Shown: one piece after another, positions 1 to 64,000 of the stretch
How the letters are laid out: each line of letters opens with the position of its first letter
How positions within the stretch are numbered: the first letter of the stretch is position 1
From: Escherichia coli
GTDB lineage: Bacteria; Pseudomonadota; Gammaproteobacteria; Enterobacterales; Enterobacteriaceae
Direction: 5' to 3' (one strand)
Assembly: GCF_036507355.1 (NCBI RefSeq)
Contig: NZ_AP027877.1
DNA: 64,000 nt
The notes under the pieces: model-generated
Seen by the model: only the letters and a program-made list of their open reading frames with translations
Databases searched by the model: none
Told to the model about the DNA's origin: nothing
Program-made: the position numbers and the translations under genes

Positions 1-1
1 G

Positions 2-61
2 GCGGATCTCGGCGTTAGCGTACGTCCGCGCTGGCCGCTGGCGGAGTTACCGGCTGCGTAA
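2..61 (+). CDS. tsaD: 3' end of tRNA threonylcarbamoyladenosine synthase TsaD (partial, runs off window start)
   Basis: In-frame tail ...ADLGVSVRPRWPLAELPAA ending at TAA 59-61; convergent with ttdT as expected from E. coli gene order; too short for the ORF track; identity recalled, not searched. Confidence 0.5.
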   Translation, partial: ADLGVSVRPRWPLAELPAA

Positions 62-70
62 AACTATTGG

Positions 71-98
71 GTGCCGGAGAGCAATTTCCGGCACCGTC
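71..98. terminator. Hairpin between convergent tsaD and ttdT
   Basis: Inverted repeat gtgccggagagcaatttccggcac in the 42-bp gap between two convergent stop codons. Confidence 0.45.
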
Positions 99-103
99 CT
101 TAC

Positions 104-1567
104 TTAAAGCAACACCACGGGCATCCACAGTAAGCCGGTAATCACCAGCAATACGAGGAATATCAGCCCAAAAATCGCCCCCAGTCGCCAGTAATCCACC
201 GTTGGCAGATAACCACTACCGTAGTAAATCGGACTGGGTCCGGTGGCGTATGGTGTAAGAATGCTCCCCAGACCAATTGCCGCGCCAACCATCAGGCAGA
301 ACACCGGCAGCGGGATTTCCGGCATCGCCAGCGCGGCGGCGATCATCATCGGTGCGAGGGCGGAGGTATACGCCGTGGCGCTGGCGAAAAAGTAGCGCAG
401 TAGATAAAACACCACAATCAACGCCACCATCACCACCGTTGGCGAATAACCGCTTAAGCTGCCTGCTAACAGTTTGCCAAACCAGCTAATAAAACCGGTG
501 TTGTTGAGTCCGGTCGCGAGGGTGATAAGCGAGGCCAGCCAGAAGAAAACGTTCCACGCCGCTTTATTACTGACAATATCGTCCCAACTGATAATGCGCA
601 GAAGCAGCATCAGCGCCACCACGCTGTAACCGACCATCGCGGCATCGATATAATCACCGCCGAAAATCCACAGCACCAGCGCGCCTACCATCAGCCCCAG
701 CATCCGTTTTTCACGCGAACAGAGCGGGCCCATTGCCTGCAGTTCCGTCTCTGCCCAGCGCGGTACCTGATCACCAGACTTCAGTACCGGCGGGTACAGC
801 ACGTAAGCCAGCCAGGGAACCAGCAGAACCAGTAAAATGCTGAGCGGCAACATCCCGAGGAACCAGTCGCCCCAACTCAGCGTGGCGCGAGATGCGCTTT
901 TCATCAGTCCAATTAACAGCAAGTTTGGTGCCATCGCCGTCAGGAAAATGGCGCTGGTCACGCAGTCGGCAACAATCCCCATCCACATGATGTACGAGCC
1001 AATGCTGCGTGAACTGCTGTCGTTTGGTTGTGATTGATAGAGCGGCGGCAGGTTACGGATGATGGGATAGATAATACCCGCACCACGCGCCGAGTTGGAC
1101 GGTGTTACAGGTGCGAGGATCAGCTCGGAGAACATCACCGCATAGCCGAGGAACAGCGTGCGATGCCCCATCTTTTTCACCAGAATCAGCGCGATACGTC
1201 GCCCCAGCCCGGTTTTTTCATAGCCTGTGCCAAACATAAAGGCGGCGAAAATCAGCCAGATAACCGAATTAGAAAAACCGGAAACCGCCCACGAGAGGGA
1301 TTTTGCAGTGAATTTAAAGCCTGGCTGGGCGAGCTGTTCGGGGCTGAACAGCAGCCAGGGAGAGAGTATGGCGATGATGGATATACCCACCATCGCCACC
1401 ACGGCACCCGGCACGGGTTCGAGGATCAGTCCAACGATTACGCCAGTAAAAACGGCAAAGTAGAGCCAGGTATGACTCTCCAGCCCTGCGGGAACCGGAA
1501 TTAGAGCAATAATGGCGATGACCGCCAGCGGCGCAAGGTATCGCCACCATTCAGTGGAAGGTTTCAT
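104..1567 (-). CDS. ttdT: L-tartrate/succinate antiporter (DASS family)
   Basis: 487-aa polytopic membrane ORF immediately downstream of ttdAB; matches TtdT length and hydrophobic profile. Confidence 0.9.
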   Translation of the reverse strand: MKPSTEWWRYLAPLAVIAIIALIPVPAGLESHTWLYFAVFTGVIVGLILEPVPGAVVAMVGISIIAILSPWLLFSPEQLAQPGFKFTAKSLSWAVSGFSNSVIWLIFAAFMFGTGYEKTGLGRRIALILVKKMGHRTLFLGYAVMFSELILAPVTPSNSARGAGIIYPIIRNLPPLYQSQPNDSSSRSIGSYIMWMGIVADCVTSAIFLTAMAPNLLLIGLMKSASRATLSWGDWFLGMLPLSILLVLLVPWLAYVLYPPVLKSGDQVPRWAETELQAMGPLCSREKRMLGLMVGALVLWIFGGDYIDAAMVGYSVVALMLLLRIISWDDIVSNKAAWNVFFWLASLITLATGLNNTGFISWFGKLLAGSLSGYSPTVVMVALIVVFYLLRYFFASATAYTSALAPMMIAAALAMPEIPLPVFCLMVGAAIGLGSILTPYATGPSPIYYGSGYLPTVDYWRLGAIFGLIFLVLLVITGLLWMPVVLL

Positions 1568-1615
1568 CGTGTTATGCCTGCGAAAAAGGAGAGGGGGCGA
1601 GCCTCTCCGGGAGGG

Positions 1616-2221
1616 TTATTTGATGTAATGGACGTGCTCGCAGATCTCTTCCACGATGGGATCGCGGCGTTCGGCGAACAGCTTTTTGTTTTCGGCTATC
1701 AGGTTGTTGCCGTGGGTATCAATAGAGACAATCAGCGGGCCGAACTCTTTGACCCGGCAGACCCACAGTGACTCCGGCATCCCGAGTTCTGTCCAGTGCA
1801 CTTCTTCAATCTCTTCTACCTGGGTTGCCGCCAGCACCGCGCAGCCTGCCGGGAAAATCACATGTAGCGCCTTGAATTTCTGGCAGCCTTCTTCGGTCAG
1901 CGGCCCCATTCCGCCTTTGCCGACCACCAGTTTCACGCCGGTCTGCTCGATAAATTCACGTTCAAAACTTTCCATACGCATACTGGTTGTCGGACCGACG
2001 GAGACCATCTCCCATTTGTCGCCGTTTTTGCGCACGATGGGGCCAGCGTGGAAAATCGCTTTGCCGTTGAGATCGTAAGGGATCGGACGTTTCAGTTCGA
2101 TCAAGCGGCGGTGACAAACGTCACGGCAGGTCACCAGCGTACCGGTCAGGTAGATCACATCGCCGACGCGAATATCTTGCAGATCTTCAGCTTTGATCGG
2201 GGTTGTCAGGATCTTTTTCAT
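1616..2221 (-). CDS. ttdB: L(+)-tartrate dehydratase beta subunit
   Basis: 201-aa ORF overlapping the ttdA stop by 4 nt; fumarase class I C-terminal-domain-like. Confidence 0.9.
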
Positions 2222-3129
2222 AACGCGCTCCGGGTGTGAGACAGATTTTCAAAGGAGAGATCGGCATGAACCAGCAGTGTGCCGCGACGATGCGCCCAGC
2301 AGCCTGTAGAAACAGCAACGCCGATGGTTGACGGATGGCGGGCGGCAGATTCGATATGCACGCCCATCACTGAACTGTTGCCAGTCAGCCCTTGTGGACC
2401 AATCCCCAGACGGTTGAGTCCTTCTTCCAGGCGTAGCTCCAGCTCTGCCGCTTTTGGATTGGGATGGCGGCTGCCAATCGGGCGCAAAATGGCTTTTCGC
2501 GAGAGCACGGCGGCGGTTTCCACCGAGGTGGCGATGCCCACGCCCACCAGTACCGGTGGACAGGCGTTTACGGCGAGGGTGGAGATATTTTCGAAGACGA
2601 ATTTCACTACGCCTTCGTAGCCTTCTGACGGCATTAACACTTTCGAGCGGCCTGGTAGCGTGCAGCCGCCGCCTGCCATGTAAACTTCGATTTCCGCATC
2701 GTCACCGTCGGGGACGATATCCCAGGTGACCCACGGTACGCCGCTGCCGGTATTTTTGCCTGTGTTCACTTCGTCAAAAATTTCTACCGCATTGTGACGT
2801 AGTGGCGCTTTGACGGTTGCCTCTTCCACGGCTTGTTTGAGTATGCTTTGCAGCTCGCCAAGCAGTGGGAAGCGGGAACCGACTTTAACGAAGAACATAA
2901 TCTCCCCGGTGTCCTGACAGGCAGGACGATTCAGGTCAATCGCTTTTTGCATGTTGTCGAACATCGTATGGTAGATAATTTTCCCCATCGACGACGTTTC
3001 GGCATCCTTTAGCTGTTTTAGTTTATCCACCACGTCATCAGGCATTCGGGTAGAAATCATGGCGGTAAAGTTAGCGACAATCTCCGTCAACTTATTCACT
3101 GCCTGTTGCTTATTACTTTCGCTCATCAT
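2218..3129 (-). CDS. ttdA: L(+)-tartrate dehydratase alpha subunit
   Basis: ORF 2218..3183; start placed at ATG 3129 (MMSESNKQQ..., 303 aa); Fe-S hydro-lyase alpha-type sequence. Confidence 0.9.
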
Positions 3130-3335
3130 GGCAACTCCAGTTTTTGTATTTGTCTGGAAAAATTCACCGCCACAAACTACCACTAAAAATGTGGTTTTAT
3201 ATTTTTTGCCACCGTGAATATGTAATTAACAGTTCGTGAATCAACGCGAAAATAAGAATGAATATTGCGCCAGAGCAGGGAATGGCAATGTTTTGCGAAA
3301 TACACTGCGCTTATCACAACTGCGGATAATTAACG
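3130..3335. promoter_or_regulatory. Divergent ttdR / ttdA control region
   Basis: AT-rich 206-bp gap between divergent LysR regulator and its target operon. Confidence 0.5.
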
Positions 3336-4268
3336 ATGCTGAATAGCTGGCCTTTAGCCAAAGATTTGCAGGTACTGGTAGAAATCGTCCACAGCGGGAG
3401 TTTTAGCGCCGCAGCGGCGACCCTTGGGCAAACGCCTGCATTCGTCACCAAGCGGATCCAAATCCTTGAAAATACGCTGGCAACAACGCTGCTGAACCGA
3501 TCCGCTCGCGGCGTGGCGCTGACTGAAAGTGGCCAACGTTGTTACGAACATGCGCTGGAAATCCTCACCCAATATCAGCGACTGGTCGATGACGTCACGC
3601 AAATCAAAACGCGCCCGGAGGGGATGATTCGTATTGGCTGTAGTTTTGGTTTTGGGCGCAGCCATATTGCGCCAGCCATTACCGAACTGATGCGCAATTA
3701 TCCTGAGTTACAGGTGCATTTTGAATTGTTCGATCGACAAATTGATTTAGTGCAGGATAATATTGATCTGGATATTCGTATTAATGACGAAATTCCTGAT
3801 TATTATATTGCGCATCTGTTAACGAAAAATAAAAGAATATTATGCGCAGCACCTGAGTATCTGCAAAAATATCCGCAGCCACAATCCTTACAGGAATTAA
3901 GTCGTCATGACTGTCTGGTGACCAAAGAGCGCGATATGACCCACGGAATATGGGAGTTGGGGAACGGTCAGGAGAAAAAATCGGTGAAGGTTAGCGGGCA
4001 TCTTTCCTCCAATAGCGGCGAGATAGTGCTGCAATGGGCGCTGGAGGGCAAAGGGATTATGCTGCGTTCCGAGTGGGATGTGTTGCCGTTTCTGGAGAGT
4101 GGCAAACTGGTGCGAGTATTGCCGGAGTATGCACAAAGCGCCAATATCTGGGCTGTTTACCGGGAGCCGCTCTATCGCAGCATGAAATTACGTGTCTGCG
4201 TGGAATTTCTGGCGGCATGGTGCCAGCAACGGCTGGGCAAGCCCGATGAAGGCTATCAGGTCATGTAG
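3336..4268 (+). CDS. ttdR: LysR-family transcriptional activator of the ttd operon
   Basis: 310-aa ORF with N-terminal HTH and LysR substrate-binding domain, divergent from ttdA. Confidence 0.9.
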
Positions 4269-4280
4269 ATCCACCAGAAA

Positions 4281-4898
4281 TCACTCGGGATCCTTTTCGC
4301 GCTTTCTTTTGAATTTCGTCCAGATTTTTGTCTCCTGACGACGCCACAGACGCTGGATGTTGTCATGATGACGCAGCAGGATCAGGCAAGAGAGCATCGA
4401 AACCGGGAAGGTGAATTGTGGCTTAAACCACCAGACATAAAACGGAGCAATCAGTGCACTGACAATCGCTCCCAGCGACGAGTATCCGCTCAATAGCACG
4501 GTCAGTAACCAGGTTCCCGCCATTACTCCGGTGAGATCCCAGCCAATGGGTGCGATGGCACCAAAAGCGGTAGCAACGCCTTTTCCTCCTTTAAAACCGA
4601 AGAAAACGGGCCAGATGTGTCCAAGACAGGCGGCGATGGCAATTAAGCCTAGCCAGAAGGGGCTGACACCTAATTCATACGCGCCCCAGACAGGCAACAT
4701 TCCTTTCAGAACGTCGAAAATCAGTACTGCTACGGCTGCTCCCTTGCCACCGATACGTAACACATTGGTTGCGCCAGGATTGCCGGAGCCGCTGGTTCGC
4801 GGATCGGGCAGCCCACACAAGCGGCAAACCAGAATGGCACTGGAAATGGAGCCGCAGAGGTACGCGATGAGGATCATTCCAGGCGCGATTGCACTCAT
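4281..4898 (-). CDS. plsY: Glycerol-3-phosphate acyltransferase PlsY
   Basis: 205-aa membrane protein, PlsY/YgiH family. Confidence 0.9.
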
Positions 4899-5002
4899 AA
4901 GCTGTTCCGTTTTGAAAATTCGTGTTCAACGATGAATCTGTGGATAATACGCACATTTCGCCGGAAGTGGTATCCGGTTAGCCAAAAAGCAGGCAGGACG
5001 TG

Positions 5003-5371
5003 ATGGATATTGTATTTATAGAGCAACTTTCGGTAATCACCACTATTGGTGTTTACGACTGGGAACAGACCATCGAACAGAAGTTAGTGTTCGATATCGA
5101 AATGGCGTGGGATAACCGTAAAGCGGCGAAAAGTGATGATGTGGCGGATTGCCTCAGCTACGCTGACATTGCAGAAACGGTGGTCAGCCACGTCGAGGGG
5201 GCTCGTTTTGCGCTGGTGGAGCGCGTGGCGGAAGAGGTGGCGGAGCTGCTGTTAGCACGCTTCAACTCGCCGTGGGTGCGTATCAAACTCAGCAAGCCAG
5301 GCGCAGTGGCGCGGGCGGCGAATGTTGGCGTAATCATTGAGCGTGGCAATAATCTGAAAGAAAATAATTAA
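5003..5371 (+). CDS. folB: Dihydroneopterin aldolase
   Basis: ORF 5000..5371; MDIVFIEQLSVITTIGVYDWEQ... typical FolB; start at second ATG. Confidence 0.9.
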   Translation: MDIVFIEQLSVITTIGVYDWEQTIEQKLVFDIEMAWDNRKAAKSDDVADCLSYADIAETVVSHVEGARFALVERVAEEVAELLLARFNSPWVRIKLSKPGAVARAANVGVIIERGNNLKENN

Positions 5372-5461
5372 TTTTACAGCTGTTAAACCAAACGGTTATA
5401 ACCTGGTCATACTGCAGTAGTTCGGACAAGCGGTACATTTTAATAATTTAGGGGTTTATTG

Positions 5462-6283
5462 ATGAGCGATATGCACTCGCTGCTGATAGCGGCAATATTG
5501 GGTGTGGTCGAAGGATTGACAGAATTTCTGCCGGTATCCAGCACGGGCCATATGATTATTGTCGGTCACTTGTTGGGGTTTGAGGGCGACACGGCGAAAA
5601 CCTTTGAAGTTGTGATCCAGTTAGGATCAATTCTGGCGGTAGTAGTGATGTTCTGGCGGCGTCTGTTTGGCCTGATTGGCATCCACTTTGGCCGCCCGTT
5701 GCAGCACGAAGGTGAAAGCAAAGGTCGTTTAACGCTGATCCACATTTTGCTGGGGATGATTCCGGCGGTGGTACTGGGGCTGTTGTTCCACGACACGATT
5801 AAGTCATTGTTTAACCCGATAAATGTGATGTATGCGCTGGTCGTTGGCGGTTTGTTGCTGATTGCCGCCGAATGCCTGAAGCCGAAAGAGCCGCGTGCGC
5901 CGGGTCTTGATGATATGACCTATCGTCAGGCGTTTATGATTGGCTGTTTCCAGTGTCTGGCGCTGTGGCCGGGTTTCTCCCGTTCTGGGGCGACCATTTC
6001 AGGTGGGATGCTGATGGGGGTGAGCCGTTACGCTGCTTCCGAGTTTTCGTTCCTGCTGGCGGTGCCGATGATGATGGGCGCAACGGCGCTCGATCTCTAC
6101 AAAAGCTGGGGCTTCCTGACAAGCGGCGATATCCCGATGTTTGCCGTTGGGTTTATCACCGCTTTTGTGGTGGCGCTGATAGCGATTAAAACCTTCCTGC
6201 AATTGATTAAGCGCATTTCGTTTATCCCGTTCGCCATTTATCGCTTTATTGTGGCGGCTGCGGTGTATGTCGTGTTCTTTTGA
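5462..6283 (+). CDS. uppP: Undecaprenyl-diphosphate phosphatase (BacA/UppP)
   Basis: ORF 5459..6283; 273-aa polytopic membrane protein, BacA family. Confidence 0.9.
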
Positions 6284-6289
6284 TTGAGG

Positions 6290-6372
6290 AATAGTGTCGG
6301 ATGCCTGGCGTTGTCCAAGATTGCGTAGGCCGAATAAGGCGTTCACGCCGCATCCGGCAAAATGCCCAATAC
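6290..6372. repeat. REP (repetitive extragenic palindromic) element
   Basis: gccggatgcggcgtgaacgccttattcggcctac-type palindromic unit between uppP and cca. Confidence 0.7.
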
Positions 6373-7611
6373 TCATTCAGGCTTTGGGCAACGTTGTTCC
6401 TTCCAGCTGGCTACCGCCGCAATCCGCCGTCGGGTCAGCTCCTCGCGAATCTCCACACCTTTAAATCCCGCTTCAACGACGGCTTTTGTCGGCACTGACT
6501 GCGCCACTTCCCAGGCTTCGCGCAACCAACGGCCTTGCGGGTAGTCCGCTGATTCAAAACCGGTTCTGCCGCGCACGTCAGCCTCGCTGGTCAGCGCCAG
6601 TTGCTCGACACGCTGCGGTTTACGCCAGGCATCGATGGAATCAAATAATTTGACGATGGTTTTTGGGTTCAGCATTGGGAAGGTGTGGATGAGATCGTGA
6701 AACTCAGCCACCAGTCTGGCTAAATCGCGAATTTCATTTGGCACGCGCAGACGCTGGCATAGTTGTTCCACTAACTTAACACCCGCCGGGCCATGACCAT
6801 GATGACGCGGCCAGAGTTCTGGCGGCGTCAGTCCTTTACCGAGATCGTGGCATAAAGTTGCGAAACGGACATCGACCTGCGGACTCAGCATCGCCGCCAT
6901 TGAGAGCGTCATTAAGGTATGAATACCCGTGTCGATTTCCGGATGCCACTTGGCAGGGGCCGGAACACCAAACAGGGCGTCAATTTCCGGGAATAAAACG
7001 CGCAGTGCGCCGCAATCGCGCAGTACCTGGAAGAACACCTGTGGATTGCGGGTGGTGAGGGCGTTTTCTGTCTCTTTCCATACCCGTTCAGGCGTCAGGT
7101 GTTCCAGTTCACCCGCATGGGTCATCTCGCGCATCAACGCCAGAGTTTCATCGGCAATACGAAAACCGAGGTGGGCATAACGCGCAGCAAAACGCGCCAC
7201 GCGCAATACGCGTAACGGATCTTCGCCAAAAGCGGGGGAAACATGGCGCAACAGACGATTTTGCAGATCGCCCAGACCGTTGTACGGGTCGATAATCTCG
7301 CCGTTATCGTCCTGGGCCAGCGCATTAATGGTCAGATCGCGACGCTTAAGATCATCTTCCAGCGTGACATCCGGTGCGGCATAGCAGGTAAAACCGGTGT
7401 AACCGGAGCCGGATTTCCGTTCGGTACGTGCCAGCGCATACTCTTCATGCGTTTGCGGATGCAGAAACACAGGAAAATCGCGGCCTACCTGCTGGTAGCC
7501 CGCGTCGAGCATCTCCTGTGGCGTAGTGCCGACCACTACCCAATCTCTGTCTTTGACCGGTAGCCCTAACAATGCATCCCGAACAGCACCACCGACCAGA
7601 TAAATCTTCAC
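6373..7611 (-). CDS. cca: CCA-adding tRNA nucleotidyltransferase
   Basis: 412-aa ORF, N-terminal GG.VRD nucleotidyltransferase motif and HD domain (LCHDLGKG). Confidence 0.92.
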
Positions 7612-7674
7612 GCCATCATCCCTTCGTCAAATACACAATTCCTAATAATAAGACAGTGCAACGAAGAAGGCGAT

Positions 7675-8295
7675 TTAGTTCATCCAGCGATCTTTGCGTT
7701 TGCGGCTTGGGATCAGGTGCGGCAGTACCAGACCGAGCAGCAAGCCAAGCCCCAGCACGCCACCGCCATACATAAACCATTGCATGATGATGGTGCGCTG
7801 TTTGTCATCCAGCTGTACGCTGGCGGCATCGACCTTTTTCTGTGCGACAATCAGCTCGTTTTTCAGTTTCTGATTTTCTTCTTTTAACCCGTTGATCACG
7901 CTGTCGCTCTGCGCCACTTTTTGCTGCATTTCTGCGGTGCGCTGATTCCAGGTGTTATCGATATTGGTGAGTTTATCGGTCAGGGTTTTGACCTGATTTT
8001 CCAGATCTGGCACACGGGAGCGCAGGCTTGGCTCAGTGCTAAGTTGTTTCAACGGGATCCAGGCGGTACGGCCAGAGCTGTCTTTCACCTGGGCATAATT
8101 GGTGTTGGCGTCAGTTTGTAATAAGGTCACTTCCTCGCCGGCGTTAACCGTGCCCACGAGGCGATAATGATCTCCCGGACCGCTGCGGACCCAGGTATTC
8201 AGTTCGTCGGAAACATAGCGCGTTTCTTCAGCGTGTGAGACGGCAGTCGCGCTAAGTGCGAGTAAAGTTAATCCGATCAGGCGTAATTTTGGCAT
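7675..8295 (-). CDS. ygiM: SH3-domain protein with signal peptide and C-terminal membrane anchor
   Basis: 206-aa ORF; signal peptide, coiled-coil, C-terminal TM helix. Confidence 0.85.
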   Translation of the reverse strand: MPKLRLIGLTLLALSATAVSHAEETRYVSDELNTWVRSGPGDHYRLVGTVNAGEEVTLLQTDANTNYAQVKDSSGRTAWIPLKQLSTEPSLRSRVPDLENQVKTLTDKLTNIDNTWNQRTAEMQQKVAQSDSVINGLKEENQKLKNELIVAQKKVDAASVQLDDKQRTIIMQWFMYGGGVLGLGLLLGLVLPHLIPSRKRKDRWMN

Positions 8296-8536
8296 CAGGC
8301 TGTCGTTATTGTCATGGAAAGTGGAACGATAGTAGTGGCATCAGTGTCGCTACGCAAAGCATTCGACATCAATCGGAATCCTCTGTGTCAGGTCTTGCCA
8401 CTGCTTCAAACTTTTACGCCCGTCAAATTGCCCGTTGCATGGCAATTTGGCGCAAAATACTATCTACTGACAAAAAAGATCGCATTAAGTTCGCCGTTCA
8501 TCGTCACTTATGTGACATAACCGATAAGTAAAGGCC

Positions 8537-9838
8537 ATGGCTCAGGAAATCGAATTAAAGTTTATTGTTAATCACAGTGCCGTTGAGGCGTTGCGTGACC
8601 ATCTCAATACGCTGGGCGGCGAGCACCATGACCCCGTGCAGTTGCTGAATATTTACTACGAAACGCCGGATAACTGGCTGCGTGGGCACGATATGGGCCT
8701 GCGTATTCGTGGCGAAAACGGTCGCTATGAGATGACCATGAAAGTCGCAGGAAGAGTGACAGGCGGCTTACACCAGCGCCCGGAATATAACGTGGCGTTG
8801 AGCGATCCGACGCTCGACCTGGCGCAGTTTCCCTCGGAAGTCTGGCCGAACGGCGAATTGCCTGCCGATCTCGCTTCCCGCCTACAACCGCTGTTCAGCA
8901 CCGATTTTTATCGCGAAAAATGGCTGGTGGCGGTCGATGGCAGCCGAATTGAAATCGCTCTCGATCAGGGGGAGGTGAAAGCGGGGGAATTTGCTGAATC
9001 TATCTGTGAGCTGGAACTGGAACTGCTTAGCGGCGACACGCGCGCGGTGCTGAAACTGGCGAACCAACTGGTATCGCAAACCGGATTACGCCAGGGCAGC
9101 CTGAGCAAAGCGGCGCGTGGCTATCATCTGGCGCAGGGCAATCTGGCGCGTGAAATCAAACCGACCACCATTTTGCATGTTGCGGCAAAAGCCGATGTGG
9201 AACAGGGGCTGGAAGCGGCGCTCGAGCTGGCGTTAGCGCAATGGCAGTATCATGAAGAACTGTGGGTACGCGGCAACGATGCGGCGAAAGAACAGGTGCT
9301 GGCAGCCATTAGCTTGGTCCGTCATACGCTGATGCTGTTCGGTGGTATTGTGCCGCGTAAAGCGAGCACTCACTTACGTGATTTGCTGACCCAATGCGAA
9401 GCGACCATTGCTTCTGCGGTTTCTGCCGTGACGGCGGTCTACTCTACCGAAACGGCAATGGCGAAGCTGGCGTTGACCGAATGGTTGGTAAGCAAAGCAT
9501 GGCAGCCATTTTTAGATGCCAAAGCGCAGGGCAAAATCAGCGACTCCTTCAAACGCTTTGCCGATATCCATCTTTCCCGCCATGCCGCTGAACTGAAAAG
9601 CGTTTTCTGCCAGCCGTTAGGCGATCGCTACCGTGACCAGTTGCCACGCCTGACGCGTGATATTGACTCAATACTGTTGCTGGCGGGTTACTATGATCCT
9701 GTCGTCGCGCAAGCCTGGCTGGAGAACTGGCAGGGGCTGCATCACGCTATTGCGACCGGGCAACGCATCGAAATTGAACATTTCCGTAATGAGGCAAACA
9801 ATCAGGAACCGTTCTGGTTGCACAGCGGAAAACGTTAA
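8537..9838 (+). CDS. ygiF: Inorganic triphosphatase (CYTH domain)
   Basis: 433 aa; N-terminal EIELKF CYTH signature. Confidence 0.9.
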
Positions 9839-9860
9839 TCAGGCAAGGATAAAATCGCTT

Positions 9861-12701
9861 ATGAAGCCGCTCTCTTCACCGTTACAGCAGTACTGGCAGA
9901 CCGTTGTTGAGCGGCTGCCAGAGCCTTTAGCCGAGGAATCACTTAGCGCACAGGCGAAGTCAGTACTTACTTTTAGTGACTTTGTGCAGGACAGCGTGAT
10001 TGCGCATCCAGAGTGGCTGACGGAACTGGAAAGCCAACCGCCGCAGGCCGACGAATGGCAGCATTACGCGGCATGGTTGCAGGAGGCGCTCATTAATGTG
10101 AGTGACGAAGCCGGGTTAATGCGCGAGCTGCGGCTGTTCCGTCGGCGCATCATGGTACGTATCGCCTGGGCGCAAACGCTGGCACTGGTTACTGAAGAGA
10201 GCATATTGCAGCAGCTCAGCTATCTGGCGGAGACGCTGATTGTTGCGGCGCGTGACTGGCTATATGACGCCTGCTGCCGCGAGTGGGGAACGCCGTGCAA
10301 TGCGCAGGGCGAAGCGCAACCGCTGCTGATTTTAGGCATGGGTAAGCTGGGCGGCGGGGAACTGAATTTCTCCTCTGATATCGATCTGATTTTTGCCTGG
10401 CCGGAACATGGTTGTACGCAGGGTGGACGCCGGGAACTGGATAACGCGCAGTTTTTTACCCGCATGGGGCAGCGGCTGATTAAAGTGCTGGATCAACCAA
10501 CGCAGGATGGCTTCGTCTATCGCGTGGATATGCGGCTGCGTCCGTTTGGCGAAAGTGGCCCGCTGGTGCTGAGCTTTGCGGCGCTGGAAGATTATTACCA
10601 GGAGCAGGGGCGCGACTGGGAGCGTTACGCGATGGTCAAGACGCGGATTATGGGCGATAGCGAAGGCGTCTATGCTAACGAGTTGCGTGCGATGCTGCGC
10701 CCGTTTGTTTTCCGTCGTTACATCGATTTCAGTGTGATTCAGTCGCTGCGCAACATGAAAGGAATGATTGCCCGTGAAGTGCGTCGACGCGGTTTGACCG
10801 ACAACATCAAACTTGGCGCGGGTGGCATTCGCGAAATTGAATTTATCGTCCAGGTGTTCCAGCTCATTCGCGGTGGGCGTGAACCGTCGCTGCAATCGCG
10901 CTCTTTACTGCCAACGCTCAGCACCATTGCCGCGCTGCATCTGCTTTCTGAAAACGATGCCGAACAATTACGAGTCGCATATCTGTTCCTGCGGCGTCTG
11001 GAAAACCTGCTGCAAAGCATTAACGACGAACAAACCCAGACGCTTCCTTCTGATGAGCTTAACCGTGCGCGGCTGGCGTGGGCGATGGACTTTGCTGACT
11101 GGCCGCAATTGACCGTGGCGCTGACCGCACATATGACCAATGTGCGCCGGGTGTTTAATGAATTGATTGGCGACGATGAAAGTGAAACTCAGGAAGAGTC
11201 GCTGTCGGAACAGTGGCGTGAGCTGTGGCAGGATGCGTTGCAGGAAGATGACACCACGCCAGTGCTGGCACATCTTAGCGAAGATGATCGCAAACAGGTG
11301 CTAATGCTGATTGCTGATTTCCGCAAAGAGCTGGATAAGCGCACAATCGGGCCGCGAGGACGTCAGGTGCTCGACCATCTGATGCCGCATCTGCTAAGTG
11401 ATGTCTGTGCGCGTGAAGACGCTGCTGTCACGTTGTCGCGCATTACCGCCTTGCTGGTGGGGATTGTTACCCGCACAACCTATTTAGAATTGCTCAGTGA
11501 ATTCCCTGCGGCGCTTAAGCATTTGATTTCTCTGTGTGCCGCATCGCCGATGATTGCCAGCCAGCTAGCGCGTTATCCATTATTGCTGGATGAACTGCTC
11601 GATCCAAACACGCTCTACCAACCGACGGCAACCGATGCTTACCGTGATGAGTTGCGCCAGTATTTGCTGCGCGTGCCGGAAGATGACGAAGAACAACAGC
11701 TTGAGGCGCTGCGTCAGTTCAAACAGGCGCAGCTGTTACGCATCGCCGCAGCGGATATCGCCGGTACGCTACCGGTGATGAAAGTGAGCGATCACTTAAC
11801 CTGGCTGGCGGAAGCTATGATAGATGCCGTCGTTCAGCAGGCGTGGGTTCAAATGGTGGCCCGCTACGGTAAGCCAAATCACCTCAACGAACGCGAAGGG
11901 CGTGGTTTTGCGGTGGTCGGCTACGGCAAGCTGGGCGGCTGGGAGTTAGGCTACAGTTCCGATCTTGACCTGATCTTCCTCCATGATTGCCCAATGGATG
12001 CGATGACTGACGGCGAGCGGGAAATCGACGGACGACAGTTTTATCTGCGTCTGGCGCAACGCATTATGCACCTGTTCAGCACGCGAACCTCTTCCGGCAT
12101 TTTGTACGAAGTGGATGCGCGGCTGCGCCCGTCCGGGGCGGCGGGAATGCTGGTGACATCCGCAGAAGCATTTGCCGATTATCAGAAAAACGAGGCCTGG
12201 ACGTGGGAACATCAGGCGCTGGTGCGTGCGCGTGTAGTGTACGGCGATCCGCAGCTCACCGCGCACTTTGACGCGGTGCGTCGTGAGATTATGGCGCTGC
12301 CGCGCGAAGGCAAAACCCTGCAAACAGAAGTGCGGGAAATGCGCGAGAAAATGCGCGCTCATCTCGGCAATAAACATCGCGATCGCTTTGATATCAAAGC
12401 CGATGAAGGCGGAATTACCGATATCGAATTTATTACCCAATATCTGGTGTTGCGCTACGCTCATGAAAAACCGAAGTTAACGCGCTGGTCAGACAACGTG
12501 CGCATTCTGGAACTGCTGGCGCAAAACGACATTATGGAAGAGCAGGAAGCGATGGCGCTGACCCGTGCTTACACGACGCTTCGCGATGAACTTCATCATC
12601 TGGCATTACAGGAATTGCCGGGCCATGTGTCGGAGGATTGCTTCACCGCAGAGCGTGATTTGGTGCGGGCAAGCTGGCAGAAGTGGCTGGTGGAAGAATG
12701 A
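9861..12701 (+). CDS. glnE: Glutamine synthetase adenylyltransferase / adenylyl-removing enzyme
   Basis: ORF track starts at 9657 but start placed at ATG 9861 ([13 protein letters not shown], 946 aa); two nucleotidyltransferase motifs GKLGG.EL..SD.DL. Confidence 0.92.
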
Positions 12702-12748
12702 AGTATGGTATTATCGCGCGCAAATTTTGAATCTCTCAGGAGACAGGA

Positions 12749-14182
12749 ATGAAAGTAACGCTGCCAGAGTTTGAACGAGCAGGAGTGATGGTGGTTGGTG
12801 ATGTGATGCTGGATCGTTACTGGTACGGTCCCACCAGCCGTATCTCGCCGGAAGCGCCGGTGCCCGTGGTTAAAGTGAATACCATCGAAGAACGCCCGGG
12901 CGGCGCGGCTAACGTGGCGATGAATATCGCTTCTCTCGGTGCTAATGCACGTCTGGTCGGGTTGACGGGCATTGACGATGCAGCGCGCGCGCTGAGTAAA
13001 TCTCTGGCCGACGTCAACGTCAAATGCGACTTCGTTTCTGTACCGACGCATCCGACCATCACCAAATTACGGGTACTTTCCCGCAACCAACAGCTGATCC
13101 GTCTGGATTTTGAAGAAGGTTTTGAAGGTGTTGATCCGCAGCCGCTGCACGAGCGGATTAATCAGGCGCTGAGTTCGATTGGCGCGCTGGTGCTTTCTGA
13201 CTACGCCAAAGGTGCGCTGGCAAGCGTACAGCAGATGATCCAACTGGCGCGTAAAGCGGGCGTTCCGGTGCTGATTGATCCAAAAGGTACCGATTTTGAG
13301 CGCTACCGCGGCGCTACGCTGTTAACGCCGAATCTCTCGGAATTTGAAGCTGTTGTCGGTAAATGTAAGACCGAAGAAGAGATTGTTGAGCGCGGCATGA
13401 AACTGATTGCCGATTACGAACTCTCGGCTCTGTTAGTGACCCGTTCCGAACAGGGTATGTCGCTGCTGCAACCGGGTAAAGCGCCGCTGCATATGCCAAC
13501 CCAAGCGCAGGAAGTGTATGACGTTACCGGTGCGGGCGACACGGTGATTGGCGTCCTGGCGGCAACGCTGGCAGCGGGTAATTCGCTGGAAGAAGCCTGC
13601 TTCTTTGCCAATGCGGCGGCTGGTGTGGTGGTCGGCAAACTGGGGACGTCCACGGTTTCGCCGATCGAGCTGGAAAACGCTGTACGTGGACGCGCAGATA
13701 CCGGCTTTGGCGTGATGACCGAAGAGGAACTGAAGCTGGCTGTAGCGGCAGCGCGTAAACGTGGTGAAAAAGTGGTAATGACCAACGGTGTCTTCGATAT
13801 CCTACATGCCGGACACGTCTCTTATCTGGCAAATGCCCGCAAGCTGGGTGACCGCTTGATTGTTGCCGTCAACAGCGATGCCTCCACCAAACGGCTGAAA
13901 GGGGATTCCCGCCCGGTAAACCCACTCGAACAGCGTATGATTGTGCTGGGCGCACTGGAAGCGGTCGACTGGGTAGTGTCGTTTGAAGAAGACACGCCGC
14001 AGCGTCTGATCGCCGGGATCCTGCCAGACCTGCTGGTGAAAGGCGGTGACTACAAACCGGAAGAGATCGCCGGGAGTAAAGAAGTCTGGGCCAACGGCGG
14101 CGAAGTGTTGGTGCTCAACTTTGAAGACGGTTGCTCGACCACTAACATTATCAAGAAGATCCAACAGGATAAAAAAGGCTAA
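12749..14182 (+). CDS. hldE: Bifunctional D-beta-D-heptose 7-phosphate kinase / heptose 1-phosphate adenylyltransferase
   Basis: 477 aa; N-terminal ribokinase-like domain and C-terminal cytidylyltransferase motif [12 protein letters not shown]. Confidence 0.93.
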
Positions 14183-14261
14183 CCGGAAAGCGGTTCACAG
14201 ATCTCGCTTCGTACATGGCAGGCCTATTGACGCTGTTGTTTTTTCAACCTAGAGTAAAGGA

Positions 14262-14410
14262 ACAAGGGTAAGGGAGGATTTCTCCCCCCTCTGATGAGTT
14301 GTTAGTAAGTCGGGAAACTTAACAGTAACAACACAACCAGTATGATGACGAGCTTCATCATAACCCTTTCCTTCTATAAGGCCCCTTCCTCGGGAGGGGC
14401 TTTCCCGTTT
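14262..14410 (+). ncRNA. sibE: Sib-family antisense sRNA (antitoxin), copy proximal to hldE
   Basis: Promoter TTGACG(14227-32)-17 bp-TAGAGT(14250-55); terminator hairpin gcccctTcc/ggaggggc + U-tract at 14380-14410; fully antisense to the ibs ORF; ends approximate; D/E naming by synteny only. Confidence 0.7.
14302..14361 (-). CDS. ibsE: Ibs-family type I toxin, 19 aa (MMKLVIILVVLLLLSFPTY)
   Basis: Hand-translated minus-strand ORF, ATG 14361 to TAA 14302-04; hydrophobic 19-mer typical of Ibs; below ORF-track size cut-off. Confidence 0.75.
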   Translation of the reverse strand: MMKLVIILVVLLLLSFPTY

Positions 14411-14637
14411 CAGCCCCTTGCTGTCTCCCCGATTGTTGATGAGCGCCGGACCCCGCGCAACGCTTTCCCTGAAGCAGTTTTGCCTTCCCCGAGCGGTCAC
14501 GCAAAACGCTGCAACGTCCTGAGCATTTGCACCTTTTAGCGGAACGCAGATATAAAAAATCCCCGGCTTTTTGGGCCAGGGATATGTGTTAATGAAACCT
14601 TCTTGACGCTGATTTTTTTTCAACCTAAAGTAAAGGA

Positions 14638-14786
14638 ACAAGGGTGAGGGAGGATTTCTCCCCCCTCTGATTGGCTGTTAATAAGCTGCGAAACTTACGA
14701 GTAACAACACAATCAGTATGATGACGAGCTTCATCATAACCCTTTCCTTCTGTAAGGCCCCTTCCTCGGGAGGGGCTTTCCCGTTT
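14638..14786 (+). ncRNA. sibD: Sib-family antisense sRNA (antitoxin), copy proximal to yqiK
   Basis: Promoter TTGACG(14603-08)-17 bp-TAAAGT(14626-31); same terminator hairpin at 14756-14786; antisense to second ibs ORF. Confidence 0.7.
14678..14737 (-). CDS. ibsD: Ibs-family type I toxin, 19 aa (MMKLVIILIVLLLVSFAAY)
   Basis: Hand-translated minus-strand ORF, ATG 14737 to TAA 14678-80; paralog of the copy at 14302..14361. Confidence 0.75.
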   Translation of the reverse strand: MMKLVIILIVLLLVSFAAY

Positions 14787-14929
14787 CAGCCCTTTGCTGA
14801 CTCCCCGATTGTTGATGAGCGCCGGACCTCGCGCAACGCTTTCCCTGAAGCAGTTTTGCCTTCCCCGAGCAGTCACGCAAAACGCTGCAACAGCCTGATC
14901 ATTTGCACCTTTTAGCGGAACGCAGATAT

Positions 14930-14965
14930 AAAAAATCCCCGGCTTTTTGTGCCAGGGATGTTCAT
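14930..14965 (-). terminator. Intrinsic terminator downstream of yqiK
   Basis: Minus-strand hairpin cccuggc/gccgggg followed by AUUUUUUAU directly after the yqiK stop; a near-identical copy lies at 14555-14590. Confidence 0.6.
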
Positions 14966-14975
14966 AGCTGAAAAT

Positions 14976-16637
14976 TTATTCTACGTTTTCGGCGACGGGA
15001 GTTGTTGAGGTTAAGGGTGAAGTCAATGCAGCCAGTGAGCCGCCTGAAACGCCAATTTCATTGAGCAAGGAGTCAATCAGTGGTGCCTGTGTGCGGTAAG
15101 AGAGTGCGGCTGATAATGCTTGTTCCGCCAGGTTTCCGCCCCCCACATTACCCGTGTTTGCATCCCCCGCAGTACCACCACGATTCAGTCCATCGACCTG
15201 TATGATCTTAATACCATCGATCGACTTCATCGGCTCAACGGATTTCTCAATTACCGCAGGCAGCGCCTGCAATAATGCCAGTTTGAATTTAAGGCTGGTT
15301 TGTTCATCAGAAAGTACGTTGATAGCATCGTTCAGCGCACGTTGCGCTTCTGCTTCCGCCAGACCCTTTTTACGTGTAGCTTCGGCTAACTCAACGATAG
15401 CCGCCGCCTGCATCTCTGCGGCTTCTTTTTCTGCTTTTGCCCGCACGGTCAGTTCAACCGCTTTGGTTTCTGCATCCTGCGCGGCAGCGATTAGGGCAAC
15501 TTGTTTAGCACGATCGGCTTCTGCGGTCTGGCGAGTGGTTCCAACGTTTTGTTGGGCGCTTACTGCTTCTGCGAGTGCAAGGTTAGCACGCGCTTCTGCC
15601 TGGGACTGTTGTTCCGATTTGGCGGCAATAGCGATCGATTTCGTCTGGTTAGCGATTTCGGTGACCTGCTGCTGTTCGATCTCTTTAATGCGAACTTCAC
15701 GTTCAGCTTCAACTTTTCTTGAGCGGACGGCCTGTTCGCGGTCGATTTCTGTTTCCTGAATCTGTCGTTCAGCCAGAATTCGCGTCTGCTCTGCTTCACG
15801 ACGACGTTCAGCTTCAAAAGCCGCAATTTTCGCATTCTGCTCAGCGGTACGGGTTTTAACCTGCTGCTCCTGCTCAAGCGTCATAAACGCTTCTTGTTGT
15901 TCAATCTCCAACTTGCGCGAAAGTGCATCACGGTTTTTCTCACGCACCGCAACTTCTACATCCTGTTCAACTTCGTTACGCTCGCGGCGACGGCGCTCCG
16001 TCTCCTGAGTCAGTTTGGTTAAACCTTCGGCGTCAAAGGCATTGTTCGGATTGAAATGTTCTTTCGAGGTCTGGTTAAAGTTGGTAAGTGAAACGCTTTC
16101 CAGTTCCAGGCCGTTTTTCGACAGATCTTCAGCTACGGTATTTTGTACTCCCTGCACGAAGTTCTCGCGGGTATCCTGTAACTCATGCATGGTCATTTGT
16201 GCAGCTGTTGCACGGAGGGCATCGACGAATTTATCTTCAACCAACATACGTAAATCTTCTGGTGATAGCGTGCGTTGCCCCAACGTTTGGGCAGCGGTGG
16301 CAATCCCTTCTACTGAAGGTTTTACCCGCACAAAGAAAGCGACTACTACATCGACGCGCATACGATCTTTCGTAATCAGGCTATCAATGGTTGAGCGGCT
16401 GACTTCCAGCTTCAGAGTATTCATATTGATGGGGATTATTTCATGAAAGATCGGCATCACGATTGCGCCACCGCTCATTACCACTTTTTGCCCACCTAAA
16501 CCAGTACGAACAAAAGCTTGCTCTGCCGAAGCTCGACGATAGAGCCTGGCGAAAATAATTCCAATAATAAACAGAATGCATACGGCAATAATCGCGGTAA
16601 ACATCCAGGAGGGCACAGAATTAACAATATCATCCAT
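14976..16637 (-). CDS. yqiK: Flotillin-like SPFH/band-7 family membrane protein
   Basis: 553 aa; N-terminal TM helix, SPFH domain, long Ala/Glu/Lys/Arg-rich coiled-coil. Confidence 0.9.
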   Translation of the reverse strand: MDDIVNSVPSWMFTAIIAVCILFIIGIIFARLYRRASAEQAFVRTGLGGQKVVMSGGAIVMPIFHEIIPINMNTLKLEVSRSTIDSLITKDRMRVDVVVAFFVRVKPSVEGIATAAQTLGQRTLSPEDLRMLVEDKFVDALRATAAQMTMHELQDTRENFVQGVQNTVAEDLSKNGLELESVSLTNFNQTSKEHFNPNNAFDAEGLTKLTQETERRRRERNEVEQDVEVAVREKNRDALSRKLEIEQQEAFMTLEQEQQVKTRTAEQNAKIAAFEAERRREAEQTRILAERQIQETEIDREQAVRSRKVEAEREVRIKEIEQQQVTEIANQTKSIAIAAKSEQQSQAEARANLALAEAVSAQQNVGTTRQTAEADRAKQVALIAAAQDAETKAVELTVRAKAEKEAAEMQAAAIVELAEATRKKGLAEAEAQRALNDAINVLSDEQTSLKFKLALLQALPAVIEKSVEPMKSIDGIKIIQVDGLNRGGTAGDANTGNVGGGNLAEQALSAALSYRTQAPLIDSLLNEIGVSGGSLAALTSPLTSTTPVAENVE

Positions 16638-17298
16638 TATTAAATTTCCTTTTGATTAATAAATTACAATATTTGGGGCCAGGGATTGTTTTCCGCCAAA
16701 TATCGCGTTGCAGAAAGTCGGCAAATAATTAACACTTTGTCTCCTTTAGTGAAAATTTTTCCTTCTTCAGGCTCCAGTAGTAAATAATGTATTTGGCCAA
16801 ATTGATCGGTGAGTTTTCCTTCGCAGGGATTACCTGAAGTGGCTTGATGACCGGTAATTAATGCCATGCTACCAATATATTCTTCTTCTGTAATAGCTGA
16901 ACTATGGTCGCGTGGAATCCAGGGCGCAACTATTTTACCGGTATAATGCACCGCAATAATCGTAAACAGTAAACTGACAGGAACCACGAACAGGTTCGAC
17001 AGTGGTGATTGCCAGACCATGATGCAGGCATGCTGCAACAGGATGCCAATAAGACCAAAAAAACCAGCCAGCAAGCAGAGAACGACGAGAGCTGGCAATC
17101 TTCCGATATTGAGATAATGAAGTGCCTGGCTAATATGACCTGTGGTTATGGAATCATAATGGTCAAGATGTGCATCAAGAGCACCGGAGAGCATGTGACC
17201 GCAGATAAGCGCTAAAATTTCTAAAAGGCCGATCAACAGTACAGGTGATGCTGCCAACTTACTGATTTAGTGTATGATGGTGTTTTTGAGGTGCTCCA

Positions 17299-17574
17299 GT
17301 GGCTTCTGTTTCTATCAGCTGTCCCTCCTGTTCAGCTACTGACGGGGTGGTGCGTAACGGCAAAAGCACCGCCGGACATCAGCGCTATCTCTGCTCTCAC
17401 TGCCGTAAAACATGGCAACTGCAGTTCACTTACACCGCTTCTCAACCCGGTACGCACCAGAAAATCATTGATATGGCCATGAATGGCGTTGGATGCCGGG
17501 CAACAGCCCGCATTATGGGCGTTGGCCTCAACACGATTTTACGTCACTTAAAAAACTCAGGCCGCAGTCGGTAA
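17299..17574 (+). CDS. insA: IS1 InsA (transposition repressor, zinc-finger/HTH)
   Basis: 91 aa, [40 protein letters not shown]... Confidence 0.95.
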
Positions 17575-17996
17575 CCTCGCGCATACAGCCGGGCAGTGAC
17601 GTCATCGTCTGCGCGGAAATGGACGAACAGTGGGGCTATGTCGGGGCTAAATCGCGCCAGCGCTGGCTGTTTTACGCGTATGACAGGCTCCGGAAGACGG
17701 TTGTTGCGCACGTATTCGGTGAACGCACGATGGCGACGCTGGGGCGTCTTATGAGCCTGCTGTCACCCTTTGACGTGGTGATATGGATGACGGATGGCTG
17801 GCCGCTGTATGAATCCCGCCTGAAGGGAAAGCTGCACGTAATCAGCAAGCGATATACGCAGCGAATTGAGCGGCATAACCTGAATCTGAGGCAGCACCTG
17901 GCACGGCTGGGACGGAAGTCGCTGTCGTTCTCAAAATCGGTGGAGCTGCATGACAAAGTCATCGGGCATTATCTGAACATAAAACACTATCAATAA
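17493..17996 (+). CDS. insB: IS1 InsB' frame (made as InsAB' transposase by -1 frameshift)
   Basis: 167-aa ORF in the -1 frame relative to insA; A6C slippery motif at 17550-17556. Confidence 0.9.
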
Positions 17997-18339
17997 GTTG
18001 GAGTCATTACCAACAGTACAAAGGAAATAGCGAAAAGATAAGGGGTATTATAGTCGGCGAATAAAATCATATGTCACTCCAATGTCCATTTAGTGACGCA
18101 ATATTTACTTTGGGATAGTTTCCTTGCTTGCATTTATCTTTGTTAATAATAACATATGTTAGAGAAGTTCTGGAAGAGAAAGTCTTTTAATATGGTTTTT
18201 TTATTTTTCACTAAAAAGTGTGATCGGGGACAATATATTTACGCACGTTATGTTTAAAGGCACTACACTGATTGGGGAATACTGAAATCAGAAAAAGCAT
18301 ATGGCCTTAAAAGGTATGCGATAACCGGAGGATGTGCTT

Positions 18340-18540
18340 ATGGATCATAGTCTTAATTCTTTAAATAATTTCGATTTCCTGGCGCGTAGTTTTGCCAGAA
18401 TGCACGCAGAAGGTCGCCCGGTCGATATTCTGGCCGTTACTGGTAACATGGATGAAGAACATAGAACCTGGTTTTGCGCACGTTATGCCTGGTATTGCCA
18501 ACAGATGATGCAAACCAGAGAACTTGAATTAGAACACTGA
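18340..18540 (+). CDS. glgS: GlgS (surface composition regulator, formerly glycogen synthesis protein)
   Basis: ORF 18334..18540; start at ATG 18340 gives the 66-aa [27 protein letters not shown]... protein. Confidence 0.9.
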
Positions 18541-18574
18541 TATGACGGGCCGTCTGGCCCGTTTTTGTGTTGCT
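18541..18574. terminator. Terminator hairpin between convergent glgS and ubiK
   Basis: cgggccgtctggcccg stem-loop followed by TTTTTG. Confidence 0.6.
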
Positions 18575-18874
18575 TTATTCTGCTTTATCAATAGGCGGGA
18601 TAGCCGGAGGAGATTGAAGATCTGCTATCGAATTATTGCGCGCTTCCAGTTCACTGATGCGCTGCTCCAGTAACGCCAGTTTTTCACGAGTCCGTAACAG
18701 GACTTGCGTCTGTACGTCGAATTCTTCGCGGCTCACCAGATCGAGACGCGTCAGCTGCGCTTGTAGGGTTTGGCGGATTTTTTTCTCCACATCTTCCCCG
18801 AACTCCCTGATTCCTTTAGGCATTGATTCGTGAACCTGGCGAGCGATTTGCTCAATTTTTTTCGGGTCAATCAT
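18575..18874 (-). CDS. ubiK: Ubiquinone biosynthesis accessory factor UbiK (YqiC)
   Basis: ORF 18575..18934; start at ATG 18874 ([21 protein letters not shown]...), coiled-coil BMFP family. Confidence 0.85.
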
Positions 18875-18989
18875 TGTAGTTTCCCTGTACTGATAGGTGT
18901 TGAGTGCCATTGTAGTGCGATAAGGGTAAGTCATAAACCAGAATTATGTGAAGCTATGCGTTGCTGCCGCTAATCATTAGCGTTATAGT

Positions 18990-19247
18990 GAATCCGCTTA
19001 TTCTCAGGGCGGGGCGAAATTCCCCACCGGCGGTAAATCAACTCAGTTGAAAGCCCGCGAGCGCTTTGGGTGCGAACTCAAAGGACAGCAGATCCGGTGT
19101 AATTCCGGGGCCGACGGTTAGAGTCCGGATGGGAGAGAGTAACGATTCTGTCGGGCATGGACCCGCTCACGTTATTTTGGCTATATGCCGCCACTCCTAA
19201 GACTGCCCTGATTCTGGTAACCATAATTTTAGTGAGGTTTTTTTACC
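18990..19247 (+). promoter_or_regulatory. ribB 5' leader with FMN riboswitch (RFN element / sroG)
   Basis: Conserved RFN segments aggGCGGGGCGAAATTCCCCACCGGCGGTAAA ... GCCCGCGAGCGC ... CAGCAGATCCGGTGTAATTCCGGGGCCGACGGT ... AGTCCGGATGGGAGAGAG directly upstream of ribB; ends approximate. Confidence 0.8.
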
Positions 19248-19901
19248 ATGAATCAGACGCTACTTTCCTCTTTTGGTACGCCTTTCGAACGTGTTGAAAA
19301 TGCACTGGCTGCGCTGCGTGAAGGACGCGGTGTAATGGTGCTTGATGATGAAGACCGTGAAAACGAAGGTGATATGATCTTCCCGGCAGAAACCATGACT
19401 GTTGAGCAGATGGCGCTGACCATTCGCCACGGTAGCGGTATTGTTTGCCTGTGCATTACTGAAGATCGCCGTAAACAACTCGATCTGCCAATGATGGTAG
19501 AAAATAACACCAGCGCCTATGGCACCGGTTTTACCGTGACCATTGAAGCGGCTGAAGGTGTGACTACCGGTGTTTCTGCCGCTGACCGTATTACGACCGT
19601 TCGCGCAGCGATTGCCGATGGCGCAAAACCTTCTGATCTGAATCGCCCGGGCCACGTTTTCCCACTCCGCGCTCAGGCTGGTGGTGTACTGACGCGTGGC
19701 GGTCATACTGAAGCAACTATTGATCTAATGACGCTGGCAGGCTTCAAACCGGCTGGTGTGCTGTGTGAGCTGACTAATGACGATGGCACGATGGCGCGTG
19801 CACCAGAGTGTATTGAGTTTGCCAATAAACACAATATGGCGCTCGTGACTATTGAAGACCTGGTGGCATACCGTCAGGCACATGAGCGTAAAGCCAGCTG
19901 A
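19248..19901 (+). CDS. ribB: 3,4-dihydroxy-2-butanone 4-phosphate synthase
   Basis: 217 aa, [10 protein letters not shown] signature motif. Confidence 0.93.
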
Positions 19902-19933
19902 AAACCGCTGCTTAATTTACTGCCTTAATCAAG

Positions 19934-19970
19934 AAACCGAAGTTGTAGCAGGCTTCGGTTTTTATTTTTC
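19934..19970 (+). terminator. ribB intrinsic terminator
   Basis: aaaccgaag/cttcggttt hairpin followed by T-run. Confidence 0.7.
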
Positions 19971-20162
19971 CCTGCTATGCAAGATGTTAATTCCGCTTCT
20001 CTTTCTATGAGAAAATTTCATTAATATCAGGCATTCTTTTTCATTATGATCAAAATCATATAATTGTTCCGTTATTATGCGACCATATGAATATATCCGA
20101 AAAAGGATATGTGAAATTTATGCGCTAAATGTTTAGTATTGTTAAATATTAAGGGTAAAAGG

Positions 20163-20333
20163 ATGTTTATCGCCTGGTACTGGATTGTATTGATTGCTCT
20201 TGTTGTGGTGGGTTATTTCCTGCATTTGAAACGTTATTGTCGGGCGTTTCGCCAGGACAGAGACGCACTGCTTGAAGCGCGGAACAAATACTTAAACAGT
20301 ACGAGAGAAGAGACAGCCGAAAAGGTAGAATAA
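20163..20333 (+). CDS. Small single-TM membrane protein (possibly YqiD)
   Basis: ORF 20139..20333; start at ATG 20163 gives MFIAWYWIVLIALVVVGYFL + charged tail; identity not confirmed. Confidence 0.4.
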   Translation: MFIAWYWIVLIALVVVGYFLHLKRYCRAFRQDRDALLEARNKYLNSTREETAEKVE

Positions 20334-20390
20334 GGCTTTAGTGAAGCTAGCAGAAGTTGTCCATGCGCTGGACAACTTCTGATGTTGCTT

Positions 20391-21164
20391 TTAACCAATT
20401 CCCGCCGTTTGTAGCAGCACTAAACTGAATCCCATCACTGACATTCCACATAGTACGCCATAGCTGGGGTTATTATTAGGGTCAATCTCTTTGGCGAGCG
20501 GCATTAATTCATCAACCGAGAGCGCCACCATAATTCCTGCAACCGCCGCCATGATTGCCGCCATGACCACGGGGGAAATCATGCTACCGAGGATTAACCA
20601 CGCCAGCACACCACCAAGAATTTCTGCTAGTCCAGAAATCCCCGCCCACAGAATCGCCGTGCGTTTAGACCCCGTTGCTGCGTAAACCGGGCCTGCCACT
20701 GCCAGACCTTCAGGAATATTGTGCAACGCTACGGCCAGAGCGATGCCAAATCCCAGCTCCAGGTTGCTGCTCGCCGTGACAAAGGTGGCAATCCCTTCCG
20801 GGAAGTTATGCAGACTGATGCCGAGAGTGAGCAGAATGGCTGTGCGCTTGATCGATTTTGGCAACGGCTGCACCGATTTTTGCATTAAATCCTGCGGATG
20901 CGCATGTGGCAACATGCGGTCCAGGCCAAAATAGCCAAGCAGACCGAAGATAAACATTCCATAACCCAACACAGGCGACATTCCTTCAGCTGCTAGTGCG
21001 GCAGGAAGCATTTCCATTAATGAGATGAGCAACATGATCCCCGCCGCAAATCCTAGCGAAAACGCCAGTAAGCGGTTCGAGGGTTTTTGCCCGAGAACGC
21101 CGAGAAACGCGCCAATAAACGTGGCTGCCCCCGCCAGTATGGTCAGAATGAGAGGTACTGACAT
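20391..21164 (-). CDS. zupT: Zinc transporter ZupT (ZIP family)
   Basis: ORF 20391..21206; start at ATG 21164 ([16 protein letters not shown]..., 257 aa) with AAGGAG RBS. Confidence 0.9.
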
Positions 21165-21279
21165 CGACAACTCCTTATAAATCTTCACCTTCAGGCAGAT
21201 CGTCAAAATAACTGATGATCATCATCATTGTTATCCGGGTTCTTACTCCGCCGAACAAGCGTATTGTGAGGATATCAAA

Positions 21280-22095
21280 ATGACACCTTTAGTTAAGGAT
21301 ATCATCATGTCTTCAACACGTATGCCAGCATTGTTTTTAGGTCACGGTAGTCCGATGAACGTGCTGGAAGATAATTTGTATACCCGCAGCTGGCAGAAGT
21401 TGGGGATGACATTGCCACGCCCGCAAGCGATTGTGGTGGTTTCGGCTCACTGGTTTACCCGTGGAACAGGAGTGACCGCGATGGAGACGCCGCCCACGAT
21501 TCATGACTTTGGTGGCTTCCCGCAGGCGCTATACGATACACATTATCCTGCTCCGGGTTCGCCTGCGCTAGCACAGCGTCTGGTTGAGCTGTTAGCGCCG
21601 ATCCCGGTGACGCTGGATAAAGAAGCCTGGGGCTTTGACCACGGTTCCTGGGGCGTGCTGATTAAGATGTATCCTGACGCGGATATCCCGATGGTGCAGT
21701 TGAGTATCGACAGTAGCAAACCTGCCGCCTGGCATTTCGAAATGGGGCGCAAACTCGCGGCGCTGCGAGATGAAGGAATAATGTTGGTCGCCAGCGGTAA
21801 CGTGGTGCATAACCTGCGCACAGTGAAGTGGCACGGTGATAGTTCACCGTATCCGTGGGCGACGTCGTTTAATGAGTATGTGAAAGCGAATCTGACGTGG
21901 CAAGGGCCGGTAGAGCAGCATCCTCTGGTGAATTATCTCGACCATGAAGGTGGCGCGTTATCGAACCCAACGCCAGAGCACTATCTGCCGTTGTTGTATG
22001 TGTTAGGTGCGTGGGATGGGCAGGAGCCAATTACCATTCCGGTCGATGGTATAGAAATGGGCAGTTTAAGTATGCTGTCGGTGCAGATAGGTTAA
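21280..22095 (+). CDS. ygiD: Extradiol ring-cleavage dioxygenase family protein (DOPA 4,5-dioxygenase-like)
   Basis: 271-aa ORF; alternative start ATG 21307 (MSSTRMPALFLGHGSPMN) would give 262 aa. Confidence 0.85.
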   Translation: MTPLVKDIIMSSTRMPALFLGHGSPMNVLEDNLYTRSWQKLGMTLPRPQAIVVVSAHWFTRGTGVTAMETPPTIHDFGGFPQALYDTHYPAPGSPALAQRLVELLAPIPVTLDKEAWGFDHGSWGVLIKMYPDADIPMVQLSIDSSKPAAWHFEMGRKLAALRDEGIMLVASGNVVHNLRTVKWHGDSSPYPWATSFNEYVKANLTWQGPVEQHPLVNYLDHEGGALSNPTPEHYLPLLYVLGAWDGQEPITIPVDGIEMGSLSMLSVQIG

Positions 22096-22132
22096 CAATT
22101 ACCGGATGGCGAATGCCATCCGGCATCATTGA

Positions 22133-23293
22133 TTACTCAACAAAAATATGTGGATAAAACCGAGACATATCCTGGGTGATCAATGCACGGTCTTCACGAA
22201 TGCCAATTCCGGCGGGTTGATCGTTCACCAGCCAGCTACCAATCAGCATATAGCTGTCGCCGAATTTCGGTAACGGGTGGAATTGCTGAACAATCATCCC
22301 TTCTTCGCCATACGGACCTTCCGCTGCTTCAATGGTTTTGCCGTTTTCAATGATCGACACGTTTGCGCCTTCACGGGAGAAGATCGGTTTAACCACATAT
22401 TTTTCCATTTGCGGATGATCATCTTCCGCAAAATAAGCGGGCAGCAGGTTCGGGTGATTCGGGAACATCTCCCACAGTAGCGGTAGAAGTGCCTTGTTGG
22501 AGATAATGCTCTTCCACGCCGGTTCCAGCCAGCGTACGCCTGCATCCTCCAGCTTGGTGGAAAACATCTCACGCAACATAAATTCCCACGGATACAGCTT
22601 GAACAGGTTGGAAATTACCTGATCCTGTAAATCCGTGAACTGACCTTTTTCACCTAACCCGATATCGTCAATGTAGAGGAACTCGGTAGCGATTTCAGCT
22701 TCCGTCGCGCAGTCCTGCAAATACTGAATGGTTCCGCGATCTTCCACCGTGTCGCGACAGCAGGTGAGATGCAGCAACTGGAAGCCATACTGTTCACGCA
22801 GCTCAACGAAGCGATCGATCAGTTTTTCTTGCAGACTGTTAAACTGGTCGCTGCCCTCCGGCAAGTTACCGGCGTTAAGCTGATCTTCCAGCCAGATCCA
22901 CTGAAAGAACGCCGCCTCGTATAGTGACGTTGGCGTATCGGCGTTATTTTCCAGAAGTTTAGGTTCGCCAGTGCCATCCCACGCCAGATCAAGACGCGAA
23001 TAAAGCGATGGCTGGTGCGTCAGCCATGACTGGCGCACAAAACTCCAGGTGTGTTTTGGAATGCGGAATTTGGTCATCAGCTCATCGCTGGCGATCACTT
23101 TTTCCACCACTTTCAGGCACATCTGGTGCAGTTCGGCGGTGACTTCTTCCAGCTTTTCAACCTGGGCGAGGGTCAACTTGTAGTAAGCATCTTCACACCA
23201 GTACGGCTCGCCGTACATGGTGTGAAAATTGAAACCGTATTCGTGGGCTTTCTCACGCCAGTCCGGGCGCTCGGTAATACTGACTCTTTCCAT
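22133..23293 (-). CDS. ygiC: Glutathionylspermidine synthase-like ATP-grasp protein
   Basis: 386 aa, homologous to the Gss synthetase domain. Confidence 0.88.
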
Positions 23294-23298
23294 CGGTA

Positions 23299-23970
23299 TC
23301 AGCCACCCATTGAACGAGAAGAGGTGCCGGTTGCGCTACGCTGCATAGTGCTTTGTTTGGCAACAGATTCACCAAAACCGCCACGGGTAATGGTAGTGGT
23401 GGTCGCCGGTTTTGGTGCCATTGCCGTCTTCGGTACGGTCATGGTGCGGCCTGGCTGGGCTGCGCCATAGTTTTTACCCGTCGCGTCGGTATATTTACCG
23501 TAAGCCGGACTGGCTGGGTTTTTCGAGGAGAACAGCGGCTGCTGTGCAAATCCCGCGCCGCCGCCCATCAGACGCCCCATCATGTAACCGGCCATCAGCG
23601 GCATCCAGAAACTCCCGCTGGATTGCTGAGCCTGCGCCTGGTTTTCTGGTGCCATGCCAGCCTGGGCTGGTGCTTGCTGGCACTGACCTTCACCAAATTC
23701 AGCAACACAGTCTTCACGGGTGGCGTATTTCGGCGCAGTACGTTCGGCTTCCTTCAGCGCATTGTTGTACGCGGTGGTACATTCGGCGCTTTTGCCTGGG
23801 TTTGCAGCTGAACAGTCGTCAGCATTTTGATAGAGAGACACTGTTTCATCACTCTTTTCACAGCCAGCCAGCATAAAAACAGTGGCAACCGCGAGAGCGA
23901 CTGGTGTCAGATGGCGTGCGCTCCAGTTTTTGCGGAACGATGCGTGGCGTATGGATTTTGTCCGTTTCAT
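23299..23970 (-). CDS. ygiB: DUF1190 lipoprotein-like protein
   Basis: ORF 23299..24003; start at ATG 23970 ([15 protein letters not shown]...); adjacent to ygiC. Confidence 0.85.
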
Positions 23971-24117
23971 TTTTGTCTTCCGGGACCAGTGGTAAATACC
24001 CATCAGAATAGAGGATGGCTGGTCGAAATTGAAGCGAGAAGGGGGAAGAATGCGGCAGATAACCCGTATCTTTACGTTGCCTTACGTTCAGACGGGGCCG
24101 AAGCCCCGTCGTCGTCA

Positions 24118-25599
24118 TCAGTTACGGAAAGGGTTATGACCGTTACTGGTGGTAGTGCGTGCGGATGTTTGCTGAACGACGGGTGCCGGGCTATCAGGCG
24201 CATAACCATCAGCAATAGCATTCTGTTCCGGCGTTTGCGGGGCAACGTTTTCCGGATTAGTGGAAACCGGTTTGCTCAGCGCATTGTTCAGTGCCAGCAG
24301 ATCCTGCTCGTTCAACGTACCCAGGGCTGACTTAATATTCAGCTGATTAATCAGGTAGTTATAACGCGCATTCGCCAGCTCTTGCTTGGCGTTGTACAGC
24401 GTGGTGGTCGCATCCAACACATCAACAATGGTACGCGTACCGACCGAGTAGCCCGCTTCCATCGCGTCTAATGAGCTTTGAGCGGAAACTACGGCTTGTT
24501 TGTAGGCGTTAATACTACTGATAGAAGCATTAATGTTGTTGAAGGAGGAACGTACGGTTTGCACGACGCTACGATGCGCGCTTTCCAGTTGCTCGCTGGC
24601 ACCAACAAAGTTGTACTGTGCCTGTTTCACCTGCGAGTTAACCATTCCGCCCTGATAAATCGGCAGCGAGAAGCTCAGGCCAACTTTGTTCTGGCCCATA
24701 TTGCTATCGTCATACTGGGTACCAGCGGCACCACGGGTTTTCGAACCGCTATAAGAGGTGTCAGAAATCCCGGTAGAAGCCGTTAAATCCAGCGTCGGTA
24801 AGTGACCATCCTGCGCCTGGCGAATTTGCTCGCGCGCCAGGTCCTGGCTCAAGCGTGCCTGTAACAGCGACAGGTTGCGTTTTTCGGCTTCTTTCAGCAG
24901 CGCGTTAACCGGCTGTGGTTTGTCGGTTTTAAAGTTTTCGACATTCAGCGCCGCCAGTTCCGGATAGTAGTTACCGGTGATCTGGCGCAGCTGCTCTACC
25001 GCGTTATCAAGGTTATTACGTGCGGTCACTTCGTTCGCCAGCACGGTATCGTACTGCGCGCGGGCGTTCTGCACGTCGGTGATCGCTACCAGGCCCACGT
25101 TAAAACGTTGGGTGGTTTGATCTAATTGACGGTAGATCGCTTCTTTTTGTGCCTGTGTATAGGAAAGAACGTCAATAGCATTCAACACGTTGAAATAAGC
25201 GGTCGCGGTGTTGAGGATCAAGGTTTGCTGATCGGTCTGATATGTGACGTCCTGAATCCCTGCTGCTTTTTCCTGCAGCGTTAACGCACGCCATTTCGAC
25301 ATATCAAAAATGGATTGAGTTAACTGCAGGGACGCACTGGTCGCGTTAGAGTTGATGCCGTTCGCGTCGCGGTAGCCGTTGCTATAGGTGTAATCTGCAC
25401 CTAAACCTAGCTGTGGCAGTAATGGACTGCGCGCTTCATTAATTTTTTCAAAGGCAGCATCACGATCGGCGGCAGACTTACGCAATTCCGGGTTACTAAG
25501 GCGTGCTTGCTGATAAACTTGCATCAGGTTCTCGGCCTGGCTCAACGAACTGAACCCAGAAAGGCTCAGGCCGATAAGAATGGGGAGCAATTTCTTCAT
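24118..25599 (-). CDS. tolC: Outer membrane efflux channel TolC
   Basis: ORF 24118..25638; start at ATG 25599 (MKKLLPILIGLSLSGFSSLSQAENLMQVYQQA..., 493 aa). Confidence 0.95.
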   Translation of the reverse strand: MKKLLPILIGLSLSGFSSLSQAENLMQVYQQARLSNPELRKSAADRDAAFEKINEARSPLLPQLGLGADYTYSNGYRDANGINSNATSASLQLTQSIFDMSKWRALTLQEKAAGIQDVTYQTDQQTLILNTATAYFNVLNAIDVLSYTQAQKEAIYRQLDQTTQRFNVGLVAITDVQNARAQYDTVLANEVTARNNLDNAVEQLRQITGNYYPELAALNVENFKTDKPQPVNALLKEAEKRNLSLLQARLSQDLAREQIRQAQDGHLPTLDLTASTGISDTSYSGSKTRGAAGTQYDDSNMGQNKVGLSFSLPIYQGGMVNSQVKQAQYNFVGASEQLESAHRSVVQTVRSSFNNINASISSINAYKQAVVSAQSSLDAMEAGYSVGTRTIVDVLDATTTLYNAKQELANARYNYLINQLNIKSALGTLNEQDLLALNNALSKPVSTNPENVAPQTPEQNAIADGYAPDSPAPVVQQTSARTTTSNGHNPFRN

Positions 25600-25803
25600 T
25601 TGCATTCCTTGTGGTGAAGCAGTATTTAGCGCGATCAAACTGTAAAATTATTGCGGATTCTAGCAGAAGCCGCTACCGCAAAAGGTTGGCGTTACGTGCC
25701 ATAGGGCGTTAATGTGCCTCAATTTAACACATGACTGCTCAAACGGCAGTCAAACGTCGCTGAAATTCACATTTAATTCACTATTAGTGCCAGGACATTA
25801 ACA

Positions 25804-26433
25804 ATGCTTAAGCCAGACAACCTGCCCGTTACATTTGGCAAAAACGATGTAGAAATTATTGCACGAGAAACACTTTATCGCGGCTTTTTTTCATTAGATC
25901 TTTATAGATTTCGTCATCGTCTATTCAACGGGCAAATGAGTCATGAGGTACGGCGGGAAATTTTTGAGCGCGGTCACGCCGCAGTCTTGCTACCCTTTGA
26001 CCCAGTGCGTGATGAAGTTGTGCTGATTGAGCAGATTCGAATTGCCGCGTACGACACTAGCGAAACCCCCTGGCTACTGGAGATGGTTGCCGGGATGATT
26101 GAAGAGGGTGAAAGTGTGGAAGATGTTGCCCGTCGCGAAGCGATTGAAGAGGCGGGGCTGATAGTCAAACGGACCAAACCGGTGTTAAGTTTCTTGGCAA
26201 GCCCGGGGGGCACCAGTGAGCGTTCGTCAATTATGGTGGGCGAAGTGGACGCCACGACCGCAAGCGGTATTCACGGTCTGGCTGATGAAAACGAAGATAT
26301 TCGCGTTCATGTGGTAAGCCGGGAACAGGCATACCAGTGGGTAGAAGAGGGGAAAATCGACAACGCAGCGTCGGTCATCGCTTTGCAATGGCTGCAGCTG
26401 CATCATCAAGCGTTAAAAAATGAGTGGGCATAA
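25804..26433 (+). CDS. nudF: ADP-ribose pyrophosphatase (Nudix)
   Basis: 209 aa with Nudix box ([22 protein letters not shown]). Confidence 0.92.
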
Positions 26434-26856
26434 ATGAAGCGTTACACACCTGACTTTCCTGAAATGATGCGCCTGTGCGAGATGAACTTTTCACAATTGC
26501 GCCGTTTGTTACCGCGCAATGACGCACCCGGCGAAACTGTAAGCTATCAGGTGGCAAACGCACAATATCGGCTGACGATTGTGGAATCGACCCGATACAC
26601 TACCCTGGTGACAATAGAACAGACTGCGCCCGCGATCAGTTACTGGAGCCTTCCGTCAATGACGGTGCGTCTGTATCATGACGCGATGGTGGCTGAAGTG
26701 TGTTCAAGCCAGCAGATTTTTCGCTTCAAAGCGCGGTATGATTATCCTAATAAAAAGTTGCATCAACGCGACGAAAAGCATCAAATTAACCAGTTTTTAG
26801 CGGACTGGTTGCGATACTGTTTAGCACATGGAGCGATGGCGATTCCGGTTTACTAG
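26434..26856 (+). CDS. yqiB: DUF1249 family protein
   Basis: 140-aa ORF starting immediately after the nudF stop. Confidence 0.85.
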
Positions 26857-26880
26857 CGTCGTGAAACCTAAGGACACCAT

Positions 26881-27708
26881 TTGGAAAGCCTGTTAACCCT
26901 TCCTCTGGCTGGTGAGGCCAGAGTCAGGATTTTACAAATTACCGATACTCACCTGTTTGCACAAAAGCACGAAGCCCTGTTAGGGGTAAACACCTGGGAA
27001 AGCTACCAGGCGGTGCTGGAGGCGATTCGTCCACACCAGCACGAATTCGACCTGATTGTCGCGACAGGTGATTTAGCGCAGGATCAATCCTCTGCGGCCT
27101 ATCAGCATTTCGCTGAAGGCATCGCAAGTTTTCGTGCGCCCTGCGTCTGGCTGCCGGGCAACCACGATTTCCAGCCCGCGATGTACAGCGCGTTACAGGA
27201 TGCGGGTATCTCCCCGGCGAAGCGGGTATTTATTGGTGAGCAATGGCAAATCCTATTGCTGGATAGCCAGGTGTTTGGCGTGCCGCACGGTGAGCTAAGC
27301 GAGTTTCAGCTTGAGTGGCTGGAACGTAAACTGGCTGATGCGCCAGAGCGCCATACGTTGCTGCTGCTGCATCATCATCCGCTACCTGCGGGTTGTAGTT
27401 GGCTTGATCAACACAGCCTGCGTAACGCGGGCGAACTGGATACCGTGCTGGCGAAGTTTCCGCACGTCAAATACTTGCTGTGCGGTCATATTCATCAGGA
27501 GCTGGATCTCGACTGGAACGGTCGCCGCCTGCTGGCAACGCCGTCGACCTGTGTGCAGTTTAAGCCGCACTGTTCCAACTTTACGCTGGATACTATCGCG
27601 CCCGGCTGGCGTACTCTCGAGTTACATGCTGATGGCACGCTGACCACCGAGGTGCATCGCCTGGCGGACACACGTTTCCAACCTGATACCGCTTCAGAAG
27701 GCTACTGA
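26881..27708 (+). CDS. cpdA: 3',5'-cyclic AMP phosphodiesterase (calcineurin-like metallophosphoesterase)
   Basis: 275 aa; motifs TGDLAQD, GNHD, CGHIH. Confidence 0.92.
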
Positions 27709-28289
27709 TGTCTACGCTTCTTTATTTACACGGTTTCAACAGCTCGCCGCGCTCTGCAAAAGCGAGCTTGTTAAAAAACTGGCTGGCGGAACATCACCCT
27801 GACGTTGAGATGATCATTCCGCAGTTGCCGCCGTATCCTTCCGACGCGGCAGAGCTGCTGGAATCCATTGTCCTGGAACATGGCGGCGATTCGCTGGGTA
27901 TTGTCGGTTCGTCACTGGGGGGATATTACGCCACCTGGTTGTCACAATGTTTTATGCTGCCCGCAGTGGTGGTAAACCCGGCTGTGCGCCCGTTTGAACT
28001 GCTGACGGACTATCTCGGTCAGAACGAGAACCCCTACACCGGGCAGCAATATGTGCTAGAGTCACGCCATATTTACGATCTTAAAGTCATGCAGATTGAC
28101 CCGCTGGAAGCGCCGGATTTGATCTGGCTGCTGCAACAGACGGGAGATGAAGTGCTGGATTACCGCCAGGCGGTGGCGTACTACGCTTCCTGCCGCCAGA
28201 CTGTCATAGAAGGCGGCAACCACGCATTCACGGGCTTCGAAGATTATTTCAACCCGATCGTCGATTTTCTTGGTCTGCACCATCTCTGA
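27708..28289 (+). CDS. yqiA: Esterase YqiA (alpha/beta hydrolase)
   Basis: 193 aa, GSSLGG nucleophile elbow; ATG overlaps cpdA stop (TGATG). Confidence 0.9.
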
Positions 28290-28314
28290 CGATCAACTCG
28301 AATTGCTAACTTAA

Positions 28315-30210
<1,896 letters not shown>

Positions 30211-30257
30211 AGGAAAGAACATTGCCCGGTCAGGATGGCCGGGCAAACAAGGCAGGT

Positions 30258-30572
30258 TTAAATCCCCGGTTGCAGGATGCGGATATTCATCTCCAGCACG
30301 TCACCTTTTACGGCTTCGCTATACGCCTTCATGTGCGGGGTTTGCAGATGCGCTTCAAGGTGCGCGATGCTTTCCCACTGCTCAATCATCACGATAGAAT
30401 CCGGTGCCATAGACTGGAAACTCACGCCAGCAGCGCAATCCACCATTGGCGCATAGCCGTGGCAACCTTCTTCTTTCAGTACGGTTGGAACGATTTTAGC
30501 AAACTGATCCAATACCGCTTGACGGTGATGTTGACCAGGACGAGTACGGATTTCTGCGATTACGGTAAGCAT
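30258..30572 (-). CDS. ygiN: Quinol monooxygenase (ABM family)
   Basis: 104 aa, MLTVIAEIRTRPGQHHRQAVL... Confidence 0.88.
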   Translation of the reverse strand: MLTVIAEIRTRPGQHHRQAVLDQFAKIVPTVLKEEGCHGYAPMVDCAAGVSFQSMAPDSIVMIEQWESIAHLEAHLQTPHMKAYSEAVKGDVLEMNIRILQPGI

Positions 30573-30602
30573 GGTTAACTCCTTCTAAAGCCTGAGCTCT
30601 AG

Positions 30603-31184
30603 TTAACCAAAAATTTCCACAAGATGCTTGCGATATTCTTCAGTATAGCGGGGAACATCAGGCATTTTTATCACGTCATTAGCGATAAATGTCGGCAGCG
30701 GTTCCATACCGAGGAATTGGTTTGCTTTATGGAACGGCAGATACACACCGTCGACGCCAACGCCGTGGAAGAATTGATCTTTTTCGGTGAAGGCTTCCAT
30801 TGGTGCGTTCCAGGTCAGAGAAAGCATATATTTTTTGCCCTGTACCAGGCCGCCGGAACCGTATTTTTTTGACGGATCTTTGCGGGTACGGCCATCGCTG
30901 GCATACAGCGTCCCATGACCTTCGGTGAATACATCATCAATATATTTTTTCACTGTCCACGGCGCGCCCATCCACCAGCCTGGCATCTGCCAGATCACCA
31001 CATCAGCCCAGAGAAAGTTTTGTACTTCCGCTTTGACATCGTAGTCGCTGTCGGCGCGAACGATGCGAACATCATGCCCGAGGTCGCGCAGTGTGCCATC
31101 CGCGACTTCGGTCAGGGTGTCGTTCAGTTGACCATTGGAGTGGGCGAATTTTTTCGCGCCGTTGATAATCAGGATGTTGCTCAT
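30603..31184 (-). CDS. mdaB: NADPH:quinone oxidoreductase MdaB
   Basis: 193 aa flavodoxin-like fold, MSNILIINGAKKFAHSNGQLN. Confidence 0.9.
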   Translation of the reverse strand: MSNILIINGAKKFAHSNGQLNDTLTEVADGTLRDLGHDVRIVRADSDYDVKAEVQNFLWADVVIWQMPGWWMGAPWTVKKYIDDVFTEGHGTLYASDGRTRKDPSKKYGSGGLVQGKKYMLSLTWNAPMEAFTEKDQFFHGVGVDGVYLPFHKANQFLGMEPLPTFIANDVIKMPDVPRYTEEYRKHLVEIFG

Positions 31185-31293
31185 TTTTTAACCTCAAGGT
31201 GAGACGTTTGCCGACTATAGTACGTCACAGAGCGGTACGGTGAAATTAGCAAAATGTGCAAAGTCTTTTGCGAATTTAGCAAAAGTCTTACCC

Positions 31294-32643
31294 TTACCAG
31301 CTTACTTTCGCCTCAAATCCACCTTGTTCCGCATTCCCAAACTCAACATTCATGCCATGCAGCTTGGCGATTCGCTGGACAATCGATAGCCCAAGTCCAC
31401 TGCCGGTAGCGGTTTGTCCGGGTGGGCGATAGAAGCGTTCGCCAATTCGCGCTAGTGCCTCTGGCGTCACACCGGGGCCGTTATCCCTCACGATGAAATT
31501 ATCGGCATTCAGCGTGACGTCTACCACGCTGCCCTGTGGACTGTAGCGCACGGCGTTATCCAGCAAATTTCGCACCAACAAACTTAGCAATAGCGGTTGC
31601 CCGGTGCGTTTGATGCTGTGGGCATTTAGTGTCAGTCGCACGTCAATTTTCGCCTGCTGCGCCGTGTGGTAAATATCCATCACCGACGATTGCAGGAGAT
31701 CTTCAAGCGGGATCTCCGCGACGTCCTGAAGGTTATCCAGTGAGTCCAGCCGCGATAGCGTGAGCAGTTGATCAACCAGACGAGTAGCGCGATCGATCCC
31801 GGAATGTAATTGGAGCAGTGCTTTTTTCCGCGCCTGCGGATCATCGTCAGAGAGCTGCGCAACTTCGGTTTGCACTTTCAGCGCCGTTAACGGGCTACGA
31901 AGTTCGTGAGCTGCGTCAGAGGTAAAGCGTCGTTCACGAACCATCATCGCATGTGTGCGGGCGAACAGTTGATTTAGCGACTCAACCAGTGGTCGCACTT
32001 CGCTGGGTACGCCAGTCGCGTTTAGTGGTTTTTCCGAGTCAGGGTCACGCATACGTAGTGCCAGCGCCAGTTTGTTCAGCGGCGCGAGTTCACGACCCAG
32101 TAGTACCATCATGATGATTAACATAATCGGCAGTGCGACCAACCACGGGATCAATTGCCCGGCAACAATCGCCAGCGCCATGTCTTCACGGTATTCCCAT
32201 TCCTGACCAACAACGATGCGATATTTGCCATCAGGTGAGGTCATCCAGACAAAACGCCATTGATCTTTATCGCCCACCAGTTGCCCGTCAGCAAAACCTT
32301 CCCGTTGATAGCTATAGGGAATATCTTCTCCGTTATCGCCATCGTTAAGGACCATTCTGCCGTCGTGGGTAAAGATGGCAAAGGTCAGCGCATCGTCATC
32401 AACATGACCGTGTTTTAATTTATTTGGCGTCTGTGCCATGCGATCCGCCGCGTTGATTTCGTTGAGATCGAGCGTACTTAACCGCTTGGCAAACAGCATC
32501 AGTTGGGTGTCGAACAATTCATCGACGTTATCCGTTGTTTGTTTCCAGGCGACAAAGCTGGAAAGCAGCCAGGTCACCGAGGCCAGAATTAAAAAGATTA
32601 GCGTCAGCCTGACGCGCAGACTAAGACGTTGGGTAAATTTCAT
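31294..32643 (-). CDS. qseC: Two-component sensor histidine kinase QseC
   Basis: 449 aa; two TM helices, H-box AHELRSPL, HATPase domain. Confidence 0.92.
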
Positions 32644-33299
32644 TTCTCACCTAATGTGTAGCCAATACCATGCACGGTACGAATAAAATCACTACCGAGT
32701 TTGCGTCGCAGATGATGCACATGCACTTCAACGGCATTACTGGTGACCTCTTCGTCCCAGGTATACAGTTTCTCTTCAATCAGTTTGCGCGGCAGTACCC
32801 GACCAGCGTTACGCATCAGTAATTCCAGCAGGGCAAATTCTTTTGGTTTCAGTGTTAAGGGTTCGCCAGCCAGCGTGGCGATACGTTTGCCGGGGTCGAG
32901 CATGACGTTACCGTGGCGCAGCTCGTTGCTGGCCTGGCCGTTGGTTCGGCGCATCAGAGCTTCCAGCCTGGCGGCGACTTCTATCAACGCAAAAGGTTTA
33001 CACAGATAATCGTCAGCTCCCAGACGCAGCCCTTCTACACGTTCCTCCAGCGCATCGCGCGCGGTCAGGATCAGTACCGGCTCACGCTGACCTTTTTCTC
33101 GCCATTCGCGCAAAATATCGCGACCATCCATGCCTGGTAAGGTTAAATCCAGGATCACCGCATCATAAGGTGCGCTATAAAGCGCCTCTTTTCCCTGACG
33201 ACCTTGTGTAAACCAGTCGACGCTAAAACCCATTTTACTAAGGCCCGTTTTGATGCCGTCGCCAATCAGCATGTCATCTTCTATCAGTAAAATTCGCAT
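32640..33299 (-). CDS. qseB: Two-component response regulator QseB (OmpR family)
   Basis: 219 aa; receiver domain (MRILLIEDD) plus winged helix; 4-nt overlap with qseC. Confidence 0.92.
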
Positions 33300-33450
33300 T
33301 TTTTCATCCCTGCGATAACCGTATTTGCTGCCAGTAAACCGTGTTGTAACGCGCTCTGTACAGCACTAAATTTTATTTTTTTCCCTTAAGAAGTTGTTAA
33401 GGACTATCTTGTTAAATGCTCGGAAACAGACATTAAAGGGAGTAATAAAC

Positions 33451-33843
33451 ATGAAAAAATTCGCAGCAGTAATCGCAGTAATGGCCCTGTGCAGCGCACC
33501 GGTGATGGCAGCAGAGCAGGGCGGTTTTTCTGGCCCATCGGCAACGCAAAGTCAGGCCGGAGGATTCCAGGGGCCGAACGGCAGCGTAACGACTGTAGAA
33601 AGCGCAAAATCCCTGCGTGACGACACCTGGGTAACCCTGCGCGGCAATATCGTTGAACGCATCTCTGACGATCTCTACGTGTTCAAAGATGCCAGCGGTA
33701 CTATCAATGTTGATATCGACCACAAACGCTGGAACGGCGTGACGGTGACGCCGAAAGATACGGTTGAGATTCAGGGTGAAGTCGATAAAGACTGGAATTC
33801 TGTTGAAATTGACGTCAAACAGATCCGCAAAGTAAATCCGTAA
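33451..33843 (+). CDS. ygiW: BOF/YgiW family periplasmic OB-fold stress protein
   Basis: ORF 33394..33843; start at ATG 33451 (MKKFAAVIAVMALCSAPVMA signal peptide). Confidence 0.88.
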   Translation: MKKFAAVIAVMALCSAPVMAAEQGGFSGPSATQSQAGGFQGPNGSVTTVESAKSLRDDTWVTLRGNIVERISDDLYVFKDASGTINVDIDHKRWNGVTVTPKDTVEIQGEVDKDWNSVEIDVKQIRKVNP

Positions 33844-33895
33844 TTGTTACCGCTCCCGGGATGCGTTCCCGGGAATAATTTCGCAGGGAGGCAAA

Positions 33896-34378
33896 ATGAC
33901 AAACCTGACACTGGATGTAAACATTATCGATTTCCCATCAATCCCTGTGGCGATGTTGCCGCACCGCTGTAGCCCTGAGTTGCTCAACTACAGTGTGGCG
34001 AAATTTATCATGTGGCGTAAAGAGACGGGGCTTTCTCCTGTTAACCAAAGCCAGACTTTTGGCGTCGCCTGGGACGACCCTGCCACCACCGCACCGGAAG
34101 CGTTTCGCTTTGATATCTGCGGCAGCGTTAGCGAACCGATTCCCGATAATCGTTATGGTGTGAGCAATGGTGAACTTACCGGTGGACGTTATGCCGTGGC
34201 CCGCCACGTTGGCGAGCTGGACGATATTTCACACACGATATGGGGCATTATTCGCCACTGGCTGCCTGCAAGCGGCGAGAAAATGCGTAAAGCACCGATT
34301 CTGTTTCACTACACCAATCTTGCCGAAGGGGTGACGGAGCAGCGACTGGAAACGAATGTTTATGTGCCGTTAGCGTGA
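33896..34378 (+). CDS. ygiV: GyrI-like domain transcriptional regulator
   Basis: 160 aa, AraC-effector/GyrI-like fold. Confidence 0.85.
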   Translation: MTNLTLDVNIIDFPSIPVAMLPHRCSPELLNYSVAKFIMWRKETGLSPVNQSQTFGVAWDDPATTAPEAFRFDICGSVSEPIPDNRYGVSNGELTGGRYAVARHVGELDDISHTIWGIIRHWLPASGEKMRKAPILFHYTNLAEGVTEQRLETNVYVPLA

Positions 34379-34486
34379 TGGGGAATCTTTACCGGAGTGT
34401 GAGCCAAATCACTCGCGATAAGTTTGAGCGAACAATGCCACAGGCGTATTGTTGTTGGGCTTATAATTTCTCCGGTAAGGAATACC

Positions 34487-36094
34487 ATGTATACGCGAAA
34501 TTTATTATGGCTGGTCAGCCTGGTAAGTGCGGCTCCTCTCTACGCTGCTGACGTTCCCGCCAACACACAGCTCGCCCCGCAACAAGTCTTTCGTTACAAC
34601 AATCATAGCGACCCAGGTACGCTCGACCCGCAAAAGGTGGAGGAGAATACTGCTGCGCAGATTGTGCTGGATCTGTTTGAAGGTCTGGTATGGATGGACG
34701 GTGAAGGCCAGGTGCAGCCCGCTCAGGCTGAACGCTGGGAGATACTGGACGGCGGCAAGCGCTATATTTTCCATCTGCGTAGCGGTTTGCAGTGGTCCGA
34801 CGGTCAGCCTCTGACGGCAGAGGATTTTGTCCTCGGCTGGCAGCGCGCGGTTGACCCGAAAACGGCAAGCCCTTTTGCTGGCTATCTGGCACAGGCGCAC
34901 ATTAACAATGCCGCGGCTATTGTTGCGGGTAAAGCAGATGTTACATCGCAGGGTGTCAAAGCGACGGATGATCGTACTCTTGAAGTTACGCTTGAGCAGC
35001 CGGTTCCTTGGTTCACGACGATGCTCGCCTGGCCGACGCTGTTCCCGGTTCCTCATCATGTCATCGCTAAACATGGCGATAGCTGGAGTAAGCCAGAGAA
35101 CATGGTTTACAACGGTGCCTTTGTGCTTGATCAGTGGGTAGTTAACGAAAAGATTACTGCACGCAAAAATCCAAAGTACCGCGATGCGCAACATACAGTA
35201 TTGCAACAGGTTGAGTATCTGGCGCTGGATAATTCGGTCACCGGCTATAACCGCTATCGCGCGGGAGAGGTCGATCTCACCTGGGTTCCGGCGCAGCAAA
35301 TTCCCGCCATTGAAAAATCACTGCCTGGCGAGCTACGAATTATTCCGCGTCTGAACAGCGAATATTACAACTTCAACCTTGAGAAACCGCCATTTAACGA
35401 TGTGCGAGTGCGTCGGGCGCTATATCTTACGGTTGATCGACAGCTTATTGCGCAAAAGGTACTGGGGTTGAGAACGCCCGCAACCACGCTGACGCCGCCA
35501 GAGGTAAAAGGCTTTAGCGCGACGAGGTTCGATGAACTGCAAAAGCCAATGAGTGAGCGCGTCGCGATGGCAAAAGCCTTGCTGAAACAGGCGGGATACG
35601 ACGCCTCTCATCCGCTACGCTTTGAGCTGTTCTACAACAAGTACGATCTGCATGAAAAGACCGCGATAGCGTTGTCTTCCGAATGGAAAAAATGGCTGGG
35701 TGCACAGGTGACGCTGCGCACAATGGAGTGGAAAACCTATCTTGATGCCCGACGAGCCGGTGATTTCATGCTGTCTCGGCAGTCGTGGGATGCGACGTAC
35801 AATGATGCTTCCAGCTTCCTGAACACGCTCAAAAGCGATAGTGAAGAAAACGTCGGTCACTGGAAAAATGCGCAGTATGACGCCTTACTAAACCAGGCCA
35901 CGCAGATCACTGATGCGACAAAGCGTAATGCGTTGTATCAGCAGGCAGAAGTGATCATCAACCAGCAGGCACCGCTGATTCCTATCTACTATCAGCCGTT
36001 AATCAAACTGCTTAAACCCTACGTTGGCGGTTTTCCGCTGCATAATCCCCAGGATTATGTCTACAGCAAAGAGTTGTATATCAAGGCACATTGA
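34487..36094 (+). CDS. ygiS: Periplasmic solute-binding protein (ABC substrate-binding family 5)
   Basis: ORF 34424..36094; start at ATG 34487 with signal peptide MYTRNLLWLVSLVSAAPLYA. Confidence 0.88.
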   Translation: MYTRNLLWLVSLVSAAPLYAADVPANTQLAPQQVFRYNNHSDPGTLDPQKVEENTAAQIVLDLFEGLVWMDGEGQVQPAQAERWEILDGGKRYIFHLRSGLQWSDGQPLTAEDFVLGWQRAVDPKTASPFAGYLAQAHINNAAAIVAGKADVTSQGVKATDDRTLEVTLEQPVPWFTTMLAWPTLFPVPHHVIAKHGDSWSKPENMVYNGAFVLDQWVVNEKITARKNPKYRDAQHTVLQQVEYLALDNSVTGYNRYRAGEVDLTWVPAQQIPAIEKSLPGELRIIPRLNSEYYNFNLEKPPFNDVRVRRALYLTVDRQLIAQKVLGLRTPATTLTPPEVKGFSATRFDELQKPMSERVAMAKALLKQAGYDASHPLRFELFYNKYDLHEKTAIALSSEWKKWLGAQVTLRTMEWKTYLDARRAGDFMLSRQSWDATYNDASSFLNTLKSDSEENVGHWKNAQYDALLNQATQITDATKRNALYQQAEVIINQQAPLIPIYYQPLIKLLKPYVGGFPLHNPQDYVYSKELYIKAH

Positions 36095-36231
36095 TGCCTT
36101 TATCGCCGTCGGAGCACGTCCGGCGGCGCTATTCACGCTGATCTCCTGTGACTCGACGCGGCAGATAATGTAGTATCTCCGGCAATATTGCCCCTTTGAA
36201 GGCTGGCGAATAAGTTGAGGAATCAGAATTA

Positions 36232-38490
36232 ATGAGCGATATGGCAGAGCGCCTTGCGCTACATGAATTTACGGAAAACGCCTACTTAAACTACTCCATG
36301 TACGTGATCATGGACCGTGCGTTGCCGTTTATTGGTGATGGTCTGAAACCTGTTCAGCGCCGCATTGTGTATGCGATGTCTGAACTGGGCCTGAATGCCA
36401 GCGCCAAATTTAAAAAATCGGCCCGTACCGTCGGTGACGTACTGGGTAAATACCATCCGCACGGCGATAGCGCCTGTTATGAAGCGATGGTCCTGATGGC
36501 GCAGCCGTTCTCTTACCGTTATCCGCTGGTTGATGGTCAGGGGAACTGGGGCGCGCCGGACGATCCGAAATCGTTCGCGGCAATGCGTTACACCGAATCC
36601 CGGTTGTCGAAATATTCCGAGCTGCTATTGAGCGAGCTGGGGCAGGGGACGGCTGACTGGGTGCCAAACTTTGACGGCACTTTGCAGGAGCCGAAAATGC
36701 TACCTGCCCGTCTGCCAAACATTTTGCTTAACGGCACCACCGGTATTGCCGTCGGCATGGCGACCGATATTCCACCGCATAACCTGCGTGAAGTGGCTCA
36801 GGCGGCAATCGCATTAATCGACCAGCCGAAAACCACGCTCGATCAGCTGCTGGATATCGTGCAGGGGCCGGATTATCCGACTGAAGCGGAAATTATCACT
36901 TCGCGCGCCGAGATCCGTAAAATCTACGAGAACGGACGTGGTTCAGTGCGTATGCGCGCGGTGTGGAAGAAAGAAGATGGCGCGGTGGTTATCAGCGCAT
37001 TGCCGCATCAGGTTTCAGGTGCGCGCGTACTGGAGCAAATTGCTGCGCAAATGCGCAACAAAAAGCTGCCGATGGTTGACGATCTGCGCGATGAATCTGA
37101 CCACGAGAACCCGACCCGTCTGGTGATTGTGCCGCGTTCCAACCGCGTGGATATGGATCAGGTGATGAACCACCTCTTCGCTACCACCGATCTGGAAAAG
37201 AGCTATCGCATTAACCTCAATATGATCGGTCTGGATGGTCGTCCGGCGGTGAAAAACCTGCTGGAAATCCTCTCCGAATGGCTGGTGTTCCGCCGCGATA
37301 CCGTGCGCCGCCGACTGAACTATCGTCTGGAGAAAGTCCTCAAGCGCCTGCATATCCTCGAAGGTTTGCTGGTGGCGTTTCTCAATATCGACGAAGTGAT
37401 TGAGATCATTCGTAATGAAGATGAACCGAAACCGGCGCTGATGTCGCGGTTTGGCCTTACGGAAACCCAGGCGGAAGCGATCCTCGAACTGAAACTCCGT
37501 CATCTTGCCAAACTGGAAGAGATGAAGATTCGCGGTGAGCAGAGTGAGCTGGAAAAAGAGCGCGACCAGTTGCAGGGCATTTTGGCTTCCGAGCGTAAAA
37601 TGAATAACCTGCTGAAGAAAGAACTGCAGGCAGACGCGCAAGCCTACGGTGACGATCGTCGTTCGCCGTTGCAGGAACGCGAAGAAGCGAAAGCGATGAG
37701 CGAGCACGACATGCTGCCGTCTGAACCTGTCACCATTGTGCTGTCGCAGATGGGCTGGGTACGCAGCGCTAAAGGCCATGATATCGACGCGCCGGGCCTG
37801 AATTATAAAGCGGGTGATAGCTTCAAAGCGGCGGTGAAAGGTAAGAGCAACCAACCGGTAGTGTTTGTTGATTCCACCGGTCGTAGCTATGCCATCGACC
37901 CGATTACGCTGCCGTCGGCGCGTGGTCAGGGCGAGCCGCTCACCGGCAAATTAACGTTGCCGCCTGGGGCGACCGTTGACCATATGCTGATGGAAAGCGA
38001 CGATCAGAAACTGCTGATGGCTTCCGATGCGGGTTACGGTTTCGTCTGCACCTTTAACGATCTGGTGGCGCGTAACCGTGCAGGTAAGGCTTTGATCACC
38101 TTACCGGAAAATGCCCATGTTATGCCGCCGGTGGTGATTGAAGATGCTTCCGATATGCTGCTGGCAATCACTCAGGCAGGCCGTATGTTGATGTTCCCGG
38201 TAAGTGATCTGCCGCAGCTGTCGAAGGGCAAAGGCAACAAGATTATCAACATTCCATCGGCAGAAGCCGCGCGTGGCGAGGATGGTCTGGCGCAACTGTA
38301 CGTTCTGCCGCCGCAAAGCACGCTGACCATTCATGTTGGGAAACGCAAAATTAAACTGCGTCCGGAAGAGCTACAGAAAGTCACTGGCGAACGTGGACGC
38401 CGCGGTACGTTGATGCGCGGTTTGCAGCGTATCGATCGTGTTGAGATCGACTCTCCTCGCCGTGCCAGCAGCGGTGATAGCGAAGAGTAA
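36232..38490 (+). CDS. parC: DNA topoisomerase IV subunit A
   Basis: 752 aa; GyrA-like with catalytic AAMRYTE motif. Confidence 0.95.
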
Positions 38491-38723
38491 TATGCCGGGG
38501 AGGGCGCTGTTTCCTCCCGCTTGCAAGGAACGCCGGATGAAACGTTAAGTCGTCATCCGGCAGCGTATTCAACCCCCGGAAACGATAAAAATTCCCTTGA
38601 AACCGTTGTTTATTCATGCGTTGCGATTAACAATACGCTTTTCCAGAGAGCGGCTTTTAACAATGCCCTAACCTGATTTCAGGTGACGTACAATGCCAGT
38701 CTCTCAGACCTTCAGAGGGTGTT

Positions 38724-39461
38724 ATGCTATATATCTTTCGTCTTATTATTACCGTGATTTACAGCATCTTAGTCTGTGTATTCGGCTCCATTTACTGCCT
38801 TTTTAGCCCGCGTAACCCGAAACATGTGGCCACCTTTGGGCATATGTTTGGTCGTCTTGCGCCGCTGTTCGGCCTGAAAGTTGAGTGCCGCAAACCTGCA
38901 GATGCTGAAAGCTACGGCAATGCTATCTATATCGCTAACCACCAGAACAACTATGACATGGTGACAGCATCGAACATTGTGCAACCGCCGACGGTGACGG
39001 TAGGTAAAAAGAGCTTGCTGTGGATCCCCTTCTTCGGGCAGTTGTACTGGTTAACCGGCAACTTATTGATCGACAGAAACAATCGCACTAAAGCTCACGG
39101 CACTATTGCGGAAGTAGTGAATCATTTCAAAAAACGCCGTATTTCCATTTGGATGTTCCCGGAAGGAACCCGCAGCCGTGGTCGCGGCCTGCTACCGTTC
39201 AAGACTGGAGCATTTCACGCGGCAATTGCAGCAGGCGTCCCGATTATTCCCGTGTGCGTCTCTACAACTTCGAATAAGATTAATCTTAATCGACTGCACA
39301 ACGGTCTGGTGATTGTCGAAATGCTGCCGCCAATTGACGTCAGTCAGTATGGCAAAGATCAGGTTCGTGAGCTGGCTGCCCATTGTCGTTCGATAATGGA
39401 ACAAAAAATCGCCGAGCTCGATAAAGAAGTCGCAGAACGCGAAGCCGCCGGAAAAGTTTAA
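38724..39461 (+). CDS. plsC: 1-acyl-sn-glycerol-3-phosphate acyltransferase
   Basis: 245 aa; acyltransferase motifs NHQNNYD and FPEGTR. Confidence 0.93.
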   Translation: MLYIFRLIITVIYSILVCVFGSIYCLFSPRNPKHVATFGHMFGRLAPLFGLKVECRKPADAESYGNAIYIANHQNNYDMVTASNIVQPPTVTVGKKSLLWIPFFGQLYWLTGNLLIDRNNRTKAHGTIAEVVNHFKKRRISIWMFPEGTRSRGRGLLPFKTGAFHAAIAAGVPIIPVCVSTTSNKINLNRLHNGLVIVEMLPPIDVSQYGKDQVRELAAHCRSIMEQKIAELDKEVAEREAAGKV

Positions 39462-39535
39462 GTCGGCAATCTGTATTTTTGCGGGGAACACTTTCCTGCA
39501 CGGTATTACTTTAGCCAGTTTTACATGGAGCAAAT

Positions 39536-40948
39536 ATGTCACTCAGTCGGCGTCAGTTCATTCAGGCATCGGGGATTGCACTTTGTGCAGGCGCTGTTCC
39601 CCTGAAGGCCAGCGCAGCCGGGCAACAGCAACCGCTACCCGTTCCGCCGCTGCTTGAATCTCGCCGTGGGCAACCGCTGTTTATGACTGTACAACGTGCG
39701 CACTGGTCATTTACGCCAGGGACACGCGCGTCGGTCTGGGGAATCAATGGTCGTTACCTGGGGCCGACTATCCGCGTCTGGAAGGGCGACGATGTTAAGC
39801 TTATTTACAGCAACCGCCTGACAGAAAATGTCTCAATGACGGTGGCCGGGCTACAGGTACCAGGTCCGCTGATGGGCGGTCCGGCACGGATGATGTCGCC
39901 AAACGCTGACTGGGCACCCGTACTGCCTATTCGCCAGAACGCAGCTACTCTGTGGTATCACGCCAATACTCCCAACCGCACGGCTCAGCAGGTCTATAAC
40001 GGCCTTGCCGGAATGTGGCTGGTGGAAGATGAAGTCAGCAAGTCGCTGCCTATCCCCAACCATTATGGTGTGGATGATTTTCCGGTCATTATCCAGGATA
40101 AACGGCTGGATAACTTTGGTACGCCAGAATACAACGAACCGGGAAGCGGCGGCTTTGTTGGTGATACGCTGCTGGTTAACGGTGTACAAAGCCCGTACGT
40201 TGAAGTCTCGCGTGGCTGGGTGCGCTTGCGACTGCTGAACGCGTCGAACTCTCGTCGCTATCAACTACAGATGAGCGATGGTCGCCCGTTACATGTGATT
40301 TCTGGCGATCAGGGATTCCTGCCTGCTCCTGTATCGGTGAAGCAACTTTCGTTGGCACCGGGCGAGCGCCGCGAGATTCTGGTGGATATGAGCAACGGTG
40401 ATGAAGTGTCGATCACCTGTGGCGAAGCGGCGAGCATTGTTGATCGTATTCGTGGCTTCTTTGAGCCATCCAGCATTCTGGTTTCTACCCTGGTGCTAAC
40501 GCTGCGCCCAACCGGCCTTCTGCCGCTGGTCACAGACAGTCTTCCGATGCGCCTGCTGCCAACTGAAATCATGGCCGGTTCGCCGATTCGCAGTCGCGAT
40601 ATCAGTCTGGGTGATGACCCGGGTATTAATGGACAACTGTGGGACGTCAACCGTATTGATGTCACCGCGCAGCAAGGAACGTGGGAACGCTGGACGGTAC
40701 GCGCGGACGAGCCGCAAGCGTTCCATATTGAAGGCGTGATGTTCCAGATCCGTAACGTGAATGGTGCGATGCCGTTCCCGGAAGACAGAGGCTGGAAAGA
40801 TACCGTTTGGGTTGACGGACAAGTGGAGCTGCTTGTTTATTTCGGTCAGCCTTCCTGGGCGCACTTCCCGTTCTACTTCAACAGTCAGACGCTGGAAATG
40901 GCGGACCGTGGCTCGATTGGGCAACTGTTAGTCAATCCGGTACCGTAA
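39536..40948 (+). CDS. ftsP: Cell division protein FtsP (SufI), multicopper-oxidase-like, Tat-exported
   Basis: 470 aa; twin-arginine signal MSLSRRQFIQASGIALCAGA. Confidence 0.93.
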   Translation: MSLSRRQFIQASGIALCAGAVPLKASAAGQQQPLPVPPLLESRRGQPLFMTVQRAHWSFTPGTRASVWGINGRYLGPTIRVWKGDDVKLIYSNRLTENVSMTVAGLQVPGPLMGGPARMMSPNADWAPVLPIRQNAATLWYHANTPNRTAQQVYNGLAGMWLVEDEVSKSLPIPNHYGVDDFPVIIQDKRLDNFGTPEYNEPGSGGFVGDTLLVNGVQSPYVEVSRGWVRLRLLNASNSRRYQLQMSDGRPLHVISGDQGFLPAPVSVKQLSLAPGERREILVDMSNGDEVSITCGEAASIVDRIRGFFEPSSILVSTLVLTLRPTGLLPLVTDSLPMRLLPTEIMAGSPIRSRDISLGDDPGINGQLWDVNRIDVTAQQGTWERWTVRADEPQAFHIEGVMFQIRNVNGAMPFPEDRGWKDTVWVDGQVELLVYFGQPSWAHFPFYFNSQTLEMADRGSIGQLLVNPVP

Positions 40949-41058
40949 TCTTCATACTCGCCCGAGGAGGGCGAGTATGGAATACTTTTCGATTTCTCTT
41001 TCGTTCCGGCTTATAATCCCCGGCCTTTGATTATTTTTTTATCATTTCTGGAAGCAAA

Positions 41059-43278
41059 ATGAGCTCTATCTCCCTGATCCAACCGGATCGCGACCTGTTC
41101 TCCTGGCCGCAGTACTGGGCCGCCTGTTTTGGACCGGCACCGTTTTTGCCGATGTCTCGTGAAGAGATGGATCAACTTGGCTGGGATAGCTGCGACATCA
41201 TTTTGGTTACTGGCGACGCGTATGTCGATCACCCAAGCTTCGGGATGGCGATTTGCGGTCGTATGCTGGAAGCGCAGGGCTTTCGCGTTGGGATCATCGC
41301 TCAGCCAGACTGGAGCAGCAAAGACGACTTTATGCGTCTGGGTAAACCGAATCTGTTTTTCGGTGTTACTGCTGGCAACATGGATTCGATGATCAACCGT
41401 TATACCGCCGATCGCCGTTTACGTCATGACGATGCCTACACGCCGGATAACGTCGCGGGTAAGCGCCCGGATCGCGCCACACTGGTTTATACCCAGCGTT
41501 GTAAAGAGGCGTGGAAAGATGTACCGGTGATCCTCGGTGGTATTGAGGCTAGTCTGCGCCGTACCGCGCATTATGATTACTGGTCCGATACCGTGCGCCG
41601 TTCCGTGCTGGTGGATTCGAAAGCCGACATGCTGATGTTTGGTAACGGTGAGCGTCCGCTGGTGGAGGTGGCGCACCGTCTGGCGATGGGCGAGCCAATT
41701 AGCGAAATCCGCGATGTGCGTAATACTGCGATTATCGTAAAAGAGGCGTTGCCAGGCTGGAGCGGTGTGGATTCTACTCGTCTTGATACCCCTGGGAAAA
41801 TCGACCCGATCCCGCATCCGTATGGCGAAGATTTGCCGTGTGCGGATAACAAACCGTTGGCCCCGAAAAAGCAGGAAGCTAAAGCTGTAACTGTGCAGCC
41901 GCCGCGCCCGAAACCGTGGGAAAAAACCTACGTATTGCTGCCTTCTTTCGAGAAAGTGAAGGGCGATAAAGTCCTGTACGCTCATGCTTCGCGCATTCTG
42001 CACCACGAAACCAACCCAGGCTGCGCCCGCGCATTGATGCAAAAACACGGTGACCGCTATGTGTGGATCAACCCGCCTGCTATCCCGCTTTCTACCGAAG
42101 AGATGGACTGCGTTTTTGCGCTGCCGTACAAGCGCGTGCCACATCCGGCCTATGGCAATGCCCGTATTCCGGCTTACGAAATGATCCGTTTTTCGGTCAA
42201 CATTATGCGCGGCTGCTTTGGCGGCTGCTCTTTCTGTTCTATCACCGAGCACGAAGGGCGCATTATTCAGAGCCGTTCCGAAGATTCGATCATTAATGAG
42301 ATCGAAGCGATCCGCGACACCGTTCCAGGTTTTACGGGCGTAATTTCCGATCTCGGTGGGCCAACTGCCAACATGTATATGTTGCGCTGCAAATCGCCAC
42401 GCGCTGAACAAACCTGCCGTCGTTTGTCCTGCGTTTACCCGGATATTTGTCCGCATATGGACACTAACCACGAACCGACGATCAACCTCTATCGCCGCGC
42501 TCGCGATCTGAAAGGCATTAAAAAGATTCTGATTGCCTCAGGCGTACGTTATGACATCGCCGTGGAAGATCCGCGCTATATCAAAGAACTGGCGACCCAT
42601 CACGTCGGCGGTTATCTGAAGATTGCTCCGGAACATACCGAAGAAGGGCCGTTGTCGAAGATGATGAAGCCGGGCATGGGCAGTTATGACCGCTTTAAAG
42701 AGCTGTTCGATACCTACTCGAAACAGGCAGGTAAAGAGCAGTATCTGATCCCGTATTTCATCTCTGCGCACCCCGGTACGCGTGATGAAGATATGGTGAA
42801 TTTGGCGCTGTGGCTGAAAAAGCATCGTTTCCGTCTCGACCAGGTACAGAACTTCTACCCATCGCCACTGGCTAACTCGACCACCATGTATTACACCGGG
42901 AAAAACCCGCTGGCGAAGATTGGTTATAAGAGTGAAGACGTCTTCGTACCGAAGGGCGACAAACAGCGTCGTTTGCATAAAGCGTTGTTGCGTTACCACG
43001 ATCCGGCAAACTGGCCGTTAATCCGTCAGGCGCTGGAAGCAATGGGTAAAAAGCATCTGATTGGCAGCCGTCGCGATTGCTTAGTGCCTGCGCCAACCAT
43101 TGAAGAGATGCGTGAGGCTCGTCGTCAGAACCGCAATACTCGTCCAGCGTTGACGAAACATACGCCGATGGCGACCCAGCGTCAGACGCCTGCTACGGCA
43201 AAAAAAGCGTCGTCTACGCAATCTCGTCCGGTGAATGCTGGGGCGAAGAAACGCCCTAAAGCGGCGGTTGGACGTTAA
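41059..43278 (+). CDS. ygiQ: Radical SAM protein YgiQ (UPF0313)
   Basis: 739 aa; CFGGCSFC radical-SAM cysteine motif; Lys/Ala-rich C-terminal tail. Confidence 0.9.
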
Positions 43279-43320
43279 AAAAAATCCCCGGCAACTGACA
43301 TACTGCCGGGGATTTTTTTA
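43277..43320. terminator. Bidirectional intrinsic terminator between ygiQ and yqhH
   Basis: aaaaaaaatccccggca ... tgccggggatttttttat perfect hairpin with A-tract / T-tract flanks. Confidence 0.8.
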
Positions 43321-43578
43321 TCATTCTGCGTACATACGCAAGCAGCGCAGGCAATCAAAATAGTCCTGTGCATCAAGACGCGTATTGGCTCTGTTAGCTT
43401 CGGATTTGGCAGCATAGATTTGTGGGCGTAGTGCTTTCATATCCTGCTCAAGCCGGGCGATTTTGGCATTTAATGTTTGTACATTGCTCGCCAGTTGATT
43501 GACCTTTTGCTCATTGACGCAGCCACTGAGCAAGCAGGTTGCCAGAACAACAGCTCCCACGGTGAAAATCGTTTTCAT
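43321..43578 (-). CDS. yqhH: Lpp-like outer membrane lipoprotein
   Basis: 85 aa; lipobox LLSGC, heptad coiled-coil like Braun lipoprotein. Confidence 0.85.
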
Positions 43579-43628
43579 ATAGTGTTCCCTTTTATTTATT
43601 GTTCCGGCTAATTGTTATTTAATTCAGC

Positions 43629-44555
43629 TCATTGCTTTAATCTGGCGGCGGTTTTTGCCTCAATCTGCTTAAGTAGGCTGCCGCTGTTCGGGCGGATAAA
43701 ATCAGCGATTTCCCACTTACCTTCGCGCCGCTGTAAAACCAGTTCTTGTTCTTCGTTGTTGCCATTGGTCAGCGTAAAACGAACATGAATGCGGGCGGAA
43801 TCGGCGGTTTTCTCCAGGACACGAATTTCATCAACGCGTGAAAATAGCGACTCTTCGCCAAAACAGATCGGATTGTCGTAAATAAATTGCCGTTCTATTT
43901 GCATATCTTCTTCGGGATTGTTGGCCGTCTTGAAGGTGGTTTTATAGAAGGCGTTAACCGCCTGGCGGTAAGAGTCGGAAACCACCCACGTCCACGGCCA
44001 GCTATAATCGGCAATATGTTCAAAGAGTTCGGCAACAAAGGCTTCCGGCTGTTCTTTTTGCAACGAAGCTAAAGCGGCCAGCGTTTTTTCATTCTCGTTA
44101 TTAACTGCTTGTAAGACGCTGCCATGATTGCTGACAATATCGTCAATGACCCAACGACCATTTTCCGCCACCATTTTCAGTGTCTGCGTGGTCTTTTCTT
44201 TATCATCTTTAAAGATACGAAAGCGCACAACGGCATCGGCATGATCGGCGTCAGTTTGAGTTATCGCTACGCTTTCTAGCACCAGATCGCCAAAATCCTG
44301 ACAATCACAAACCGGATCATAATCCAGCCAGCCAATATTGCCCGGCAGCGTAAGATTGTCGTTCAGGGTAAGCGCCTGTTGAATACGCACAGAAGTTATC
44401 GCCCGCTCTCCGGTTTCACCAAAATAAGGGGCAGTGGCATCTGATTTATAGTTCTGATAAATATGCCGGACTGTTTGTTCTACGGTCTGTGAGGGGGGCT
44501 GTGCGTGTACGGTAAAACTTGCCAGGGCTGCTAAAAACAGAAGTATTATTTTCAT
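43629..44555 (-). CDS. yqhG: DUF3828 periplasmic protein
   Basis: 308 aa; signal peptide MKIILLFLAALASFTVHA. Confidence 0.85.
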   Translation of the reverse strand: MKIILLFLAALASFTVHAQPPSQTVEQTVRHIYQNYKSDATAPYFGETGERAITSVRIQQALTLNDNLTLPGNIGWLDYDPVCDCQDFGDLVLESVAITQTDADHADAVVRFRIFKDDKEKTTQTLKMVAENGRWVIDDIVSNHGSVLQAVNNENEKTLAALASLQKEQPEAFVAELFEHIADYSWPWTWVVSDSYRQAVNAFYKTTFKTANNPEEDMQIERQFIYDNPICFGEESLFSRVDEIRVLEKTADSARIHVRFTLTNGNNEEQELVLQRREGKWEIADFIRPNSGSLLKQIEAKTAARLKQ

Positions 44556-44754
44556 CTGTTTTTCACCTCTCCGTTGCGTTTATCCCGGATATAGATGAGT
44601 TGTTCTTTTAAGAGCTTCCGGCTCTGCATGATGATGTCCTTATATTTGGTATTCCTGAACAAGGAAGAGTAACAACGGGCGGGACGCGAGGGGAATAAAT
44701 GATTTCTGAAAAGTCCGGTAGCGGAACATTACCGCCACCGGGAGAATTTGCACG

Positions 44755-45582
44755 TTAGCCGCCGAACTGGTCAGGATCGGGACCGAGACGCTTGCCCTGA
44801 TCGAGTTTTGCAATTTCGCCGAGTTCGTCTTTGTCGAGACGGAAATCCCAGACATCAAAGTTTTCGGCAATACGTGAAGGTGTGACCGATTTCGGGATCA
44901 CCACCAGGCCGCTATCCAGATGCCAGCGGATAACAATCTGCGCCGGGGTTTTGCCGTATTTATCTGCCAGATCGCGAATGACTTTCTGATCGAAAACGCC
45001 TTTCCCTCCTTGCGCTAATGGGCTCCAGGATTCGGTCTGGATTTTGTGTGTCGCGTTCCAGGCGTGTAGCTGGCGTTGTTGCATCAGCGGATGAAGTTCG
45101 ATCTGGTTTATCACAGGCGTCACGCCAGTTTCATCAATCAGGCGTTGCAGGTGATGGATCTGGAAGTTGCACACGCCGATGCTTTTGATTAATCCCTCTT
45201 TTTGCAATTCGATCATGCCTTTCCATGCTTCGACATAATGGTCGATAGCGGGAACGGGCCAGTGCATTAAGTAGAGGTCGATATAATCAAGCTGTAGTTT
45301 TTTCAGGCTGTCGAGCAGGGCTTCGCGGGGGCGCTTGTGGTCGTCGTTCCACAGCTTAGTGGTGATGAACAGTTCTTCTCTGTTGACTGAGGCATTTTTC
45401 AGGGCTTTGCCGACACCTTCTTCGTTCTTATAGGCCGCGGCGGTATCAATCGAGCGATAACCCACTTCTAACGCTTTTTGAATGGCGGTGATTACTTCCT
45501 CATTACTTGCTTGCCAGACGCCCAGTCCCAACTGGGGCATGACATTGCCATCCTGTAGCTTAATAACGGTTGGATTAGCCAT
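44755..45582 (-). CDS. dkgA: 2,5-diketo-D-gluconate reductase A (aldo-keto reductase)
   Basis: 275 aa AKR-family sequence. Confidence 0.92.
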   Translation of the reverse strand: MANPTVIKLQDGNVMPQLGLGVWQASNEEVITAIQKALEVGYRSIDTAAAYKNEEGVGKALKNASVNREELFITTKLWNDDHKRPREALLDSLKKLQLDYIDLYLMHWPVPAIDHYVEAWKGMIELQKEGLIKSIGVCNFQIHHLQRLIDETGVTPVINQIELHPLMQQRQLHAWNATHKIQTESWSPLAQGGKGVFDQKVIRDLADKYGKTPAQIVIRWHLDSGLVVIPKSVTPSRIAENFDVWDFRLDKDELGEIAKLDQGKRLGPDPDQFGG

Positions 45583-45686
45583 ACGTTCCTCCTTTATATG
45601 AACTCACCGGAGCAGGCTCCGGTGAGGTGTTGTGAACTTAAGTCTGGACGAAATGCCCGAAAACGAAAGTTTGAGGCGTAAAAAGC

Positions 45687-46850
45687 TTAGCGGGCGGCTT
45701 CGTATATACGGCGGCTGACATCCAGCGTAATGTCATGATTTTCGCCCAGTTGGGTCATGCCGTGCTCTTCCAGTTTTTTCAGCAAAGCCGGGATGGAGCT
45801 GCCGTCCAGACCGTAGTCGGAGAGGTGGGTCGGCACGCCTAATTGCTCAAAGAAATTGCGGGTTGCGGCAATCGCGGCGTCAATACGCTCATCGTCGGAA
45901 CCTTCAGTGATGTTCCAGACGCGTTCAGCATATTGCAGCAGCTTAGCGCGCTTGGTATCGCGTTTTTCATTCCACAGTGCAGGCAGGACGATAGCCAGTG
46001 TTTGCGCGTGATCCAGACCGTGCATCGCAGTCAGTTCGTGGCCCAGCATATGCGTTGCCCAGTCCTGCGGTACGCCAGCGCCAATCAAACCGTTCAGCGC
46101 CTGAGTCGCCGCCCACATGACGTTGGCGCGCACATCGTAGTTTTCTGGCTCTTTCAGGGCTTTCGGACCATCTTCGATCAGCGTCAGCAAAATGCCTTCT
46201 GCGAAACGGTCCTGAATTTTGGCATCAACCGGTTTGGTAACATACTGTTCCACGGTGTGTACAAAGGCGTCCACTACGCCGTTAGCCACCTGACGCGGCG
46301 GCAGGGTGTAGGTATAAACCGGATCGAGCACGGCAAATACGGGCTGAACATGGGCAGAATGGAACGCCTGCTTATCGCCTGTGGTTTTACGGGAGATCAC
46401 CGCACCGGCGTTGGATTCTGAACCGGTTGCTGGCAGCGTCAGCACACAGCCCATCGGGATGGCGCTTTTAATCTCTTTACCACCCGTTTGCAGAATGTGC
46501 CACGGATCGATATTTTCCGGATAGTTAGCCGCTGCGGCGATAAATTTGGTGCCGTCCAGTACAGAACCGCCGCCAACCGCCAGCAGGAAAGTCACTTTCT
46601 GTTCGCGAACCAGTTTCACGGCGTTCATCAGCGTTTCATAAGCCGGGTTTGGCTCAATACCGCCAAATTCCAGCACGTCCATGCCTTTCAGGGCATCCAG
46701 AACTTGATCGAGAACGCCGGTTTTTTTCACGCTGCCGCCACCGTAGGTAATCAATACGCGAGCATCGTGAGGAATTTGTTCGCGTAAACCAGCGATTGCG
46801 CCTTTACCAAACAGAATGCGGGTTGGGGTGTGCAGATTAAAGTTGTTCAT
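45687..46850 (-). CDS. yqhD: NADPH-dependent aldehyde reductase (iron-containing alcohol dehydrogenase family)
   Basis: ORF 45687..46874; start at ATG 46850 ([22 protein letters not shown]..., 387 aa). Confidence 0.92.
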
Positions 46851-46986
46851 TACTTGCTCCCTTTGCTGGGCCAATATGAGGGCAGAGAACGATCTGCCTG
46901 ATGTTTTTCATTGTGATCGCCAGCGCCCTGGCTCTCAATGCTCATTTCTGCCAATGTCTTGCCTATTTCTCCAGAGTGCTGGAGAA
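46851..46986. promoter_or_regulatory. Divergent yqhD / yqhC control region
   Basis: 136-bp gap between divergent AraC-type regulator and its target reductase operon. Confidence 0.5.
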
Positions 46987-47943
46987 ATGCTACAAAATTG
47001 CGCACAATCAAATTGCCGCATTATTCCTAAGAAATTACGCGATATGAAACGTGAAGAGATTTGCCGCTTGCTGGCGGATAAAGTTAATAAACTGAAAAAT
47101 AAAGAAAATAGTTTGTCAGAACTGTTGCCCGATGTGCGTTTGTTGTATGGCGAGACGCCTTTCGCACGTACACCGGTGATGTACGAGCCTGGCATCATAA
47201 TTCTCTTTTCCGGACATAAAATCGGTTATATCAATGAACGCGTGTTTCGTTATGATGCCAATGAATACCTGCTGCTGACGGTGCCGTTGCCGTTTGAGTG
47301 CGAAACCTATGCCACGTCAGAGGTGCCGCTGGCAGGGTTGCGTCTCAATGTCGATATTTTGCAGTTACAGGAACTGTTGATGGACATTGGCGAAGATGAG
47401 CATTTCCAGCCGTCGATGGCAGCCAGCGGGATTAACTCCGCCACGTTATCAGAAGAGATTTTATGCGCGGCGGAGCGGTTACTCGACGTGATGGAGCGAC
47501 CACTGGATGCGCGTATTCTCGGCAAACAGATCATCCGCGAAATTCTGTACTACGTGCTGACCGGACCTTGCGGCGGCGCGTTACTGGCGCTGGTCAGTCG
47601 CCAGACTCACTTCAGTCTGATTAGCCGCGTGCTGAAACGGATTGAGAATAAATACACCGAAAACCTGAGCGTCGAGCAACTGGCGGCAGAAGCCAATATG
47701 AGCGTATCGGCGTTCCACCATAATTTTAAGTCTGTCACCAGCACCTCGCCGTTGCAGTATTTGAAGAATTACCGTCTGCATAAGGCGCGGATGATGATCA
47801 TCCATGACGGCATGAAGGCCAGCGCAGCAGCGATGCGCGTCGGCTATGAAAGCGCATCGCAATTTAGCCGTGAGTTTAAACGTTACTTCGGTGTGACGCC
47901 GGGGGAAGATGCGGCAAGAATGCGGGCGATGCAGGGGAATTAA
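46987..47943 (+). CDS. yqhC: AraC-family transcriptional activator of yqhD-dkgA
   Basis: ORF 46816..47943; start at ATG 46987 (MLQNCAQSN..., 318 aa); C-terminal AraC HTH. Confidence 0.88.
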
Positions 47944-47982
47944 ATACGTTCCCGGTACAGCAGCCGGGAACGGGGAAAATCG

Positions 47983-48642
47983 TCAGGCGTTACAGTATTT
48001 TTTTTTAATCACCACAAACAGCGTGCCTAACAAGCCAGCGGTTAACAAGGCAATTGGCAGGATCATCAGGAACGTCATTACCTGATCTTCATGGCGTTTA
48101 ACGAACGGAATCATACTTAAGGCATAGCCGAAACTGGTTACCACGCTGACCCACAGCAATCCGCTTAACCAGTTGAAAAACTGGAAACGGCGGTTTGGCA
48201 GACCGGAAATTCCCGCCATGGTTGGCAGCAGCGTACGGACAAATGCAAGAAAACGTCCAGCCAGCAGCGCCAGCAGACCGTGGCGGTCAAACATGCAGGT
48301 GGCGCGCTGATGATATTTAGCAGGAAGCTGTGCCAGCCAGCCTTTCACCGTTTTGGTATTCCCTAACCAGCGCCCCTGAATATAACTTAGCCAGCAGCCC
48401 AGACTTGCTGCGGCGGTCAGAATCGCAATCGTAGGCAGAAAATCCATAACCCCCTGGGCAATCAATGCGCCTGCCAGTATCAACAAGCTGTCGCCTGGCA
48501 AAAATGAGGCGGGCAGCAGGCCGTTTTCTAAAAACAGCGTGGCAAACATGACAAAGTAAACAACGCTAACAATATGAGGATCCGCCAGCGCGGCAAAGTC
48601 GTGTTGCCAGAGAGCAGCGATGATATCTTGAATAACAGCCAT
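47983..48642 (-). CDS. yghB: DedA-family inner membrane protein
   Basis: 219 aa polytopic membrane protein. Confidence 0.9.
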
Positions 48643-48781
48643 GGACTTTCCTGTGGAACAGCGTTTAAGCCTTTATCTGCCTATTGTACTCCTGAATCGT
48701 CCGGGACGCCTTGATCCCGGACGCAACAATTTAAGACTTTTCACAATAAAATGTCTGCAAAATTGTCCAAAAGTGGCAATG

Positions 48782-49969
48782 TTATACAATCCGCGCAAAA
48801 CCGGCGTCCAGATCGGCAATCAGATCGTCGACATCTTCCAGACCAATATGCAGGCGAATCAAGGTCCCGCTAAAATCGATCTCGCCTTGTGGGCGAATGG
48901 CGGCGATATGTTCTGGTTGATTTGCCAGGATCAACGATTCATACCCGCCCCACGAGTAGGCCATGCTGAATAAACTGAAGTTATCCAGATAGTTCGCCAG
49001 CTCTTCATCATTGAGTTTTTTCTTAAGCACAAAGGAAAATAGCCCGCTGCTGCCTGTAAAGTCTCGTTTCCAGAATTCGTGTCCTTTACTGCCTGGCAGG
49101 GCAGGGTGGTTAACTCGCGCAACTTGCGGATGTTCTGCCAGCCATTCGGCCACTTTCAGACTGCTTTCATGATGTTGACGCAAACGCACACCTAATGTGC
49201 GCAGGCCACGGCTGGTTATATAGGCGGTATCAGCATCGACCATTTGGCCCATCAGATAGGCATTTTCCCGTAGCTGCTCCCAGCAACGGGCATTGCACAC
49301 CGCAGTGCCAATCATCGCATCTGAATGCCCAACCAGATATTTGGTGGCGGCCTGAATAGAAACATCGATGCCAAAATCCAGCGCCTTAAACAGCACACCG
49401 GCTGCCCAGGTGTTGTCGATCATAATGATGGCATCCGGCACCACACTGCGCACGGCGGCAACAATCGCCGGAACGTCGTGGACTTCCATAGTGATGGAAC
49501 CCGGCGATTCCAGAAATACGATTTTAGTGTTTGGCTGCAGATGCTTAACGATATCGGCACCAATCAGCGGATCAAACCATGATGTCGTTACGCCCAGTTT
49601 GCTGAGGATTTTGCTACAGAAATCCTGACTCGGTTCATAGGCGGTGTTGGTCATCAACACATGATCGCCCTGTTCGACAAAAGCAAGAATCGAATTAGCA
49701 ACCGCTGCCGCCCCGCAGGGAAATAGCGCGCAGCCTGCGCCACCTTCCAGTTCACACATCGCTTGTTGTAAGGAAAAATGGGTTAACGTTCCGCGCCGTC
49801 CATAGAACAACTCGCCATTGGCGCGATTGCGCGTCGCGTGCTTTTTGGCTTCCATACTGTCAAATACCAGCGAAGAAGCGCGCTGAATCACGCTATTTAC
49901 CGCGCCGAGAGTGTATTTTTTGCTGCGTCCTGCATTCACCAGTTGAGTATCAAGCTTTTTGTCCGCCAT
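48782..49969 (-). CDS. metC: Cystathionine beta-lyase
   Basis: ORF 48782..50104; start at ATG 49969 ([25 protein letters not shown]..., 395 aa); PLP-dependent Cys/Met metabolism family. Confidence 0.93.
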
Positions 49970-50220
49970 GTCGGGATTCCTGTTTTTATACGTCTGGATG
50001 TCTAAACTAGCATGAATATTCGCGGGCGCATCCTGAAGAATTGGCATAAAGCAGAAAATTTTCGCAAATGGCGTGCTGGTGACTTTTTTACTGCGTAAAC
50101 GCAAGGAAAAGAAAGCAAAGGTACGGCAGTATGCAAATAGTAATGAGAACGACTATCAATTCGACGTCGTTTTGATATTATTATGCGCAGATTTTGTGAC
50201 TTGCGTCCTGGAGATACACA

Positions 50221-50955
50221 GTGGGTAATAATTTAATGCAGACGGACCTTTCCGTCTGGGGTATGTATCAGCACGCCGATATTGTCGTTAAGTGCGTGAT
50301 GATTGGGCTTATTTTGGCCTCCGTAGTCACCTGGGCAATCTTCTTCAGTAAGAGCGTAGAGTTCTTCAATCAGAAGCGTCGCCTTAAGCGCGAGCAGCAA
50401 CTGCTGGCTAAAGCGCGTTCCTTAAACCAGGCCAACGATATCGCCGCTGATTTTGGTAGCAAAAGCTTAAGCCTGCATTTGCTCAATGAAGCGCAGAATG
50501 AGCTGGAACTGTCAGAAGGCAGCGACGATAACGAAGGTATTAAAGAACGTACCAGCTTCCGTCTGGAGCGTCGGGTCGCCGCAGTAGGTCGTCAAATGGG
50601 CCGCGGTAACGGCTATCTGGCAACCATCGGCGCGATTTCGCCGTTCGTTGGGCTGTTTGGTACGGTCTGGGGCATCATGAACAGCTTTATTGGTATCGCG
50701 CAAACGCAGACCACTAACCTGGCAGTCGTTGCGCCGGGTATCGCAGAAGCTCTGTTAGCAACGGCAATCGGTCTGGTGGCAGCGATTCCGGCGGTCGTTA
50801 TCTATAACGTATTTGCACGCCAGATTGGCGGCTTTAAAGCGATGCTGGGTGATGTTGCAGCGCAGGTATTGTTGCTGCAAAGCCGTGACCTGGATCTGGA
50901 AGCCAGCGCCGCTGCGCATCCGGTTCGTGTCGCACAAAAATTACGCGCAGGATAA
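50221..50955 (+). CDS. exbB: TonB-system energizer ExbB
   Basis: 244 aa, MotA/TolQ/ExbB family. Confidence 0.95.
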   Translation: MGNNLMQTDLSVWGMYQHADIVVKCVMIGLILASVVTWAIFFSKSVEFFNQKRRLKREQQLLAKARSLNQANDIAADFGSKSLSLHLLNEAQNELELSEGSDDNEGIKERTSFRLERRVAAVGRQMGRGNGYLATIGAISPFVGLFGTVWGIMNSFIGIAQTQTTNLAVVAPGIAEALLATAIGLVAAIPAVVIYNVFARQIGGFKAMLGDVAAQVLLLQSRDLDLEASAAAHPVRVAQKLRAG

Positions 50956-50961
50956 TGTCCG

Positions 50962-51387
50962 ATGGCAATGCATCTTAACGAAAACCTCGACGATAACGGC
51001 GAAATGCATGATATCAACGTGACGCCGTTTATCGACGTGATGTTGGTTCTGCTGATTATCTTTATGGTGGCGGCACCGTTAGCGACGGTAGATGTGAAGG
51101 TTAACTTGCCTGCTTCTACCAGCACGCCGCAGCCGCGCCCGGAAAAACCGGTTTATCTGTCGGTGAAGGCAGACAACTCGATGTTTATCGGTAACGATCC
51201 GGTCACCGATGAAACAATGATTACGGCGTTGAATGCGTTAACCGAAGGTAAGAAAGACACCACCATCTTCTTCCGAGCGGACAAAACCGTCGATTACGAG
51301 ACGTTGATGAAGGTAATGGATACGCTGCATCAGGCGGGTTATCTGAAGATAGGCCTGGTCGGCGAAGAAACCGCTAAAGCGAAGTAA
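50962..51387 (+). CDS. exbD: TonB-system energizer ExbD
   Basis: 141 aa, single N-terminal TM helix. Confidence 0.95.
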   Translation: MAMHLNENLDDNGEMHDINVTPFIDVMLVLLIIFMVAAPLATVDVKVNLPASTSTPQPRPEKPVYLSVKADNSMFIGNDPVTDETMITALNALTEGKKDTTIFFRADKTVDYETLMKVMDTLHQAGYLKIGLVGEETAKAK

Positions 51388-51396
51388 AGTAGAATT

Positions 51397-51615
51397 GCCT
51401 GATGCGCTACGCTCATCAGGCCTACAAAATCTATTGCAACATGTTGAATCTTCGTGCGTTTGTAGGCCGGATAAGGCGTTCACGCCGCATCCGGCATTAG
51501 GTGCTCAATGCCTGATGCGCTACGCTTATCAGGCCTACAAAATCTATTGCAACATGTTGAATCTTCATGCGTTTGTAGGCGGATAAGGCGTTTTCGCCAC
51601 ATCAGGTAAGAGTGA
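51397..51615. repeat. BIME-type REP cluster: two tandem ~113-bp units
   Basis: gcctgatgcgctacgctYatcaggcctacaaaatctattgcaacatgttgaatcttcRtgcgtttgtaggc... repeated at 51397 and 51510. Confidence 0.85.
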
Positions 51616-51625
51616 ATTCACAATG

Positions 51626-51662
51626 ATGCCCGGTTGCTTTTCACAACCGGGCATTTTTTTAA
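51626..51662. terminator. Bidirectional terminator between exbD and yghA
   Basis: atgcccggttg/caaccgggcat hairpin followed by T7; overlaps the yghA stop codon. Confidence 0.75.
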
Positions 51663-52543
51663 CCTAAATGCTCGCCGCCGCACACGCCGTGCACTTCTGC
51701 GGTGACGTAGCTCGACTCCTGACTTGCCAGATAAACATATACAGGGGCCAGTTCCGCCGGTTGCCCCGCACGCTTCATCGGCGTTTTCTGACCAAACTGC
51801 GGGATCTTATCCTGCGTTTGTCCGCCGGAAATTTGCAGTGCTGTCCAGATCGGGCCTGGCGCGACAATATTCACCCGAATACCTTTCTCTGCGACCTGTT
51901 TTGCCAGGCCACGGCTGTAGTTCAGAATTGCCGCCTTCGTAGCTGCATAGTCCAGTAAATGCGGGCTTGGCTGGTATGCCTGGATTGACGAAGTGGTGAT
52001 GATACTTGCACCTTTCGGTAGCAGGGGTATCGCTTCCTGGGTTAGCCAGAACAGTGCGAAAACGTTAATGGCAAAGGTCTTTTGAAACTGTTCGCTGGTG
52101 AGGTCTGCAATATCAGGAATGGCAACCTGTTTCCCGGCGACCAGCGCCATAATATCCAGCCCACCTAAGGCCTTATGCGCTTCGTGAACCAGCGAACGGG
52201 CAAATTTCTCATCGCTTAAATCGCCTGGCAGCAGAACGGCTTTGCGTCCGCATTCTTCAATGATCTTTTTCACATCCTGAGCGTCTTCTTCTTCTACGGG
52301 AAGATAACTGATCGCCACGTCAGCCCCTTCACGCGCGTAAGCGATGGCGGCAGCGCGACCGATTCCGGAATCGCCCCCTGTCACCAGGGCTTTACGATCT
52401 TTCAGGCGACCGCTACCAACATAGGTTTTCTCGCCGCAATCCGGTACCGGTGTCATCTTCGCCTGGATGCCTGGCGTCGGTTGTTTCTGTTTGGGATATT
52501 CACCAGTGTAATACTGCGTGGTCGGGTCTTTTAAATGAGACAT
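51659..52543 (-). CDS. yghA: Short-chain dehydrogenase/reductase
   Basis: 294 aa; [10 protein letters not shown] Rossmann motif. Confidence 0.9.
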
Positions 52544-52664
52544 CGTTTTTCTCCCTTCAGGTTCAACGTCCTTTAAGGGTAGACGCTCTCGATGCGTTGA
52601 TAAGGGAACCAGGAAGATCCCTAACCCTCAGAATTATGCGACAAAGATTTAACGGATATGTTGA

Positions 52665-53228
<564 letters not shown>

Positions 53229-53267
53229 TCTGATTCGGGCGCGGTTCTCGCGCCCGTTATTAACAGG

Positions 53268-54308
53268 TCATTTATCGGAAGACGCCTGCCACAGATTCAG
53301 CTCGCCATCGGCGATATGCTGATCGATCTGCGCCAGCTCCTCGGTGCTAAATGTCAGATTATTCAGCGCCTGCACGTTCTCCTCAAGTTGCTCCGCGCGG
53401 CTGGCACCAACCAATACCGACGTCACTCGCTCATCTTTCAGCAACCAGCTTAACGCCATTTGCGCCATTGATTGTCCACGCTGCTGTGCCATGTCATTCA
53501 ATAATCGCAGGCTGTTGAGGTTGGCTTCGGTGAGCATTTTCGGCGTCAGACCACGAACTTTATTCCCTTCACGATGCATCCGTGAATCTTGCGGAATGCC
53601 GTTGAGATATTTTCCGGTCAGCAATCCCTGAGCCAGAGGAGTAAAGGCAATGCAGCCCACGCCGTTATTTTGCAGGGTATCCAGCAGGCCGCTTTTATCC
53701 ACCCAGCGGTTCAGTAAATTGTACGAAGGTTGATGAATTAACAGCGGAATTTTCCACTCGCGCAGTAACTCGACCATTTTTTGCGTCCGCTCTGGCGAGT
53801 AAGAGGAGATCCCGACATACAGCGCCTTACCGCTTTGTACCGCATGAGCCAGCGCAGAGGCGGTTTCTTCCATCGGCGTATTTTCATCGACGCGATGAGA
53901 GTAAAAGATATCGACATACTCAAGCCCCATACGCTTCAGGCTTTGGTCGAGGCTGGCGAGCAGGTATTTACGTGAACCGCCAGAGCCGTAAGGGCCGGGC
54001 CACATATCGTAGCCAGCCTTGGTAGAGATAATCAGTTCATCGCGATAAGCGGCAAAATCCTCCCGCAGCAGGCGACCAAAGTTCTCTTCTGCGCTTCCTG
54101 GAGGCGGCCCGTAATTGTTGGCTAAATCAAAGTGCGTAATGCCCAAATCAAACGCTTTGCGCAGGATCGCACGCTGTGGTTCCAGCGCGTTAACGTGACC
54201 GAAATTGTGCCATAAACCGAGCGATAACGCGGGCAGGCGTAAACCGCTTTTTCCGCAATAGCGGTATTGCATCTGCCCGTAACGTTCGGGATTCGCTAAC
54301 CAGACCAT
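53268..54308 (-). CDS. yghZ: L-glyceraldehyde 3-phosphate reductase (AKR family, Kv-beta-like)
   Basis: 346-aa aldo-keto reductase. Confidence 0.9.
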   Translation of the reverse strand: MVWLANPERYGQMQYRYCGKSGLRLPALSLGLWHNFGHVNALEPQRAILRKAFDLGITHFDLANNYGPPPGSAEENFGRLLREDFAAYRDELIISTKAGYDMWPGPYGSGGSRKYLLASLDQSLKRMGLEYVDIFYSHRVDENTPMEETASALAHAVQSGKALYVGISSYSPERTQKMVELLREWKIPLLIHQPSYNLLNRWVDKSGLLDTLQNNGVGCIAFTPLAQGLLTGKYLNGIPQDSRMHREGNKVRGLTPKMLTEANLNSLRLLNDMAQQRGQSMAQMALSWLLKDERVTSVLVGASRAEQLEENVQALNNLTFSTEELAQIDQHIADGELNLWQASSDK

Positions 54309-54464
54309 GACCTCTCCTTTCCACCGTTCAATTTCGAAACAATGTTTCTAGTTTAGCGATTCGCCAGCGCGTATCCCGTAGTCTGGCTCACAGAGTGACG
54401 AAAAACTGGGCAAAAACACGTGCTTATGCTTTGCTTAAAAAAACACCAACTGAGGAGTGCAACG

Positions 54465-55352
54465 ATGCCGCGTTTAACCGCCAAAGATTTCCCACAAGAG
54501 TTGTTGGATTACTACGACTATTACGCTCACGGGAAAATCTCGAAACGTGAGTTCCTCAACCTGGCGGCGAAGTATGCGGTGGGCGGGATGACGGCATTAG
54601 CGTTGTTTGATTTGCTCAAGCCAAATTATGCGCTGGCGACTCAGGTAGAGTTTACCGACCCGGAGATTGTTGCTGAGTACATCACGTATCCTTCGCCAAA
54701 TGGTCACGGCGAGGTACGGGGTTATCTGGTGAAACCCGCAAGGATGAGCGGCAAAACGCCAGCCGTGGTGGTGGTGCATGAGAATCGTGGACTGAATCCG
54801 TATATCGAAGATGTGGCACGGCGAGTGGCGAAGGCGGGGTATATCGCCCTGGCACCTGACGGCTTAAGTTCCGTTGGAGGTTATCCGGGAAATGATGATA
54901 AAGGTCGTGAGCTGCAACAGCAGGTTGATCCAACCAAACTGATGAATGATTTTTTTGCCGCAATTGAGTTTATGCAACGCTATCCGCAAGCGACAGGCAA
55001 AGTGGGTATTACCGGATTTTGCTATGGCGGTGGCGTATCGAACGCGGCGGCTGTCGCGTATCCGGAACTGGCCTGCGCGGTGCCGTTTTATGGTCGTCAG
55101 GCACCCACTGCCGATGTGGCGAAGATTGAAGCGCCTTTACTACTCCACTTCGCGGAACTGGACACCCGAATCAACGAGGGCTGGCCTGCTTACGAGGCGG
55201 CGTTGAAAGCCAATAATAAGGTTTATGAGGCGTATATCTATCCGGGGGTTAATCACGGATTCCATAATGATTCCACGCCCCGTTATGACAAATCTGCCGC
55301 CGATCTTGCCTGGCAAAGGACACTGAAATGGTTCGATAAATATCTCTCCTGA
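54465..55352 (+). CDS. yghX: Dienelactone hydrolase family protein, intact
   Basis: ORF 54420..55352; start at ATG 54465 behind GAGGAG RBS; GFCYGG nucleophile motif; putative signal region SKREFLNLAAKYAVGGMTALALF...ALA. Confidence 0.8.
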   Translation: MPRLTAKDFPQELLDYYDYYAHGKISKREFLNLAAKYAVGGMTALALFDLLKPNYALATQVEFTDPEIVAEYITYPSPNGHGEVRGYLVKPARMSGKTPAVVVVHENRGLNPYIEDVARRVAKAGYIALAPDGLSSVGGYPGNDDKGRELQQQVDPTKLMNDFFAAIEFMQRYPQATGKVGITGFCYGGGVSNAAAVAYPELACAVPFYGRQAPTADVAKIEAPLLLHFAELDTRINEGWPAYEAALKANNKVYEAYIYPGVNHGFHNDSTPRYDKSAADLAWQRTLKWFDKYLS

Positions 55353-55470
55353 TAGGTTTATCTCTTACGGGATTACGTCTTAAACAAGCATGAAAAAATA
55401 GCGTGCGCAAAAGTCGTTCTTTGCCTAAAATATCGCTATATATGACAATATATAGTGAATGAGGTGAACG

Positions 55471-55758
55471 ATGAATAACCATTTTGGTAAAGGCTTAATG
55501 GCGGGATTAAAAGCAACGCATGCCGACAGTGCGGTTAATGTGACAAAATTCTGTGCCGATTATAAACGCGGTTTTGTATTAGGCTACTCACACCGGATGT
55601 ACGAAAAGACCGGAGATCGCCAGCTTAGCGCCTGGGAAGCGGGTATTCTGACGCGCCGCTATGGACTGGATAAAGAGATGGTAATGGATTTCTTTCGTGA
55701 GAATAATTCCTGTTCTACGTTGCGCTTTTTTATGGCCGGTTATCGCCTCGAAAATTGA
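55471..55758 (+). CDS. yghW: DUF2623 family small protein
   Basis: 95-aa ORF upstream of the hyb operon. Confidence 0.8.
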
Positions 55759-55946
55759 TCAAACATACGTATTATCTTGCTTTAATTAATTACACTAATG
55801 CTTCTTCCCTTCGTTTTAGCGCCCCGCCGCAGTATCATGATATCGATAACCATAATAAATGTGTGGTAAATGGCGCATCGATCGCATTATTGATTTTGCG
55901 ATTGAGGCAAAATATATGCCAGGTCTTCGCAACGGAATAACTATAA

Positions 55947-57065
55947 ATGACTGGAGATAACACCCTCATCCATTCTCACGGCATTAACCGTCGTGATTTC
56001 ATGAAGCTTTGTGCAGCATTAGCCGCCACCATGGGGTTAAGTAGCAAAGCCGCTGCAGAGATGGCCGAATCGGTTACTAACCCGCAGCGTCCGCCAGTTA
56101 TCTGGATTGGCGCTCAGGAGTGCACCGGTTGTACGGAATCTCTGCTTCGTGCAACGCATCCAACGGTAGAAAATCTCGTGCTGGAGACTATCTCTCTGGA
56201 ATATCACGAAGTGCTTTCCGCCGCCTTCGGTCATCAGGTCGAAGAGAACAAACATAACGCTCTCGAGAAGTACAAAGGGCAGTATGTGTTAGTGGTGGAT
56301 GGTTCCATCCCATTAAAAGATAACGGTATTTATTGCATGGTTGCCGGTGAGCCGATTGTGGATCACATCCGCAAAGCGGCGGAAGGCGCAGCAGCCATTA
56401 TCGCTATCGGTTCCTGCTCCGCGTGGGGCGGTGTTGCCGCAGCTGGAGTTAACCCAACTGGCGCAGTCAGCCTGCAAGAAGTTCTGCCAGGCAAAACCGT
56501 TATCAATATTCCGGGCTGCCCGCCGAACCCGCACAACTTCCTCGCGACCGTTGCGCACATCATCACTTACGGCAAACCGCCGAAACTGGATGACAAAAAC
56601 CGTCCGACCTTCGCCTATGGCCGTCTGATTCACGAACACTGCGAACGTCGCCCGCACTTCGATGCTGGTCGTTTTGCCAAAGAGTTCGGTGATGAAGGCC
56701 ACCGCGAAGGCTGGTGCCTGTACCACCTCGGCTGTAAAGGGCCAGAAACTTACGGCAACTGCTCAACGCTGCAATTCTGCGATGTTGGCGGTGTGTGGCC
56801 GGTGGCGATTGGTCACCCGTGCTATGGCTGTAACGAAGAAGGTATCGGCTTCCATAAAGGCATCCATCAGCTTGCCAACGTCGAAAATCAGACTCCGCGT
56901 TCACAGAAACCGGATGTTAACGCTAAAGAGGGCGGCAACGTCTCTGCAGGCGCTATTGGTTTGCTCGGCGGTGTGGTTGGGCTGGTTGCCGGTGTCAGCG
57001 TGATGGCGGTGCGTGAACTGGGTCGTCAGCAAAAGAAAGATAACGCTGACTCACGGGGAGAATAA
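55947..57065 (+). CDS. hybO: Hydrogenase-2 small subunit (Tat signal)
   Basis: 372 aa; twin-arginine signal [16 protein letters not shown]; Fe-S cysteine clusters; C-terminal TM anchor. Confidence 0.95.
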
Positions 57066-57067
57066 CC

Positions 57068-58054
57068 GTGAACAGACGTAATTTTATTAAAGCAGCCTCC
57101 TGCGGGGCATTGCTGACGGGCGCGCTGCCGTCTGTCAGTCATGCGGCTGCTGAAAACCGCCCGCCAATTCCGGGATCGCTGGGGATGTTGTACGACTCGA
57201 CCTTGTGCGTAGGCTGCCAGGCTTGCGTCACCAAGTGTCAGGATATCAACTTCCCTGAACGTAACCCGCAAGGGGAACAGACCTGGTCGAACAACGACAA
57301 ACTGTCGCCGTATACCAATAACATCATTCAGGTGTGGACCAGCGGCACAGGGGTCAACAAAGACCAGGAGGAGAACGGCTACGCGTACATTAAGAAACAG
57401 TGTATGCACTGCGTCGATCCGAACTGTGTCTCTGTGTGCCCGGTCTCTGCACTGAAAAAAGATCCGAAAACCGGCATTGTCCATTACGACAAAGACGTGT
57501 GCACCGGTTGCCGTTACTGCATGGTCGCCTGTCCGTACAACGTGCCGAAGTACGACTACAACAACCCGTTTGGTGCGCTGCATAAGTGCGAGCTGTGCAA
57601 CCAGAAAGGTGTGGAACGTCTCGATAAAGGCGGTCTGCCTGGCTGCGTAGAAGTGTGCCCGGCGGGCGCGGTGATTTTCGGTACGCGTGAAGAGCTGATG
57701 GCGGAGGCGAAAAAACGTCTGGCGCTGAAGCCTGGCAGCGAATACCACTATCCGCGTCAGACGCTGAAATCTGGCGACACTTACCTGCATACGGTGCCGA
57801 AATATTATCCGCATCTGTACGGCGAGAAAGAGGGCGGCGGTACTCAGGTTCTGGTACTGACGGGTGTGCCTTATGAAAATCTCGACCTGCCGAAACTGGA
57901 CGATCTTTCTACCGGTGCGCGTTCCGAAAATATTCAACACACCCTGTATAAAGGCATGATGCTACCACTGGCTGTGCTGGCGGGCTTAACCGTGCTGGTT
58001 CGTCGCAACACCAAAAACGACCATCACGACGGAGGAGACGATCATGAGTCATGA
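57068..58054 (+). CDS. hybA: Hydrogenase-2 4Fe-4S ferredoxin-type subunit
   Basis: 328 aa; several C..C..C...CP ferredoxin motifs. Confidence 0.95.
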
Positions 58055-59222
58055 TCCACAACCGCTGGGCGGCAAAATCATCAGTAAACCGGTCATGATT
58101 TTTGGACCGTTAATCGTCATCTGTATGCTCCTGATTGTGAAGCGTCTGGTGTTCGGTCTGGGCTCTGTCTCCGACCTGAACGGCGGCTTTCCGTGGGGCG
58201 TGTGGATCGCGTTTGACCTGCTGATCGGCACCGGCTTTGCCTGTGGCGGCTGGGCGCTGGCGTGGGCGGTATACGTCTTTAACCGTGGGCAATACCATCC
58301 GCTGGTGCGTCCGGCGCTGTTGGCGAGTCTGTTTGGTTACTCACTGGGTGGCTTGTCGATCACTATCGACGTGGGTCGCTACTGGAACCTGCCGTACTTC
58401 TACATTCCGGGTCACTTCAACGTGAACTCGGTACTGTTCGAGACGGCGGTCTGTATGACCATCTACATCGGCGTGATGGCTCTGGAGTTTGCTCCGGCAC
58501 TGTTTGAACGTCTGGGCTGGAAGGTGTCGCTACAGCGTCTGAACAAGGTGATGTTCTTCATCATCGCGCTCGGTGCGCTGCTGCCGACCATGCACCAGTC
58601 TTCAATGGGGTCGCTGATGATCTCGGCGGGCTACAAGGTGCATCCGCTGTGGCAGAGCTATGAAATGTTGCCGCTGTTCTCGCTGCTGACGGCGTTCATC
58701 ATGGGCTTCTCGATTGTCATCTTTGAAGGTTCACTGGTGCAGGCGGGTCTGCGTGGCAACGGTCCGGATGAAAAGAGCCTGTTCGTCAAGCTGACCAACA
58801 CCATCAGTGTGTTGCTGGCGATTTTCATCGTGCTGCGCTTTGGCGAGCTTATCTATCGCGACAAGCTGTCGTTAGCGTTTGCCGGTGACTTCTACTCCGT
58901 GATGTTCTGGATTGAAGTCCTGCTGATGCTCTTCCCGCTGGTCGTTCTGCGTGTGGCGAAGCTGCGTAATGATTCCCGCATGCTGTTCCTGTCAGCACTG
59001 AGCGCACTGTTAGGTTGTGCAACCTGGCGTCTGACCTATTCGCTGGTGGCATTCAACCCGGGCGGCGGTTACGCCTACTTCCCGACCTGGGAAGAACTGT
59101 TGATTTCTATTGGTTTTGTGGCTATTGAGATTTGCGCTTACATCGTACTCATTCGTCTACTGCCGATACTTCCTCCTTTAAAACAAAACGATCATAATCG
59201 TCATGAGGCGAGCAAAGCATGA
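58044..59222 (+). CDS. hybB: Hydrogenase-2 integral membrane subunit
   Basis: 392-aa polytopic membrane protein; overlaps hybA by 11 nt. Confidence 0.93.
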
Positions 59223-60922
59223 GCCAGAGAATTACTATTGATCCGGTAACCCGTATTGAGGGGCATTTACGCATCGATTGCGAAATCGAAAATGGCGTCG
59301 TTTCGAAAGCATGGGCTTCCGGTACCATGTGGCGCGGCATGGAAGAGATCGTGAAAAACCGCGATCCGCGCGATGCATGGATGATTGTGCAACGTATCTG
59401 TGGCGTATGTACTACCACTCACGCGCTGTCTTCCGTTCGTGCGGCAGAAAGTGCGCTGAATATCAACGTTCCGGTTAACGCGCAATACATCCGTAACATC
59501 ATTCTGGCTGCGCACACCACGCATGACCATATCGTTCATTTCTATCAGCTTTCGGCGCTGGACTGGGTGGACATCACTTCTGCACTGCAAGCTGACCCAA
59601 CCAAAGCCTCCGAAATGCTGAAAGGCGTTTCGACCTGGCATCTGAACAGTCCGGAAGAGTTCACTAAAGTTCAGAACAAGATCAAAGATCTGGTTGCCAG
59701 CGGTCAGTTGGGTATTTTCGCCAATGGCTACTGGGGTCACCCGGCGATGAAACTGCCGCCGGAAGTGAACCTGATTGCGGTAGCGCACTACCTGCAGGCG
59801 CTGGAGTGCCAGCGTGACGCTAACCGCGTCGTGGCGCTGCTGGGCGGTAAAACGCCGCACATTCAGAACCTGGCGGTAGGTGGTGTCGCGAACCCGATCA
59901 ACCTCGACGGTTTGGGCGTGCTGAACCTTGAGCGCCTGATGTACATCAAGTCTTTCATCGACAAGCTGAGCGACTTTGTTGAACAGGTTTATAAGGTTGA
60001 TACCGCAGTTATTGCCGCGTTCTACCCGGAATGGCTGACGCGCGGTAAAGGTGCGGTGAACTACCTGAGCGTGCCGGAATTCCCGACCGACAGTAAAAAC
60101 GGCAGCTTCCTGTTCCCGGGCGGCTACATTGAGAATGCGGATCTGTCCTCGTATCGTCCGATCACTTCTCATTCCGATGAATACCTGATCAAAGGCATTC
60201 AGGAAAGCGCGAAGCACTCCTGGTATAAAGACGAAGCGCCGCAGGCACCGTGGGAAGGTACCACCATTCCGGCTTATGATGGTTGGTCTGACGACGGGAA
60301 ATATTCCTGGGTGAAATCACCGACTTTCTACGGCAAAACGGTAGAAGTGGGTCCGCTGGCTAATATGCTGGTGAAACTGGCGGCAGGTCGCGAATCTACC
60401 CAGAACAAACTGAATGAAATCGTTGCGATTTATCAGAAACTGACTGGTAACACGCTGGAAGTGGAGCAACTGCACTCTACGCTGGGCCGTATTATTGGTC
60501 GTACCGTTCACTGCTGTGAATTGCAGGATATCCTGCAAAACCAATACAGTGCACTGATCACCAATATCGGCAAAGGCGATCACACCACCTTTGTGAAGCC
60601 GAACATTCCGGCAACGGGTGAGTTCAAAGGTGTTGGCTTCCTCGAAGCGCCGCGCGGTATGCTCTCTCACTGGATGGTTATTAAAGACGGTATCATCAGC
60701 AACTACCAGGCGGTTGTTCCATCAACCTGGAACTCTGGTCCGCGTAACTTCAATGATGACGTCGGTCCTTACGAGCAGTCGCTGGTGGGTACACCGGTTG
60801 CCGATCCGAATAAACCGCTGGAAGTGGTGCGTACCATTCACTCCTTCGACCCGTGCATGGCCTGTGCGGTACACGTAGTGGATGCTGACGGCAACGAAGT
60901 GGTTTCAGTGAAGGTTCTGTAA
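59219..60922 (+). CDS. hybC: Hydrogenase-2 large subunit [NiFe]
   Basis: 567 aa; N-terminal RIEGH...CGVC and C-terminal DPCMACAVH Ni-binding motifs. Confidence 0.96.
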   Translation: MSQRITIDPVTRIEGHLRIDCEIENGVVSKAWASGTMWRGMEEIVKNRDPRDAWMIVQRICGVCTTTHALSSVRAAESALNINVPVNAQYIRNIILAAHTTHDHIVHFYQLSALDWVDITSALQADPTKASEMLKGVSTWHLNSPEEFTKVQNKIKDLVASGQLGIFANGYWGHPAMKLPPEVNLIAVAHYLQALECQRDANRVVALLGGKTPHIQNLAVGGVANPINLDGLGVLNLERLMYIKSFIDKLSDFVEQVYKVDTAVIAAFYPEWLTRGKGAVNYLSVPEFPTDSKNGSFLFPGGYIENADLSSYRPITSHSDEYLIKGIQESAKHSWYKDEAPQAPWEGTTIPAYDGWSDDGKYSWVKSPTFYGKTVEVGPLANMLVKLAAGRESTQNKLNEIVAIYQKLTGNTLEVEQLHSTLGRIIGRTVHCCELQDILQNQYSALITNIGKGDHTTFVKPNIPATGEFKGVGFLEAPRGMLSHWMVIKDGIISNYQAVVPSTWNSGPRNFNDDVGPYEQSLVGTPVADPNKPLEVVRTIHSFDPCMACAVHVVDADGNEVVSVKVL

Positions 60923-61416
60923 TGCGTATTTTAGTCTTAGGGGTCGGCAATATTTTGCTGACCGATGAAGCCATCGGTGTGCGGATTGTCGAAGCGTTAG
61001 AGCAACGATACATTCTGCCGGATTATGTTGAGATCCTCGATGGCGGCACGGCGGGAATGGAGCTGCTTGGCGACATGGCAAATCGCGATCATCTGATTAT
61101 TGCGGATGCCATTGTGTCGAAGAAGAGCGCGCCGGGAACGATGATGATCCTGCGGGATGAAGAAGTTCCGGCGTTGTTTACCAACAAAATCTCTCCGCAT
61201 CAGCTTGGCCTGGCCGACGTCTTGTCGGCCCTGCGCTTCACCGGCGAGTTTCCGAAAAAGCTGACCCTGGTCGGCGTAATTCCGGAATCGCTGGAGCCAC
61301 ACATCGGCTTAACGCCGACGGTTGAAGCAATGATTGAACCTGCGCTTGAGCAGGTTCTGGCTGCGCTGCGCGAATCAGGCGTGGAAGCCATCCCACGGGA
61401 GGAAGCTCATGACTGA
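60922..61416 (+). CDS. hybD: Hydrogenase-2 maturation endopeptidase
   Basis: 164 aa, MRILVLGVGNILLTDEAIG. Confidence 0.93.
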   Translation: MRILVLGVGNILLTDEAIGVRIVEALEQRYILPDYVEILDGGTAGMELLGDMANRDHLIIADAIVSKKSAPGTMMILRDEEVPALFTNKISPHQLGLADVLSALRFTGEFPKKLTLVGVIPESLEPHIGLTPTVEAMIEPALEQVLAALRESGVEAIPREEAHD

Positions 61417-61897
61417 AGAGATAGCAGGCTTCCAGACCTCCCCGAAGGCGCAAGTACAGGCAGCATTTGAAGAAATTGCCCGGCGTTCGATGCACGATCT
61501 CTCTTTTCTGCATCCTTCAATGCCGGTGTATGTTTCTGATTTTACGCTGTTCGAAGGTCAGTGGACGGGGTGTGTGATCACCCCGTGGATGCTGAGTGCG
61601 GTTATCTTCCCCGGCCCGGATCAACTCTGGCCGCTGCGCAAAGTGAGTGAAAAAATTGGTCTGCAACTGCCGTATGGCACCATGACCTTTACCGTTGGCG
61701 AACTGGACGGTGTTTCGCAATACCTCTCCTGTTCGCTGATGTCACCGCTTTCGCACAGTATGTCGATTGAAGAGGGCCAACGCCTGACGGATGACTGCGC
61801 ACGAATGATCCTTTCACTGCCAGTCACGAATCCGGATGTACCACACGCAGGGCGTCGCGCCCTGCTGTTTGGTCGCAGGAGTGGCGAAAATGCATGA
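61409..61897 (+). CDS. hybE: Hydrogenase-2 operon chaperone HybE
   Basis: ORF 61334..61897; start at ATG 61409 (MTEEIAGFQ..., 162 aa), overlapping the hybD stop. Confidence 0.88.
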   Translation: MTEEIAGFQTSPKAQVQAAFEEIARRSMHDLSFLHPSMPVYVSDFTLFEGQWTGCVITPWMLSAVIFPGPDQLWPLRKVSEKIGLQLPYGTMTFTVGELDGVSQYLSCSLMSPLSHSMSIEEGQRLTDDCARMILSLPVTNPDVPHAGRRALLFGRRSGENA

Positions 61898-62231
61898 GTT
61901 GTCGCTTTGCCAGAGTGCCGTTGAAATTATCCAACGGCAGGCGGAGCAGCACGATGTTAAGCGCGTCACCGCCGTGTGGCTGGAAATTGGCGCGCTCTCC
62001 TGCGTTGAGGAGAGCGCCGTCCGTTTTAGTTTTGAAATTGTCTGCCACGGAACGGTGGCGCAAGGGTGCGATTTACATATCGTCTATAAACCCGCCCAGG
62101 CCTGGTGCTGGGATTGCAGCCAGGTGGTGGAGATTCATCAGCACGATGCGCAGTGTCCGCTCTGTCACGGCGAGCGGTTGCGTGTCGATACCGGCGATTC
62201 GCTGATCGTCAAAAGTATTGAAGTTGAATAA
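61890..62231 (+). CDS. hybF: Hydrogenase nickel-incorporation protein (HypA paralog)
   Basis: ORF 61836..62231; start at ATG 61890 (MHELSLCQSAVEII..., 113 aa); CxxC...CPLCHG zinc motif. Confidence 0.9.
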   Translation: MHELSLCQSAVEIIQRQAEQHDVKRVTAVWLEIGALSCVEESAVRFSFEIVCHGTVAQGCDLHIVYKPAQAWCWDCSQVVEIHQHDAQCPLCHGERLRVDTGDSLIVKSIEVE

Positions 62232-62243
62232 CCGGAGTTAACA

Positions 62244-62492
62244 ATGTGTATTGGCGTTCCAGGCCAGGTGCTGGCTGTCGGTGAAGATATTCACCAGCTT
62301 GCGCAGGTTGAAGTATGTGGTATCAAGCGCGACGTGAATATCGCCCTGATTTGTGAAGGTAACCCTGCCGATCTACTGGGCCAGTGGGTGCTGGTACACG
62401 TCGGATTTGCCATGAGCATCATCGACGAAGATGAAGCCAAAGCCACATTAGACGCACTGCGCCAAATGGATTACGACATTACCAGCGCGTGA
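62244..62492 (+). CDS. hybG: Hydrogenase maturation chaperone (HypC paralog)
   Basis: 82 aa beginning MCIGVPGQV. Confidence 0.92.
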
Positions 62493-62499
62493 TGATTAG

Positions 62500-62610
62500 C
62501 TTTCGTAGGTCTGATAAGACGCGGCAGCGTCGCATCAGGCATTGTGCTCGATTGCCGGATGCGGCGTGAACGCCTTATCCGGCCTGGATGGCTTGCTGCG
62601 ACGAACGCTA
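62500..62610. repeat. REP element(s) between hybG and yghU
   Basis: gtaggtctgataagacgcggcagcgtcgcatcaggc and gccggatgcggcgtgaacgccttatccggcc palindromic units. Confidence 0.75.
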
Positions 62611-62614
62611 ACCC

Positions 62615-63481
62615 TTACCCCTGACGCTTATCTTCCGTATTCGTCTCAAAATCACTGGCGTCATGGCGCTCATGCAACTGCTCGTTCAGCGGCCCGTTGG
62701 TGCGGTTAACAATACGCCCACGTTTCACCGCCGGACGTTCGCCCACTTCTTTTGCCCAGCGTTGCACATGCTTATAACTGCCCGCATCAAGAAACTCTGC
62801 GGCATCATATACGCCGCCTAATACCACATTGCCAAACCACGGCCAAATCGCCATATCCGCAATGGTGTACTCATCGCCCGCAACAAACTTATGCTGCGCC
62901 AGTTGCTTATCCAGCACGTCGAGCAGACGTTTGGCTTCCATGGTAAAGCGATTGATGGCGTACTCAATTTTCACCGGCGCGTAATGGTAAAAGTGACCAA
63001 AACCACCGCCGAGGAACGGCGCGGCACCCTGTAGCCAGAACAGCCAGTTCATTGCTTCAGTACGTTTAGCCAGATCCTGCGGCAAGAAGTAGCCAAATTT
63101 TTCTGCCAGATAAAGCAGGATCGAACCAGACTCAAACACGCGGATCGGCGGATTATGCGTATGATCGCGCAGCGCCGGGATCTTCGAGTTTGGGTTCACT
63201 TCGACAAAGCCGCTGGAGAATTGATCGCCATCGCCTATGCGTATCAGCCAGGCGTCGTACTCTGCACCAGTAACGCCCAGCGCCAGCAGCTCCTCAAGCA
63301 TAATCGTTACTTTCTGACCGTTCGGCGTTCCCAGCGAATAAAGTTGCAATGGATGTTTGCCAACGGGCAGCGTTTTTTCATGCGTCGGACCAGAAACCGG
63401 GCGATTGATATTGGCGAACGCGCCGCCAGCGGATTTATCCCACGTCCAGACTTTCGCGGGCTGATAAGTATTGTCTGTCAT
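62615..63481 (-). CDS. yghU: Glutathione S-transferase-like disulfide reductase (Nu class)
   Basis: ORF 62615..63529; start at ATG 63481 (MTDNTYQPAKVWTWDKSAGG..., 288 aa). Confidence 0.9.
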   Translation of the reverse strand: MTDNTYQPAKVWTWDKSAGGAFANINRPVSGPTHEKTLPVGKHPLQLYSLGTPNGQKVTIMLEELLALGVTGAEYDAWLIRIGDGDQFSSGFVEVNPNSKIPALRDHTHNPPIRVFESGSILLYLAEKFGYFLPQDLAKRTEAMNWLFWLQGAAPFLGGGFGHFYHYAPVKIEYAINRFTMEAKRLLDVLDKQLAQHKFVAGDEYTIADMAIWPWFGNVVLGGVYDAAEFLDAGSYKHVQRWAKEVGERPAVKRGRIVNRTNGPLNEQLHERHDASDFETNTEDKRQG

Positions 63482-63685
63482 AGTGAGTTGCCTTCTGAGT
63501 GGTAGTGTTGAAGCAGTGTAGCAGGTCACTTGCTGTACAGAATGTGAATTTTTTAACCCTTTGCGCCAGCCGCTGCGATGAGGTGTATGATTAGTCTGAC
63601 CTCTGTCCGGTTAATGTCGCTGAGCAGGTAATCAGAGCACAACAATTACGCCAACTGCTTAGGTTGTATTGTTAAAGGTAAAGTG

Positions 63686-64000
63686 ATGAGCAAAGGAACG
63701 ACCAGCCAGGATGCCCCGTTCGGGACATTATTGGGCTACGCCCCAGGTGGGGTAGCAATCTACTCTTCAGATTACAGTTCTCTCGATCCGCAGGAATACG
63801 AAGATGACGCCGTATTCCGTAGCTATATCGACGACGAATATATGGGCCACAAATGGCAATGCGTTGAATTTGCTCGCCGTTTTCTCTTTCTGAACTACGG
63901 TGTGGTCTTTACTGACGTGGGTATGGCGTGGGAGATTTTCTCGCTGCGCTTCCTGCGTGAAGTGGTTAATGACAACATCCTGCCATTGCAGGCATTTCCT
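63686..64000 (+). CDS. gss: Bifunctional glutathionylspermidine synthetase/amidase, 5' part (runs off window end)
   Basis: ATG 63686, MSKGTTSQDAPFGTLLGYAPGGVAIYSSDY...; CHAP-type amidase domain N-terminus; divergent from yghU. Confidence 0.88.
   Translation, partial: MSKGTTSQDAPFGTLLGYAPGGVAIYSSDYSSLDPQEYEDDAVFRSYIDDEYMGHKWQCVEFARRFLFLNYGVVFTDVGMAWEIFSLRFLREVVNDNILPLQAFP

Follow-up and report, generated by a model that had tools for sequence, protein, structure and literature searches.

The window analysed here, a stretch of 64,000 nucleotides from Escherichia coli, carries glgS and ubiK (yqiC) directly side by side, and the question raised by this locus is whether the fimbrial operon that separates the two genes in K-12 MG1655 was never present here or has been lost. 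A preliminary description of the same DNA had left it at "never present or cleanly lost" and had given the K-12 order as an IS2-disrupted ygiL-yqiGHI lying between ubiK and glgS. That order agrees with the MG1655 annotation, which gives ubiK, ygiL, yqiG (split by IS2), yqiH, yqiI and glgS in this order. The K-12 locus encodes the "Yqi-like" chaperone-usher fimbriae (Wurpel et al. 2013, PMC3559732). We consider it highly probable that the window keeps the ancestral, never-interrupted junction with its shared predicted terminator, and that the K-12 state is derived from it by recombination.

The genes of the window run in the order yqiK, yqiJ (interrupted), IS1, glgS, ubiK, FMN riboswitch, ribB, yqiD and zupT. 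The features at the junction and on its ribB side are as follows.

18340..18540, plus strand: glgS, 66 aa (ORF list and RefSeq annotation of matching genomes).
18541..18574: spacer between the convergent glgS and ubiK, exactly 34 bp, with one shared hairpin.
18544..18563: hairpin with an 8-bp stem (6 GC pairs) and a 4-nt loop; T-run at 18563..18567.
18572..18643: segment without K-12 counterpart, 72 bp, comprising the last ~20-23 codons of ubiK and 3 bp of the spacer (blastn breakpoints and alignments).
18575..18874, minus strand: ubiK / yqiC, 99 aa, with a C-terminus of the putatively ancestral type (ORF list, alignments and PF04380).
18996..19144, plus strand: FMN riboswitch ahead of ribB (Rfam RF00050, 120.9 bits).
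19248..19901, plus strand: ribB, 217 aa (ORF list and tblastn).
19902..20162: ribB-yqiD interval, the second fimbrial insertion site, empty here too.

That glgS and ubiK converge at a distance of 34 bp, as first described, was reproduced from the ORF list and the sequence. For the interval 18334-18874 outlined at that time, the ubiK end and the glgS stop (TGA, 18538-18540) hold, but 18334 is not the start of glgS: it is an in-frame GTG upstream of the RefSeq-annotated ATG at 18340. The stop codon of ubiK is 18575-18577. The 66-aa product belongs to the GlgS family, as Pfam PF08971 is recorded on the 66-aa product that stands beside an identical UbiK, and it is 100% identical by tblastn to the glgS region of O157:H7 TR01, whose product RefSeq calls GlgS; residue 59 is Thr in the window and in O157:H7 and Ala in K-12. 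Likewise, PF04380 (BMFP) is recorded, precomputed, on a 99-aa protein identical to the UbiK/YqiC of the window. RefSeq names both ubiK and glgS in the same 801 bp of other genomes, and among the matches listed the pairing of ribB with ubiK is kept in almost all of at least 80 loci. The compact junction of the window is real but ordinary.

A single hairpin between the two stops had also been claimed, and this is what the spacer holds, its function as a terminator being a prediction. The hairpin reads GACGGGCC-GTCT-GGCCCGTT, then TTTTGTGTT, and the plus strand continues after the stem with TTTTTGTGTT. Measured against shuffled sequence, both strands fold about 4.5 standard deviations below expectation: the plus (glgS) strand at -19.5 kcal/mol (z = -4.5), the minus (ubiK) strand at -14.9 kcal/mol (z = -4.6). 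The GC-rich stem-loop stands directly 3' of the stop codon, and on the glgS strand a U-tract (UUUUUGUGUU) follows the stem, whereas the ubiK strand has UCAUAUCA after the stem, a poor U-tract. The element is a canonical predicted intrinsic terminator for glgS, and for ubiK a hairpin without a U-tract. It resembles the shared terminators of convergent genes in its GC-rich 8-bp stem and 4-nt loop between two stop codons and in the U-run on the glgS strand, and differs from them in that the ubiK strand lacks a proper U-tract.

The window is collinear with 80 kb of K-12 except for a few indels. Its identity to MG1655 is 96-98.9%, in line with the non-K-12 background proposed earlier, and among 5,426 complete E. 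coli genomes none exceeds 99.3% identity to it over 24 kb, the best being O145:H28 strains. Rare variants of YgiQ, HybC and TtdT in the window recur on only about six contigs, which are all labelled E. coli (records BED20909.1, BED20927.1 and BED20870.1 among them); no record has the exact YqiK, and ParC is too common to be informative. A Shigella origin was rejected in view of these labels and of the single IS in 64 kb. The window comes from an E. coli lineage that is distinct from K-12 and has been sampled sparsely. At the junction, blastn homology with K-12 extends on the glgS side to window position 18571 and resumes on the ubiK side at 18644; in place of the intervening 72 bp, K-12 has 6,637 bp that contain another ubiK tail, ygiL-yqiGHI and IS2. 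UbiK is 99 aa long in the window versus 96 aa in K-12, and the C-terminal tails differ. Compared with the K-12 ygiL-yqiGHI locus (Wurpel et al. 2013, PMC3559732), the window is alike in the flanking genes, with ubiK nt 1-128 and most of glgS identical; it is unlike in that the K-12 flanks beside the insert are diverged and that the operon and IS2 are found only in K-12.

Not even a trace of a fimbrial operon was detected. Searched by tblastn against the 64-kb window, neither the four fimbrial proteins of K-12 nor the four of the related EA/I operon (see below) gave a match better than E = 0.1; for the K-12 proteins the best E value in the whole window was 0.12, and no operon lies between ubiK and glgS. 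Together with the 34-bp spacer, these searches uphold the statement that the junction carries no fimbrial operon, and neither at the junction nor elsewhere in the window did tblastn reveal remnants of fimbrial genes or scars left by IS elements.

The polarity of the difference was clarified by an outgroup scan with one genome per species, which yielded at least 80 loci with a ubiK relative; several representatives of Escherichia species stood outside the sample. Wherever glgS is present among the loci listed, it follows directly after ubiK in convergent orientation. The two genes are placed tail to tail in E. albertii, a cryptic Escherichia, Salmonella arizonae and seven Citrobacter, and also in Klebsiella, Raoultella, Pseudocitrobacter and Superficieibacter. 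The hairpin ACGGGCC-N4-GGCCCGT, with a variable loop, is found in most outgroup spacers (Escherichia, Salmonella, Citrobacter, Klebsiella and Raoultella). Moreover, the UbiK of the outgroups ends in ..PAPAIPPVDPQE or a close variant (..PPAIPPxD..E), which is the type of the window and not that of K-12, and the UbiK of E. fergusonii has a tail of the ancestral type too. Because the outgroups share the compact junction, the hairpin and the UbiK tail type, we read the compact junction as the original, ancestral enterobacterial arrangement and the K-12-type operon as derived.

Of the two possibilities named at the outset, "never present" is favoured, since the junction, the hairpin and the UbiK C-terminus match those of the outgroups and the flanks are without K-12-type variants. 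The allele of the window thus appears structurally ancestral, with no mark of an earlier operon. A deletion of a K-12-type operon in place, for example via a nearby IS1 or IS2, has in its favour that an IS1 stands 530 bp from the junction and that IS2, IS1 and ISKpn26 have hit the operon in other strains. Such a deletion should have left the K-12-type ubiK tail or flank variants behind, but the window has the ancestral tail and flanks and is free of fimbrial remnants by tblastn, and the IS1 retains an intact 9-bp target duplication in yqiJ and caused no adjacent deletion; in view of the flank sequences we regard this course of events as practically excluded. The features that describe the IS1 insertion are listed here.

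14976..16637, minus strand: yqiK (553 aa, flotillin family), downstream of the disrupted yqiJ; collinear with K-12, whose YqiK it matches at 99% by tblastn.
16664..17243, minus strand: yqiJ 3' fragment, nt 51 onward, severed from its start by IS1; the alignment with K-12 ends at 17243.
17244..18011, plus strand: IS1, intact, 768 bp, with insA at 17299..17574 and the insB frame to 17996.
18012..18070, minus strand: yqiJ 5' fragment, nt 1-59, with its ATG at 18068-18070 (alignments).
18071..18339: intergenic region between the divergent yqiJ and glgS, 269 bp, intact; the IS1 leaves the region upstream of glgS unaffected.

This element is the sole IS in the 64-kb window. It has the length of 768 bp, terminal inverted repeats (GGTGATGCTGCC.../...GGAGTCATTACC), the insA and insB frames and a 9-bp duplication expected of IS1, and is 98.96% identical to IS1B copies. 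The duplicated target, AACAGTACA, stands at 17235..17243 and at 18012..18020 and occurs once in K-12, at nt 51-59 of the 630-nt yqiJ. The distance of about 500 bp given in the preliminary description is right (530 bp from the spacer), but the implied link to the missing operon is not: the IS1 is a simple insertion into yqiJ with an intact 9-bp duplication and therefore had no part in the absence of the operon, so that it was rejected as the cause. Judged from its position, the IS1 interrupts yqiJ after nt 59, which would part yqiJ-yqiK from their promoter, and it probably affects the expression of yqiK. The yqiJ-glgS intergenic region differs from those of O157, K-12 and O111 at 3-8 of 254 alignment columns. 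In E. coli X14-3 (NZ_CP084055.1), where the fimbrial operon is present, an IS1 occupies exactly the same position in the same orientation; either this is a hot spot for insertion, or the two strains have a tract in common. Far heavier IS1 damage than in the window is seen in three loci from genomes of about 4.4 Mb with identical UbiK (L084, L085 and L087), where three or four IS1 copies around glgS replace yqiJ and IS1 stands beside ribB too.

We then compared the junction across the 5,426 complete E. coli genomes, and both states were found. A contiguous ubiK/glgS junction is present in 2,062 (about 38%) and the K-12-type operon, in three identity bands, in 3,366; the two counts add up to about the whole set. 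With the 801-bp junction contiguous in 2,062 independently finished genomes (up to 99.6% identity) and in the outgroups as well, it is hardly credible that an assembly artefact collapsed the region in the window.

A related operon is found across ribB from this site. It encodes ExPEC adhesin I (EA/I, Yqi) in APEC/B2 strains (Antao et al. 2009, PMC2771359), is likewise of the chaperone-usher type, and in APEC E18055 was seen in the interval from yqiD to ribB. Compared with the K-12 proteins, its products show identities of 59, 55, 49 and 37.5%. The EA/I operon is present at yqiD/ribB in 991-994 of the 5,426 genomes, and all 991 full-length matches are contiguous with an empty ubiK/glgS junction. 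As every genome with full-length EA/I has the empty junction, the K-12-type and EA/I operons never co-occur; that "Yqi" and "Yqi-like" fimbriae are never found together in one strain had been noted earlier (Wurpel et al. 2013, PMC3559732). Strains with EA/I are like the window in the empty ubiK/glgS junction and in the 99-aa type of UbiK, and unlike it in having the four-gene chaperone-usher operon at yqiD/ribB. In the window EA/I is absent from this site, positions 18644-31288 being collinear with K-12 and tblastn returning noise only. The strain of the window is thus without both of the related fimbrial operons that flank ribB-ubiK, and this condition, shared with O157:H7 TR01, applies to about 1,070 of the 5,426 genomes (20%).

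O157:H7 TR01 (NZ_CP033605.1) offers the closest comparison at the junction described here. It has the same order yqiK-yqiJ-glgS-ubiK-ribB-yqiD-zupT, the 34-bp spacer, the 99-aa UbiK, 99.3-99.6% identity to the window and no fimbrial operon at either site. The differences are the IS1 in yqiJ, which the window alone has, one substitution in UbiK (Ile in the window for Val, ..NNSIADL..) and one mismatch in the spacer.

In strains with EA/I (locus L095), the flanks on the yqiD/zupT side are very diverged from window positions 19902..20627, with 22/133, 39/150 and 21/150 differences per ~150 bp, the same pattern as beside the K-12-type operon. Four-gene chaperone-usher operons related to Yqi also stand directly beside ribB in Citrobacter, Enterobacter, Lelliottia, Klebsiella spallanzanii and Pseudocitrobacter (loci L010, L018, L020, L024-L026, L029-L031, L068, L074 and L076, at positions of about 3000-7900). 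Their proteins show about 30-50% identity to those of K-12, and the ubiK side stays compact. The ribB side may be the older home of the Yqi fimbrial family.

An ancestral allele structure is not proof that the lineage never had the operon, as an empty allele may have replaced a K-12-type one. In such a clean secondary loss, a recombination tract from an operon-free E. coli would have replaced the K-12-type allele of an ancestor. Short recombination tracts form a mosaic in this region, the haplotypes are identical outside the diverged block, which would make crossovers easy, and acquisition followed by loss or vertical spread has been proposed for such loci (Wurpel et al. 2013, PMC3559732). However, nothing in the window requires such a step. 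Over 24 kb the closest complete genomes belong to O145:H28 strains, and the junction is empty in O157:H7 TR01, which ranks with the top matches there. From the window alone the outcome would look the same as a junction that never had the operon. We consider this replacement unlikely and retain the never-interrupted junction as the preferred reading.

How the operon came into K-12-type strains is suggested by the sequence around it. The K-12 block has a GC content of 40.1% versus about 51% in its flanks, and a search of the island borders for direct or inverted repeats, which would be a sign of site-specific or transpositional insertion, found none that reach 9 bp. In a seven-way alignment, the E. 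coli haplotypes show 0/128 differences over ubiK nt 1-128 and 0/162 over the ~157 nt at the 5' end of glgS. Next to the insert they differ at 17-19/104 positions in ubiK nt 129-232 and at 15/77 in the glgS 3' end and spacer, so that flanks 16-19% diverged from the empty allele adjoin identical stretches. In the same columns the window differs from E. albertii at 12/104 and 6/71, that is, less than the haplotypes differ from each other. The K-12-type alleles of MG1655, O111:H- 110512 and N1024 have the same borders and the same flank variants, and the operons of O111:H- 110512 and N1024 are about 94-96% identical to that of K-12.

A K-12-like UbiK tail (..ENRST..ETLPPTL; ..ENRSTVTVVKDDQETLPPTL) was also found on two enterobacterial contigs of assembled reads from Logan, L104 (152-846) and L105, which have about 78-83% nucleotide identity to E. 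coli. Here ubiK and glgS are adjacent with no fimbrial genes between them, GlgS has 70 aa, and the 191-bp spacer contains two hairpins. Because a diverged version is encoded on enterobacterial contigs without the operon, the K-12 tail appears to be a genuine ubiK allele and not a chance fusion. The organism of L104/L105 was rejected as the donor, being too distant at this level of identity. A blastn search with the diverged ubiK segment against 80 genome loci found no donor of the K-12-type block; the best matches, at 85-87%, were still E. coli, with cryptic Escherichia and E. albertii next at 82%.

From these data we infer acquisition by recombination in K-12-type strains. The low-GC chaperone-usher operon ygiL-yqiGHI would have entered by homologous recombination, in the simplest reading as a single import whose donor was diverged and whose crossovers fell within ubiK and glgS, and it would have carried a foreign ubiK 3' end and a foreign glgS 3' end along with it. 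The allele of the window would never have received this block, and it lacks the alternative EA/I operon too. A wider proposal is that yqiD-ribB-ubiK-glgS exists as three strictly exclusive haplotypes of ~10 kb, and that the K-12 type was imported from an unsampled enterobacterial or Escherichia-like lineage beyond E. albertii, swapping the UbiK C-terminus; we lean towards this only slightly. If it is true, the UbiK of 62% of E. coli, among them K-12, ends in a xenologous tail whose gene segment is linked to a fimbrial operon, and the window provides a clean ancestral reference allele with which to date and trace the import.

Whether Yqi-like fimbriae are encoded at a fixed chromosomal site is an accessory polymorphism of E. 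coli that has already been catalogued (Wurpel et al. 2013, PMC3559732; Antao et al. 2009, PMC2771359). It has little weight for biology at large and its points of use are mainly practical; what is added here is modest, namely the polarity of the event, the hyperdivergence of the flanks and the existence of two UbiK tails. The C-terminal forms of UbiK (99 versus 96 aa) track the fimbrial haplotype, which calls for caution in generalising results obtained with the UbiK of K-12.

Several further features were recorded elsewhere in the window. The mqsR-mqsA toxin-antitoxin pair (a 928-bp interval in K-12, 3167819-3168747) is absent at 34380..34386, where ~5 bp replace it between the ygiV and ygiS sides, and ygiZ with its surroundings (a 593-bp interval in K-12, 3171833-3172426) is absent between qseC and mdaB at 31288..31294. 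Between cca and bacA, 36 bp of the window (6325..6360) align to two nearby K-12 positions, which makes K-12 ~90 bp longer there and is probably a difference in repeat copies. Two Sib antitoxin RNA loci lie in tandem at 14227..14376 and 14603..14752 (Rfam RF00113, 141 and 148 bits); they represent the sibD/sibE region with ibs toxins, and the two units of ~357 bp are 93.6% identical. Direct repeats of ~96 bp at 51396..51491 and 51509..51603, 93.8% identical, match K-12 3150602-3150809 in the yghA/exbD interval, and are probably REP-type intergenic repeats. Finally, yghX, which the preliminary description had called intact, is indeed an unbroken reading frame (54420..55352, GTG start, 310 aa), while it is a pseudogene in the K-12 annotation; its product we take to be dienelactone-hydrolase-like.

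Follow-up and report, generated by a model that had tools for sequence, protein, structure and literature searches.

The window, by which we mean the whole 64,000-nucleotide stretch of Escherichia coli DNA that was analysed, carries ribB, the gene for 3,4-dihydroxy-2-butanone-4-phosphate synthase, behind a long leader, and ubiK, glgS and yqiJ lie upstream of it (Table 1). The deduced RibB protein is identical to that of E. coli K-12 in 217 of 217 residues. As a hairpin of the intrinsic terminator type follows the coding region, ribB can be regarded as a single-gene unit.

When the published first transcribed base is set at 18996, residues G149, C175, G176 and U181 of PMC11571811 fall onto G19144, C19170, G19171 and U19176 of the window, and the 282-nt construct used in that study (the riboswitch plus the first 10 codons) ends exactly at codon 10 of the ribB gene considered here. 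Taking this position as the transcription start, the untranslated leader comprises 252 nt (18996-19247). A putative sigma-70 promoter was picked by eye, working back from the published +1; it would consist of the -35 hexamer TTGCTG (18961-18966), a spacer of 17 nt, and the -10 hexamer TATAGT (18984-18989), which ends 7 nt upstream of +1. A consensus promoter scan of positions 18500-20100 did not list a promoter for ribB, since TTGCTG matches the consensus at three of six positions only. An open reading frame of 46 codons (19157-19297) that might have represented a leader peptide was discarded, since the related leaders do not conserve its ATG.

Between about 18745 and 19260, from inside ubiK through the start of ribB, all bases that can be aligned to K-12 MG1655 are identical, so that promoter region, aptamer, expression platform and start codon agree to 100% with this reference strain. 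A 421-nt query around the element was recovered with at least 99% identity from 5425 of 5426 complete E. coli genomes, in many of them with 100%, and the PGAP annotation of the matching E. coli loci reads 'riboswitch', followed by ribB.

Table 1. Features of the ribB locus in the window and the evidence on which their placement relies. Positions preceded by a plus sign count from the published transcription start.
Feature	Position	Strand	Evidence
Putative sigma-70 promoter of ribB	18961-18989	+	read from the sequence
ribB leader, +1 of the published numbering	18996	+	residue mapping to PMC11571811
FMN aptamer (RFN element), stems P1-P6	18996-19144	+	RF00050, fold, covariation
P1 5' strand UUAUUCUC, +3 to +10	18998-19005	+	Rfam alignment, folds
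P1 3' strand GAGAGUAA (19135-19142) and anti*-P1 5' strand (19136-19144)	19135-19144	+	Rfam alignment, MFE, PMC11571811
C-rich, G-poor tract (C/G up to 2.0), candidate Rho-loading region, +161 to +230	19156-19225	+	composition
anti*-P1 3' strand CGUUAUUUU, +175 to +183, including the published pause sites +175 and +181	19170-19178	+	MFE; PMC11571811
Switch strand	19205-19220	+	nascent-chain, full-length and aptamer-enforced folds
Shine-Dalgarno sequence GUGAGG, within the sequestering hairpin (loop and inner helix)	19232-19237	+	sequence, folds
Sequestering stem 3' strand UUACCAUGAAUCAG, with the ribB AUG (19248-19250) and codons 2-3	19243-19256	+	folds
ribB, 3,4-dihydroxy-2-butanone-4-phosphate synthase, regulated gene	19248-19901	+	ORF; PF00926 DHBP_synthase, E = 6e-84
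Intrinsic terminator-like hairpin and T-run after ribB	19932-19973	+	terminator scan, 13-pair stem then ATTTTT

The aptamer and its expression platform

A scan of the entire window with Rfam 15 at gathering thresholds placed a match to the FMN family RF00050 at 18996-19144 on the plus strand, with 120.9 bits against a gathering score of 66.2 and E = 1.1e-27. This match covers model positions 1-138 of 138 without truncation, and by its score the segment belongs to the family. Folded alone, the aptamer attains the consensus architecture, with P1 and the internal stems, at -50.9 kcal/mol; P1 closes the junction, five further hairpins or stems complete the set of six, and homologues display covariation in this structure. 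It lies on the same strand as ribB, the start of which follows 104 nt past the end of the aptamer, and hence in the leader of a flavin gene. As relayed by PMC11571811, the crystallised FMN aptamer (Serganov 2009; Vicens 2011) possesses the same six-helix architecture as RF00050; the likeness is one of architecture, as the crystallised RNA is an aptamer-only construct from another organism without the ribB expression platform.

Downstream of the aptamer, the folds of the leader contain mutually exclusive helices (P1, anti-P1, anti*-P1 and a sequestering stem), in which the strands of P1 compete with the stem that sequesters the Shine-Dalgarno sequence and the AUG. The 5' strand of P1 overlaps the 5' strand of anti-P1 (19004-19010). 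Duplex calculations assign -8.7 kcal/mol to P1, -8.4 kcal/mol to anti*-P1, -16.3 kcal/mol to anti-P1 and -16.7 kcal/mol to the sequestering stem. P1 is weak and needs the ligand, and the computed energies fit a ligand-tipped competition in which the two strong helices, anti-P1 and the sequestering stem, share one strand.

The anti*-P1 element is a helix of 9 bp that is present in the unconstrained minimum free energy fold; it corresponds to the pairing of residues 141-149 with 175-183, for which tested mutants have provided support (PMC11571811). In folds of the nascent RNA extended to +235 and +247, P1 is replaced by a helix between +9-15 and +210-216, that is anti-P1, whose formation consumes the first bases of the sequestering strand. 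The switch strand is thus predicted to serve two partners: without FMN, its portion GCCCUGA (19205-19211) pairs with 19004-19010, and with FMN bound, its portion CUGAUUCUGGUAA (19208-19220) pairs with 19243-19256. The exact register given here for anti-P1 (19004-19010 with 19205-19211) is a prediction of these models, and the authors of the probing study state that the structures of the expression platform are not fully resolved (PMC11571811).

The sequestering stem of 13 bp, which pairs the AUG and encloses the Shine-Dalgarno sequence, forms in the full-length fold as well as in the fold with an enforced aptamer. It still forms, even without P1, when the full 282-nt RNA is folded in the absence of the ligand. 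In silico, the ON state is consequently no global minimum, and it has to be attained kinetically, in the course of transcription; simple thermodynamic folding fails to reproduce it, for which reason folds at nascent lengths are needed. Unconstrained folding of the whole leader revealed no unusual stability (z = -0.26).

Conservation of the switch among ribB leaders

A pattern scan of 100,044 species genomes for the 3' core of the aptamer, which is conserved, returned at least 120 loci, most of them in unrelated phyla. Among the matches listed, 25 loci have the aptamer directly upstream of a full-length ribB gene, and these stem from Enterobacterales and one Vibrio. We aligned 26 ribB leaders, that of the window and those of 25 other species, representing the genera Escherichia, Citrobacter, Enterobacter, Pluralibacter, Pseudescherichia, Pantoea, Serratia, Acerihabitans, Budvicia, Yersinia, Photorhabdus, Providencia, Morganella, Arsenophonus and Vibrio, plus one unclassified Proteobacteria MAG.

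Across these 26 leaders the OFF structure is 96% paired, with 15 pairs changed on both sides, an outcome that none of 500 shuffles reached; slid controls of the same test are paired to 35-52%. The covariation resides in two variable hairpins, and most of P1 and of the core stems shows no variation. In the same alignment the sequestering stem is 99.7% paired and almost invariant, anti-P1 is invariant and 100% paired, and anti*-P1 is 85% paired. Compensatory changes were found in none of these three helices among the 26 leaders; for the helices of the ON state this is so because they hardly vary at all. Support for the latter thus comes from conservation and from published probing, and not from covariation.

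The invariant alignment columns are confined largely to particular segments. Such columns make up 14 of 19 in the switch strand (+209 to +227) and 15 of 17 in the strand with the start codon (+246 to +262); they account for 2 of 59 in the linker that joins the aptamer to the switch strand (+150 to +208) and for 0 of 18 in the loop carrying the Shine-Dalgarno sequence (+228 to +245). Codons 1-3 of ribB (ATG AAT CAG) are invariant at their synonymous sites in 26 of 26 leaders, and later codons vary. The switch strand GCCCUG(A/G)UUCUGGUAA is likewise frozen; strand and codons together fall into window 19208-19256 (alignment columns 385-444). The sole substitution in the switch strand, A216 to G in five species, leaves the pairing standard in the anti-P1 helix as well as in the sequestering one. 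This freezing of the switch strand and of the first three ribB codons at the level of the nucleotide, together with a substitution compatible with both helices, may be a new statement about an otherwise well-studied element.

FMN-dependent control of ribB

The aptamer, the competing helices with their conservation, and the identity with K-12 described above come from the present analysis; FMN binding, Rho dependence and pause sites are taken from the literature on the identical K-12 RNA. Joined together, they suggest the following course of events. Transcription would start at 18996, and the six-stem FMN aptamer would form from the first 149 nt. Binding of FMN at a time when RNA polymerase still resides in the expression platform would lock P1, a weak helix (18998-19005 with 19135-19142), and would leave 19208-19220 free to pair with 19243-19256. 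The sequestering hairpin so formed would bury the AUG and enclose the Shine-Dalgarno sequence, thereby blocking the initiation of translation, and Rho would in addition end transcription inside the leader, as published for the identical sequence. If FMN is absent, the 3' end of the aptamer (19136-19144) would be captured by 19170-19178 to form anti*-P1, and subsequently its 5' end (19004-19010) would be captured by 19205-19211 to form anti-P1. The sequestering stem would thereby be deprived of its 5' strand, the ribosome-binding site would stay open, and ribB would be transcribed and translated.

Experiments on the K-12 ribB RNA have revealed that FMN protects P1 and the sequestering stem, with a Kswitch of about 176-206 nM, and that transcription pauses at 175/181 and 247 (PMC11571811). 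Sensing of FMN is much tighter at the +175 pause (23 nM) and nearly absent at the +247 pause; the published sensing window lasts until about the +175/+181 pauses and is closed by the pause at +247 (PMC11571811). Deletion of the riboswitch derepresses ribB mRNA and causes overproduction of riboflavin (PMC9885008).

We consider the element to be the FMN riboswitch of E. coli ribB, also called SroG after its leader RNA, which acts as an OFF switch on riboflavin synthesis. We assign a probability of about 0.97 to this reading, and none of the results speaks against the identification. The likeness to the K-12 riboswitch (SroG, RF00050) extends to every base, to the RibB protein and to the divergent arrangement of ubiK and ribB. 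Since the leader is base-for-base identical with that of K-12 and the element recurs in 5425 of 5426 genomes, that of the window is the experimentally characterised ribB/SroG riboswitch. A chance resemblance or a decayed, non-functional remnant can be given practically no weight in view of the E-value of 1.1e-27 for the full model, the identity to a functional, tested sequence, and the covariation across genera.

The first-pass annotation had named an FMN riboswitch in the ribB leader and had stated that the lack of a significant RF00050 match would speak against it; the full-length match, at nearly twice the gathering score, and the base identity with K-12 bear out this designation. Its estimate of a leader of roughly 250 nt agrees with the 252 nt obtained, and its interval, 18990-19247, is essentially right. 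The start of this interval lies 6 nt upstream of the published first transcribed base, and its end is slightly short, because the regulatory hairpin continues into the coding sequence up to 19256. The element had also been described there as already known, and rightly so, as experiments on FMN binding, control of translation and Rho-dependent termination have been published for the identical K-12 leader (PMC11571811, PMC5499598). The ribB riboswitch is known in full detail, and the copy in the window is real but ordinary. It provides FMN feedback control to a gene for an enzyme of riboflavin biosynthesis, and its recognition matters only as a correct annotation. FMN riboswitches have been called prime candidates for antibiotic targets, with roseoflavin and other small molecules cited in this context (PMC11571811).

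The way in which bound FMN lowers expression deserves closer consideration. A scan of 18996-19247 for terminators detected no G+C-rich hairpin with a T-run, and this finding, together with the tract in which C exceeds G (19156-19225), is consistent with a Rho-dependent attenuator of the ribB/mgtA type; the tract, including its position, is a candidate rut site on the basis of composition. In published data, ribB has a Rho termination score of 3.1, and transcriptional control is lost in a rho R66S mutant (PMC5499598). The switch might instead be purely translational, so that FMN would block ribosome binding only, without direct exposure of a rut site, and the fall in ribB mRNA would arise indirectly through Rho and RNases acting on the untranslated message. 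Such a mode would suit a leader whose expression platform is conserved best in the stem over the AUG and whose C-rich tract has only a moderate C bias, and the indirect route has been demonstrated for thiM (PMC5499598). We nevertheless regard it as rather unlikely. According to the accounts in PMC5499598 and PMC11571811, citing Hollands et al. 2012, ribB is an example of direct control of Rho by a riboswitch, with termination sites inside the leader; in naked nascent RNA devoid of ribosomes, FMN raises the accessibility of the region of probe 184 (184-193; 19179-19188) (PMC11571811); and FMN-dependent, Rho-dependent termination in a purified, ribosome-free in vitro transcription system is reported in the literature. 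The E. coli TPP riboswitches thiM and thiC resemble ribB as translational OFF switches coupled to Rho-dependent termination, and in all of them the ligand can be sensed only during a transcriptional window that ends with a pause close to the start codon (PMC5499598, PMC5234074, PMC11571811). Aptamer and ligand differ, however, and the effect of Rho on thiM is described as an indirect one via the translation block, whereas a direct exposure of the rut site is described for ribB (PMC5499598).

An attenuator with an intrinsic terminator and antiterminator, as in the ribD (ribDEAHT) leader of Bacillus subtilis, is very improbable for ribB. The two riboswitches share the aptamer family, the ligand and the role of an OFF switch for riboflavin synthesis, and ribD, like ribB, is described as sensing FMN kinetically during transcription with the assistance of pausing (PMC11571811). 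Moreover, a run of seven U residues (19239-19245) follows a small A/U-rich hairpin in the ribB leader. Yet this hairpin attains only about -1 kcal/mol and offers no G+C-rich stem, and an intrinsic terminator at the U7 run was rejected on these grounds, in line with the negative terminator scan and with the statement that E. coli riboswitches use no intrinsic terminators (PMC11571811). The ribD switch operates by intrinsic termination and antitermination, whereas that of ribB probably combines sequestration of the Shine-Dalgarno sequence and AUG with Rho.

The name sroG, under which the leader appears as a small RNA in strains and plasmids of the literature, invites the thought that a stand-alone RNA acting in trans is the main product of the locus and the effect on ribB in cis a secondary one. 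Early termination would indeed free a stable, structured RNA of about 150-250 nt. The papers retrieved name no target and no phenotype in trans, however; removal of the element has exactly the effect expected in cis, a rise in ribB mRNA and riboflavin (PMC9885008), and the conserved positions lie chiefly in the strands engaged in pairing with the start codon of ribB. Hence, we see hardly any prospect for SroG as primarily a trans-acting RNA. Some riboswitch-derived RNAs in other bacteria have been shown to act in trans. For the terminated leader SroG, the additional role of a regulatory or FMN-buffering RNA, beyond that of a by-product of the cis-acting ribB riboswitch, is only slightly less doubtful.

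Surroundings of ribB in the window

The IS1 element upstream of ribB is a complete copy of 768 bp (17244-18011) flanked by the 9-bp direct repeat AACAGTACA at 17235-17243 and 18012-18020. It represents a simple insertion in the 5' end of yqiJ on the minus strand, the remaining open reading frame of which (16664-17257) now starts at TTG, and it lies 985 bp upstream of the ribB +1, with glgS and ubiK in between. The layout yqiJ-IS1-glgS-ubiK-ribB, at a length match of at least 80%, occurs in 8 of 5426 complete E. coli genomes and is therefore rare.

The fimbrial cluster ygiL-yqiG(IS2)-yqiH-yqiI, which occupies about 6.6 kb in K-12, is absent between glgS and ubiK. The junction maps to about 18571-18644, and a distance of 34 bp separates the stop codons of glgS (18540) and ubiK (18575). 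Towards its 3' end (18575-18745, minus strand), ubiK diverges from K-12: the protein has 99 instead of 96 amino acids and shares 82 of 94 aligned residues with its K-12 counterpart, and the differences are all C-terminal, within the last 17 or so aligned residues. To judge from the sequence, this looks like a recombination boundary adjoining the fimbrial-cluster polymorphism. The 5' two-thirds of ubiK and the ubiK-ribB intergenic region are identical to K-12.

The first-pass annotation had remarked on the nearby IS1 and on a missing fimbrial operon, and had held the leader to be unaffected by either. The operon is indeed absent, but not as a peculiarity of this strain: glgS and ubiK are directly joined in 2060 of 5426 complete genomes, O157:H7 included, so that we are dealing with a common natural allele rather than a strain-specific deletion. 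That the leader has remained intact is confirmed by its identity with K-12 at every aligned base of the segment from about 18745 to 19260. It is the wider neighbourhood alone that differs from K-12 (ygiL-yqiGHI absent beyond ubiK, the 3' end of ubiK, and IS1 in yqiJ), and none of these differences comes within 250 bp of the ribB promoter. As the IS1 element and the fimbrial polymorphism leave promoter, aptamer and expression platform untouched, the regulation of ribB in this strain should equal that in K-12.

At a greater distance, the window and K-12 differ at several further places. Around 34380-34386, about 0.93 kb of K-12 (3167819-3168747) is missing; because this segment holds the toxin-antitoxin pair mqsR-mqsA, the strain appears to be without mqsRA. 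Around 31288-31294, about 0.59 kb of K-12 (3171833-3172426), with ygiZ, is absent. At a small discontinuity (6325-6360), a segment of about 57 bp that lies between cca and bacA in K-12 (3203176-3203233) is left unaligned.

The Rfam scan also located other small RNAs. Two tandem Sib antitoxin RNAs (RF00113, 141 and 148 bits) lie on the plus strand at 14227-14376 and 14603-14752; the pair corresponds to sibD/sibE, with ibs toxin reading frames opposite as in K-12, each RNA being about 91% identical to the K-12 counterpart of the other. Matches above the gathering score were further obtained for the small RNA ES173 (45621-45684, minus strand, 99 bits) and twice for naRNA4 (51465-51535, plus strand, 68 bits, and 62508-62584, minus strand, 85 bits).

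Follow-up and report, generated by a model that had tools for sequence, protein, structure and literature searches.

The small gene yqiD between ribB and zupT of Escherichia coli encodes a conserved, predicted single-helix membrane protein

The window analysed here, a 64,000-nucleotide stretch of E. coli DNA, carries a small gene between ribB and zupT, whose features are listed in Table 1. The ribB gene runs to 19901, with a terminator-like hairpin beyond it at 19932–19963, and the spacer between ribB and the small gene (19902–20162) has a G+C content of 31.4%, compared with 52.1% for the window. Translation from the ATG at 20163 to the TAA at 20331–20333 on the + strand gives MFIAWYWIVLIALVVVGYFLHLKRYCRAFRQDRDALLEARNKYLNSTREETAEKVE. 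The sequence-only reading had placed a 56-residue open reading frame (ORF) at exactly these coordinates, in an AT-rich spacer downstream of the ribB terminator, and had named YqiD as its possible identity; the ORF and its setting are as described, and annotation, K-12 and published records all confirm the identity. The window is apparently co-linear with positions 663912–727911 of the E. coli GF3-3 chromosome (the first 50 kb have the same gene coordinates, and 19900–20400 is 100% identical), in which RefSeq annotates a yqiD coding sequence at window 20163–20333 with the same start and the product 'protein YqiD' (WP_000469266.1). Its K-12 MG1655 counterpart, b4756 (YP_009518818.1, 3183381–3183551), also lies between ribB and zupT and encodes a protein with no difference from that of the window; the two are one gene in two strains. 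VanOrsdel et al. 2018, who placed yqiD between zupT and ribB (PMC6001520), printed a sequence that agrees with the window protein at 56 of 56 residues, and an exact-sequence look-up returned 'Protein YqiD, YQID_ECOLI' (UniProt), present on at least 1000 contigs.

Table 1. Features of the yqiD locus (window coordinates; protein features in residues of YqiD).
Feature	Position	Strand	Description
Sigma-70-like TTAATA-18-TATGAT	20021..20050	+	Predicted; sole consensus match upstream of yqiD
Palindrome TATGATCAAAATCATA	20045..20060		Core ATGAT-N4-ATCAT at 20046-20059; candidate operator, ~110 nt 5' of yqiD
Inverted repeat ATATCC-N6-GGATAT	20093..20110	+	Hairpin or palindrome
Conserved non-coding leader	20108..20162	+	TATGTGAAATTT..TAAATGTTTAGT..TGTTAAAT.TTAAGGGTAAAAGG, directly before the ATG
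Shine-Dalgarno AAGGG	20151..20155	+	7 nt 5' of the yqiD ATG, inside conserved TAAGGGTAAAAGG
yqiD coding sequence	20163..20333	+	56 aa and stop; from annotation, identical published sequence and frame conservation
yqiD intrinsic terminator	20351..20392	+	13-bp stem (20351-20381) and U-rich tail
zupT	20391..21164	-	ZIP-family divalent metal importer; convergent neighbour, candidate partner
Second ATGAT-N4-ATCAT copy, ATGATCATCATCAT	21215..21228		In the zupT-ygiD divergent promoter region
YqiD hydrophobic helix	residues ~2-22		Transmembrane, predicted
YqiD motif KRYCRAFRQDRDAL	residues 23-36		Conserved, near-invariant, predicted cytoplasmic
YqiD tail	residues 43-56		Variable

The protein is made in growing cells: YqiD carrying a chromosomal SPA tag gave an immunoblot band in E. 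coli grown in rich medium (PMC6001520). The sequence-only reading had suggested ribosome footprints as a check, and the literature supplies the answer, as 13 proteins, YqiD among them, also gave a positive result when screened by tetracycline ribosome profiling (PMC6001520). The ORF at 20163–20333 is the catalogued E. coli gene yqiD, which is already known, real, translated and conserved. Our literature search returned no experiment on YqiD function; the remaining papers that mention 'yqiD' seem, judging by their titles, to deal with the unrelated B. subtilis gene yqiD/ispA.

A mechanical ORF list gives a longer version of the gene that starts at a TTG at 20139 and encodes 64 residues. The sequence-only reading had preferred the ATG over this TTG eight codons upstream, and two kinds of evidence uphold that choice. 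A Shine-Dalgarno sequence precedes the ATG only, and inspection of the sequence found no such element before the TTG. The TAAGGGTAAAAGG ribosome-binding region (TAAGGG) and the ATG are conserved from Escherichia to Salmonella, including Citrobacter, whereas the TTG extension is lost in 15 of 35 other loci, other Escherichia species and Salmonella among them, in which 1-nt insertions or deletions in the A-run before the ATG shift the TTG out of frame or leave an in-frame stop after it. Fourteen of those 15 loci have no in-frame start whatsoever upstream of the ATG.

We scanned one genome per GTDB species, which yielded 30 species loci from Escherichia, Citrobacter, Salmonella, Intestinirhabdus, Kosakonia and Phytobacter, and found yqiD open with the same ATG start in all 30. 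Each locus was compared with the window over codons 2–42 by the Nei-Gojobori method. Synonymous proportions (pS) were 0.6–0.9 between genera, with synonymous sites near saturation; non-synonymous proportions were 0.05–0.12 in most between-genus pairs and at most 0.35 for the most distant ones. The resulting dN/dS was 0.03–0.11 for the closer loci and 0.19 for Phytobacter, and was not computable for three pairs with saturated synonymous sites. Variable columns numbered 20, 16 and 37 of 42 at the first, second and third codon positions. The other two + strand frames contained stops in 31–33 of 33 sequences, namely the 30 loci, the window and two E. coli records. Conservation of the reading frame in relatives, which the sequence-only reading had left to be checked, thus holds across genera, and these alignments indicate that strong purifying selection acts on YqiD residues 1–42. 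The same values exclude a chance or merely regulatory ORF. Together with conservation that begins at the ATG, they leave next to no room for the idea that the true product is the 64-residue form, despite the mechanical call at the TTG and the fact that many Citrobacter loci have an ATG in frame at that −8 position, or that the frame has no product of its own. We put the probability that yqiD is genuine, translated and inherited vertically, and encodes a bitopic inner-membrane protein of 56 residues, at roughly 0.85.

The family is compact. A protein search found relatives in Escherichia, Shigella, Citrobacter and Salmonella, and a profile search extended them to Kosakonia, Metakosakonia, Phytobacter and other Enterobacteriaceae; in the searches made, relatives were confined to the Enterobacteriaceae. 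An exhaustive HMMER profile scan of 1.84 billion representatives gave 23 clusters at E ≤ 0.001, of which two (P0149 and P0150) were WD-repeat false positives. The rest resembled family members or fragments; every one that was checked was enterobacterial, and none of the 23 was an informative distant relative. A search of the PDB with the family profile returned no chain at E ≤ 10. Scans of YqiD against Pfam and NCBIfam gave nothing above cut-off: DUF2621 (Pfam; 19.8 bits against a cut-off of 27.7) and NF038143 (NCBIfam; 18 against 50) were matches of the composition type that we did not take as homology, and the sub-threshold Pfam matches were DUF2621 and DUF4381 only. Close homologues are named 'DUF4051 domain-containing protein' by UniRef and NCBI; Pfam DUF4051 itself matched neither the window protein nor 16 homologues, the model possibly being missing from the release searched.

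Hydropathy and structure prediction agree with the earlier description of a small single-pass membrane protein. Residues 2–20 have a mean Kyte-Doolittle hydropathy of 2.4, no residues stand ahead of the hydrophobic stretch, and five lysines or arginines lie within the 15 residues that follow it. AlphaFold2, run on a 13-sequence alignment, predicted a single helix over residues 3–55 with a mean pLDDT of 74. The predicted topology has the N terminus out and the C-terminal ~34 residues cytoplasmic and helical, the C terminus being assigned to the inside by the positive-inside rule. Among 19 diverse members, the least variable positions were M1, I3, W5, W7, Y18, K23, R24, C26, A28, R30, Q31, D32, R33, D34, A35 and L36, with positions 28, 30, 33 and 35 invariant or nearly so; beyond residue 42, both sequence and length vary. 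The strongest constraint therefore falls on two elements: an aromatic cap, M-x-I-x-W-x-W, on the predicted periplasmic side, and a contiguous juxtamembrane stretch, (K/R)R-x-C-x-A-(F/Y)-R-Q-(D/E)-R-(D/E)-A-L. Conservation within the transmembrane helix has no 100-degree periodicity and marks no single packing face. His21 and Cys26 lie at the membrane interface, to which Citrobacter and Salmonella add Cys20. Cys26 is kept in 16 of the 19 diverse members, and some members, such as P0147, have neither the cysteine nor the histidine residues.

The palindrome TATGATCAAAATCATA marks a sharp onset of cross-genus conservation upstream of yqiD. Its centre lies 108–111 nt from the ATG in 29 of 29 sequences (the window and 28 Escherichia, Citrobacter, Salmonella and Intestinirhabdus loci), and its half-sites are fixed while the spacer varies (CAAA, CGAA or TGAA). 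Enterobacter sp. kpr-6 has a variant of it, and the Kosakonia and Phytobacter loci lack it. Its TGA-N6-TCA core is similar to CRP/FNR-type sites; literature searches on the palindrome string, and on zupT, ribB and FNR, gave no match. The palindrome overlaps the −10-like TATGAT of the sigma-70-like match, whose −35 part is unconserved and whose occurrence is at chance level (one found, against 1.5 expected in shuffled sequences). Further downstream, paired changes partly maintain the ATATCC-N6-GGATAT repeat in some Citrobacter and Intestinirhabdus loci. The part of the leader close to the Shine-Dalgarno sequence recurs in distant family members with a different genomic context. A structured RNA in this 55-nt leader was unsupported, the consensus fold being −1.8 kcal/mol and the single-sequence z score −1.8, and the leader alignment contained no compensatory or covarying pairs. 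The yqiD upstream region drives a GFP reporter, and natural cis variants within it alter expression consistently over three methods (bioRxiv 10.1101/2025.06.10.658842).

Downstream, the terminator hairpin folds at −25.1 kcal/mol (z = −4.2) and its U-rich tail enters the zupT stop codon, so that the terminator is common to the convergent yqiD and zupT genes. With the Shine-Dalgarno sequence and ATG, the reporter-driving upstream region and this terminator, yqiD has its own expression signals. The two genes are convergent in 30 of 30 species loci, and also in a metagenome relative, in Metakosakonia (where their overlap is 18 nt) and in Kosakonia cowanii; their stop codons are 58 nt apart here, and elsewhere a few tens of nucleotides apart or overlapping. 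By comparison, ribB lies within 3 kb upstream of yqiD in only 18 of the 30 loci, which indicates that insertions fall between the ribB terminator and the palindrome. One 2-kb Logan contig (SRR31245077_25353; L035 1499–1876) has ZupT residues 1–72 fused in frame to a YqiD-like segment from residue 13 to the end, followed by the zupT C terminus on the opposite strand. This arrangement is as expected from an inversion with breakpoints inside both convergent genes at an ATGTTCG microhomology, and an assembly or library artefact is possible.

The ATGAT-N4-ATCAT core of the palindrome has exactly two occurrences in the 64-kb window, where 0.04 would be expected, and the second copy lies on the far side of zupT. 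The zupT-side copy is conserved across genera with a variable spacer, and in Intestinirhabdus it has changed symmetrically to TGACGA-TCT-TCGTCA. It is embedded in a (GAT)n(ATC)n run in which several registers are possible. In a scan with the Fur consensus, it scored 14 of 19, among the best matches of the window; the yqiD palindrome scored below 13 of 19, and a common Fur site for the two genes is thus unsupported. Any regulator common to yqiD and zupT is therefore hypothetical. In Kosakonia, Phytobacter and related loci (L026, L030–L032, L036, L039, L041 and L047), a strong Fur-box-like sequence, GATAATGATTCTCATTAAT (15 of 19 to the consensus), lies directly against the ribosome-binding site of zupT; the E. 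coli, Citrobacter and Salmonella loci lack it.

E. coli carries two forms of this locus. A megablast search with 19900–20400 matched 4,432 of 5,426 complete E. coli genomes, in which the feature is labelled 'yqiD: protein YqiD', and a second allele is present in 989 of the 5,426 (~18%). Between them, the two alleles cover 5,425 of the 5,426 genomes, and yqiD is single-copy and core in E. coli; neither the window nor the assT–ygiC gap of a B2 strain contained a second paralogue. The second allele, for example at L033 9220–9390 (E. coli Ecol_745) and L002 4119–4289, encodes a protein 68–70% identical to that of the window with a dS of ~1.4, as distant as Citrobacter, and its RefSeq name is 'hypothetical protein' only (for example, WP_001296421.1). 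Like the window allele, it retains the length, the start, the Shine-Dalgarno sequence, the palindrome at −110, the position convergent with zupT and the core of residues 1–36; by contrast, its tail and terminator sequence differ, and associated with it is a four-gene chaperone-usher fimbrial operon that has been inserted into the ribB–yqiD spacer. Homology between the haplotypes starts at the palindrome, and their divergence extends from there precisely as far as the stop codon of zupT (the equivalent of window 20045–20390). The terminator stem differs in sequence between them and retains its pairing. One strain, Z1323CEC0015, is a mosaic of both haplotypes.

The second allele appears in published expression data under another name. 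The quantitative PCR with reverse transcription (qRT-PCR) primers for EC042_3334 of enteroaggregative E. coli 042 match the second allele at L033 9220–9390 exactly. EC042_3334 RNA was about fourfold higher in an aar mutant, by RNA sequencing and qRT-PCR, and went down again on complementation; the gene was listed merely as a DUF4051 hypothetical protein, and aar belongs to the H-NS-binding ANR family (PMC5570504).

Linkage to zupT is not universal in the family. A divergent branch adjoins assT or dsbL–dsbI instead of zupT (L047 10055–10213; L042 3501–3662; L038 3501–3704); in L047, the interval from ribB to zupT is 63 nt long and contains no small ORF, and the yqiD-like gene lies 3 kb away. 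Thus, yqiD is not obligatorily tied to zupT. The window and K-12 lack assT–dsbL–dsbI and keep yqiD.

Several other features of the window were noted. At 18541–18574, glgS directly adjoins ubiK; relative to K-12 (L034 4632–11239), the window strain lacks the ygiL–yqiGHI fimbrial operon and its IS2 between these genes. Approximately 7 kb between parE and ygiN (30274–37466), genes that are adjacent in K-12, carry a TonB-dependent siderophore receptor, a FecCD-type ABC transporter and a MurR/RpiR regulator, and the receptor gene contains, within its 5′ end, the best Fur-consensus match of the window (15 of 19; 32110–32128). A full-length match of the Rfam family STnc240 to the ribB terminator (19900–19970; 29 bits against 55) was rejected as probably due to chance, since no such match was found downstream of ribB in the Salmonella or Citrobacter loci. 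The start of ygiD is given as 21280 by the mechanical ORF call and in K-12 (ATG, 271 aa), and as 21307 in RefSeq GF3-3 (262 aa).

What YqiD does can be approached from its architecture. Other enterobacterial small membrane proteins bind and modulate larger proteins. The transmembrane helix of YqiD would tether the near-invariant juxtamembrane motif at the inner leaflet, and the tethered motif would bind and modulate a larger membrane or membrane-associated protein. That YqiD is a membrane-anchored modulator of a larger protein is a tentative, class-level reading, to which we give slightly less than an even chance.

If YqiD has such a partner, synteny and the shared promoter motif make ZupT the leading candidate, although a weak one that is probably wrong. 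It is also unlikely, to much the same degree, that YqiD is a post-translational regulator or accessory subunit of ZupT that is co-regulated with it through the common palindrome. Convergent adjacency throughout the Escherichia, Citrobacter, Salmonella, Kosakonia and Phytobacter loci argues for this proposal, as do the presence of ATGAT-N4-ATCAT in both promoter regions at far above the expected frequency and the histidine and cysteine residues at the membrane interface. ZupT is described as otherwise constitutively expressed (PMC4424684), so that post-translational control would have something to act on. However, the linkage is broken in the divergent branch, the cysteine and histidine residues are missing in some members, and the motif on the zupT side may represent an array of Fur type with no relation to yqiD. 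Adjacency could also reflect an ancestral gene order protected by the common terminator. A fuller version, in which the convergent genes form a module co-controlled by the palindrome, YqiD regulates ZupT and the two haplotypes represent lineage-specific tuning of metal uptake, is a little less probable again.

Two other proposals fare worse. The position of the divergent branch, immediately beside assT or dsbL–dsbI, raises the idea that YqiD works with this periplasmic thiol-redox and sulfotransferase cluster, for example through the widely kept Cys26, and the cluster lies a few kilobases from yqiD in many strains. We consider this very unlikely: Cys26 is predicted to be cytoplasmic whereas DsbL and AssT are periplasmic, and the window and K-12 have yqiD without the cluster. 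As a small, hydrophobic protein encoded in an AT-rich spacer, YqiD might alternatively be a membrane-damaging peptide similar to type I toxins and silenced by an antisense RNA, which read-through from zupT could yield. This appears more improbable still. The tagged protein is readily seen in ordinary rich-medium cultures (PMC6001520), no Rfam small RNA or antitoxin family was found in 18500–21500 even at E ≤ 1, pore-forming toxins do not typically have a long, conserved and charged cytoplasmic motif, and the gene is single-copy and core.

For the E. coli gene catalogue, these results add nothing new; a reading of the raw sequence recovered a genuine small-protein gene with its correct start codon. 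They do provide entry points to function, namely a compact family definition, a candidate operator upstream, ZupT as a testable partner and a divergent allele, unnamed by RefSeq, in ~18% of complete E. coli genomes. Were it true that YqiD controls ZupT, this would explain how a constitutive, broad-spectrum metal importer is restrained.

MgtS, AcrZ, MgrB, KdpF, PmrR and SgrT are enterobacterial small inner-membrane regulatory proteins. YqiD resembles them in having fewer than 60 residues, one (predicted) transmembrane helix, and its own Shine-Dalgarno sequence and promoter, in being restricted to enterobacteria and in having its gene beside a transporter gene. It has no sequence similarity to them, and, unlike MgtS-type proteins, its conservation is highest in the cytoplasmic juxtamembrane motif and not in the transmembrane helix alone.

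Follow-up and report, generated by a model that had tools for sequence, protein, structure and literature searches.

The nudF, yqiB, cpdA, yqiA and parE genes in the window (the whole stretch of 64,000 nucleotides of Escherichia coli DNA that was analysed) probably form a core-genome operon with ordinary tight boundaries, in which translation would be coupled in two gene pairs, nudF-yqiB and cpdA-yqiA. The five genes follow one another in this order on one strand and diverge from tolC, as is expected of an operon. The evidence on gene identities and transcription, on the two junctions and their conservation, and on YqiB, the DUF1249 protein of the unit, is given below along with the alternative readings of this arrangement.

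Genes and boundaries of the unit

The first gene, nudF (25,804–26,433, + strand, ATG start and TAA stop), encodes an ADP-ribose diphosphatase of 209 aa, which has a Pfam NUDIX domain and matches the NCBIfam equivalog NF008003 with 441 bits (cutoff 248); PGAP agrees with this call. It is followed on the same strand by yqiB (26,434–26,856), coding for a DUF1249 protein of 140 aa (PF06853, 8e-42; NF008267, 285 bits), by cpdA (26,881–27,708, TTG start and TGA stop), coding for a 3',5'-cAMP phosphodiesterase of 275 aa with the same start in PGAP, and by yqiA (27,708–28,289), coding for the esterase YqiA of 193 aa, a UPF0227 alpha/beta hydrolase (PF05728, 8e-78; NF008291, 379 bits). CpdA matched NF008359 with 518 bits (cutoff 225) over residues 1–275 of 275 and, as judged from this equivalog match and its metallophosphoesterase domain (Pfam Metallophos, PF00149, 81 bits), is a class III cyclic-nucleotide phosphodiesterase. 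Because NudF, YqiB, CpdA and YqiA are all full-length NCBIfam equivalog matches well over the cutoffs, the starts chosen for the four genes are supported. The Pfam and NCBIfam matches confirmed the four gene identities proposed in a preliminary description of this DNA, and the TAAATG and TGATG junctions described there were found to be correct on both the sequence and the RefSeq boundaries. The last gene of the unit, annotated as parE (28,318–30,210, + strand), encodes topoisomerase IV subunit B. The preliminary description was silent on parE as the fifth gene and on the 24-nt spacer and TTG start of cpdA.

The DNA is 99.8% identical to that of sequenced E. coli strains, and in one strain of 99.8% identity PGAP/RefSeq sets exactly the same nudF, yqiB, cpdA and yqiA boundaries. 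The operon block was found in 5,425 of 5,426 complete E. coli genomes. A single polycistronic mRNA would begin in the 204-bp tolC-nudF intergenic region (25,600–25,803), the presumed site of divergent promoters, with tolC lying at 24,118–25,599 on the − strand in the RefSeq annotation of a collinear strain. Consensus scans of this spacer gave no consensus-grade promoter upstream of nudF, the best sigma-70-like match being TTGGCG-16-GTTAAT at 25,686–25,713 (8 of 12 positions). A consensus scan from 25,804 to 28,318, which is a pattern-based and weak test, gave no terminator-like site on the + strand. There was no Rfam match within the operon, and the repeats in 25,500–28,400 were only short chance or codon-level matches. 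These genes have no entry in the supplements to two E. coli operon maps, Conway 2014 and SMRT-Cappable-seq. The operon is written as “(nudF--yqiA-parE)” by Shimada et al (2014; PMC3946193).

The two tight junctions and possible translational coupling

At the nudF/yqiB junction TAAATG (26,431–26,436, + strand), the nudF stop (26,431–26,433) abuts the yqiB ATG (26,434–26,436) with a gap of 0, and at the cpdA/yqiA junction TGATG (27,706–27,710, + strand), the cpdA TGA (27,706–27,708) and the yqiA ATG (27,708–27,710) overlap by 1 nt, the A of TGA being the first base of ATG. The geometry of coupled pairs, in which a stop overlaps the next start or lies within a few nucleotides of it, is thus present at both junctions. 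In addition, both downstream genes are preceded by Shine-Dalgarno (SD)-like elements within the upstream coding sequence on the + strand. GAGTGGG in the 3' end of nudF (26,422–26,428) lies 6–12 nt upstream of the yqiB ATG, with a duplex energy of −5.4 kcal/mol with the 3' end of 16S rRNA, and GAAGG in the 3' end of cpdA (27,697–27,701) lies 7–11 nt upstream of the yqiA ATG, with −3.4 kcal/mol. The yqiB-cpdA spacer of 24 nt (26,857–26,880, + strand) contains the cpdA SD TAAGGA (26,869–26,874; −5.7 kcal/mol), and the yqiA-parE spacer of 28 nt is A/U-rich without an SD-like sequence (+0.1 kcal/mol).

This arrangement makes pairwise coupling from nudF to yqiB and from cpdA to yqiA plausible. After the nudF UAA, ribosomes would restart directly on the adjoining yqiB AUG, helped by GAGUGGG within nudF, and after the cpdA UGA they would restart on the overlapping yqiA AUG, helped by GAAGG within cpdA. 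The cpdA gene would be initiated on its own, from its UUG start with its own strong SD and a 24-nt spacer, and so would parE, from a 28-nt A/U-rich leader without SD. Coupling in the two pairs would probably tune the output of each pair and not be obligatory. The co-translation of all four genes claimed earlier held as tight links in two pairs, but a chain through all four was not found, cpdA lying 24 nt from yqiB and starting with TTG behind an SD of its own, and the corresponding spacer measuring 24–276 nt in the listed relatives. Classical coupled overlapping pairs (ATGA/TGATG; hyb, ttdAB and qseBC in the window) have the same geometry, with the SD inside the upstream coding sequence. At nudF/yqiB and cpdA/yqiA, where coupling is predicted from the sequence geometry, no occluding RNA structure is present, in which they differ from the classical pairs.

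The conservation of the junctions was monitored in 81 loci, all from Enterobacterales, from a search with a 14-sequence alignment that keeps the best 80 matches, a set that suits junction statistics and not deep synteny. Two of these loci (L012 and L026) are frameshifted assemblies, and 79 are intact. The same gene order was found in 81 of the 81 listed loci and also in 65 metagenomic gammaproteobacterial loci, and tolC was upstream and divergent in 78 of the 81 listed loci and in many metagenomic ones. Among the 79 intact listed loci, the nudF-yqiB gap was always between −4 and +4 nt (−4 in 49, −1 in 9, 0 in 2–3, +2 in 15 and +4 in 3), the junction in relatives taking the form ATGA (49 loci), TAATG/TGATG (9) or a spacer of +2 or +4 nt. 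The cpdA-yqiA gap was always between −4 and +8 nt in the same 79 loci and was −1 in 56–57 of the 81 listed. Furthermore, GAGTGG upstream of yqiB is kept at the same spot across the listed Enterobacterales, and GAAGG, GAGGG or GACGG upstream of yqiA is kept in position. The tight gaps hold while the other two spacers drift (24–276 nt for yqiB-cpdA and 26–116 nt for yqiA-parE in the listed loci), which points to selection acting on these two junctions in particular; they have been maintained by evolution in Enterobacterales. Outside this order, where start calls are approximate, both junctions are looser, with a gap not exceeding 4 nt for nudF-yqiB in 25 of 44 loci and for cpdA-yqiA in 8 of 32.

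A possible reading, which we consider rather unlikely, is that the tight junctions merely follow from selection that keeps intergenic distances in operons short, and that ribosomes load independently at the SD-like sites of yqiB and yqiA. Independent initiation would be possible because both starts are unstructured and each has an SD-like element. All start regions were less structured than shuffled controls (z of +0.7 to +2.4; +2.41 for yqiB and +0.92 for yqiA), so that an upstream ribosome would need to unwind nothing, and occluding RNA hairpins sought at the yqiB and yqiA starts were not found. The SD-like motifs and unstructured starts are neutral to negative for a dependence of downstream translation on the upstream gene. 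Such gaps of at most 0 nt are also frequent nearby: the collinear annotated region in strain EC21Z-147 has 37 pairs of adjacent genes on the same strand, 9 of them with a gap of this kind (ttdBA, qseCB, five hyb pairs, nudF/yqiB and cpdA/yqiA), and the abutting nudF/yqiB and cpdA/yqiA boundaries are ordinary operon architecture. The junction type varies freely in relatives (ATGA, TAATG, TAAATG, +2 and +4), and gaps exceed 30 nt in many non-enterobacterial relatives. However, a uniform pressure for short spacers would not pick the same two boundaries each time, and these two are tight in 79 of 79 intact listed loci of Enterobacterales, where the lengths of the other two spacers differ more than tenfold. 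We thus favour pairwise coupling at the two junctions over independent loading.

YqiB and its genomic neighbours

YqiB belongs to DUF1249 (Pfam PF06853; NCBIfam PRK11039; COG3151); the protein is conserved in Gammaproteobacteria and forms about 930 clusters at 50% identity. YqiB scored 142 bits against the Pfam profile (cutoff 25) and 285 bits against the NCBIfam profile (cutoff 195), and the two DUF1249 motifs, one of 18 letters and the other DEK.Q.N, are both present in it. Six of its residues are invariant (N18, D83, E88, N106, E114 and K115) and four near-invariant (H82, Y81, Q117 and N119). No fused domain was found in the longer DUF1249 proteins, and their length extensions are therefore probably over-called starts. 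Experimental evolution yielded the substitution Q117K, and a mutant rebuilt with it was fitter when amino acids were supplied (PMC5096674). The AF2 model of YqiB, which is confident (pLDDT 88.9, pTM 0.82), gave no structural neighbour and no similar nucleotide-binding fold when searched against the PDB, its top structural matches being the p32/gC1qBP/MAM33 fold and Chlamydia CT021, and PDB sequence and profile searches with YqiB returned only noise. The absence of PDB neighbours agrees with the description of the Pseudomonas aeruginosa protein PA4970 as an apparently novel fold (PMC9866376). The legacy label “predicted dehydrogenase” for YqiB was not supported by any of the profile or fold results. 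A literature search gave nothing on DUF1249 and only passing mention of E. coli yqiB, and no solved structure matches YqiB, in line with the preliminary description, which assigned the protein no role.

NudF converts ADP-ribose to AMP and ribose-5-P, and CpdA, whose Km for cAMP is reportedly high, converts cAMP to AMP. The junctions might reflect a shared task, with YqiB serving adenine-nucleotide turnover as an enzyme or accessory protein alongside NudF and/or CpdA; it could, for instance, bind AMP or a similar ligand, or regulate one of the two hydrolases. Taken together, this reading appears improbable. It is favoured by the metagenomic canonical loci, where yqiB has nudF next to it upstream in 43 of 51 cases and cpdA next to it downstream in 44 of 50, and by the nudF-yqiB junction, which across Gammaproteobacteria is tight more often than the others (the 25 of 44 loci given above). 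In a distant DUF1249 branch, the gene is directly downstream of ppsR in 17 of 39 loci, and the product of ppsR, which regulates the AMP-forming PEP synthase and is ADP/Pi-dependent, brings in another adenine-nucleotide context. The polar nature of the invariant YqiB residues, which would suit a site for ligand binding or catalysis, and the fitness advantage of Q117K with amino acids (PMC5096674) point in the same direction.

Several observations argue against such a module. The same conserved block includes tolC and parE, which are unlinked to nucleotide hydrolysis, and synteny is therefore a weak guide to function here. Nor is the unit purely a nucleotide-turnover cluster, the context assigned to it earlier: it continues through parE, an essential gene of topoisomerase IV, and is conserved beside tolC. 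The cpdA gene is absent from three loci (L102, L107 and L120) and nudF from at least five that retain yqiB, and in 19 of the 39 distant loci DUF1249 lies in different surroundings, for example iscR, pgm, ispG and mraZ. The nudF and cpdA genes are thus usual but dispensable neighbours of yqiB. The first 11 distant loci had suggested cpdA as the one invariant partner of DUF1249, which was refuted by the larger metagenomic sample. The YqiB model also resembles no nucleotide-binding fold. An AF2 model of a YqiB-(GGGGS)6-CpdA fusion, made from a shallow alignment of 24 paired sequences and read without PAE, gave no sign of a complex; its pTM of 0.62 roughly equals the fraction of the chain that CpdA makes up, and the YqiB pLDDT was lower in it than in the model of YqiB alone.

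It is very doubtful, in our estimate, that YqiB has a fold not seen before and acts on an adenine nucleotide by binding or converting it, AMP being the common product of its NudF, CpdA and PpsR/PpsA neighbours, and that the nudF-yqiB re-initiation junction sets the level of YqiB relative to NudF. If that were true, the cluster would be a real AMP-centred module and not a historical string of genes. The context survey narrows the useful experiments on YqiB, with nudF and cpdA as dispensable neighbours and a second context beside ppsR.

Possible internal promoters and related operons

Independent expression of each gene from its own promoter, with an adjacency that is historical only, is highly improbable: genomic SELEX did place one RpoD-holoenzyme site inside the operon, where cpdA meets yqiA (PMC3946193), and expression is therefore probably not strictly coupled, but with gaps of 0 and −1 nt a promoter could not fit outside coding sequence, our scans gave no sigma-70-like site on the + strand inside the operon, the SELEX study itself handles the genes as one operon, and the Pseudomonas orthologues respond together (PMC9866376). 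Sigma-32 and sigma-70 motif scans of the 3' half of cpdA gave nothing convincing.

In P. aeruginosa, PA4971 (aspP/nudF), PA4970 (DUF1249) and PA4969 (cpdA) are in the same order as the three genes of E. coli, and RpoH co-induces them by 11.9-, 7.0- and 8.6-fold, respectively (PMC9866376). This heat-shock control of the P. aeruginosa cluster contrasts with the E. coli tolC-nudF intergenic region, where no such sequence signal and no convincing sigma-32 match was found. The V. vulnificus cpdA gene is reportedly regulated by cAMP-CRP and is said to belong to an operon, mutT(nudF)-yqiB-cpdA-yqiA, that has a CRP site upstream of it. Vibrio cpdA lies in the same place on the chromosome, as in V. cholerae VC2433 (PMC3380833).

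The architecture described here is already known, being that of a long-annotated E. coli operon, and the finding restates a core layout annotated in every genome and changes little. Its residual value is in YqiB, a protein with no solved or similar structure, with invariant polar residues and with a fitness-affecting substitution at a near-invariant one. In comparison with the nudF-yqiB-cpdA-yqiA-parE unit of E. coli K-12, the genes, their order, strand and boundaries are all identical, and nothing of substance differs. Elsewhere in the window, ygiZ is absent from this strain and IS1 is present within yqiJ.

Gene content of the operon and its surroundings

The cluster described preliminarily at 26430–27710, bounded by the stop codon of nudF and the start codon of yqiA, is the annotated nudF-yqiB-cpdA-yqiA-parE operon of E. 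coli and is already known. On the plus strand, nudF (25804–26433, ATG start and TAA stop), yqiB (26434–26856), cpdA (26881–27708, TTG start and TGA stop) and yqiA (27708–28289) are followed by parE (28318–30210), and tolC (24118–25599, minus strand) is the divergent neighbour. The listed ORFs, the sequence itself and the RefSeq/PGAP annotation of a strain with 99.8% identity all give this gene set; a 506-aa version of TolC from a TTG at 25638 in the mechanical ORF list was an ORF-calling artefact, the RefSeq start being at 25599. The products of the first four genes contain NUDIX, DUF1249, Metallophos and UPF0227 Pfam domains, respectively, and matched, at full length and far over the curated cutoffs, the NCBIfam equivalogs ADP-ribose diphosphatase, “DUF1249 family protein,” 3′,5′-cAMP phosphodiesterase and esterase YqiA. 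Of 5426 complete E. coli genomes, all but one (5425) contain the region 25600–28400 at ≥95% identity, nearly always in single copy and chromosomal. The 25-nt direct repeats (GCTGC.GCTGCATCATCA...) at 26391–26415 (nudF 3′ end), 26664–26688 (yqiB) and 27360–27384 (cpdA) look like codon-level chance similarity of Leu/His-rich codon runs (LQLHH, RLYHD and LLLHHH).

The sequenced collinear strain EC21Z-147 equals the window except for a few indels, every one outside the operon. A 768-bp IS1 at 17243–18011 (plus-strand ORFs 17299–17574 and 17493–17996; InsA and IS1 DDE transposase by Pfam) lies within the 5′ end of yqiJ (minus strand), leaving a truncated remnant as a 197-aa ORF at 16664–17257, and is absent from EC21Z-147. 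At the mdaB-qseC gap (~31289–31293), the window lacks ~630 bp with ygiZ that this strain contains (locus L086, 31289–31919). Rfam matches at 14227–14376, 14603–14752, 18996–19144, 45621–45684 (minus), 51465–51535 and 62508–62584 (minus) represent two SIB antitoxin RNAs, the ribB FMN riboswitch, the ES173 sRNA and two naRNA4/REP-type elements; compared with EC21Z-147, the 51465–51535 element falls within a 233-bp insertion.

Tight junctions and their conservation

Both boundaries on which co-translation had been proposed are exactly as described, with nudF abutting yqiB (GCA TAA ATG AAG, gap 0) and cpdA overlapping yqiA by 1 nt (TAC TGATG TCT). These are standard abutting and overlapping stop-start arrangements of bacterial operons, and as a pattern they are not more than chance; gaps of ≤0 occurred in 9 of 37 same-strand neighbour pairs of the annotated collinear region of EC21Z-147 (ttdBA, qseCB, five hyb pairs, nudF/yqiB and cpdA/yqiA). 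As a conserved character, the tight junctions do exceed chance. The order nudF-yqiB-cpdA-yqiA-parE, all in one direction, was seen in 81/81 Enterobacterales loci among the best matches listed, with divergent tolC upstream in 78/81. After leaving out two frameshifted assemblies (L012 and L026), the nudF-yqiB junction in the remaining 79 listed loci was −4 (ATGA) in 49, −1 in 9, 0 in 2–3, +2 in 15 and +4 in 3, and the cpdA-yqiA junction was −1 in 56–57, −4 in 5 and 0 to +8 in the remainder. Spacers in the same 79 loci spanned 24–276 nt for yqiB-cpdA and 26–116 nt for yqiA-parE; thus, the nudF-yqiB and cpdA-yqiA boundaries are kept tight while the other two drift. Gap 0 at nudF-yqiB is the Escherichia state, the TAAATG of E. 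coli being derived from the commoner ATGA overlap. Among metagenomic loci, junctions of ≤4 nt, which rest on approximate start calls, were found in 25/44 (nudF-yqiB), 15/47 (yqiB-cpdA), 8/32 (cpdA-yqiA) and 0/29 (yqiA-parE), and the junctions are looser outside Enterobacterales. The specific conservation of the two tight junctions in Enterobacterales is one modest addition of the present analysis to the known operon, beside the limits on coupling and the fold and contexts of DUF1249 given below.

Transcription and translation initiation

The five genes would form one operon, with termination-reinitiation at two pairs, nudF-yqiB and cpdA-yqiA. The junction geometry and the Shine-Dalgarno (SD)-like motifs within the upstream coding sequences would fit re-initiation at both; GAGUGGG at 26422–26428 in the nudF 3′ end (duplex −5.4 kcal/mol) and GAAGG at 27697–27701 in the cpdA 3′ end (−3.4 kcal/mol) are kept in relatives. 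The co-translation proposed through all four genes was not borne out, because cpdA lies 24 nt past yqiB, has its own TAAGGA SD (duplex −5.7 kcal/mol) and a weak UUG start, and parE has no SD (+0.1 kcal/mol, the remaining four starts giving −3.4 to −5.7). Essential parE continues the same-strand string 28 nt past yqiA with an A/U-rich, unstructured leader (28290–28320), and its initiation mode is not obvious from the sequence. The cpdA start is TTG in E. coli (26881) and in the distant relatives L082 (4909) and L084 (5541), and GTG in another, L094 (5759); these non-ATG starts suggest a deliberately low translation of cAMP phosphodiesterase.

All five initiation regions were less well folded than shuffled controls (z of +1.62 for nudF, +2.41 for yqiB, +1.23 for cpdA, +0.92 for yqiA and +0.73 for parE), so no hairpin requires an upstream ribosome to open it. 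Coupling can only be pairwise and is not structurally enforced. Compaction only, without functional coupling, is a rather unlikely reading of the conserved junctions. That each gene is expressed independently is very improbable. A scan found no terminator-like site on the plus strand from nudF to parE, in keeping with one operon. By sequence, no consensus-grade promoter was found upstream of nudF or at the cpdA/yqiA boundary. Shimada et al (2014) list the operon as “(nudF--yqiA-parE)” (PMC3946193), and an internal RpoD-holoenzyme site from the same SELEX study lies at the cpdA/yqiA boundary (PMC3946193), from which yqiA-parE may be fed independently. A further operon sign is that RpoH jointly induced the Pseudomonas aeruginosa orthologues PA4971, PA4970 and PA4969, by 11.9-, 7.0- and 8.6-fold (PMC9866376). 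Weighing the operon signs, junction geometry and SD motifs against the unstructured starts and the SELEX site, the likely reading is the known operon, in which two of the junctions probably re-initiate.

YqiB and the genomic contexts of DUF1249

The lack of a known function for YqiB is an acknowledged gap and no discovery; a literature search found DUF1249 unmentioned and E. coli yqiB mentioned in passing only. The family is of moderate size, comprising 934 clusters at 50% identity (E ≤ 1e-3). An 83-sequence alignment contained invariant N18, D83, E88, N106, E114 and K115, near-invariant Y19, R79, Y81, H82, Y102, Y104, P105, Q117 and N119, and the motif DEK.Q.N with one further motif of 18 letters (letters not shown). 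The mutation Q117K (codon 117, 26782–26784) arose in an E. coli evolution experiment, and the rebuilt mutant gained fitness with amino acids supplied (PMC5096674). The AlphaFold2 model of the 140-aa protein was confident (pLDDT 88.9, pTM 0.82), with a helix at 8–25, five strands within 35–92, a less confident loop at 93–113 and a helix at 114–132. PDB sequence and profile searches found no matching chain for YqiB, and the predicted fold of DUF1249 is an orphan.

Metagenome contigs scanned by DNA pattern for the YHDA..AEV motif yielded 120 loci, 104 of them with a DUF1249 gene. The canonical block was present in 65 loci (33–95% identity to YqiB); where flanks sufficed, the upstream neighbour was nudF in 43/51, divergent tolC in 5 and another gene in 3, and the downstream neighbour was cpdA in 44/50, yqiA in 3 (L102, L107 and L120), parE in 1 and none recognised in 2. 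In a first set of 11 loci, cpdA had seemed to be the only fixed neighbour of DUF1249, which this larger sample contradicted. In clusters lacking cpdA, yqiB is followed by yqiA and parE (L102, L107, L120 and L192) or by parE alone (L173); therefore, DUF1249 is kept without the phosphodiesterase.

NudF, CpdA and the PpsR/PpsA system each convert adenine nucleotides to AMP, and this common product motivates a speculative reading of YqiB as an adenine-nucleotide-linked accessory protein. We consider it improbable, as tolC and parE also belong to the conserved block and the nudF or cpdA neighbour can each be lost. Furthermore, an AlphaFold2 co-fold of YqiB and CpdA as fused chains with 24 paired sequences gave a pTM of 0.62, with the YqiB part less confident than alone, and so gave no indication of a complex.

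The other 39 loci (26–39% identity) had none of the five neighbours, and the Pfam DUF1249 match was still clear (~1e-22). In 17 of them (L096, L098, L100, L110, L112, L113, L119, L121, L147, L148, L154, L160, L167, L177, L187, L189 and L211; 26–35% identity), ppsR (PF03618 kinase/pyrophosphorylase), divergent from ppsA, lies directly upstream of DUF1249, followed in most by an uncharacterised ~340-aa protein with no Pfam or NCBIfam match; their close relatives were named Steroidobacteraceae or Gammaproteobacteria MAGs. DUF1249 thus appears in two recurrent genomic contexts, the canonical block and ppsR, which together with the orphan fold point to ligand-binding work. Nineteen of the 39 loci were without the ppsA, ppsR and 340-aa genes, and some of these adjoin iscR and pgm, or ispG and mraZ.

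Follow-up and report, generated by a model that had tools for sequence, protein, structure and literature searches.

The shared control region of yqhC and yqhD-dkgA in Escherichia coli: candidate promoters, a putative YqhC operator and the probable start codon of yqhC

The DNA between the divergent genes yqhC and yqhD of Escherichia coli is very probably best explained as a control region that is shared by yqhC and yqhD-dkgA and activated by YqhC, with a predicted promoter for each side, a putative operator made of two direct repeats (DR1 and DR2) and a yqhC start codon at position 47044. All positions are those of the window, the whole stretch of 64,000 nucleotides that was analysed. We also lean, by a modest degree, towards a more specific joint reading of the comparative sequence data, in which the annotated yqhC start would be 19 codons too far upstream, the control region would comprise 193 nt (46851-47043), two back-to-back sigma-70 promoters with -35 elements 41 bp apart would be served by one AraC-like tandem operator with the core TTGCCTAWTYCT, and this layout would be an ancient one, common to AraC_N (PF06719) regulators that are 45-52% identical to YqhC and lie beside other oxidoreductase genes. 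If true, the joint reading would be a useful correction and no surprise to specialists. YqhC and the yqhD promoter (PyqhD) serve as an aldehyde biosensor and in the engineering of tolerance to furfural and aldehydes, where the behaviour of a construct depends on exactly which promoter, operator and start codon it carries. Published reporter and expression constructs have all been built on the start at 46987 (PMC6115493, PMC8262776). With the start corrected and the operator motif defined, regulons could also be predicted for the large and mostly uncharacterised AraC_N family.

The layout of the locus can be read directly from the letters. The yqhD start codon reads 'cat' on the plus strand at 46848-46850, the first base of the spacer is 46851, and a plus-strand ATG is present at 46987-46989; the original prediction had given the spacer as 46851-46986, which is correct to the base (136 nt from the yqhD ATG at 46850 on the minus strand to the annotated yqhC ATG at 46987). 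The annotation of K-12 MG1655 shows the same layout, with yqhC (b3010; 957 nt, 318 aa) and yqhD (b3011) 136 nt apart on opposite strands, dkgA (b3012) after yqhD and the cluster situated between yghB and yqhG. Of 5426 complete E. coli genomes, 5422 have a match to bases 46500-47400, in many cases at 100%. Both the Pfam domains and the K-12 annotation agree with the earlier description of an AraC-type activator gene that is divergent from the genes of two NADPH-dependent aldehyde reductases. YqhC was found to combine an N-terminal regulatory domain (AraC_N PF06719, E 1.5e-40, residues 47-197 of the 318-aa form) with a C-terminal double helix-turn-helix (PF12833 HTH_18, E 4.8e-23, residues 232-307, and PF00165 HTH_AraC in two stretches, within 219-307). 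NCBIfam holds no YqhC-specific model and hence no curated N-terminus, and Rfam gave no match within the spacer. The coordinates of the features considered in this study are listed in Table 1.

Table 1. Features of the yqhC / yqhD-dkgA control region and of the adjoining genes (window positions).
Feature	Position	Strand	Basis
Annotated yqhD-yqhC spacer, 136 nt	46851..46986	.	= K-12 3155219-3155354
yqhD, NADPH-dependent aldehyde reductase, Fe-ADH family, 387 aa	45687..46850	-	Pfam PF00465/PF25137; K-12 b3011
dkgA, aldo-keto reductase, 275 aa, 104 nt downstream of yqhD	44755..45582	-	Pfam PF00248; K-12 b3012
yqhC as annotated, AraC-family activator, 318 aa	46987..47943	+	Pfam AraC_N and HTH_18; K-12 b3010
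ATG, conserved (probable) yqhC start, 299-aa product MKREEIC...	47044..47046	+	ATG in 71/71 non-Escherichia loci
Candidate yqhC -35 hexamer TGGAGA	46980..46985	+	invariant in 71/71 loci
Candidate yqhC -10 hexamer CACAAT	47003..47008	+	CAnnnT in 71/71 loci
Predicted yqhD -35 hexamer TTGAGA	46933..46938	-	promoter scan; TTGAGR/C in 71/71 loci
Predicted yqhD -10 hexamer CACAAT	46910..46915	-	promoter scan; CACAAT in 70/71 loci
yqhD Shine-Dalgarno GGGAG, 6 nt before ATG	46857..46861	-	sequence reading; conserved alignment block
yqhD leader hairpin GGCAGA-ucguuc-UCUGCC, about +6 to +23 of predicted mRNA	46881..46898	-	-9.2 kcal/mol, z -2.3
DR1, putative promoter-proximal 17-bp half-site ATGCTCATTTCTGCCAA	46938..46954	+	direct repeat; near-invariant in 77 sequences
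DR2, putative consensus 17-bp half-site TTGCCTATTTCTCCAGA	46959..46975	+	core TTGCCTATTTCT at 46959-70
Perfect palindrome ATTTCTCCAG-agtg-CTGGAGAAAT, 24 bp, 10+4+10	46965..46988	.	overlaps DR2, candidate yqhC -35 and annotated ATG

Control of yqhD-dkgA by YqhC from this spacer is already known and well studied, and the region as originally described restates a characterised regulon and has little discovery value. The regulon of K-12 was reportedly described by Lee et al. 2010 (J Bacteriol 192:4205) and Turner et al. 2011 (J Ind Microbiol Biotechnol 38:431); the locus analysed here agrees with it in its genes, in the annotated spacer of 136 nt and in the 24-bp palindrome, and its DNA is identical or nearly identical to that of K-12 and of thousands of E. 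coli genomes. Purified YqhC gel-shifts a probe whose primers correspond to window 46851-47001, and constitutive yqhC mutants show higher expression of yqhD, dkgA and yqhC together with increased activity of the yqhC promoter (PMC8262776). A single peak, within the yqhC-yqhD spacer, was recorded by genomic SELEX of YqhC (PMC8249747), and the strongest YqhC peak in ChIP-exo also falls at this spacer (PMC8464067). A yqhD promoter fragment is aldehyde-inducible through YqhC and serves as an aldehyde biosensor (PMC6115493). The published YqhC binding and the aldehyde-inducible yqhD promoter bear out the assignment of the spacer as the control region of yqhC and yqhD-dkgA. According to the literature, YqhC with its AraC_N sensor binds the spacer and activates the sigma-70 promoter of yqhD-dkgA upon exposure to glyoxal, furfural, glycolaldehyde or glutaraldehyde; the inducers are aldehydes, and direct ligand binding by YqhC is described as unproven (PMC5297802). 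RegulonDB places GlaR among the regulators of yqhC, with its site unknown. The position of the yqhC promoter is given as unknown in PMC8262776, and no usable transcription start site (TSS) for yqhC or yqhD was found in the Cappable-seq or Kim 2012 supplements.

The mechanical ORF list over-extends yqhC, as had been remarked earlier: its entry (46816..47943, plus strand, 375 aa) begins at ATG 46816, spans the whole spacer and overlaps the start of yqhD. The yqhD ORF is over-extended as well, by 8 codons to TTG 46874 (45687-46874, minus strand), so that both over-long ORFs share 46816-46874. That the 375-aa ORF might be the real yqhC, leaving no free spacer, is next to inconceivable, although the frame is open in E. 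coli and versions of 355 or 375 aa exist in a few entries of the databases. Such a gene would overlap the start, the Shine-Dalgarno sequence and the promoter of yqhD; its 57 extra residues carry no domain (no Pfam match was obtained in the extension from 46816), the extension region has no codon periodicity, stops 0-16 codons upstream of the conserved ATG close the frame in most species, and both K-12 and RefSeq annotate 318 aa. A start at 46816, the finding that the original prediction had named as speaking against it, is thus unsupported and is excluded. Another mechanical over-extension in the same list concerns metC, which appears with 440 aa from a TTG (48782-50104, minus strand) versus 395 aa (1188 nt), starting MADKKLD, in K-12.

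A total of 80 Enterobacteriaceae loci from different species, with YqhC orthologues 78-98% identical, were collected for comparison. The two genes yqhD and yqhC are divergent in 79 of them, and the remaining locus is cut at a contig edge. A DkgA homologue was found in 79 related loci, and dkgA was measured directly downstream of yqhD in 76, with a spacing of usually 100-105 nt. The divergent yqhC / yqhD-dkgA arrangement is no chance juxtaposition. From these loci 77 distinct sequences were aligned, each beginning 30 nt within yqhD and ending 60 nt beyond codon 20 of yqhC. The conserved blocks of the alignment were GGGAG (46861..46857), 46892-46903, ATTGTG (46910-15), the nearly invariant stretch 46932-46987, TGCGCACAAT (46999-47008) and the ATG at 47044.

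The original prediction had let yqhC begin at 46987, which the reference annotation shares, whereas the comparative evidence favours ATG 47044. Among the 71 non-Escherichia loci an ATG is found at the position of 47044 in all 71 and at the position of 46987 in only four, and in 56 of them a stop codon interrupts the frame in the 19 codons that precede 47044, in several loci directly adjacent to it. Upstream of 47044 the three codon positions differ little in column entropy (1.19/1.19/1.34), and downstream of it a strong periodicity appears (0.51/0.48/1.18). Orthologues outside Escherichia are annotated in the databases with 299 aa, or with 305 aa in some Citrobacter. Even within Escherichia, one lineage (L005) has ATA at 46987-89 and TGA at 47014-16, the rest of the gene being 97% identical. 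The core of the putative operator described below is situated 85 nt before ATG 47044 in E. coli and 28 nt before ATG 46987; the distance of 85 nt falls within the range of 72-104 nt seen in six distant loci and again favours ATG 47044. None of the papers searched links yqhC with start-codon terms. We conclude that ATG 47044 is the ancestral start of yqhC and probably its main start too, and YqhC would accordingly comprise 299 aa rather than 318, with the control region probably extending over 46851-47043.

A candidate yqhC promoter was recognized inside the annotated reading frame. The hexamers TGGAGA and CAnnnT are separated by 17 nt in all 71 non-Escherichia loci; in the latter hexamer A2 and T6 are invariant and positions 3-5 vary (CACAAT, CACACT, CACTAT, CAAACT, CATTAT and others), a pattern of constraint that reads as that of a -10 hexamer and not of codons. 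With 8 of 12 matches to the consensus, the candidate promoter lies below the threshold of the promoter scan and is hence absent from its list. Seven bases downstream of the -10, G47015 is conserved in at least 90% amid variable neighbours, and the yqhC TSS is predicted at about 47015. The segment before ATG 47044 has 57 nt in 69 of the 71 loci, and the distance from G47015 to the ATG is fixed. Transcription from this promoter would start 28 nt downstream of the annotated ATG. The present reading differs from the K-12 annotation in that the yqhC start is moved to 47044 and the candidate promoter falls within annotated codons 1-8; because this candidate promoter lies inside these first annotated codons, the functional start is most likely ATG 47044 and the control region 46851-47043.

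We consider it possible, albeit doubtful, that the annotation is right for Escherichia, with yqhC translated from ATG 46987 (318 aa), its promoter inside 46900-46963 and the control region ending at 46986; the start would then have been shifted upstream in Escherichia relative to other enterobacteria. Reg-Seq mutagenised 46828-46988, an insert without the candidate yqhC -10, and recorded footprints that lower expression, located at 46943-63 under most conditions and in LB at 46900-17 and 46934-48 (PMC7567609). Footprints of yqhC-directed expression in an insert that ends at 46988 indicate additional promoter activity upstream of 46987, on plasmids; in a re-analysis, one of the peaks is assigned to the YqhC activator sites that are already annotated (bioRxiv 10.1101/2024.12.17.629042). 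In the absence of a known TSS, however, the zero point of Reg-Seq for yqhC was an arbitrary one, placed 44 bp before the annotated start (PMC7567609). A GFP fusion at ATG 46987, likewise with DNA up to 46988, was expressed from a plasmid (PMC8262776), and this ATG can therefore be used on plasmids. The frame is open in five of the six Escherichia sequences, and two candidate promoters, TTGTGA-17-CTCAAT (46911-39) and an extended -10 TGcCAATGT (46949-57), precede this ATG, but the A46953 on which the extended -10 depends is found in no more than about 30% of species.

The ribosome-binding sites speak on both sides of the same question. The Shine-Dalgarno sequence before 47044 is weak, having decayed, in all six Escherichia sequences (-1.3 kcal/mol versus a mean of -5.4 elsewhere), outside Escherichia a GGAG is situated about 8-9 nt upstream of the 47044 ATG, and just upstream of 46987 E. 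coli has a GGAG of -6.4 kcal/mol. Against the latter, this GGAG is merely 2 nt from AUG 46987, and both are paired inside a perfect 10-bp hairpin (-12.5 kcal/mol). Moreover, E. coli retains an intact copy of the conserved TGGAGA-17-CACAAT, from which transcription would begin downstream of ATG 46987, and lineage L005 has lost that ATG and acquired a stop. The starts at 47044 and 46987 are compatible with each other, and both isoforms could be made, the 318-aa form being the minor one in Escherichia.

On the other strand, the predicted yqhD promoter TTGAGA-17-CACAAT was detected by the promoter scan with 9 of 12 consensus matches, and its 17-nt spacer is kept in all 71 non-Escherichia loci. It agrees with the sigma-70 pattern of two hexamers separated by 16-18 nt and a -10 with A2 and T6, and its TSS is predicted at 46902-46904; the wording of PMC6115493 implies a mapped yqhD start a few bases upstream of this position. 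The element CTCAATGC, whose opposite strand in E. coli bears the -35 for the divergent gene, was also found in a distant locus (L083), 25 nt before the core motif and thus at the same distance as in E. coli.

The predicted yqhD mRNA contains a hairpin in its leader. At least four of the five outer stem positions are paired in the minimum-energy fold of 54 out of 59 distinct leaders, each folded separately by an approach that leans towards pairing, and compensatory double changes (GC to AU, CG to UA, AU to GC) occur across genera. RNAalifold on a MAFFT alignment of the yqhD leaders missed this 5' hairpin, the variable loops being misaligned. Many non-Escherichia genera have U5-8 after the hairpin, which is attenuator- or terminator-like. 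An intrinsic terminator or attenuator in the E. coli yqhD leader was considered and rejected, as the hairpin is followed there by CUCAUAUU, with no U run on the transcribed strand; the same hairpin DNA was flagged as terminator-like on the plus strand, where GATGTTTTTC follows. Further downstream, the yqhD-dkgA spacer has a match to Rfam RF02753 (ES173 sRNA) at 45621-45684 on the minus strand, with 99 bits against a gathering score of 90, which adjoins a stem-loop, CACCGGAGC-cug-CUCCGGUG, immediately upstream of the ribosome-binding site of dkgA.

DR1 and DR2 form a direct repeat with a 21-bp period and are identical at 11 of 17 positions, and DR1 shares base 46938 with the yqhD -35. Counted from the predicted yqhD TSS, DR1 occupies -35 to -51 and DR2 -56 to -72; counted from the predicted yqhC TSS, DR2 occupies -56 to -40 and the two together -40 to -77. 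To see past the invariance of the close relatives, representatives 45-57% identical to YqhC were selected and their contigs fetched. The core TTGCCTAWTYCT was found with 0-1 mismatch upstream of seven of nine regulators that are 45-52% identical to YqhC, always on the strand of the regulator; the chance expectation, from the degeneracy of the motif, is about 0.004 per locus. In six of these distant loci the core is situated 72-104 nt before the annotated start, and in L089 12 nt before it. Two core copies 21 bp apart are present in L086, and L088 keeps DR1 and DR2, then a gap of 9 nt after the core motif, TGGAGA and, 17 nt later, TAnnnT. Judged from this conservation, DR1 and DR2 together are the likely YqhC operator, two 17-bp direct repeats laid out like araI1-I2. 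The neighbours of the distant AraC_N regulators include a divergent Zn-ADH gene (L083), a divergent short-chain dehydrogenase gene (L089) and a co-directional Fe-ADH gene (L082), which suggests that the AraC_N type of sensor may be paired with carbonyl reductases family-wide.

Bound to DR1 and DR2, a YqhC dimer would occupy positions -35 to -72 of the yqhD promoter in the manner of AraC on araI1-I2. DR2 would be the consensus copy and DR1 the weaker one, which abuts the yqhD -35, and filling of this promoter-proximal half-site would recruit RNA polymerase to the yqhD promoter. The operator would end 4 bp before the back-to-back yqhC promoter TGGAGA-17-CACAAT with its start at about 47015, and a single dimer-sized operator would fill the 41 bp between the two back-to-back -35 elements. 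One operator beside both promoters would fit the activation of yqhD as well as the reported positive autoregulation of yqhC.

The proposed operator can be compared with that of AraC at araI1-araI2/pBAD. Both regulators belong to the same protein family, and both regulator genes are divergent from their target. In K-12 the sites araI1 and araI2 were verified to be 17-bp direct repeats 21 bp apart that adjoin the pBAD -35; the putative yqh half-sites have the same 17+4+17 layout, with the proximal one at the -35. DR2 shares 12 of 17 bases with araI1, a score that is reached by one in 10,000 of the 17-mers in the window. There are differences as well: the sensor of YqhC is AraC_N PF06719 and that of AraC an arabinose-binding cupin, and no distal looping site of the O2 type has been shown at yqh, unlike in the AraC system. 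The DR1 and DR2 half-sites point towards yqhC and away from the yqhD promoter, opposite to araI relative to pBAD, which is a poor fit.

SoxS, MarA and Rob share the double helix-turn-helix with YqhC (weak NCBIfam matches), but SoxS and MarA are monomeric and, unlike YqhC, lack a sensor domain. A marbox or SoxS-type site was sought with the consensus AYNGCACNNWNNRYYAAAY and was rejected, with no match at three or fewer mismatches in 46851-47043; across the whole window 127 matches were obtained versus 127.7 expected by chance. The likeness to a SoxS-type site lies in the YqhC site being asymmetric and adjoining the -35, and it is called 'SoxS-like' in the literature (PMC6115493, PMC5297802). 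The published description, with a palindrome and a 'SoxS-like site', differs from the present reading, in which two direct 17-bp half-sites would constitute the operator.

The 24-bp palindrome has been singled out in the literature together with the 'SoxS-like' site (PMC6115493), and it might be functional in itself. It could serve as a symmetric operator for a dimeric regulator, either YqhC or some other factor (GlaR or CRP, for example), or it could form a hairpin in the RNA by which translation of yqhC is throttled. The E. coli sequence is an inverted repeat of 10+4+10 with every base paired, its RNA fold of -12.5 kcal/mol buries the GGAG and the AU of the annotated AUG, and the GlaR regulation of yqhC listed in RegulonDB has no known site. 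We nevertheless regard a function of the palindrome itself as improbable, since all ten pairs are complementary in only 8 of the 77 sequences (the mode is 8 pairs), the outermost and two inner pairs being complementary in just 27-69%, and the right arm is invariant, so that no compensatory change is present. Each arm has an explanation of its own, the left one as the 3' part of the DR2 motif that is shared across the family and the right one as the invariant TGGAGA -35, and transcription from about 47015 would leave the hairpin out of the mRNA. We prefer to read the palindrome as the 3' part of DR2 overlapping the TGGAGA -35 region, and not as a selected symmetric site or RNA hairpin. On transcripts that start upstream it may act as a translational block.

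The position of the ChIP-exo interval fits the proposed operator poorly. The interval (K-12 v2 3153318-3153348, signal/noise 18.7) converts to window 46879-46909, with an offset that was verified on the sigma-54 site described below, and thus covers the start and the leader of yqhD, at a distance of about 45 bp from DR1 and DR2. A weak copy of the operator core, CTGCCTGATGTT, is present within the interval at 46894-46905. A third half-site at this place as the cause of the ChIP-exo position was set aside as doubtful, in view of the match of 8-9/12 and of the CTGCC part, which co-varies as an RNA stem.

Two minor observations were made within yqhC. An exact sigma-54 motif, GTGGCATAGGTTTCGCA, is present at 47299-47315 on the minus strand, antisense to yqhC and pointing towards yqhD. 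Bonocora et al. 2015 list it as the intragenic site IA25, at 438 bp upstream of yqhD. In E. coli E200086 (NZ_CM128605.1) the match to 46930-47110 is divided between two places, with the first part ending near 47053, which suggests an insertion or rearrangement inside yqhC.

Follow-up and report, generated by a model that had tools for sequence, protein, structure and literature searches.

REP sequences are imperfect palindromes of 30–40 nt that fall, in E. coli, into three classes, y, z1, and z2. The BIME-1 arrangement of such palindromes is also called RIB or RIP. [quoted passage not shown] The Rfam model of naRNA4 is built on REP325, and its authors name the palindromes Y and Z2. The genes exbB, exbD, and yghA are listed, after EcoCyc, with REP222, an element of five REPs (PMC10100675), and the yghA side has already served one laboratory as its model of a transcript with REPs (the K-12 "5-REP" transcript of Murashko et al., PMC10100675).

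The array analyzed here lies between exbD and yghA in a window of 64,000 nt (the whole stretch of E. coli DNA under analysis, from contig NZ_AP027877.1). It is already known, being the exbD–yghA BIME catalogued as REP222, and contains nothing beyond the known kinds of element. The element is present in K-12, where the same 283-bp intergenic region occurs with one substitution, in the loop of the first Y REP; the RefSeq record of MG1655 has no repeat feature at this locus. [quoted passage not shown] On the + strand, the ORF list gives exbB (50221–50955) and exbD (50962–51387, with the stop codon TAA at 51385–51387), the name of the latter being taken from the RefSeq annotation of matching loci. 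The convergent gene is yghA (51659–52543, − strand; ORF list and matching loci). In many RefSeq genomes, the product of exbB (WP_000527844.1) is named "tol-pal system-associated acyl-CoA thioesterase," which looks mis-assigned; the name in MG1655 is "Ton complex subunit ExbB." Elsewhere in the window, Rfam matches at gathering level occur at 14227–14376, 14603–14752, 18996–19144, and 45621–45684 (two tandem SIB RNAs, an FMN riboswitch, and the ES173 sRNA).

The first-pass annotation had described, downstream from exbD, two tandem 113-bp BIME/REP units that differ by a few substitutions and extend to 51615. The REP scan and the ORF list agree on the kind of element and on its place. Tandem Repeats Finder gives a single array at 51396–51603 (period 113, 1.8 copies, 93% matches, score 372), and the 113-bp unit is present about 1.9 times across 51397–51606 with 92%–93% identity. 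In a global alignment of 51397–51509 with 51510–51615, 97 of 105 columns are identical (92.4%), and the observation stands because this value exceeds the limit of about 85% that the annotation had set for itself. The initial 72 nt of the two units are 97% identical without a gap. Both copies are present, but the second is incomplete: it is without the 14-nt junction, has a 1-nt deletion, and its homology stops at about 51606 and not at 51615. An imperfect 13-nt direct repeat (10 of 13 identical) brackets the array, at 51384–51396 (GTAAAGTAGAATT, which includes the exbD stop) and at 51606–51618 (GTAAGAGTGAATT); it could be the footprint of the original insertion and is weak in E. albertii. A 63-codon ORF across the array (51395–51586, with a TTG start) was rejected as a gene, since it is composed of REP sequence.

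Read along the + strand, the parts follow the order iREP(Z1)–linker–REP(Y)–junction–iREP(Z1)–linker–REP(Y′), with REPs in alternating orientation and linker motifs between them, as in BIMEs generally. A spacer of 9 nt (AGTAGAATT, 51388–51396) separates the exbD stop from the first REP stem. The first Z1-type REP (51397–51425) is inverted and ends with CTAC. It is followed by a linker of 36 nt, L′ (51426–51461), and by the first Y-type REP (51462–51495), which begins with GTAG and has an intact consensus. At a 14-nt "s"-like junction (ATTAGGTGCTCAAT, 51496–51509), the units meet head to head; this junction aligns to the linker of the naRNA4 (Y–linker–Z2) model. Then come the second inverted Z1-type REP (51510–51538), the second L′ linker (51539–51574; one substitution relative to the first), and a degenerate Y REP, Y′ (51575–51606), with five substitutions and a 1-nt deletion over 28 positions of the comparison with the first Y. 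Between 51606 and 51625, 18 nt separate Y′ from the hairpin of the intrinsic terminator of exbBD (51625–51660, + strand).

The pattern scan finds three REP units of alternating orientation, namely two short Zs with a Y between them, the fourth, Y′, being degenerate, as it is also in E. albertii and in a presumably cryptic Escherichia lineage. The intact REPs are 29–34 nt long with a conserved GTAG/CTAC foot and match the Y and Z consensus; they are extragenic, in the interval from the exbD stop codon to that of yghA, and highly repeated, the query having matches at a median of 33 sites in a genome. For each intact REP, the folding energy is between −13 and −21 kcal/mol and z is −4.2 or lower (first Z1 hairpin, −15.3 kcal/mol, z −5.2; first Y hairpin, −20.9 kcal/mol). 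All the hairpins fold strongly on either strand except Y′, for which the fold is weak (−9.6 kcal/mol, z −1.95). The first Z1 is the published REP GCCTGATGCGCTACGCTTATCAGGCCTACG with one base changed. The second Z1 is identical over 29 nt to one of the three REP query sequences in the paper on the IS621 bridge RNA (PMC11208160), and another of these queries is nearly identical to the first Y. Two further REP-containing sites occur in the window: a solitary Y-type REP with one stem substitution (TTATTCGGCC) at 6325–6358 on the − strand and, at 62505–62587, a second BIME fragment in which a REP of the long Z type (z2) and a Y REP stand head to head across a junction of 13 nt.

The Z hairpin of the naRNA4/REP325 model, called Z2, is 7 nt longer than the Z hairpins of the array, and the latter are for that reason of the short type, z1. 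Naming the short Z "Z2" was considered and dropped; the Z2 of REP325 is a long Z, and the canonical L-containing element has a short Z. The canonical L motif, used as a query, is present in 5,425 of 5,426 E. coli genomes, the median being at least 29 sites in a genome (about 30–40 or more copies). One 50-kb chunk of K-12 contained no additional L copy. The comparison with the canonical L is a comparison with one locus, katE–chbG, where all six sampled matches lie. The katE–chbG copy reads Y-CTAC, 12 nt, ATTCAATATATTGCA, 8 nt, GTAG-short Z; the linker of the array, on the − strand, reads Y-CTAC, 12 nt, ATTCAACATGTTGCA, 9 nt, GTAG-Z1. In the same register, the cores (ATTCAAtATaTTGCA in katE–chbG versus ATTCAAcATgTTGCA here) are identical at 13 of 15 positions, and every position specified by the L-core consensus, ATTCAA-N4-TTG, is retained. 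The whole linker is 36 nt versus 35 nt for the canonical one, with about 60% identity overall and outside the core by a hand count. With up to three mismatches, the L core is found in the window only in these two linkers, yet 15 of 100 shuffles also give two or more matches.

The core of the diverged linker, CAACATGTTG (51437–51446 and 51550–51559), is a perfect 10-bp palindrome. Compared with the canonical core CAATATATTG, it is changed at the symmetric positions 4 and 7, and the dyad symmetry is preserved. In the minimum-free-energy fold, the two linker cores pair with one another. The variant is specific to this locus: it is found in 3,790 genomes with 7,467 copies, at a median of two per genome. 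Since the architecture, the register, and the 13/15 identity of the core are those of katE–chbG, each 113-bp unit can be described as a BIME-1-like module. Judged from its sequence, the array is best classed as an atypical BIME made of two BIME-1-like modules that are joined by a BIME-2-style Y–s–Z junction.

Published data on K-12 indicate that the array is transcribed from both sides and that both RNA 3′ ends and a decay intermediate coincide with its hairpins. On the exbBD side, three "primary" exbD 3′ ends are reported, at 3150776, 3150658, and 3150544 (TRS data set, PMC10687069 supplement). They correspond to window position 51429, which lies 8 nt beyond the first Z1 stem, to 51547, immediately beyond the second Z1, and to 51661, in the U-tract of the terminator; multi-mapping may affect these positions, since the maps are made of short reads in repeated sequence. 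A Rho-dependent region is reported at 3150660 on the exbBD strand, with a score of 2.5 (Adams et al., PMC7815308 supplement 2). On the yghA side, the full-length RNA measures about 1,000 nt, and an intermediate of about 300 nt contains REPs (Murashko et al., PMC10100675). Both RNAs are stabilized by NaF-induced ATP depletion, by inactivation of RNase E, and by removal of the degradosome scaffold (PMC10100675), i.e., their decay depends on ATP and on RNase E and the degradosome.

We consider it very probable that REP222 is an "atypical" BIME in the 3′ UTR of exbBD, transcribed in both directions, and that its hairpins shape the 3′ ends and the stability of the two convergent mRNAs. The hairpins may act as barriers to 3′-to-5′ exonucleases and as sites near which Rho-dependent attenuation takes place. 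An effect on the translation of ExbD is also conceivable because the first hairpin begins 9 nt past the exbD stop. REPs at 15 nt or less from a stop codon are reported to stall terminating ribosomes (PMC12306157, citing Liang et al. 2015); by extrapolation from other genes, the first hairpin might dampen ExbD translation. At the level of DNA, the L-like linkers would offer the IHF-core positions that they keep, and gyrase might bind at the intact Y REP.

The distribution of the element was followed in 5,426 complete E. coli genomes. A 701-bp query of the locus has a full-length match in about 3,590 of them, and a query of the junction, of which only the bands at 95% identity or above are usable (matches at 83%–91% coverage are contaminated by other BIMEs), is found in 3,587. 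We take the genomes with full-length matches as two-unit genomes (about 66%). The linker, at 80% coverage or more, is present in 3,775 genomes, which leaves, after the two-unit count, roughly 100–200 one-unit genomes (about 2%–4%). About 1,640 genomes (about 30%) have no linker, for example SMS-3-5 and ATCC 25922, which belong to phylogroups F and B2, respectively. In these two strains, the exbD stop is followed directly by the same terminator, in a 37-bp spacer. With about 30% of the genomes keeping the terminator without the array, the element can be dispensed with, and whatever regulatory effect it has is modest or limited to certain lineages. For a synthetic four-unit query, the best 40 matches were all two-unit loci; an allele of three or four units would have outranked them. 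By blastn, a few genomes have three or four copies of the linker, which may be duplications of the locus or assembly issues. Copy number does differ between strains, as had been proposed, but mainly as presence or absence of the whole array, with no expansion seen.

Two single-unit alleles, one found in a pig in China and the other in a human isolate from Egypt, have the same sequence. They are chimeras in which Z1 has the variant of copy 1 and the linker that of copy 2, which is the product expected of unequal homologous exchange between units. The 11-nt natural target of IS621, ATCAGGCCTAC, with its CT core (target from PMC11208160), is present in both Z1 REPs, which are natural landing sites for this bridge-RNA recombinase. 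In E. coli MY732 (NZ_AP026907.1), IS621 is inserted exactly in the second Z1 REP and flanked by CT (window 51529–51539). The MY732 copy (IS110 family, with a bridge-RNA recombinase; 416–1395 of the extract) has a frameshifted transposase, and its site reads ATCAGGCCT^..CT^AC.

Related genomes place the element further back. In E. albertii, the same position is occupied by one degenerate Z1–L–Y′ unit, whose flanks are similar and whose linker core is close to the canonical L, so that the element probably predates the split between E. coli and E. albertii. In E. albertii NBRC 107761, a short 3′ remnant of yghA lies beside the terminator hairpin (about 2060–2200 of the extract), and the next convergent ORF ends like gpr; yghA and yqhA appear deleted. 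A lineage labeled E. coli, 92.9% identical to the window and presumably a cryptic Escherichia clade, has the order Z1, short linker, Y, s, Z2, linker, Y′. In Enterobacter and in "Escherichia sp. ESNIH1," where exbD and yghA are also convergent, the spacer of 44–61 bp holds just the terminator. The empty allele of some E. coli would most simply be a later loss, with introgression as the alternative. The two units of the array differ at 2 of 71 positions in Z1 and the linker versus 6 of 28 in the Y part (Fisher p = 0.006), and a simple recent duplication fits poorly with such an uneven distribution. The divergence of Y and Y′ fits either a homogenization of Z1 and the linker or an internal Y refreshed from other genomic copies; REP-associated transposase recombines pieces of BIMEs in vitro (PMC3333891). 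The comparison suggests that an old single BIME-1-like unit in Escherichia gave rise to the two-module array, that Z1 and the linker were later homogenized between modules, and that some E. coli lineages went to one unit by unequal recombination or lost the whole element.

A rival reading is a purely selfish or neutral repeat, spread by the REP-associated transposase and by recombination, with no role for exbBD or yghA and with 3′ ends that are incidental. The element is absent from about 30% of the genomes, whose terminator is unchanged, the last Y has decayed, the structure varies among Escherichia lineages, and the insertion of IS621 is tolerated in one strain. Nevertheless, the array has kept its site from a time before E. 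coli and E. albertii separated, and it has measurable molecular consequences in K-12, namely additional 3′ ends and a decay intermediate that contains REPs and has a half-life of its own. We hold a purely neutral repeat to be rather unlikely, while noting that neutrality does not exclude a 3′ UTR element that shapes mRNA ends, the explanation we prefer.

The hairpin that follows the array is real and strong. Its arms (51626–51636 and 51644–51654) are complementary at 11 of 11 positions, and it folds at −20.5 kcal/mol (z = −5.8). On the + strand, a GC-rich stem of 12 bp (7 G–C), a loop of 7 nt, and a T7 run directly after it (51654–51660, overlapping the yghA stop codon at 51659–51661 on the − strand) form an intrinsic terminator, which is also the match of the terminator scan on this (exbBD) strand. 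The hairpin is conserved in strains without the BIME. Several Rfam matches over it (STnc310, Thr leader, Spot 42, and others) are far below threshold and reflect the hairpin and the U-tract.

The first-pass annotation had taken the hairpin as a bidirectional terminator, ending both exbBD and yghA after a recombination-prone tandem array. A single-unit recombinant allele in two unrelated isolates agrees with the second part, yet one-unit genomes make up just 2%–4% or so, and none was seen with three or more units. As for the first part, the hairpin lies 5 nt past the yghA stop and folds equally well on the − strand (−22.2 kcal/mol), but the tail past it on that strand is AUUGUGAA, with 3 U in 8 and thus no U-tract, and the scan of the − (yghA) strand found no terminator. 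Neither of two K-12 3′-end data sets (PMC7815308 supplement and PMC10687069 supplement) contains a yghA 3′ end, and REPs are reported to stand at the 3′ end of the yghA mRNA in K-12 (PMC10100675). On the yghA strand, a Rho-dependent region with a score of 4.6 is reported at MG1655 3151021, antisense to exbD (Adams et al., PMC7815308 supplement 2). This coordinate (given on the + strand) corresponds to about 51184 of the window on the − strand, beyond the BIME and about 200 nt inside antisense exbD, which is consistent with yghA-sense transcription crossing the hairpin and the BIME into exbD antisense. Termination of both genes at this hairpin is accordingly improbable. Since yghA transcripts carry REPs and Rho regions occur on both strands, in agreement with the sequence rules, the hairpin (51625–51655) looks one-directional, an intrinsic terminator for exbBD only.

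A role at the level of DNA can be imagined as well, in which IHF on the L-like linkers and gyrase on the Y REP would form a topological insulator absorbing the positive supercoils of convergent transcription. The site lies between convergent genes, and the linker keeps all the ATTCAA-N4-TTG positions in the canonical BIME-1 register. L linkers frequently have an IHF site and REPs bind gyrase (PMC3333891), with y-type REPs being preferred (PMC6379681). The same linker is, however, only about 60% identical to the canonical L outside the core (hand count), and the enrichment of gyrase was reported for BIME-2 (z2 and y), to which the array does not belong. We found no entry for exbD or yghA in the supplement of the gyrase Topo-seq study. 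Such an insulator has a poor chance of being the explanation, and we stay with the effects on the mRNAs.

Within those effects, a bolder version would make the presence, absence, or copy number of the BIME a natural expression switch for the TonB energizing complex, acting through ExbD translation and exbBD decay. This is a speculation that we rate as quite unlikely. If true, the lineages without the BIME (about 30%, including ATCC 25922 and SMS-3-5) would make a different ExbB:ExbD ratio, with effects on siderophore uptake and on the sensitivity to colicins and phages, and the symmetric double change from CAATATATTG to CAACATGTTG would be a sign that a structure or a dimeric binding site had been under selection. 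The natural allele without the BIME is a ready-made control for REP effects on the expression of exbBD.

It is very improbable that the array encodes a nucleoid-associated small RNA like naRNA4, whose Y–linker–Z double hairpin would bind HU and bridge cruciform DNA: the Y–s–Z1 double hairpin at 51465–51535 (+ strand) does match RF02564 with 68.1 bits (gathering threshold 59.5) inside a transcribed 3′ UTR, but the same site scores 50.2 bits on the reverse strand, the Z hairpin is 7 nt short of that in the model, no promoter-like site was found in 51200–51900, and the work on HU binding and DNA condensation concerns REP325 only. A REP pair at 62508–62584 scores higher still (84.8 bits), which shows that the model detects generic REP pairs, and the match is not to be taken for a gene dedicated to a small RNA.

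As an instance of a textbook class of enterobacterial repeats, the element matters little beyond housekeeping, and the useful outcome lies in the corrections: the array is best described as atypical and derived from BIME-1, the hairpin does not look bidirectional, and the variation is mostly a lineage-linked presence or absence. With BIME-1, it shares Y and a short Z whose CTAC and GTAG feet face a linker of 35–36 nt, and a core at 12 nt from the Y foot as in katE–chbG. It differs from BIME-1 in having two tandem modules in place of a single copy at the locus and a diverged linker found only here. With BIME-2 (e.g., REP325/naRNA4), it shares the tandem arrangement, here of two copies with a 14-nt junction, and the head-to-head Y–s–Z junction that matches the naRNA4 model. 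It departs from BIME-2 in its short Z in place of z2, in a long, L-like linker (36 nt from foot to foot) in place of S, and in having just two units. Compared with atypical BIMEs, for which z1, y, an L-like linker, and an s-like junction occur together, here twice in tandem, no difference was identified. Like the 3′ UTRs with stabilizing REPs of malE–malF and osmC, the locus has REP hairpins, 3′ ends at the feet of hairpins, and intermediates that depend on the degradosome; unlike them, its array is upstream of a canonical intrinsic terminator and common to two convergent genes. With REP222 of K-12, finally, it has in common the flanking genes, the order of the parts, the length of the spacer, and the terminator, and nothing of substance is different.
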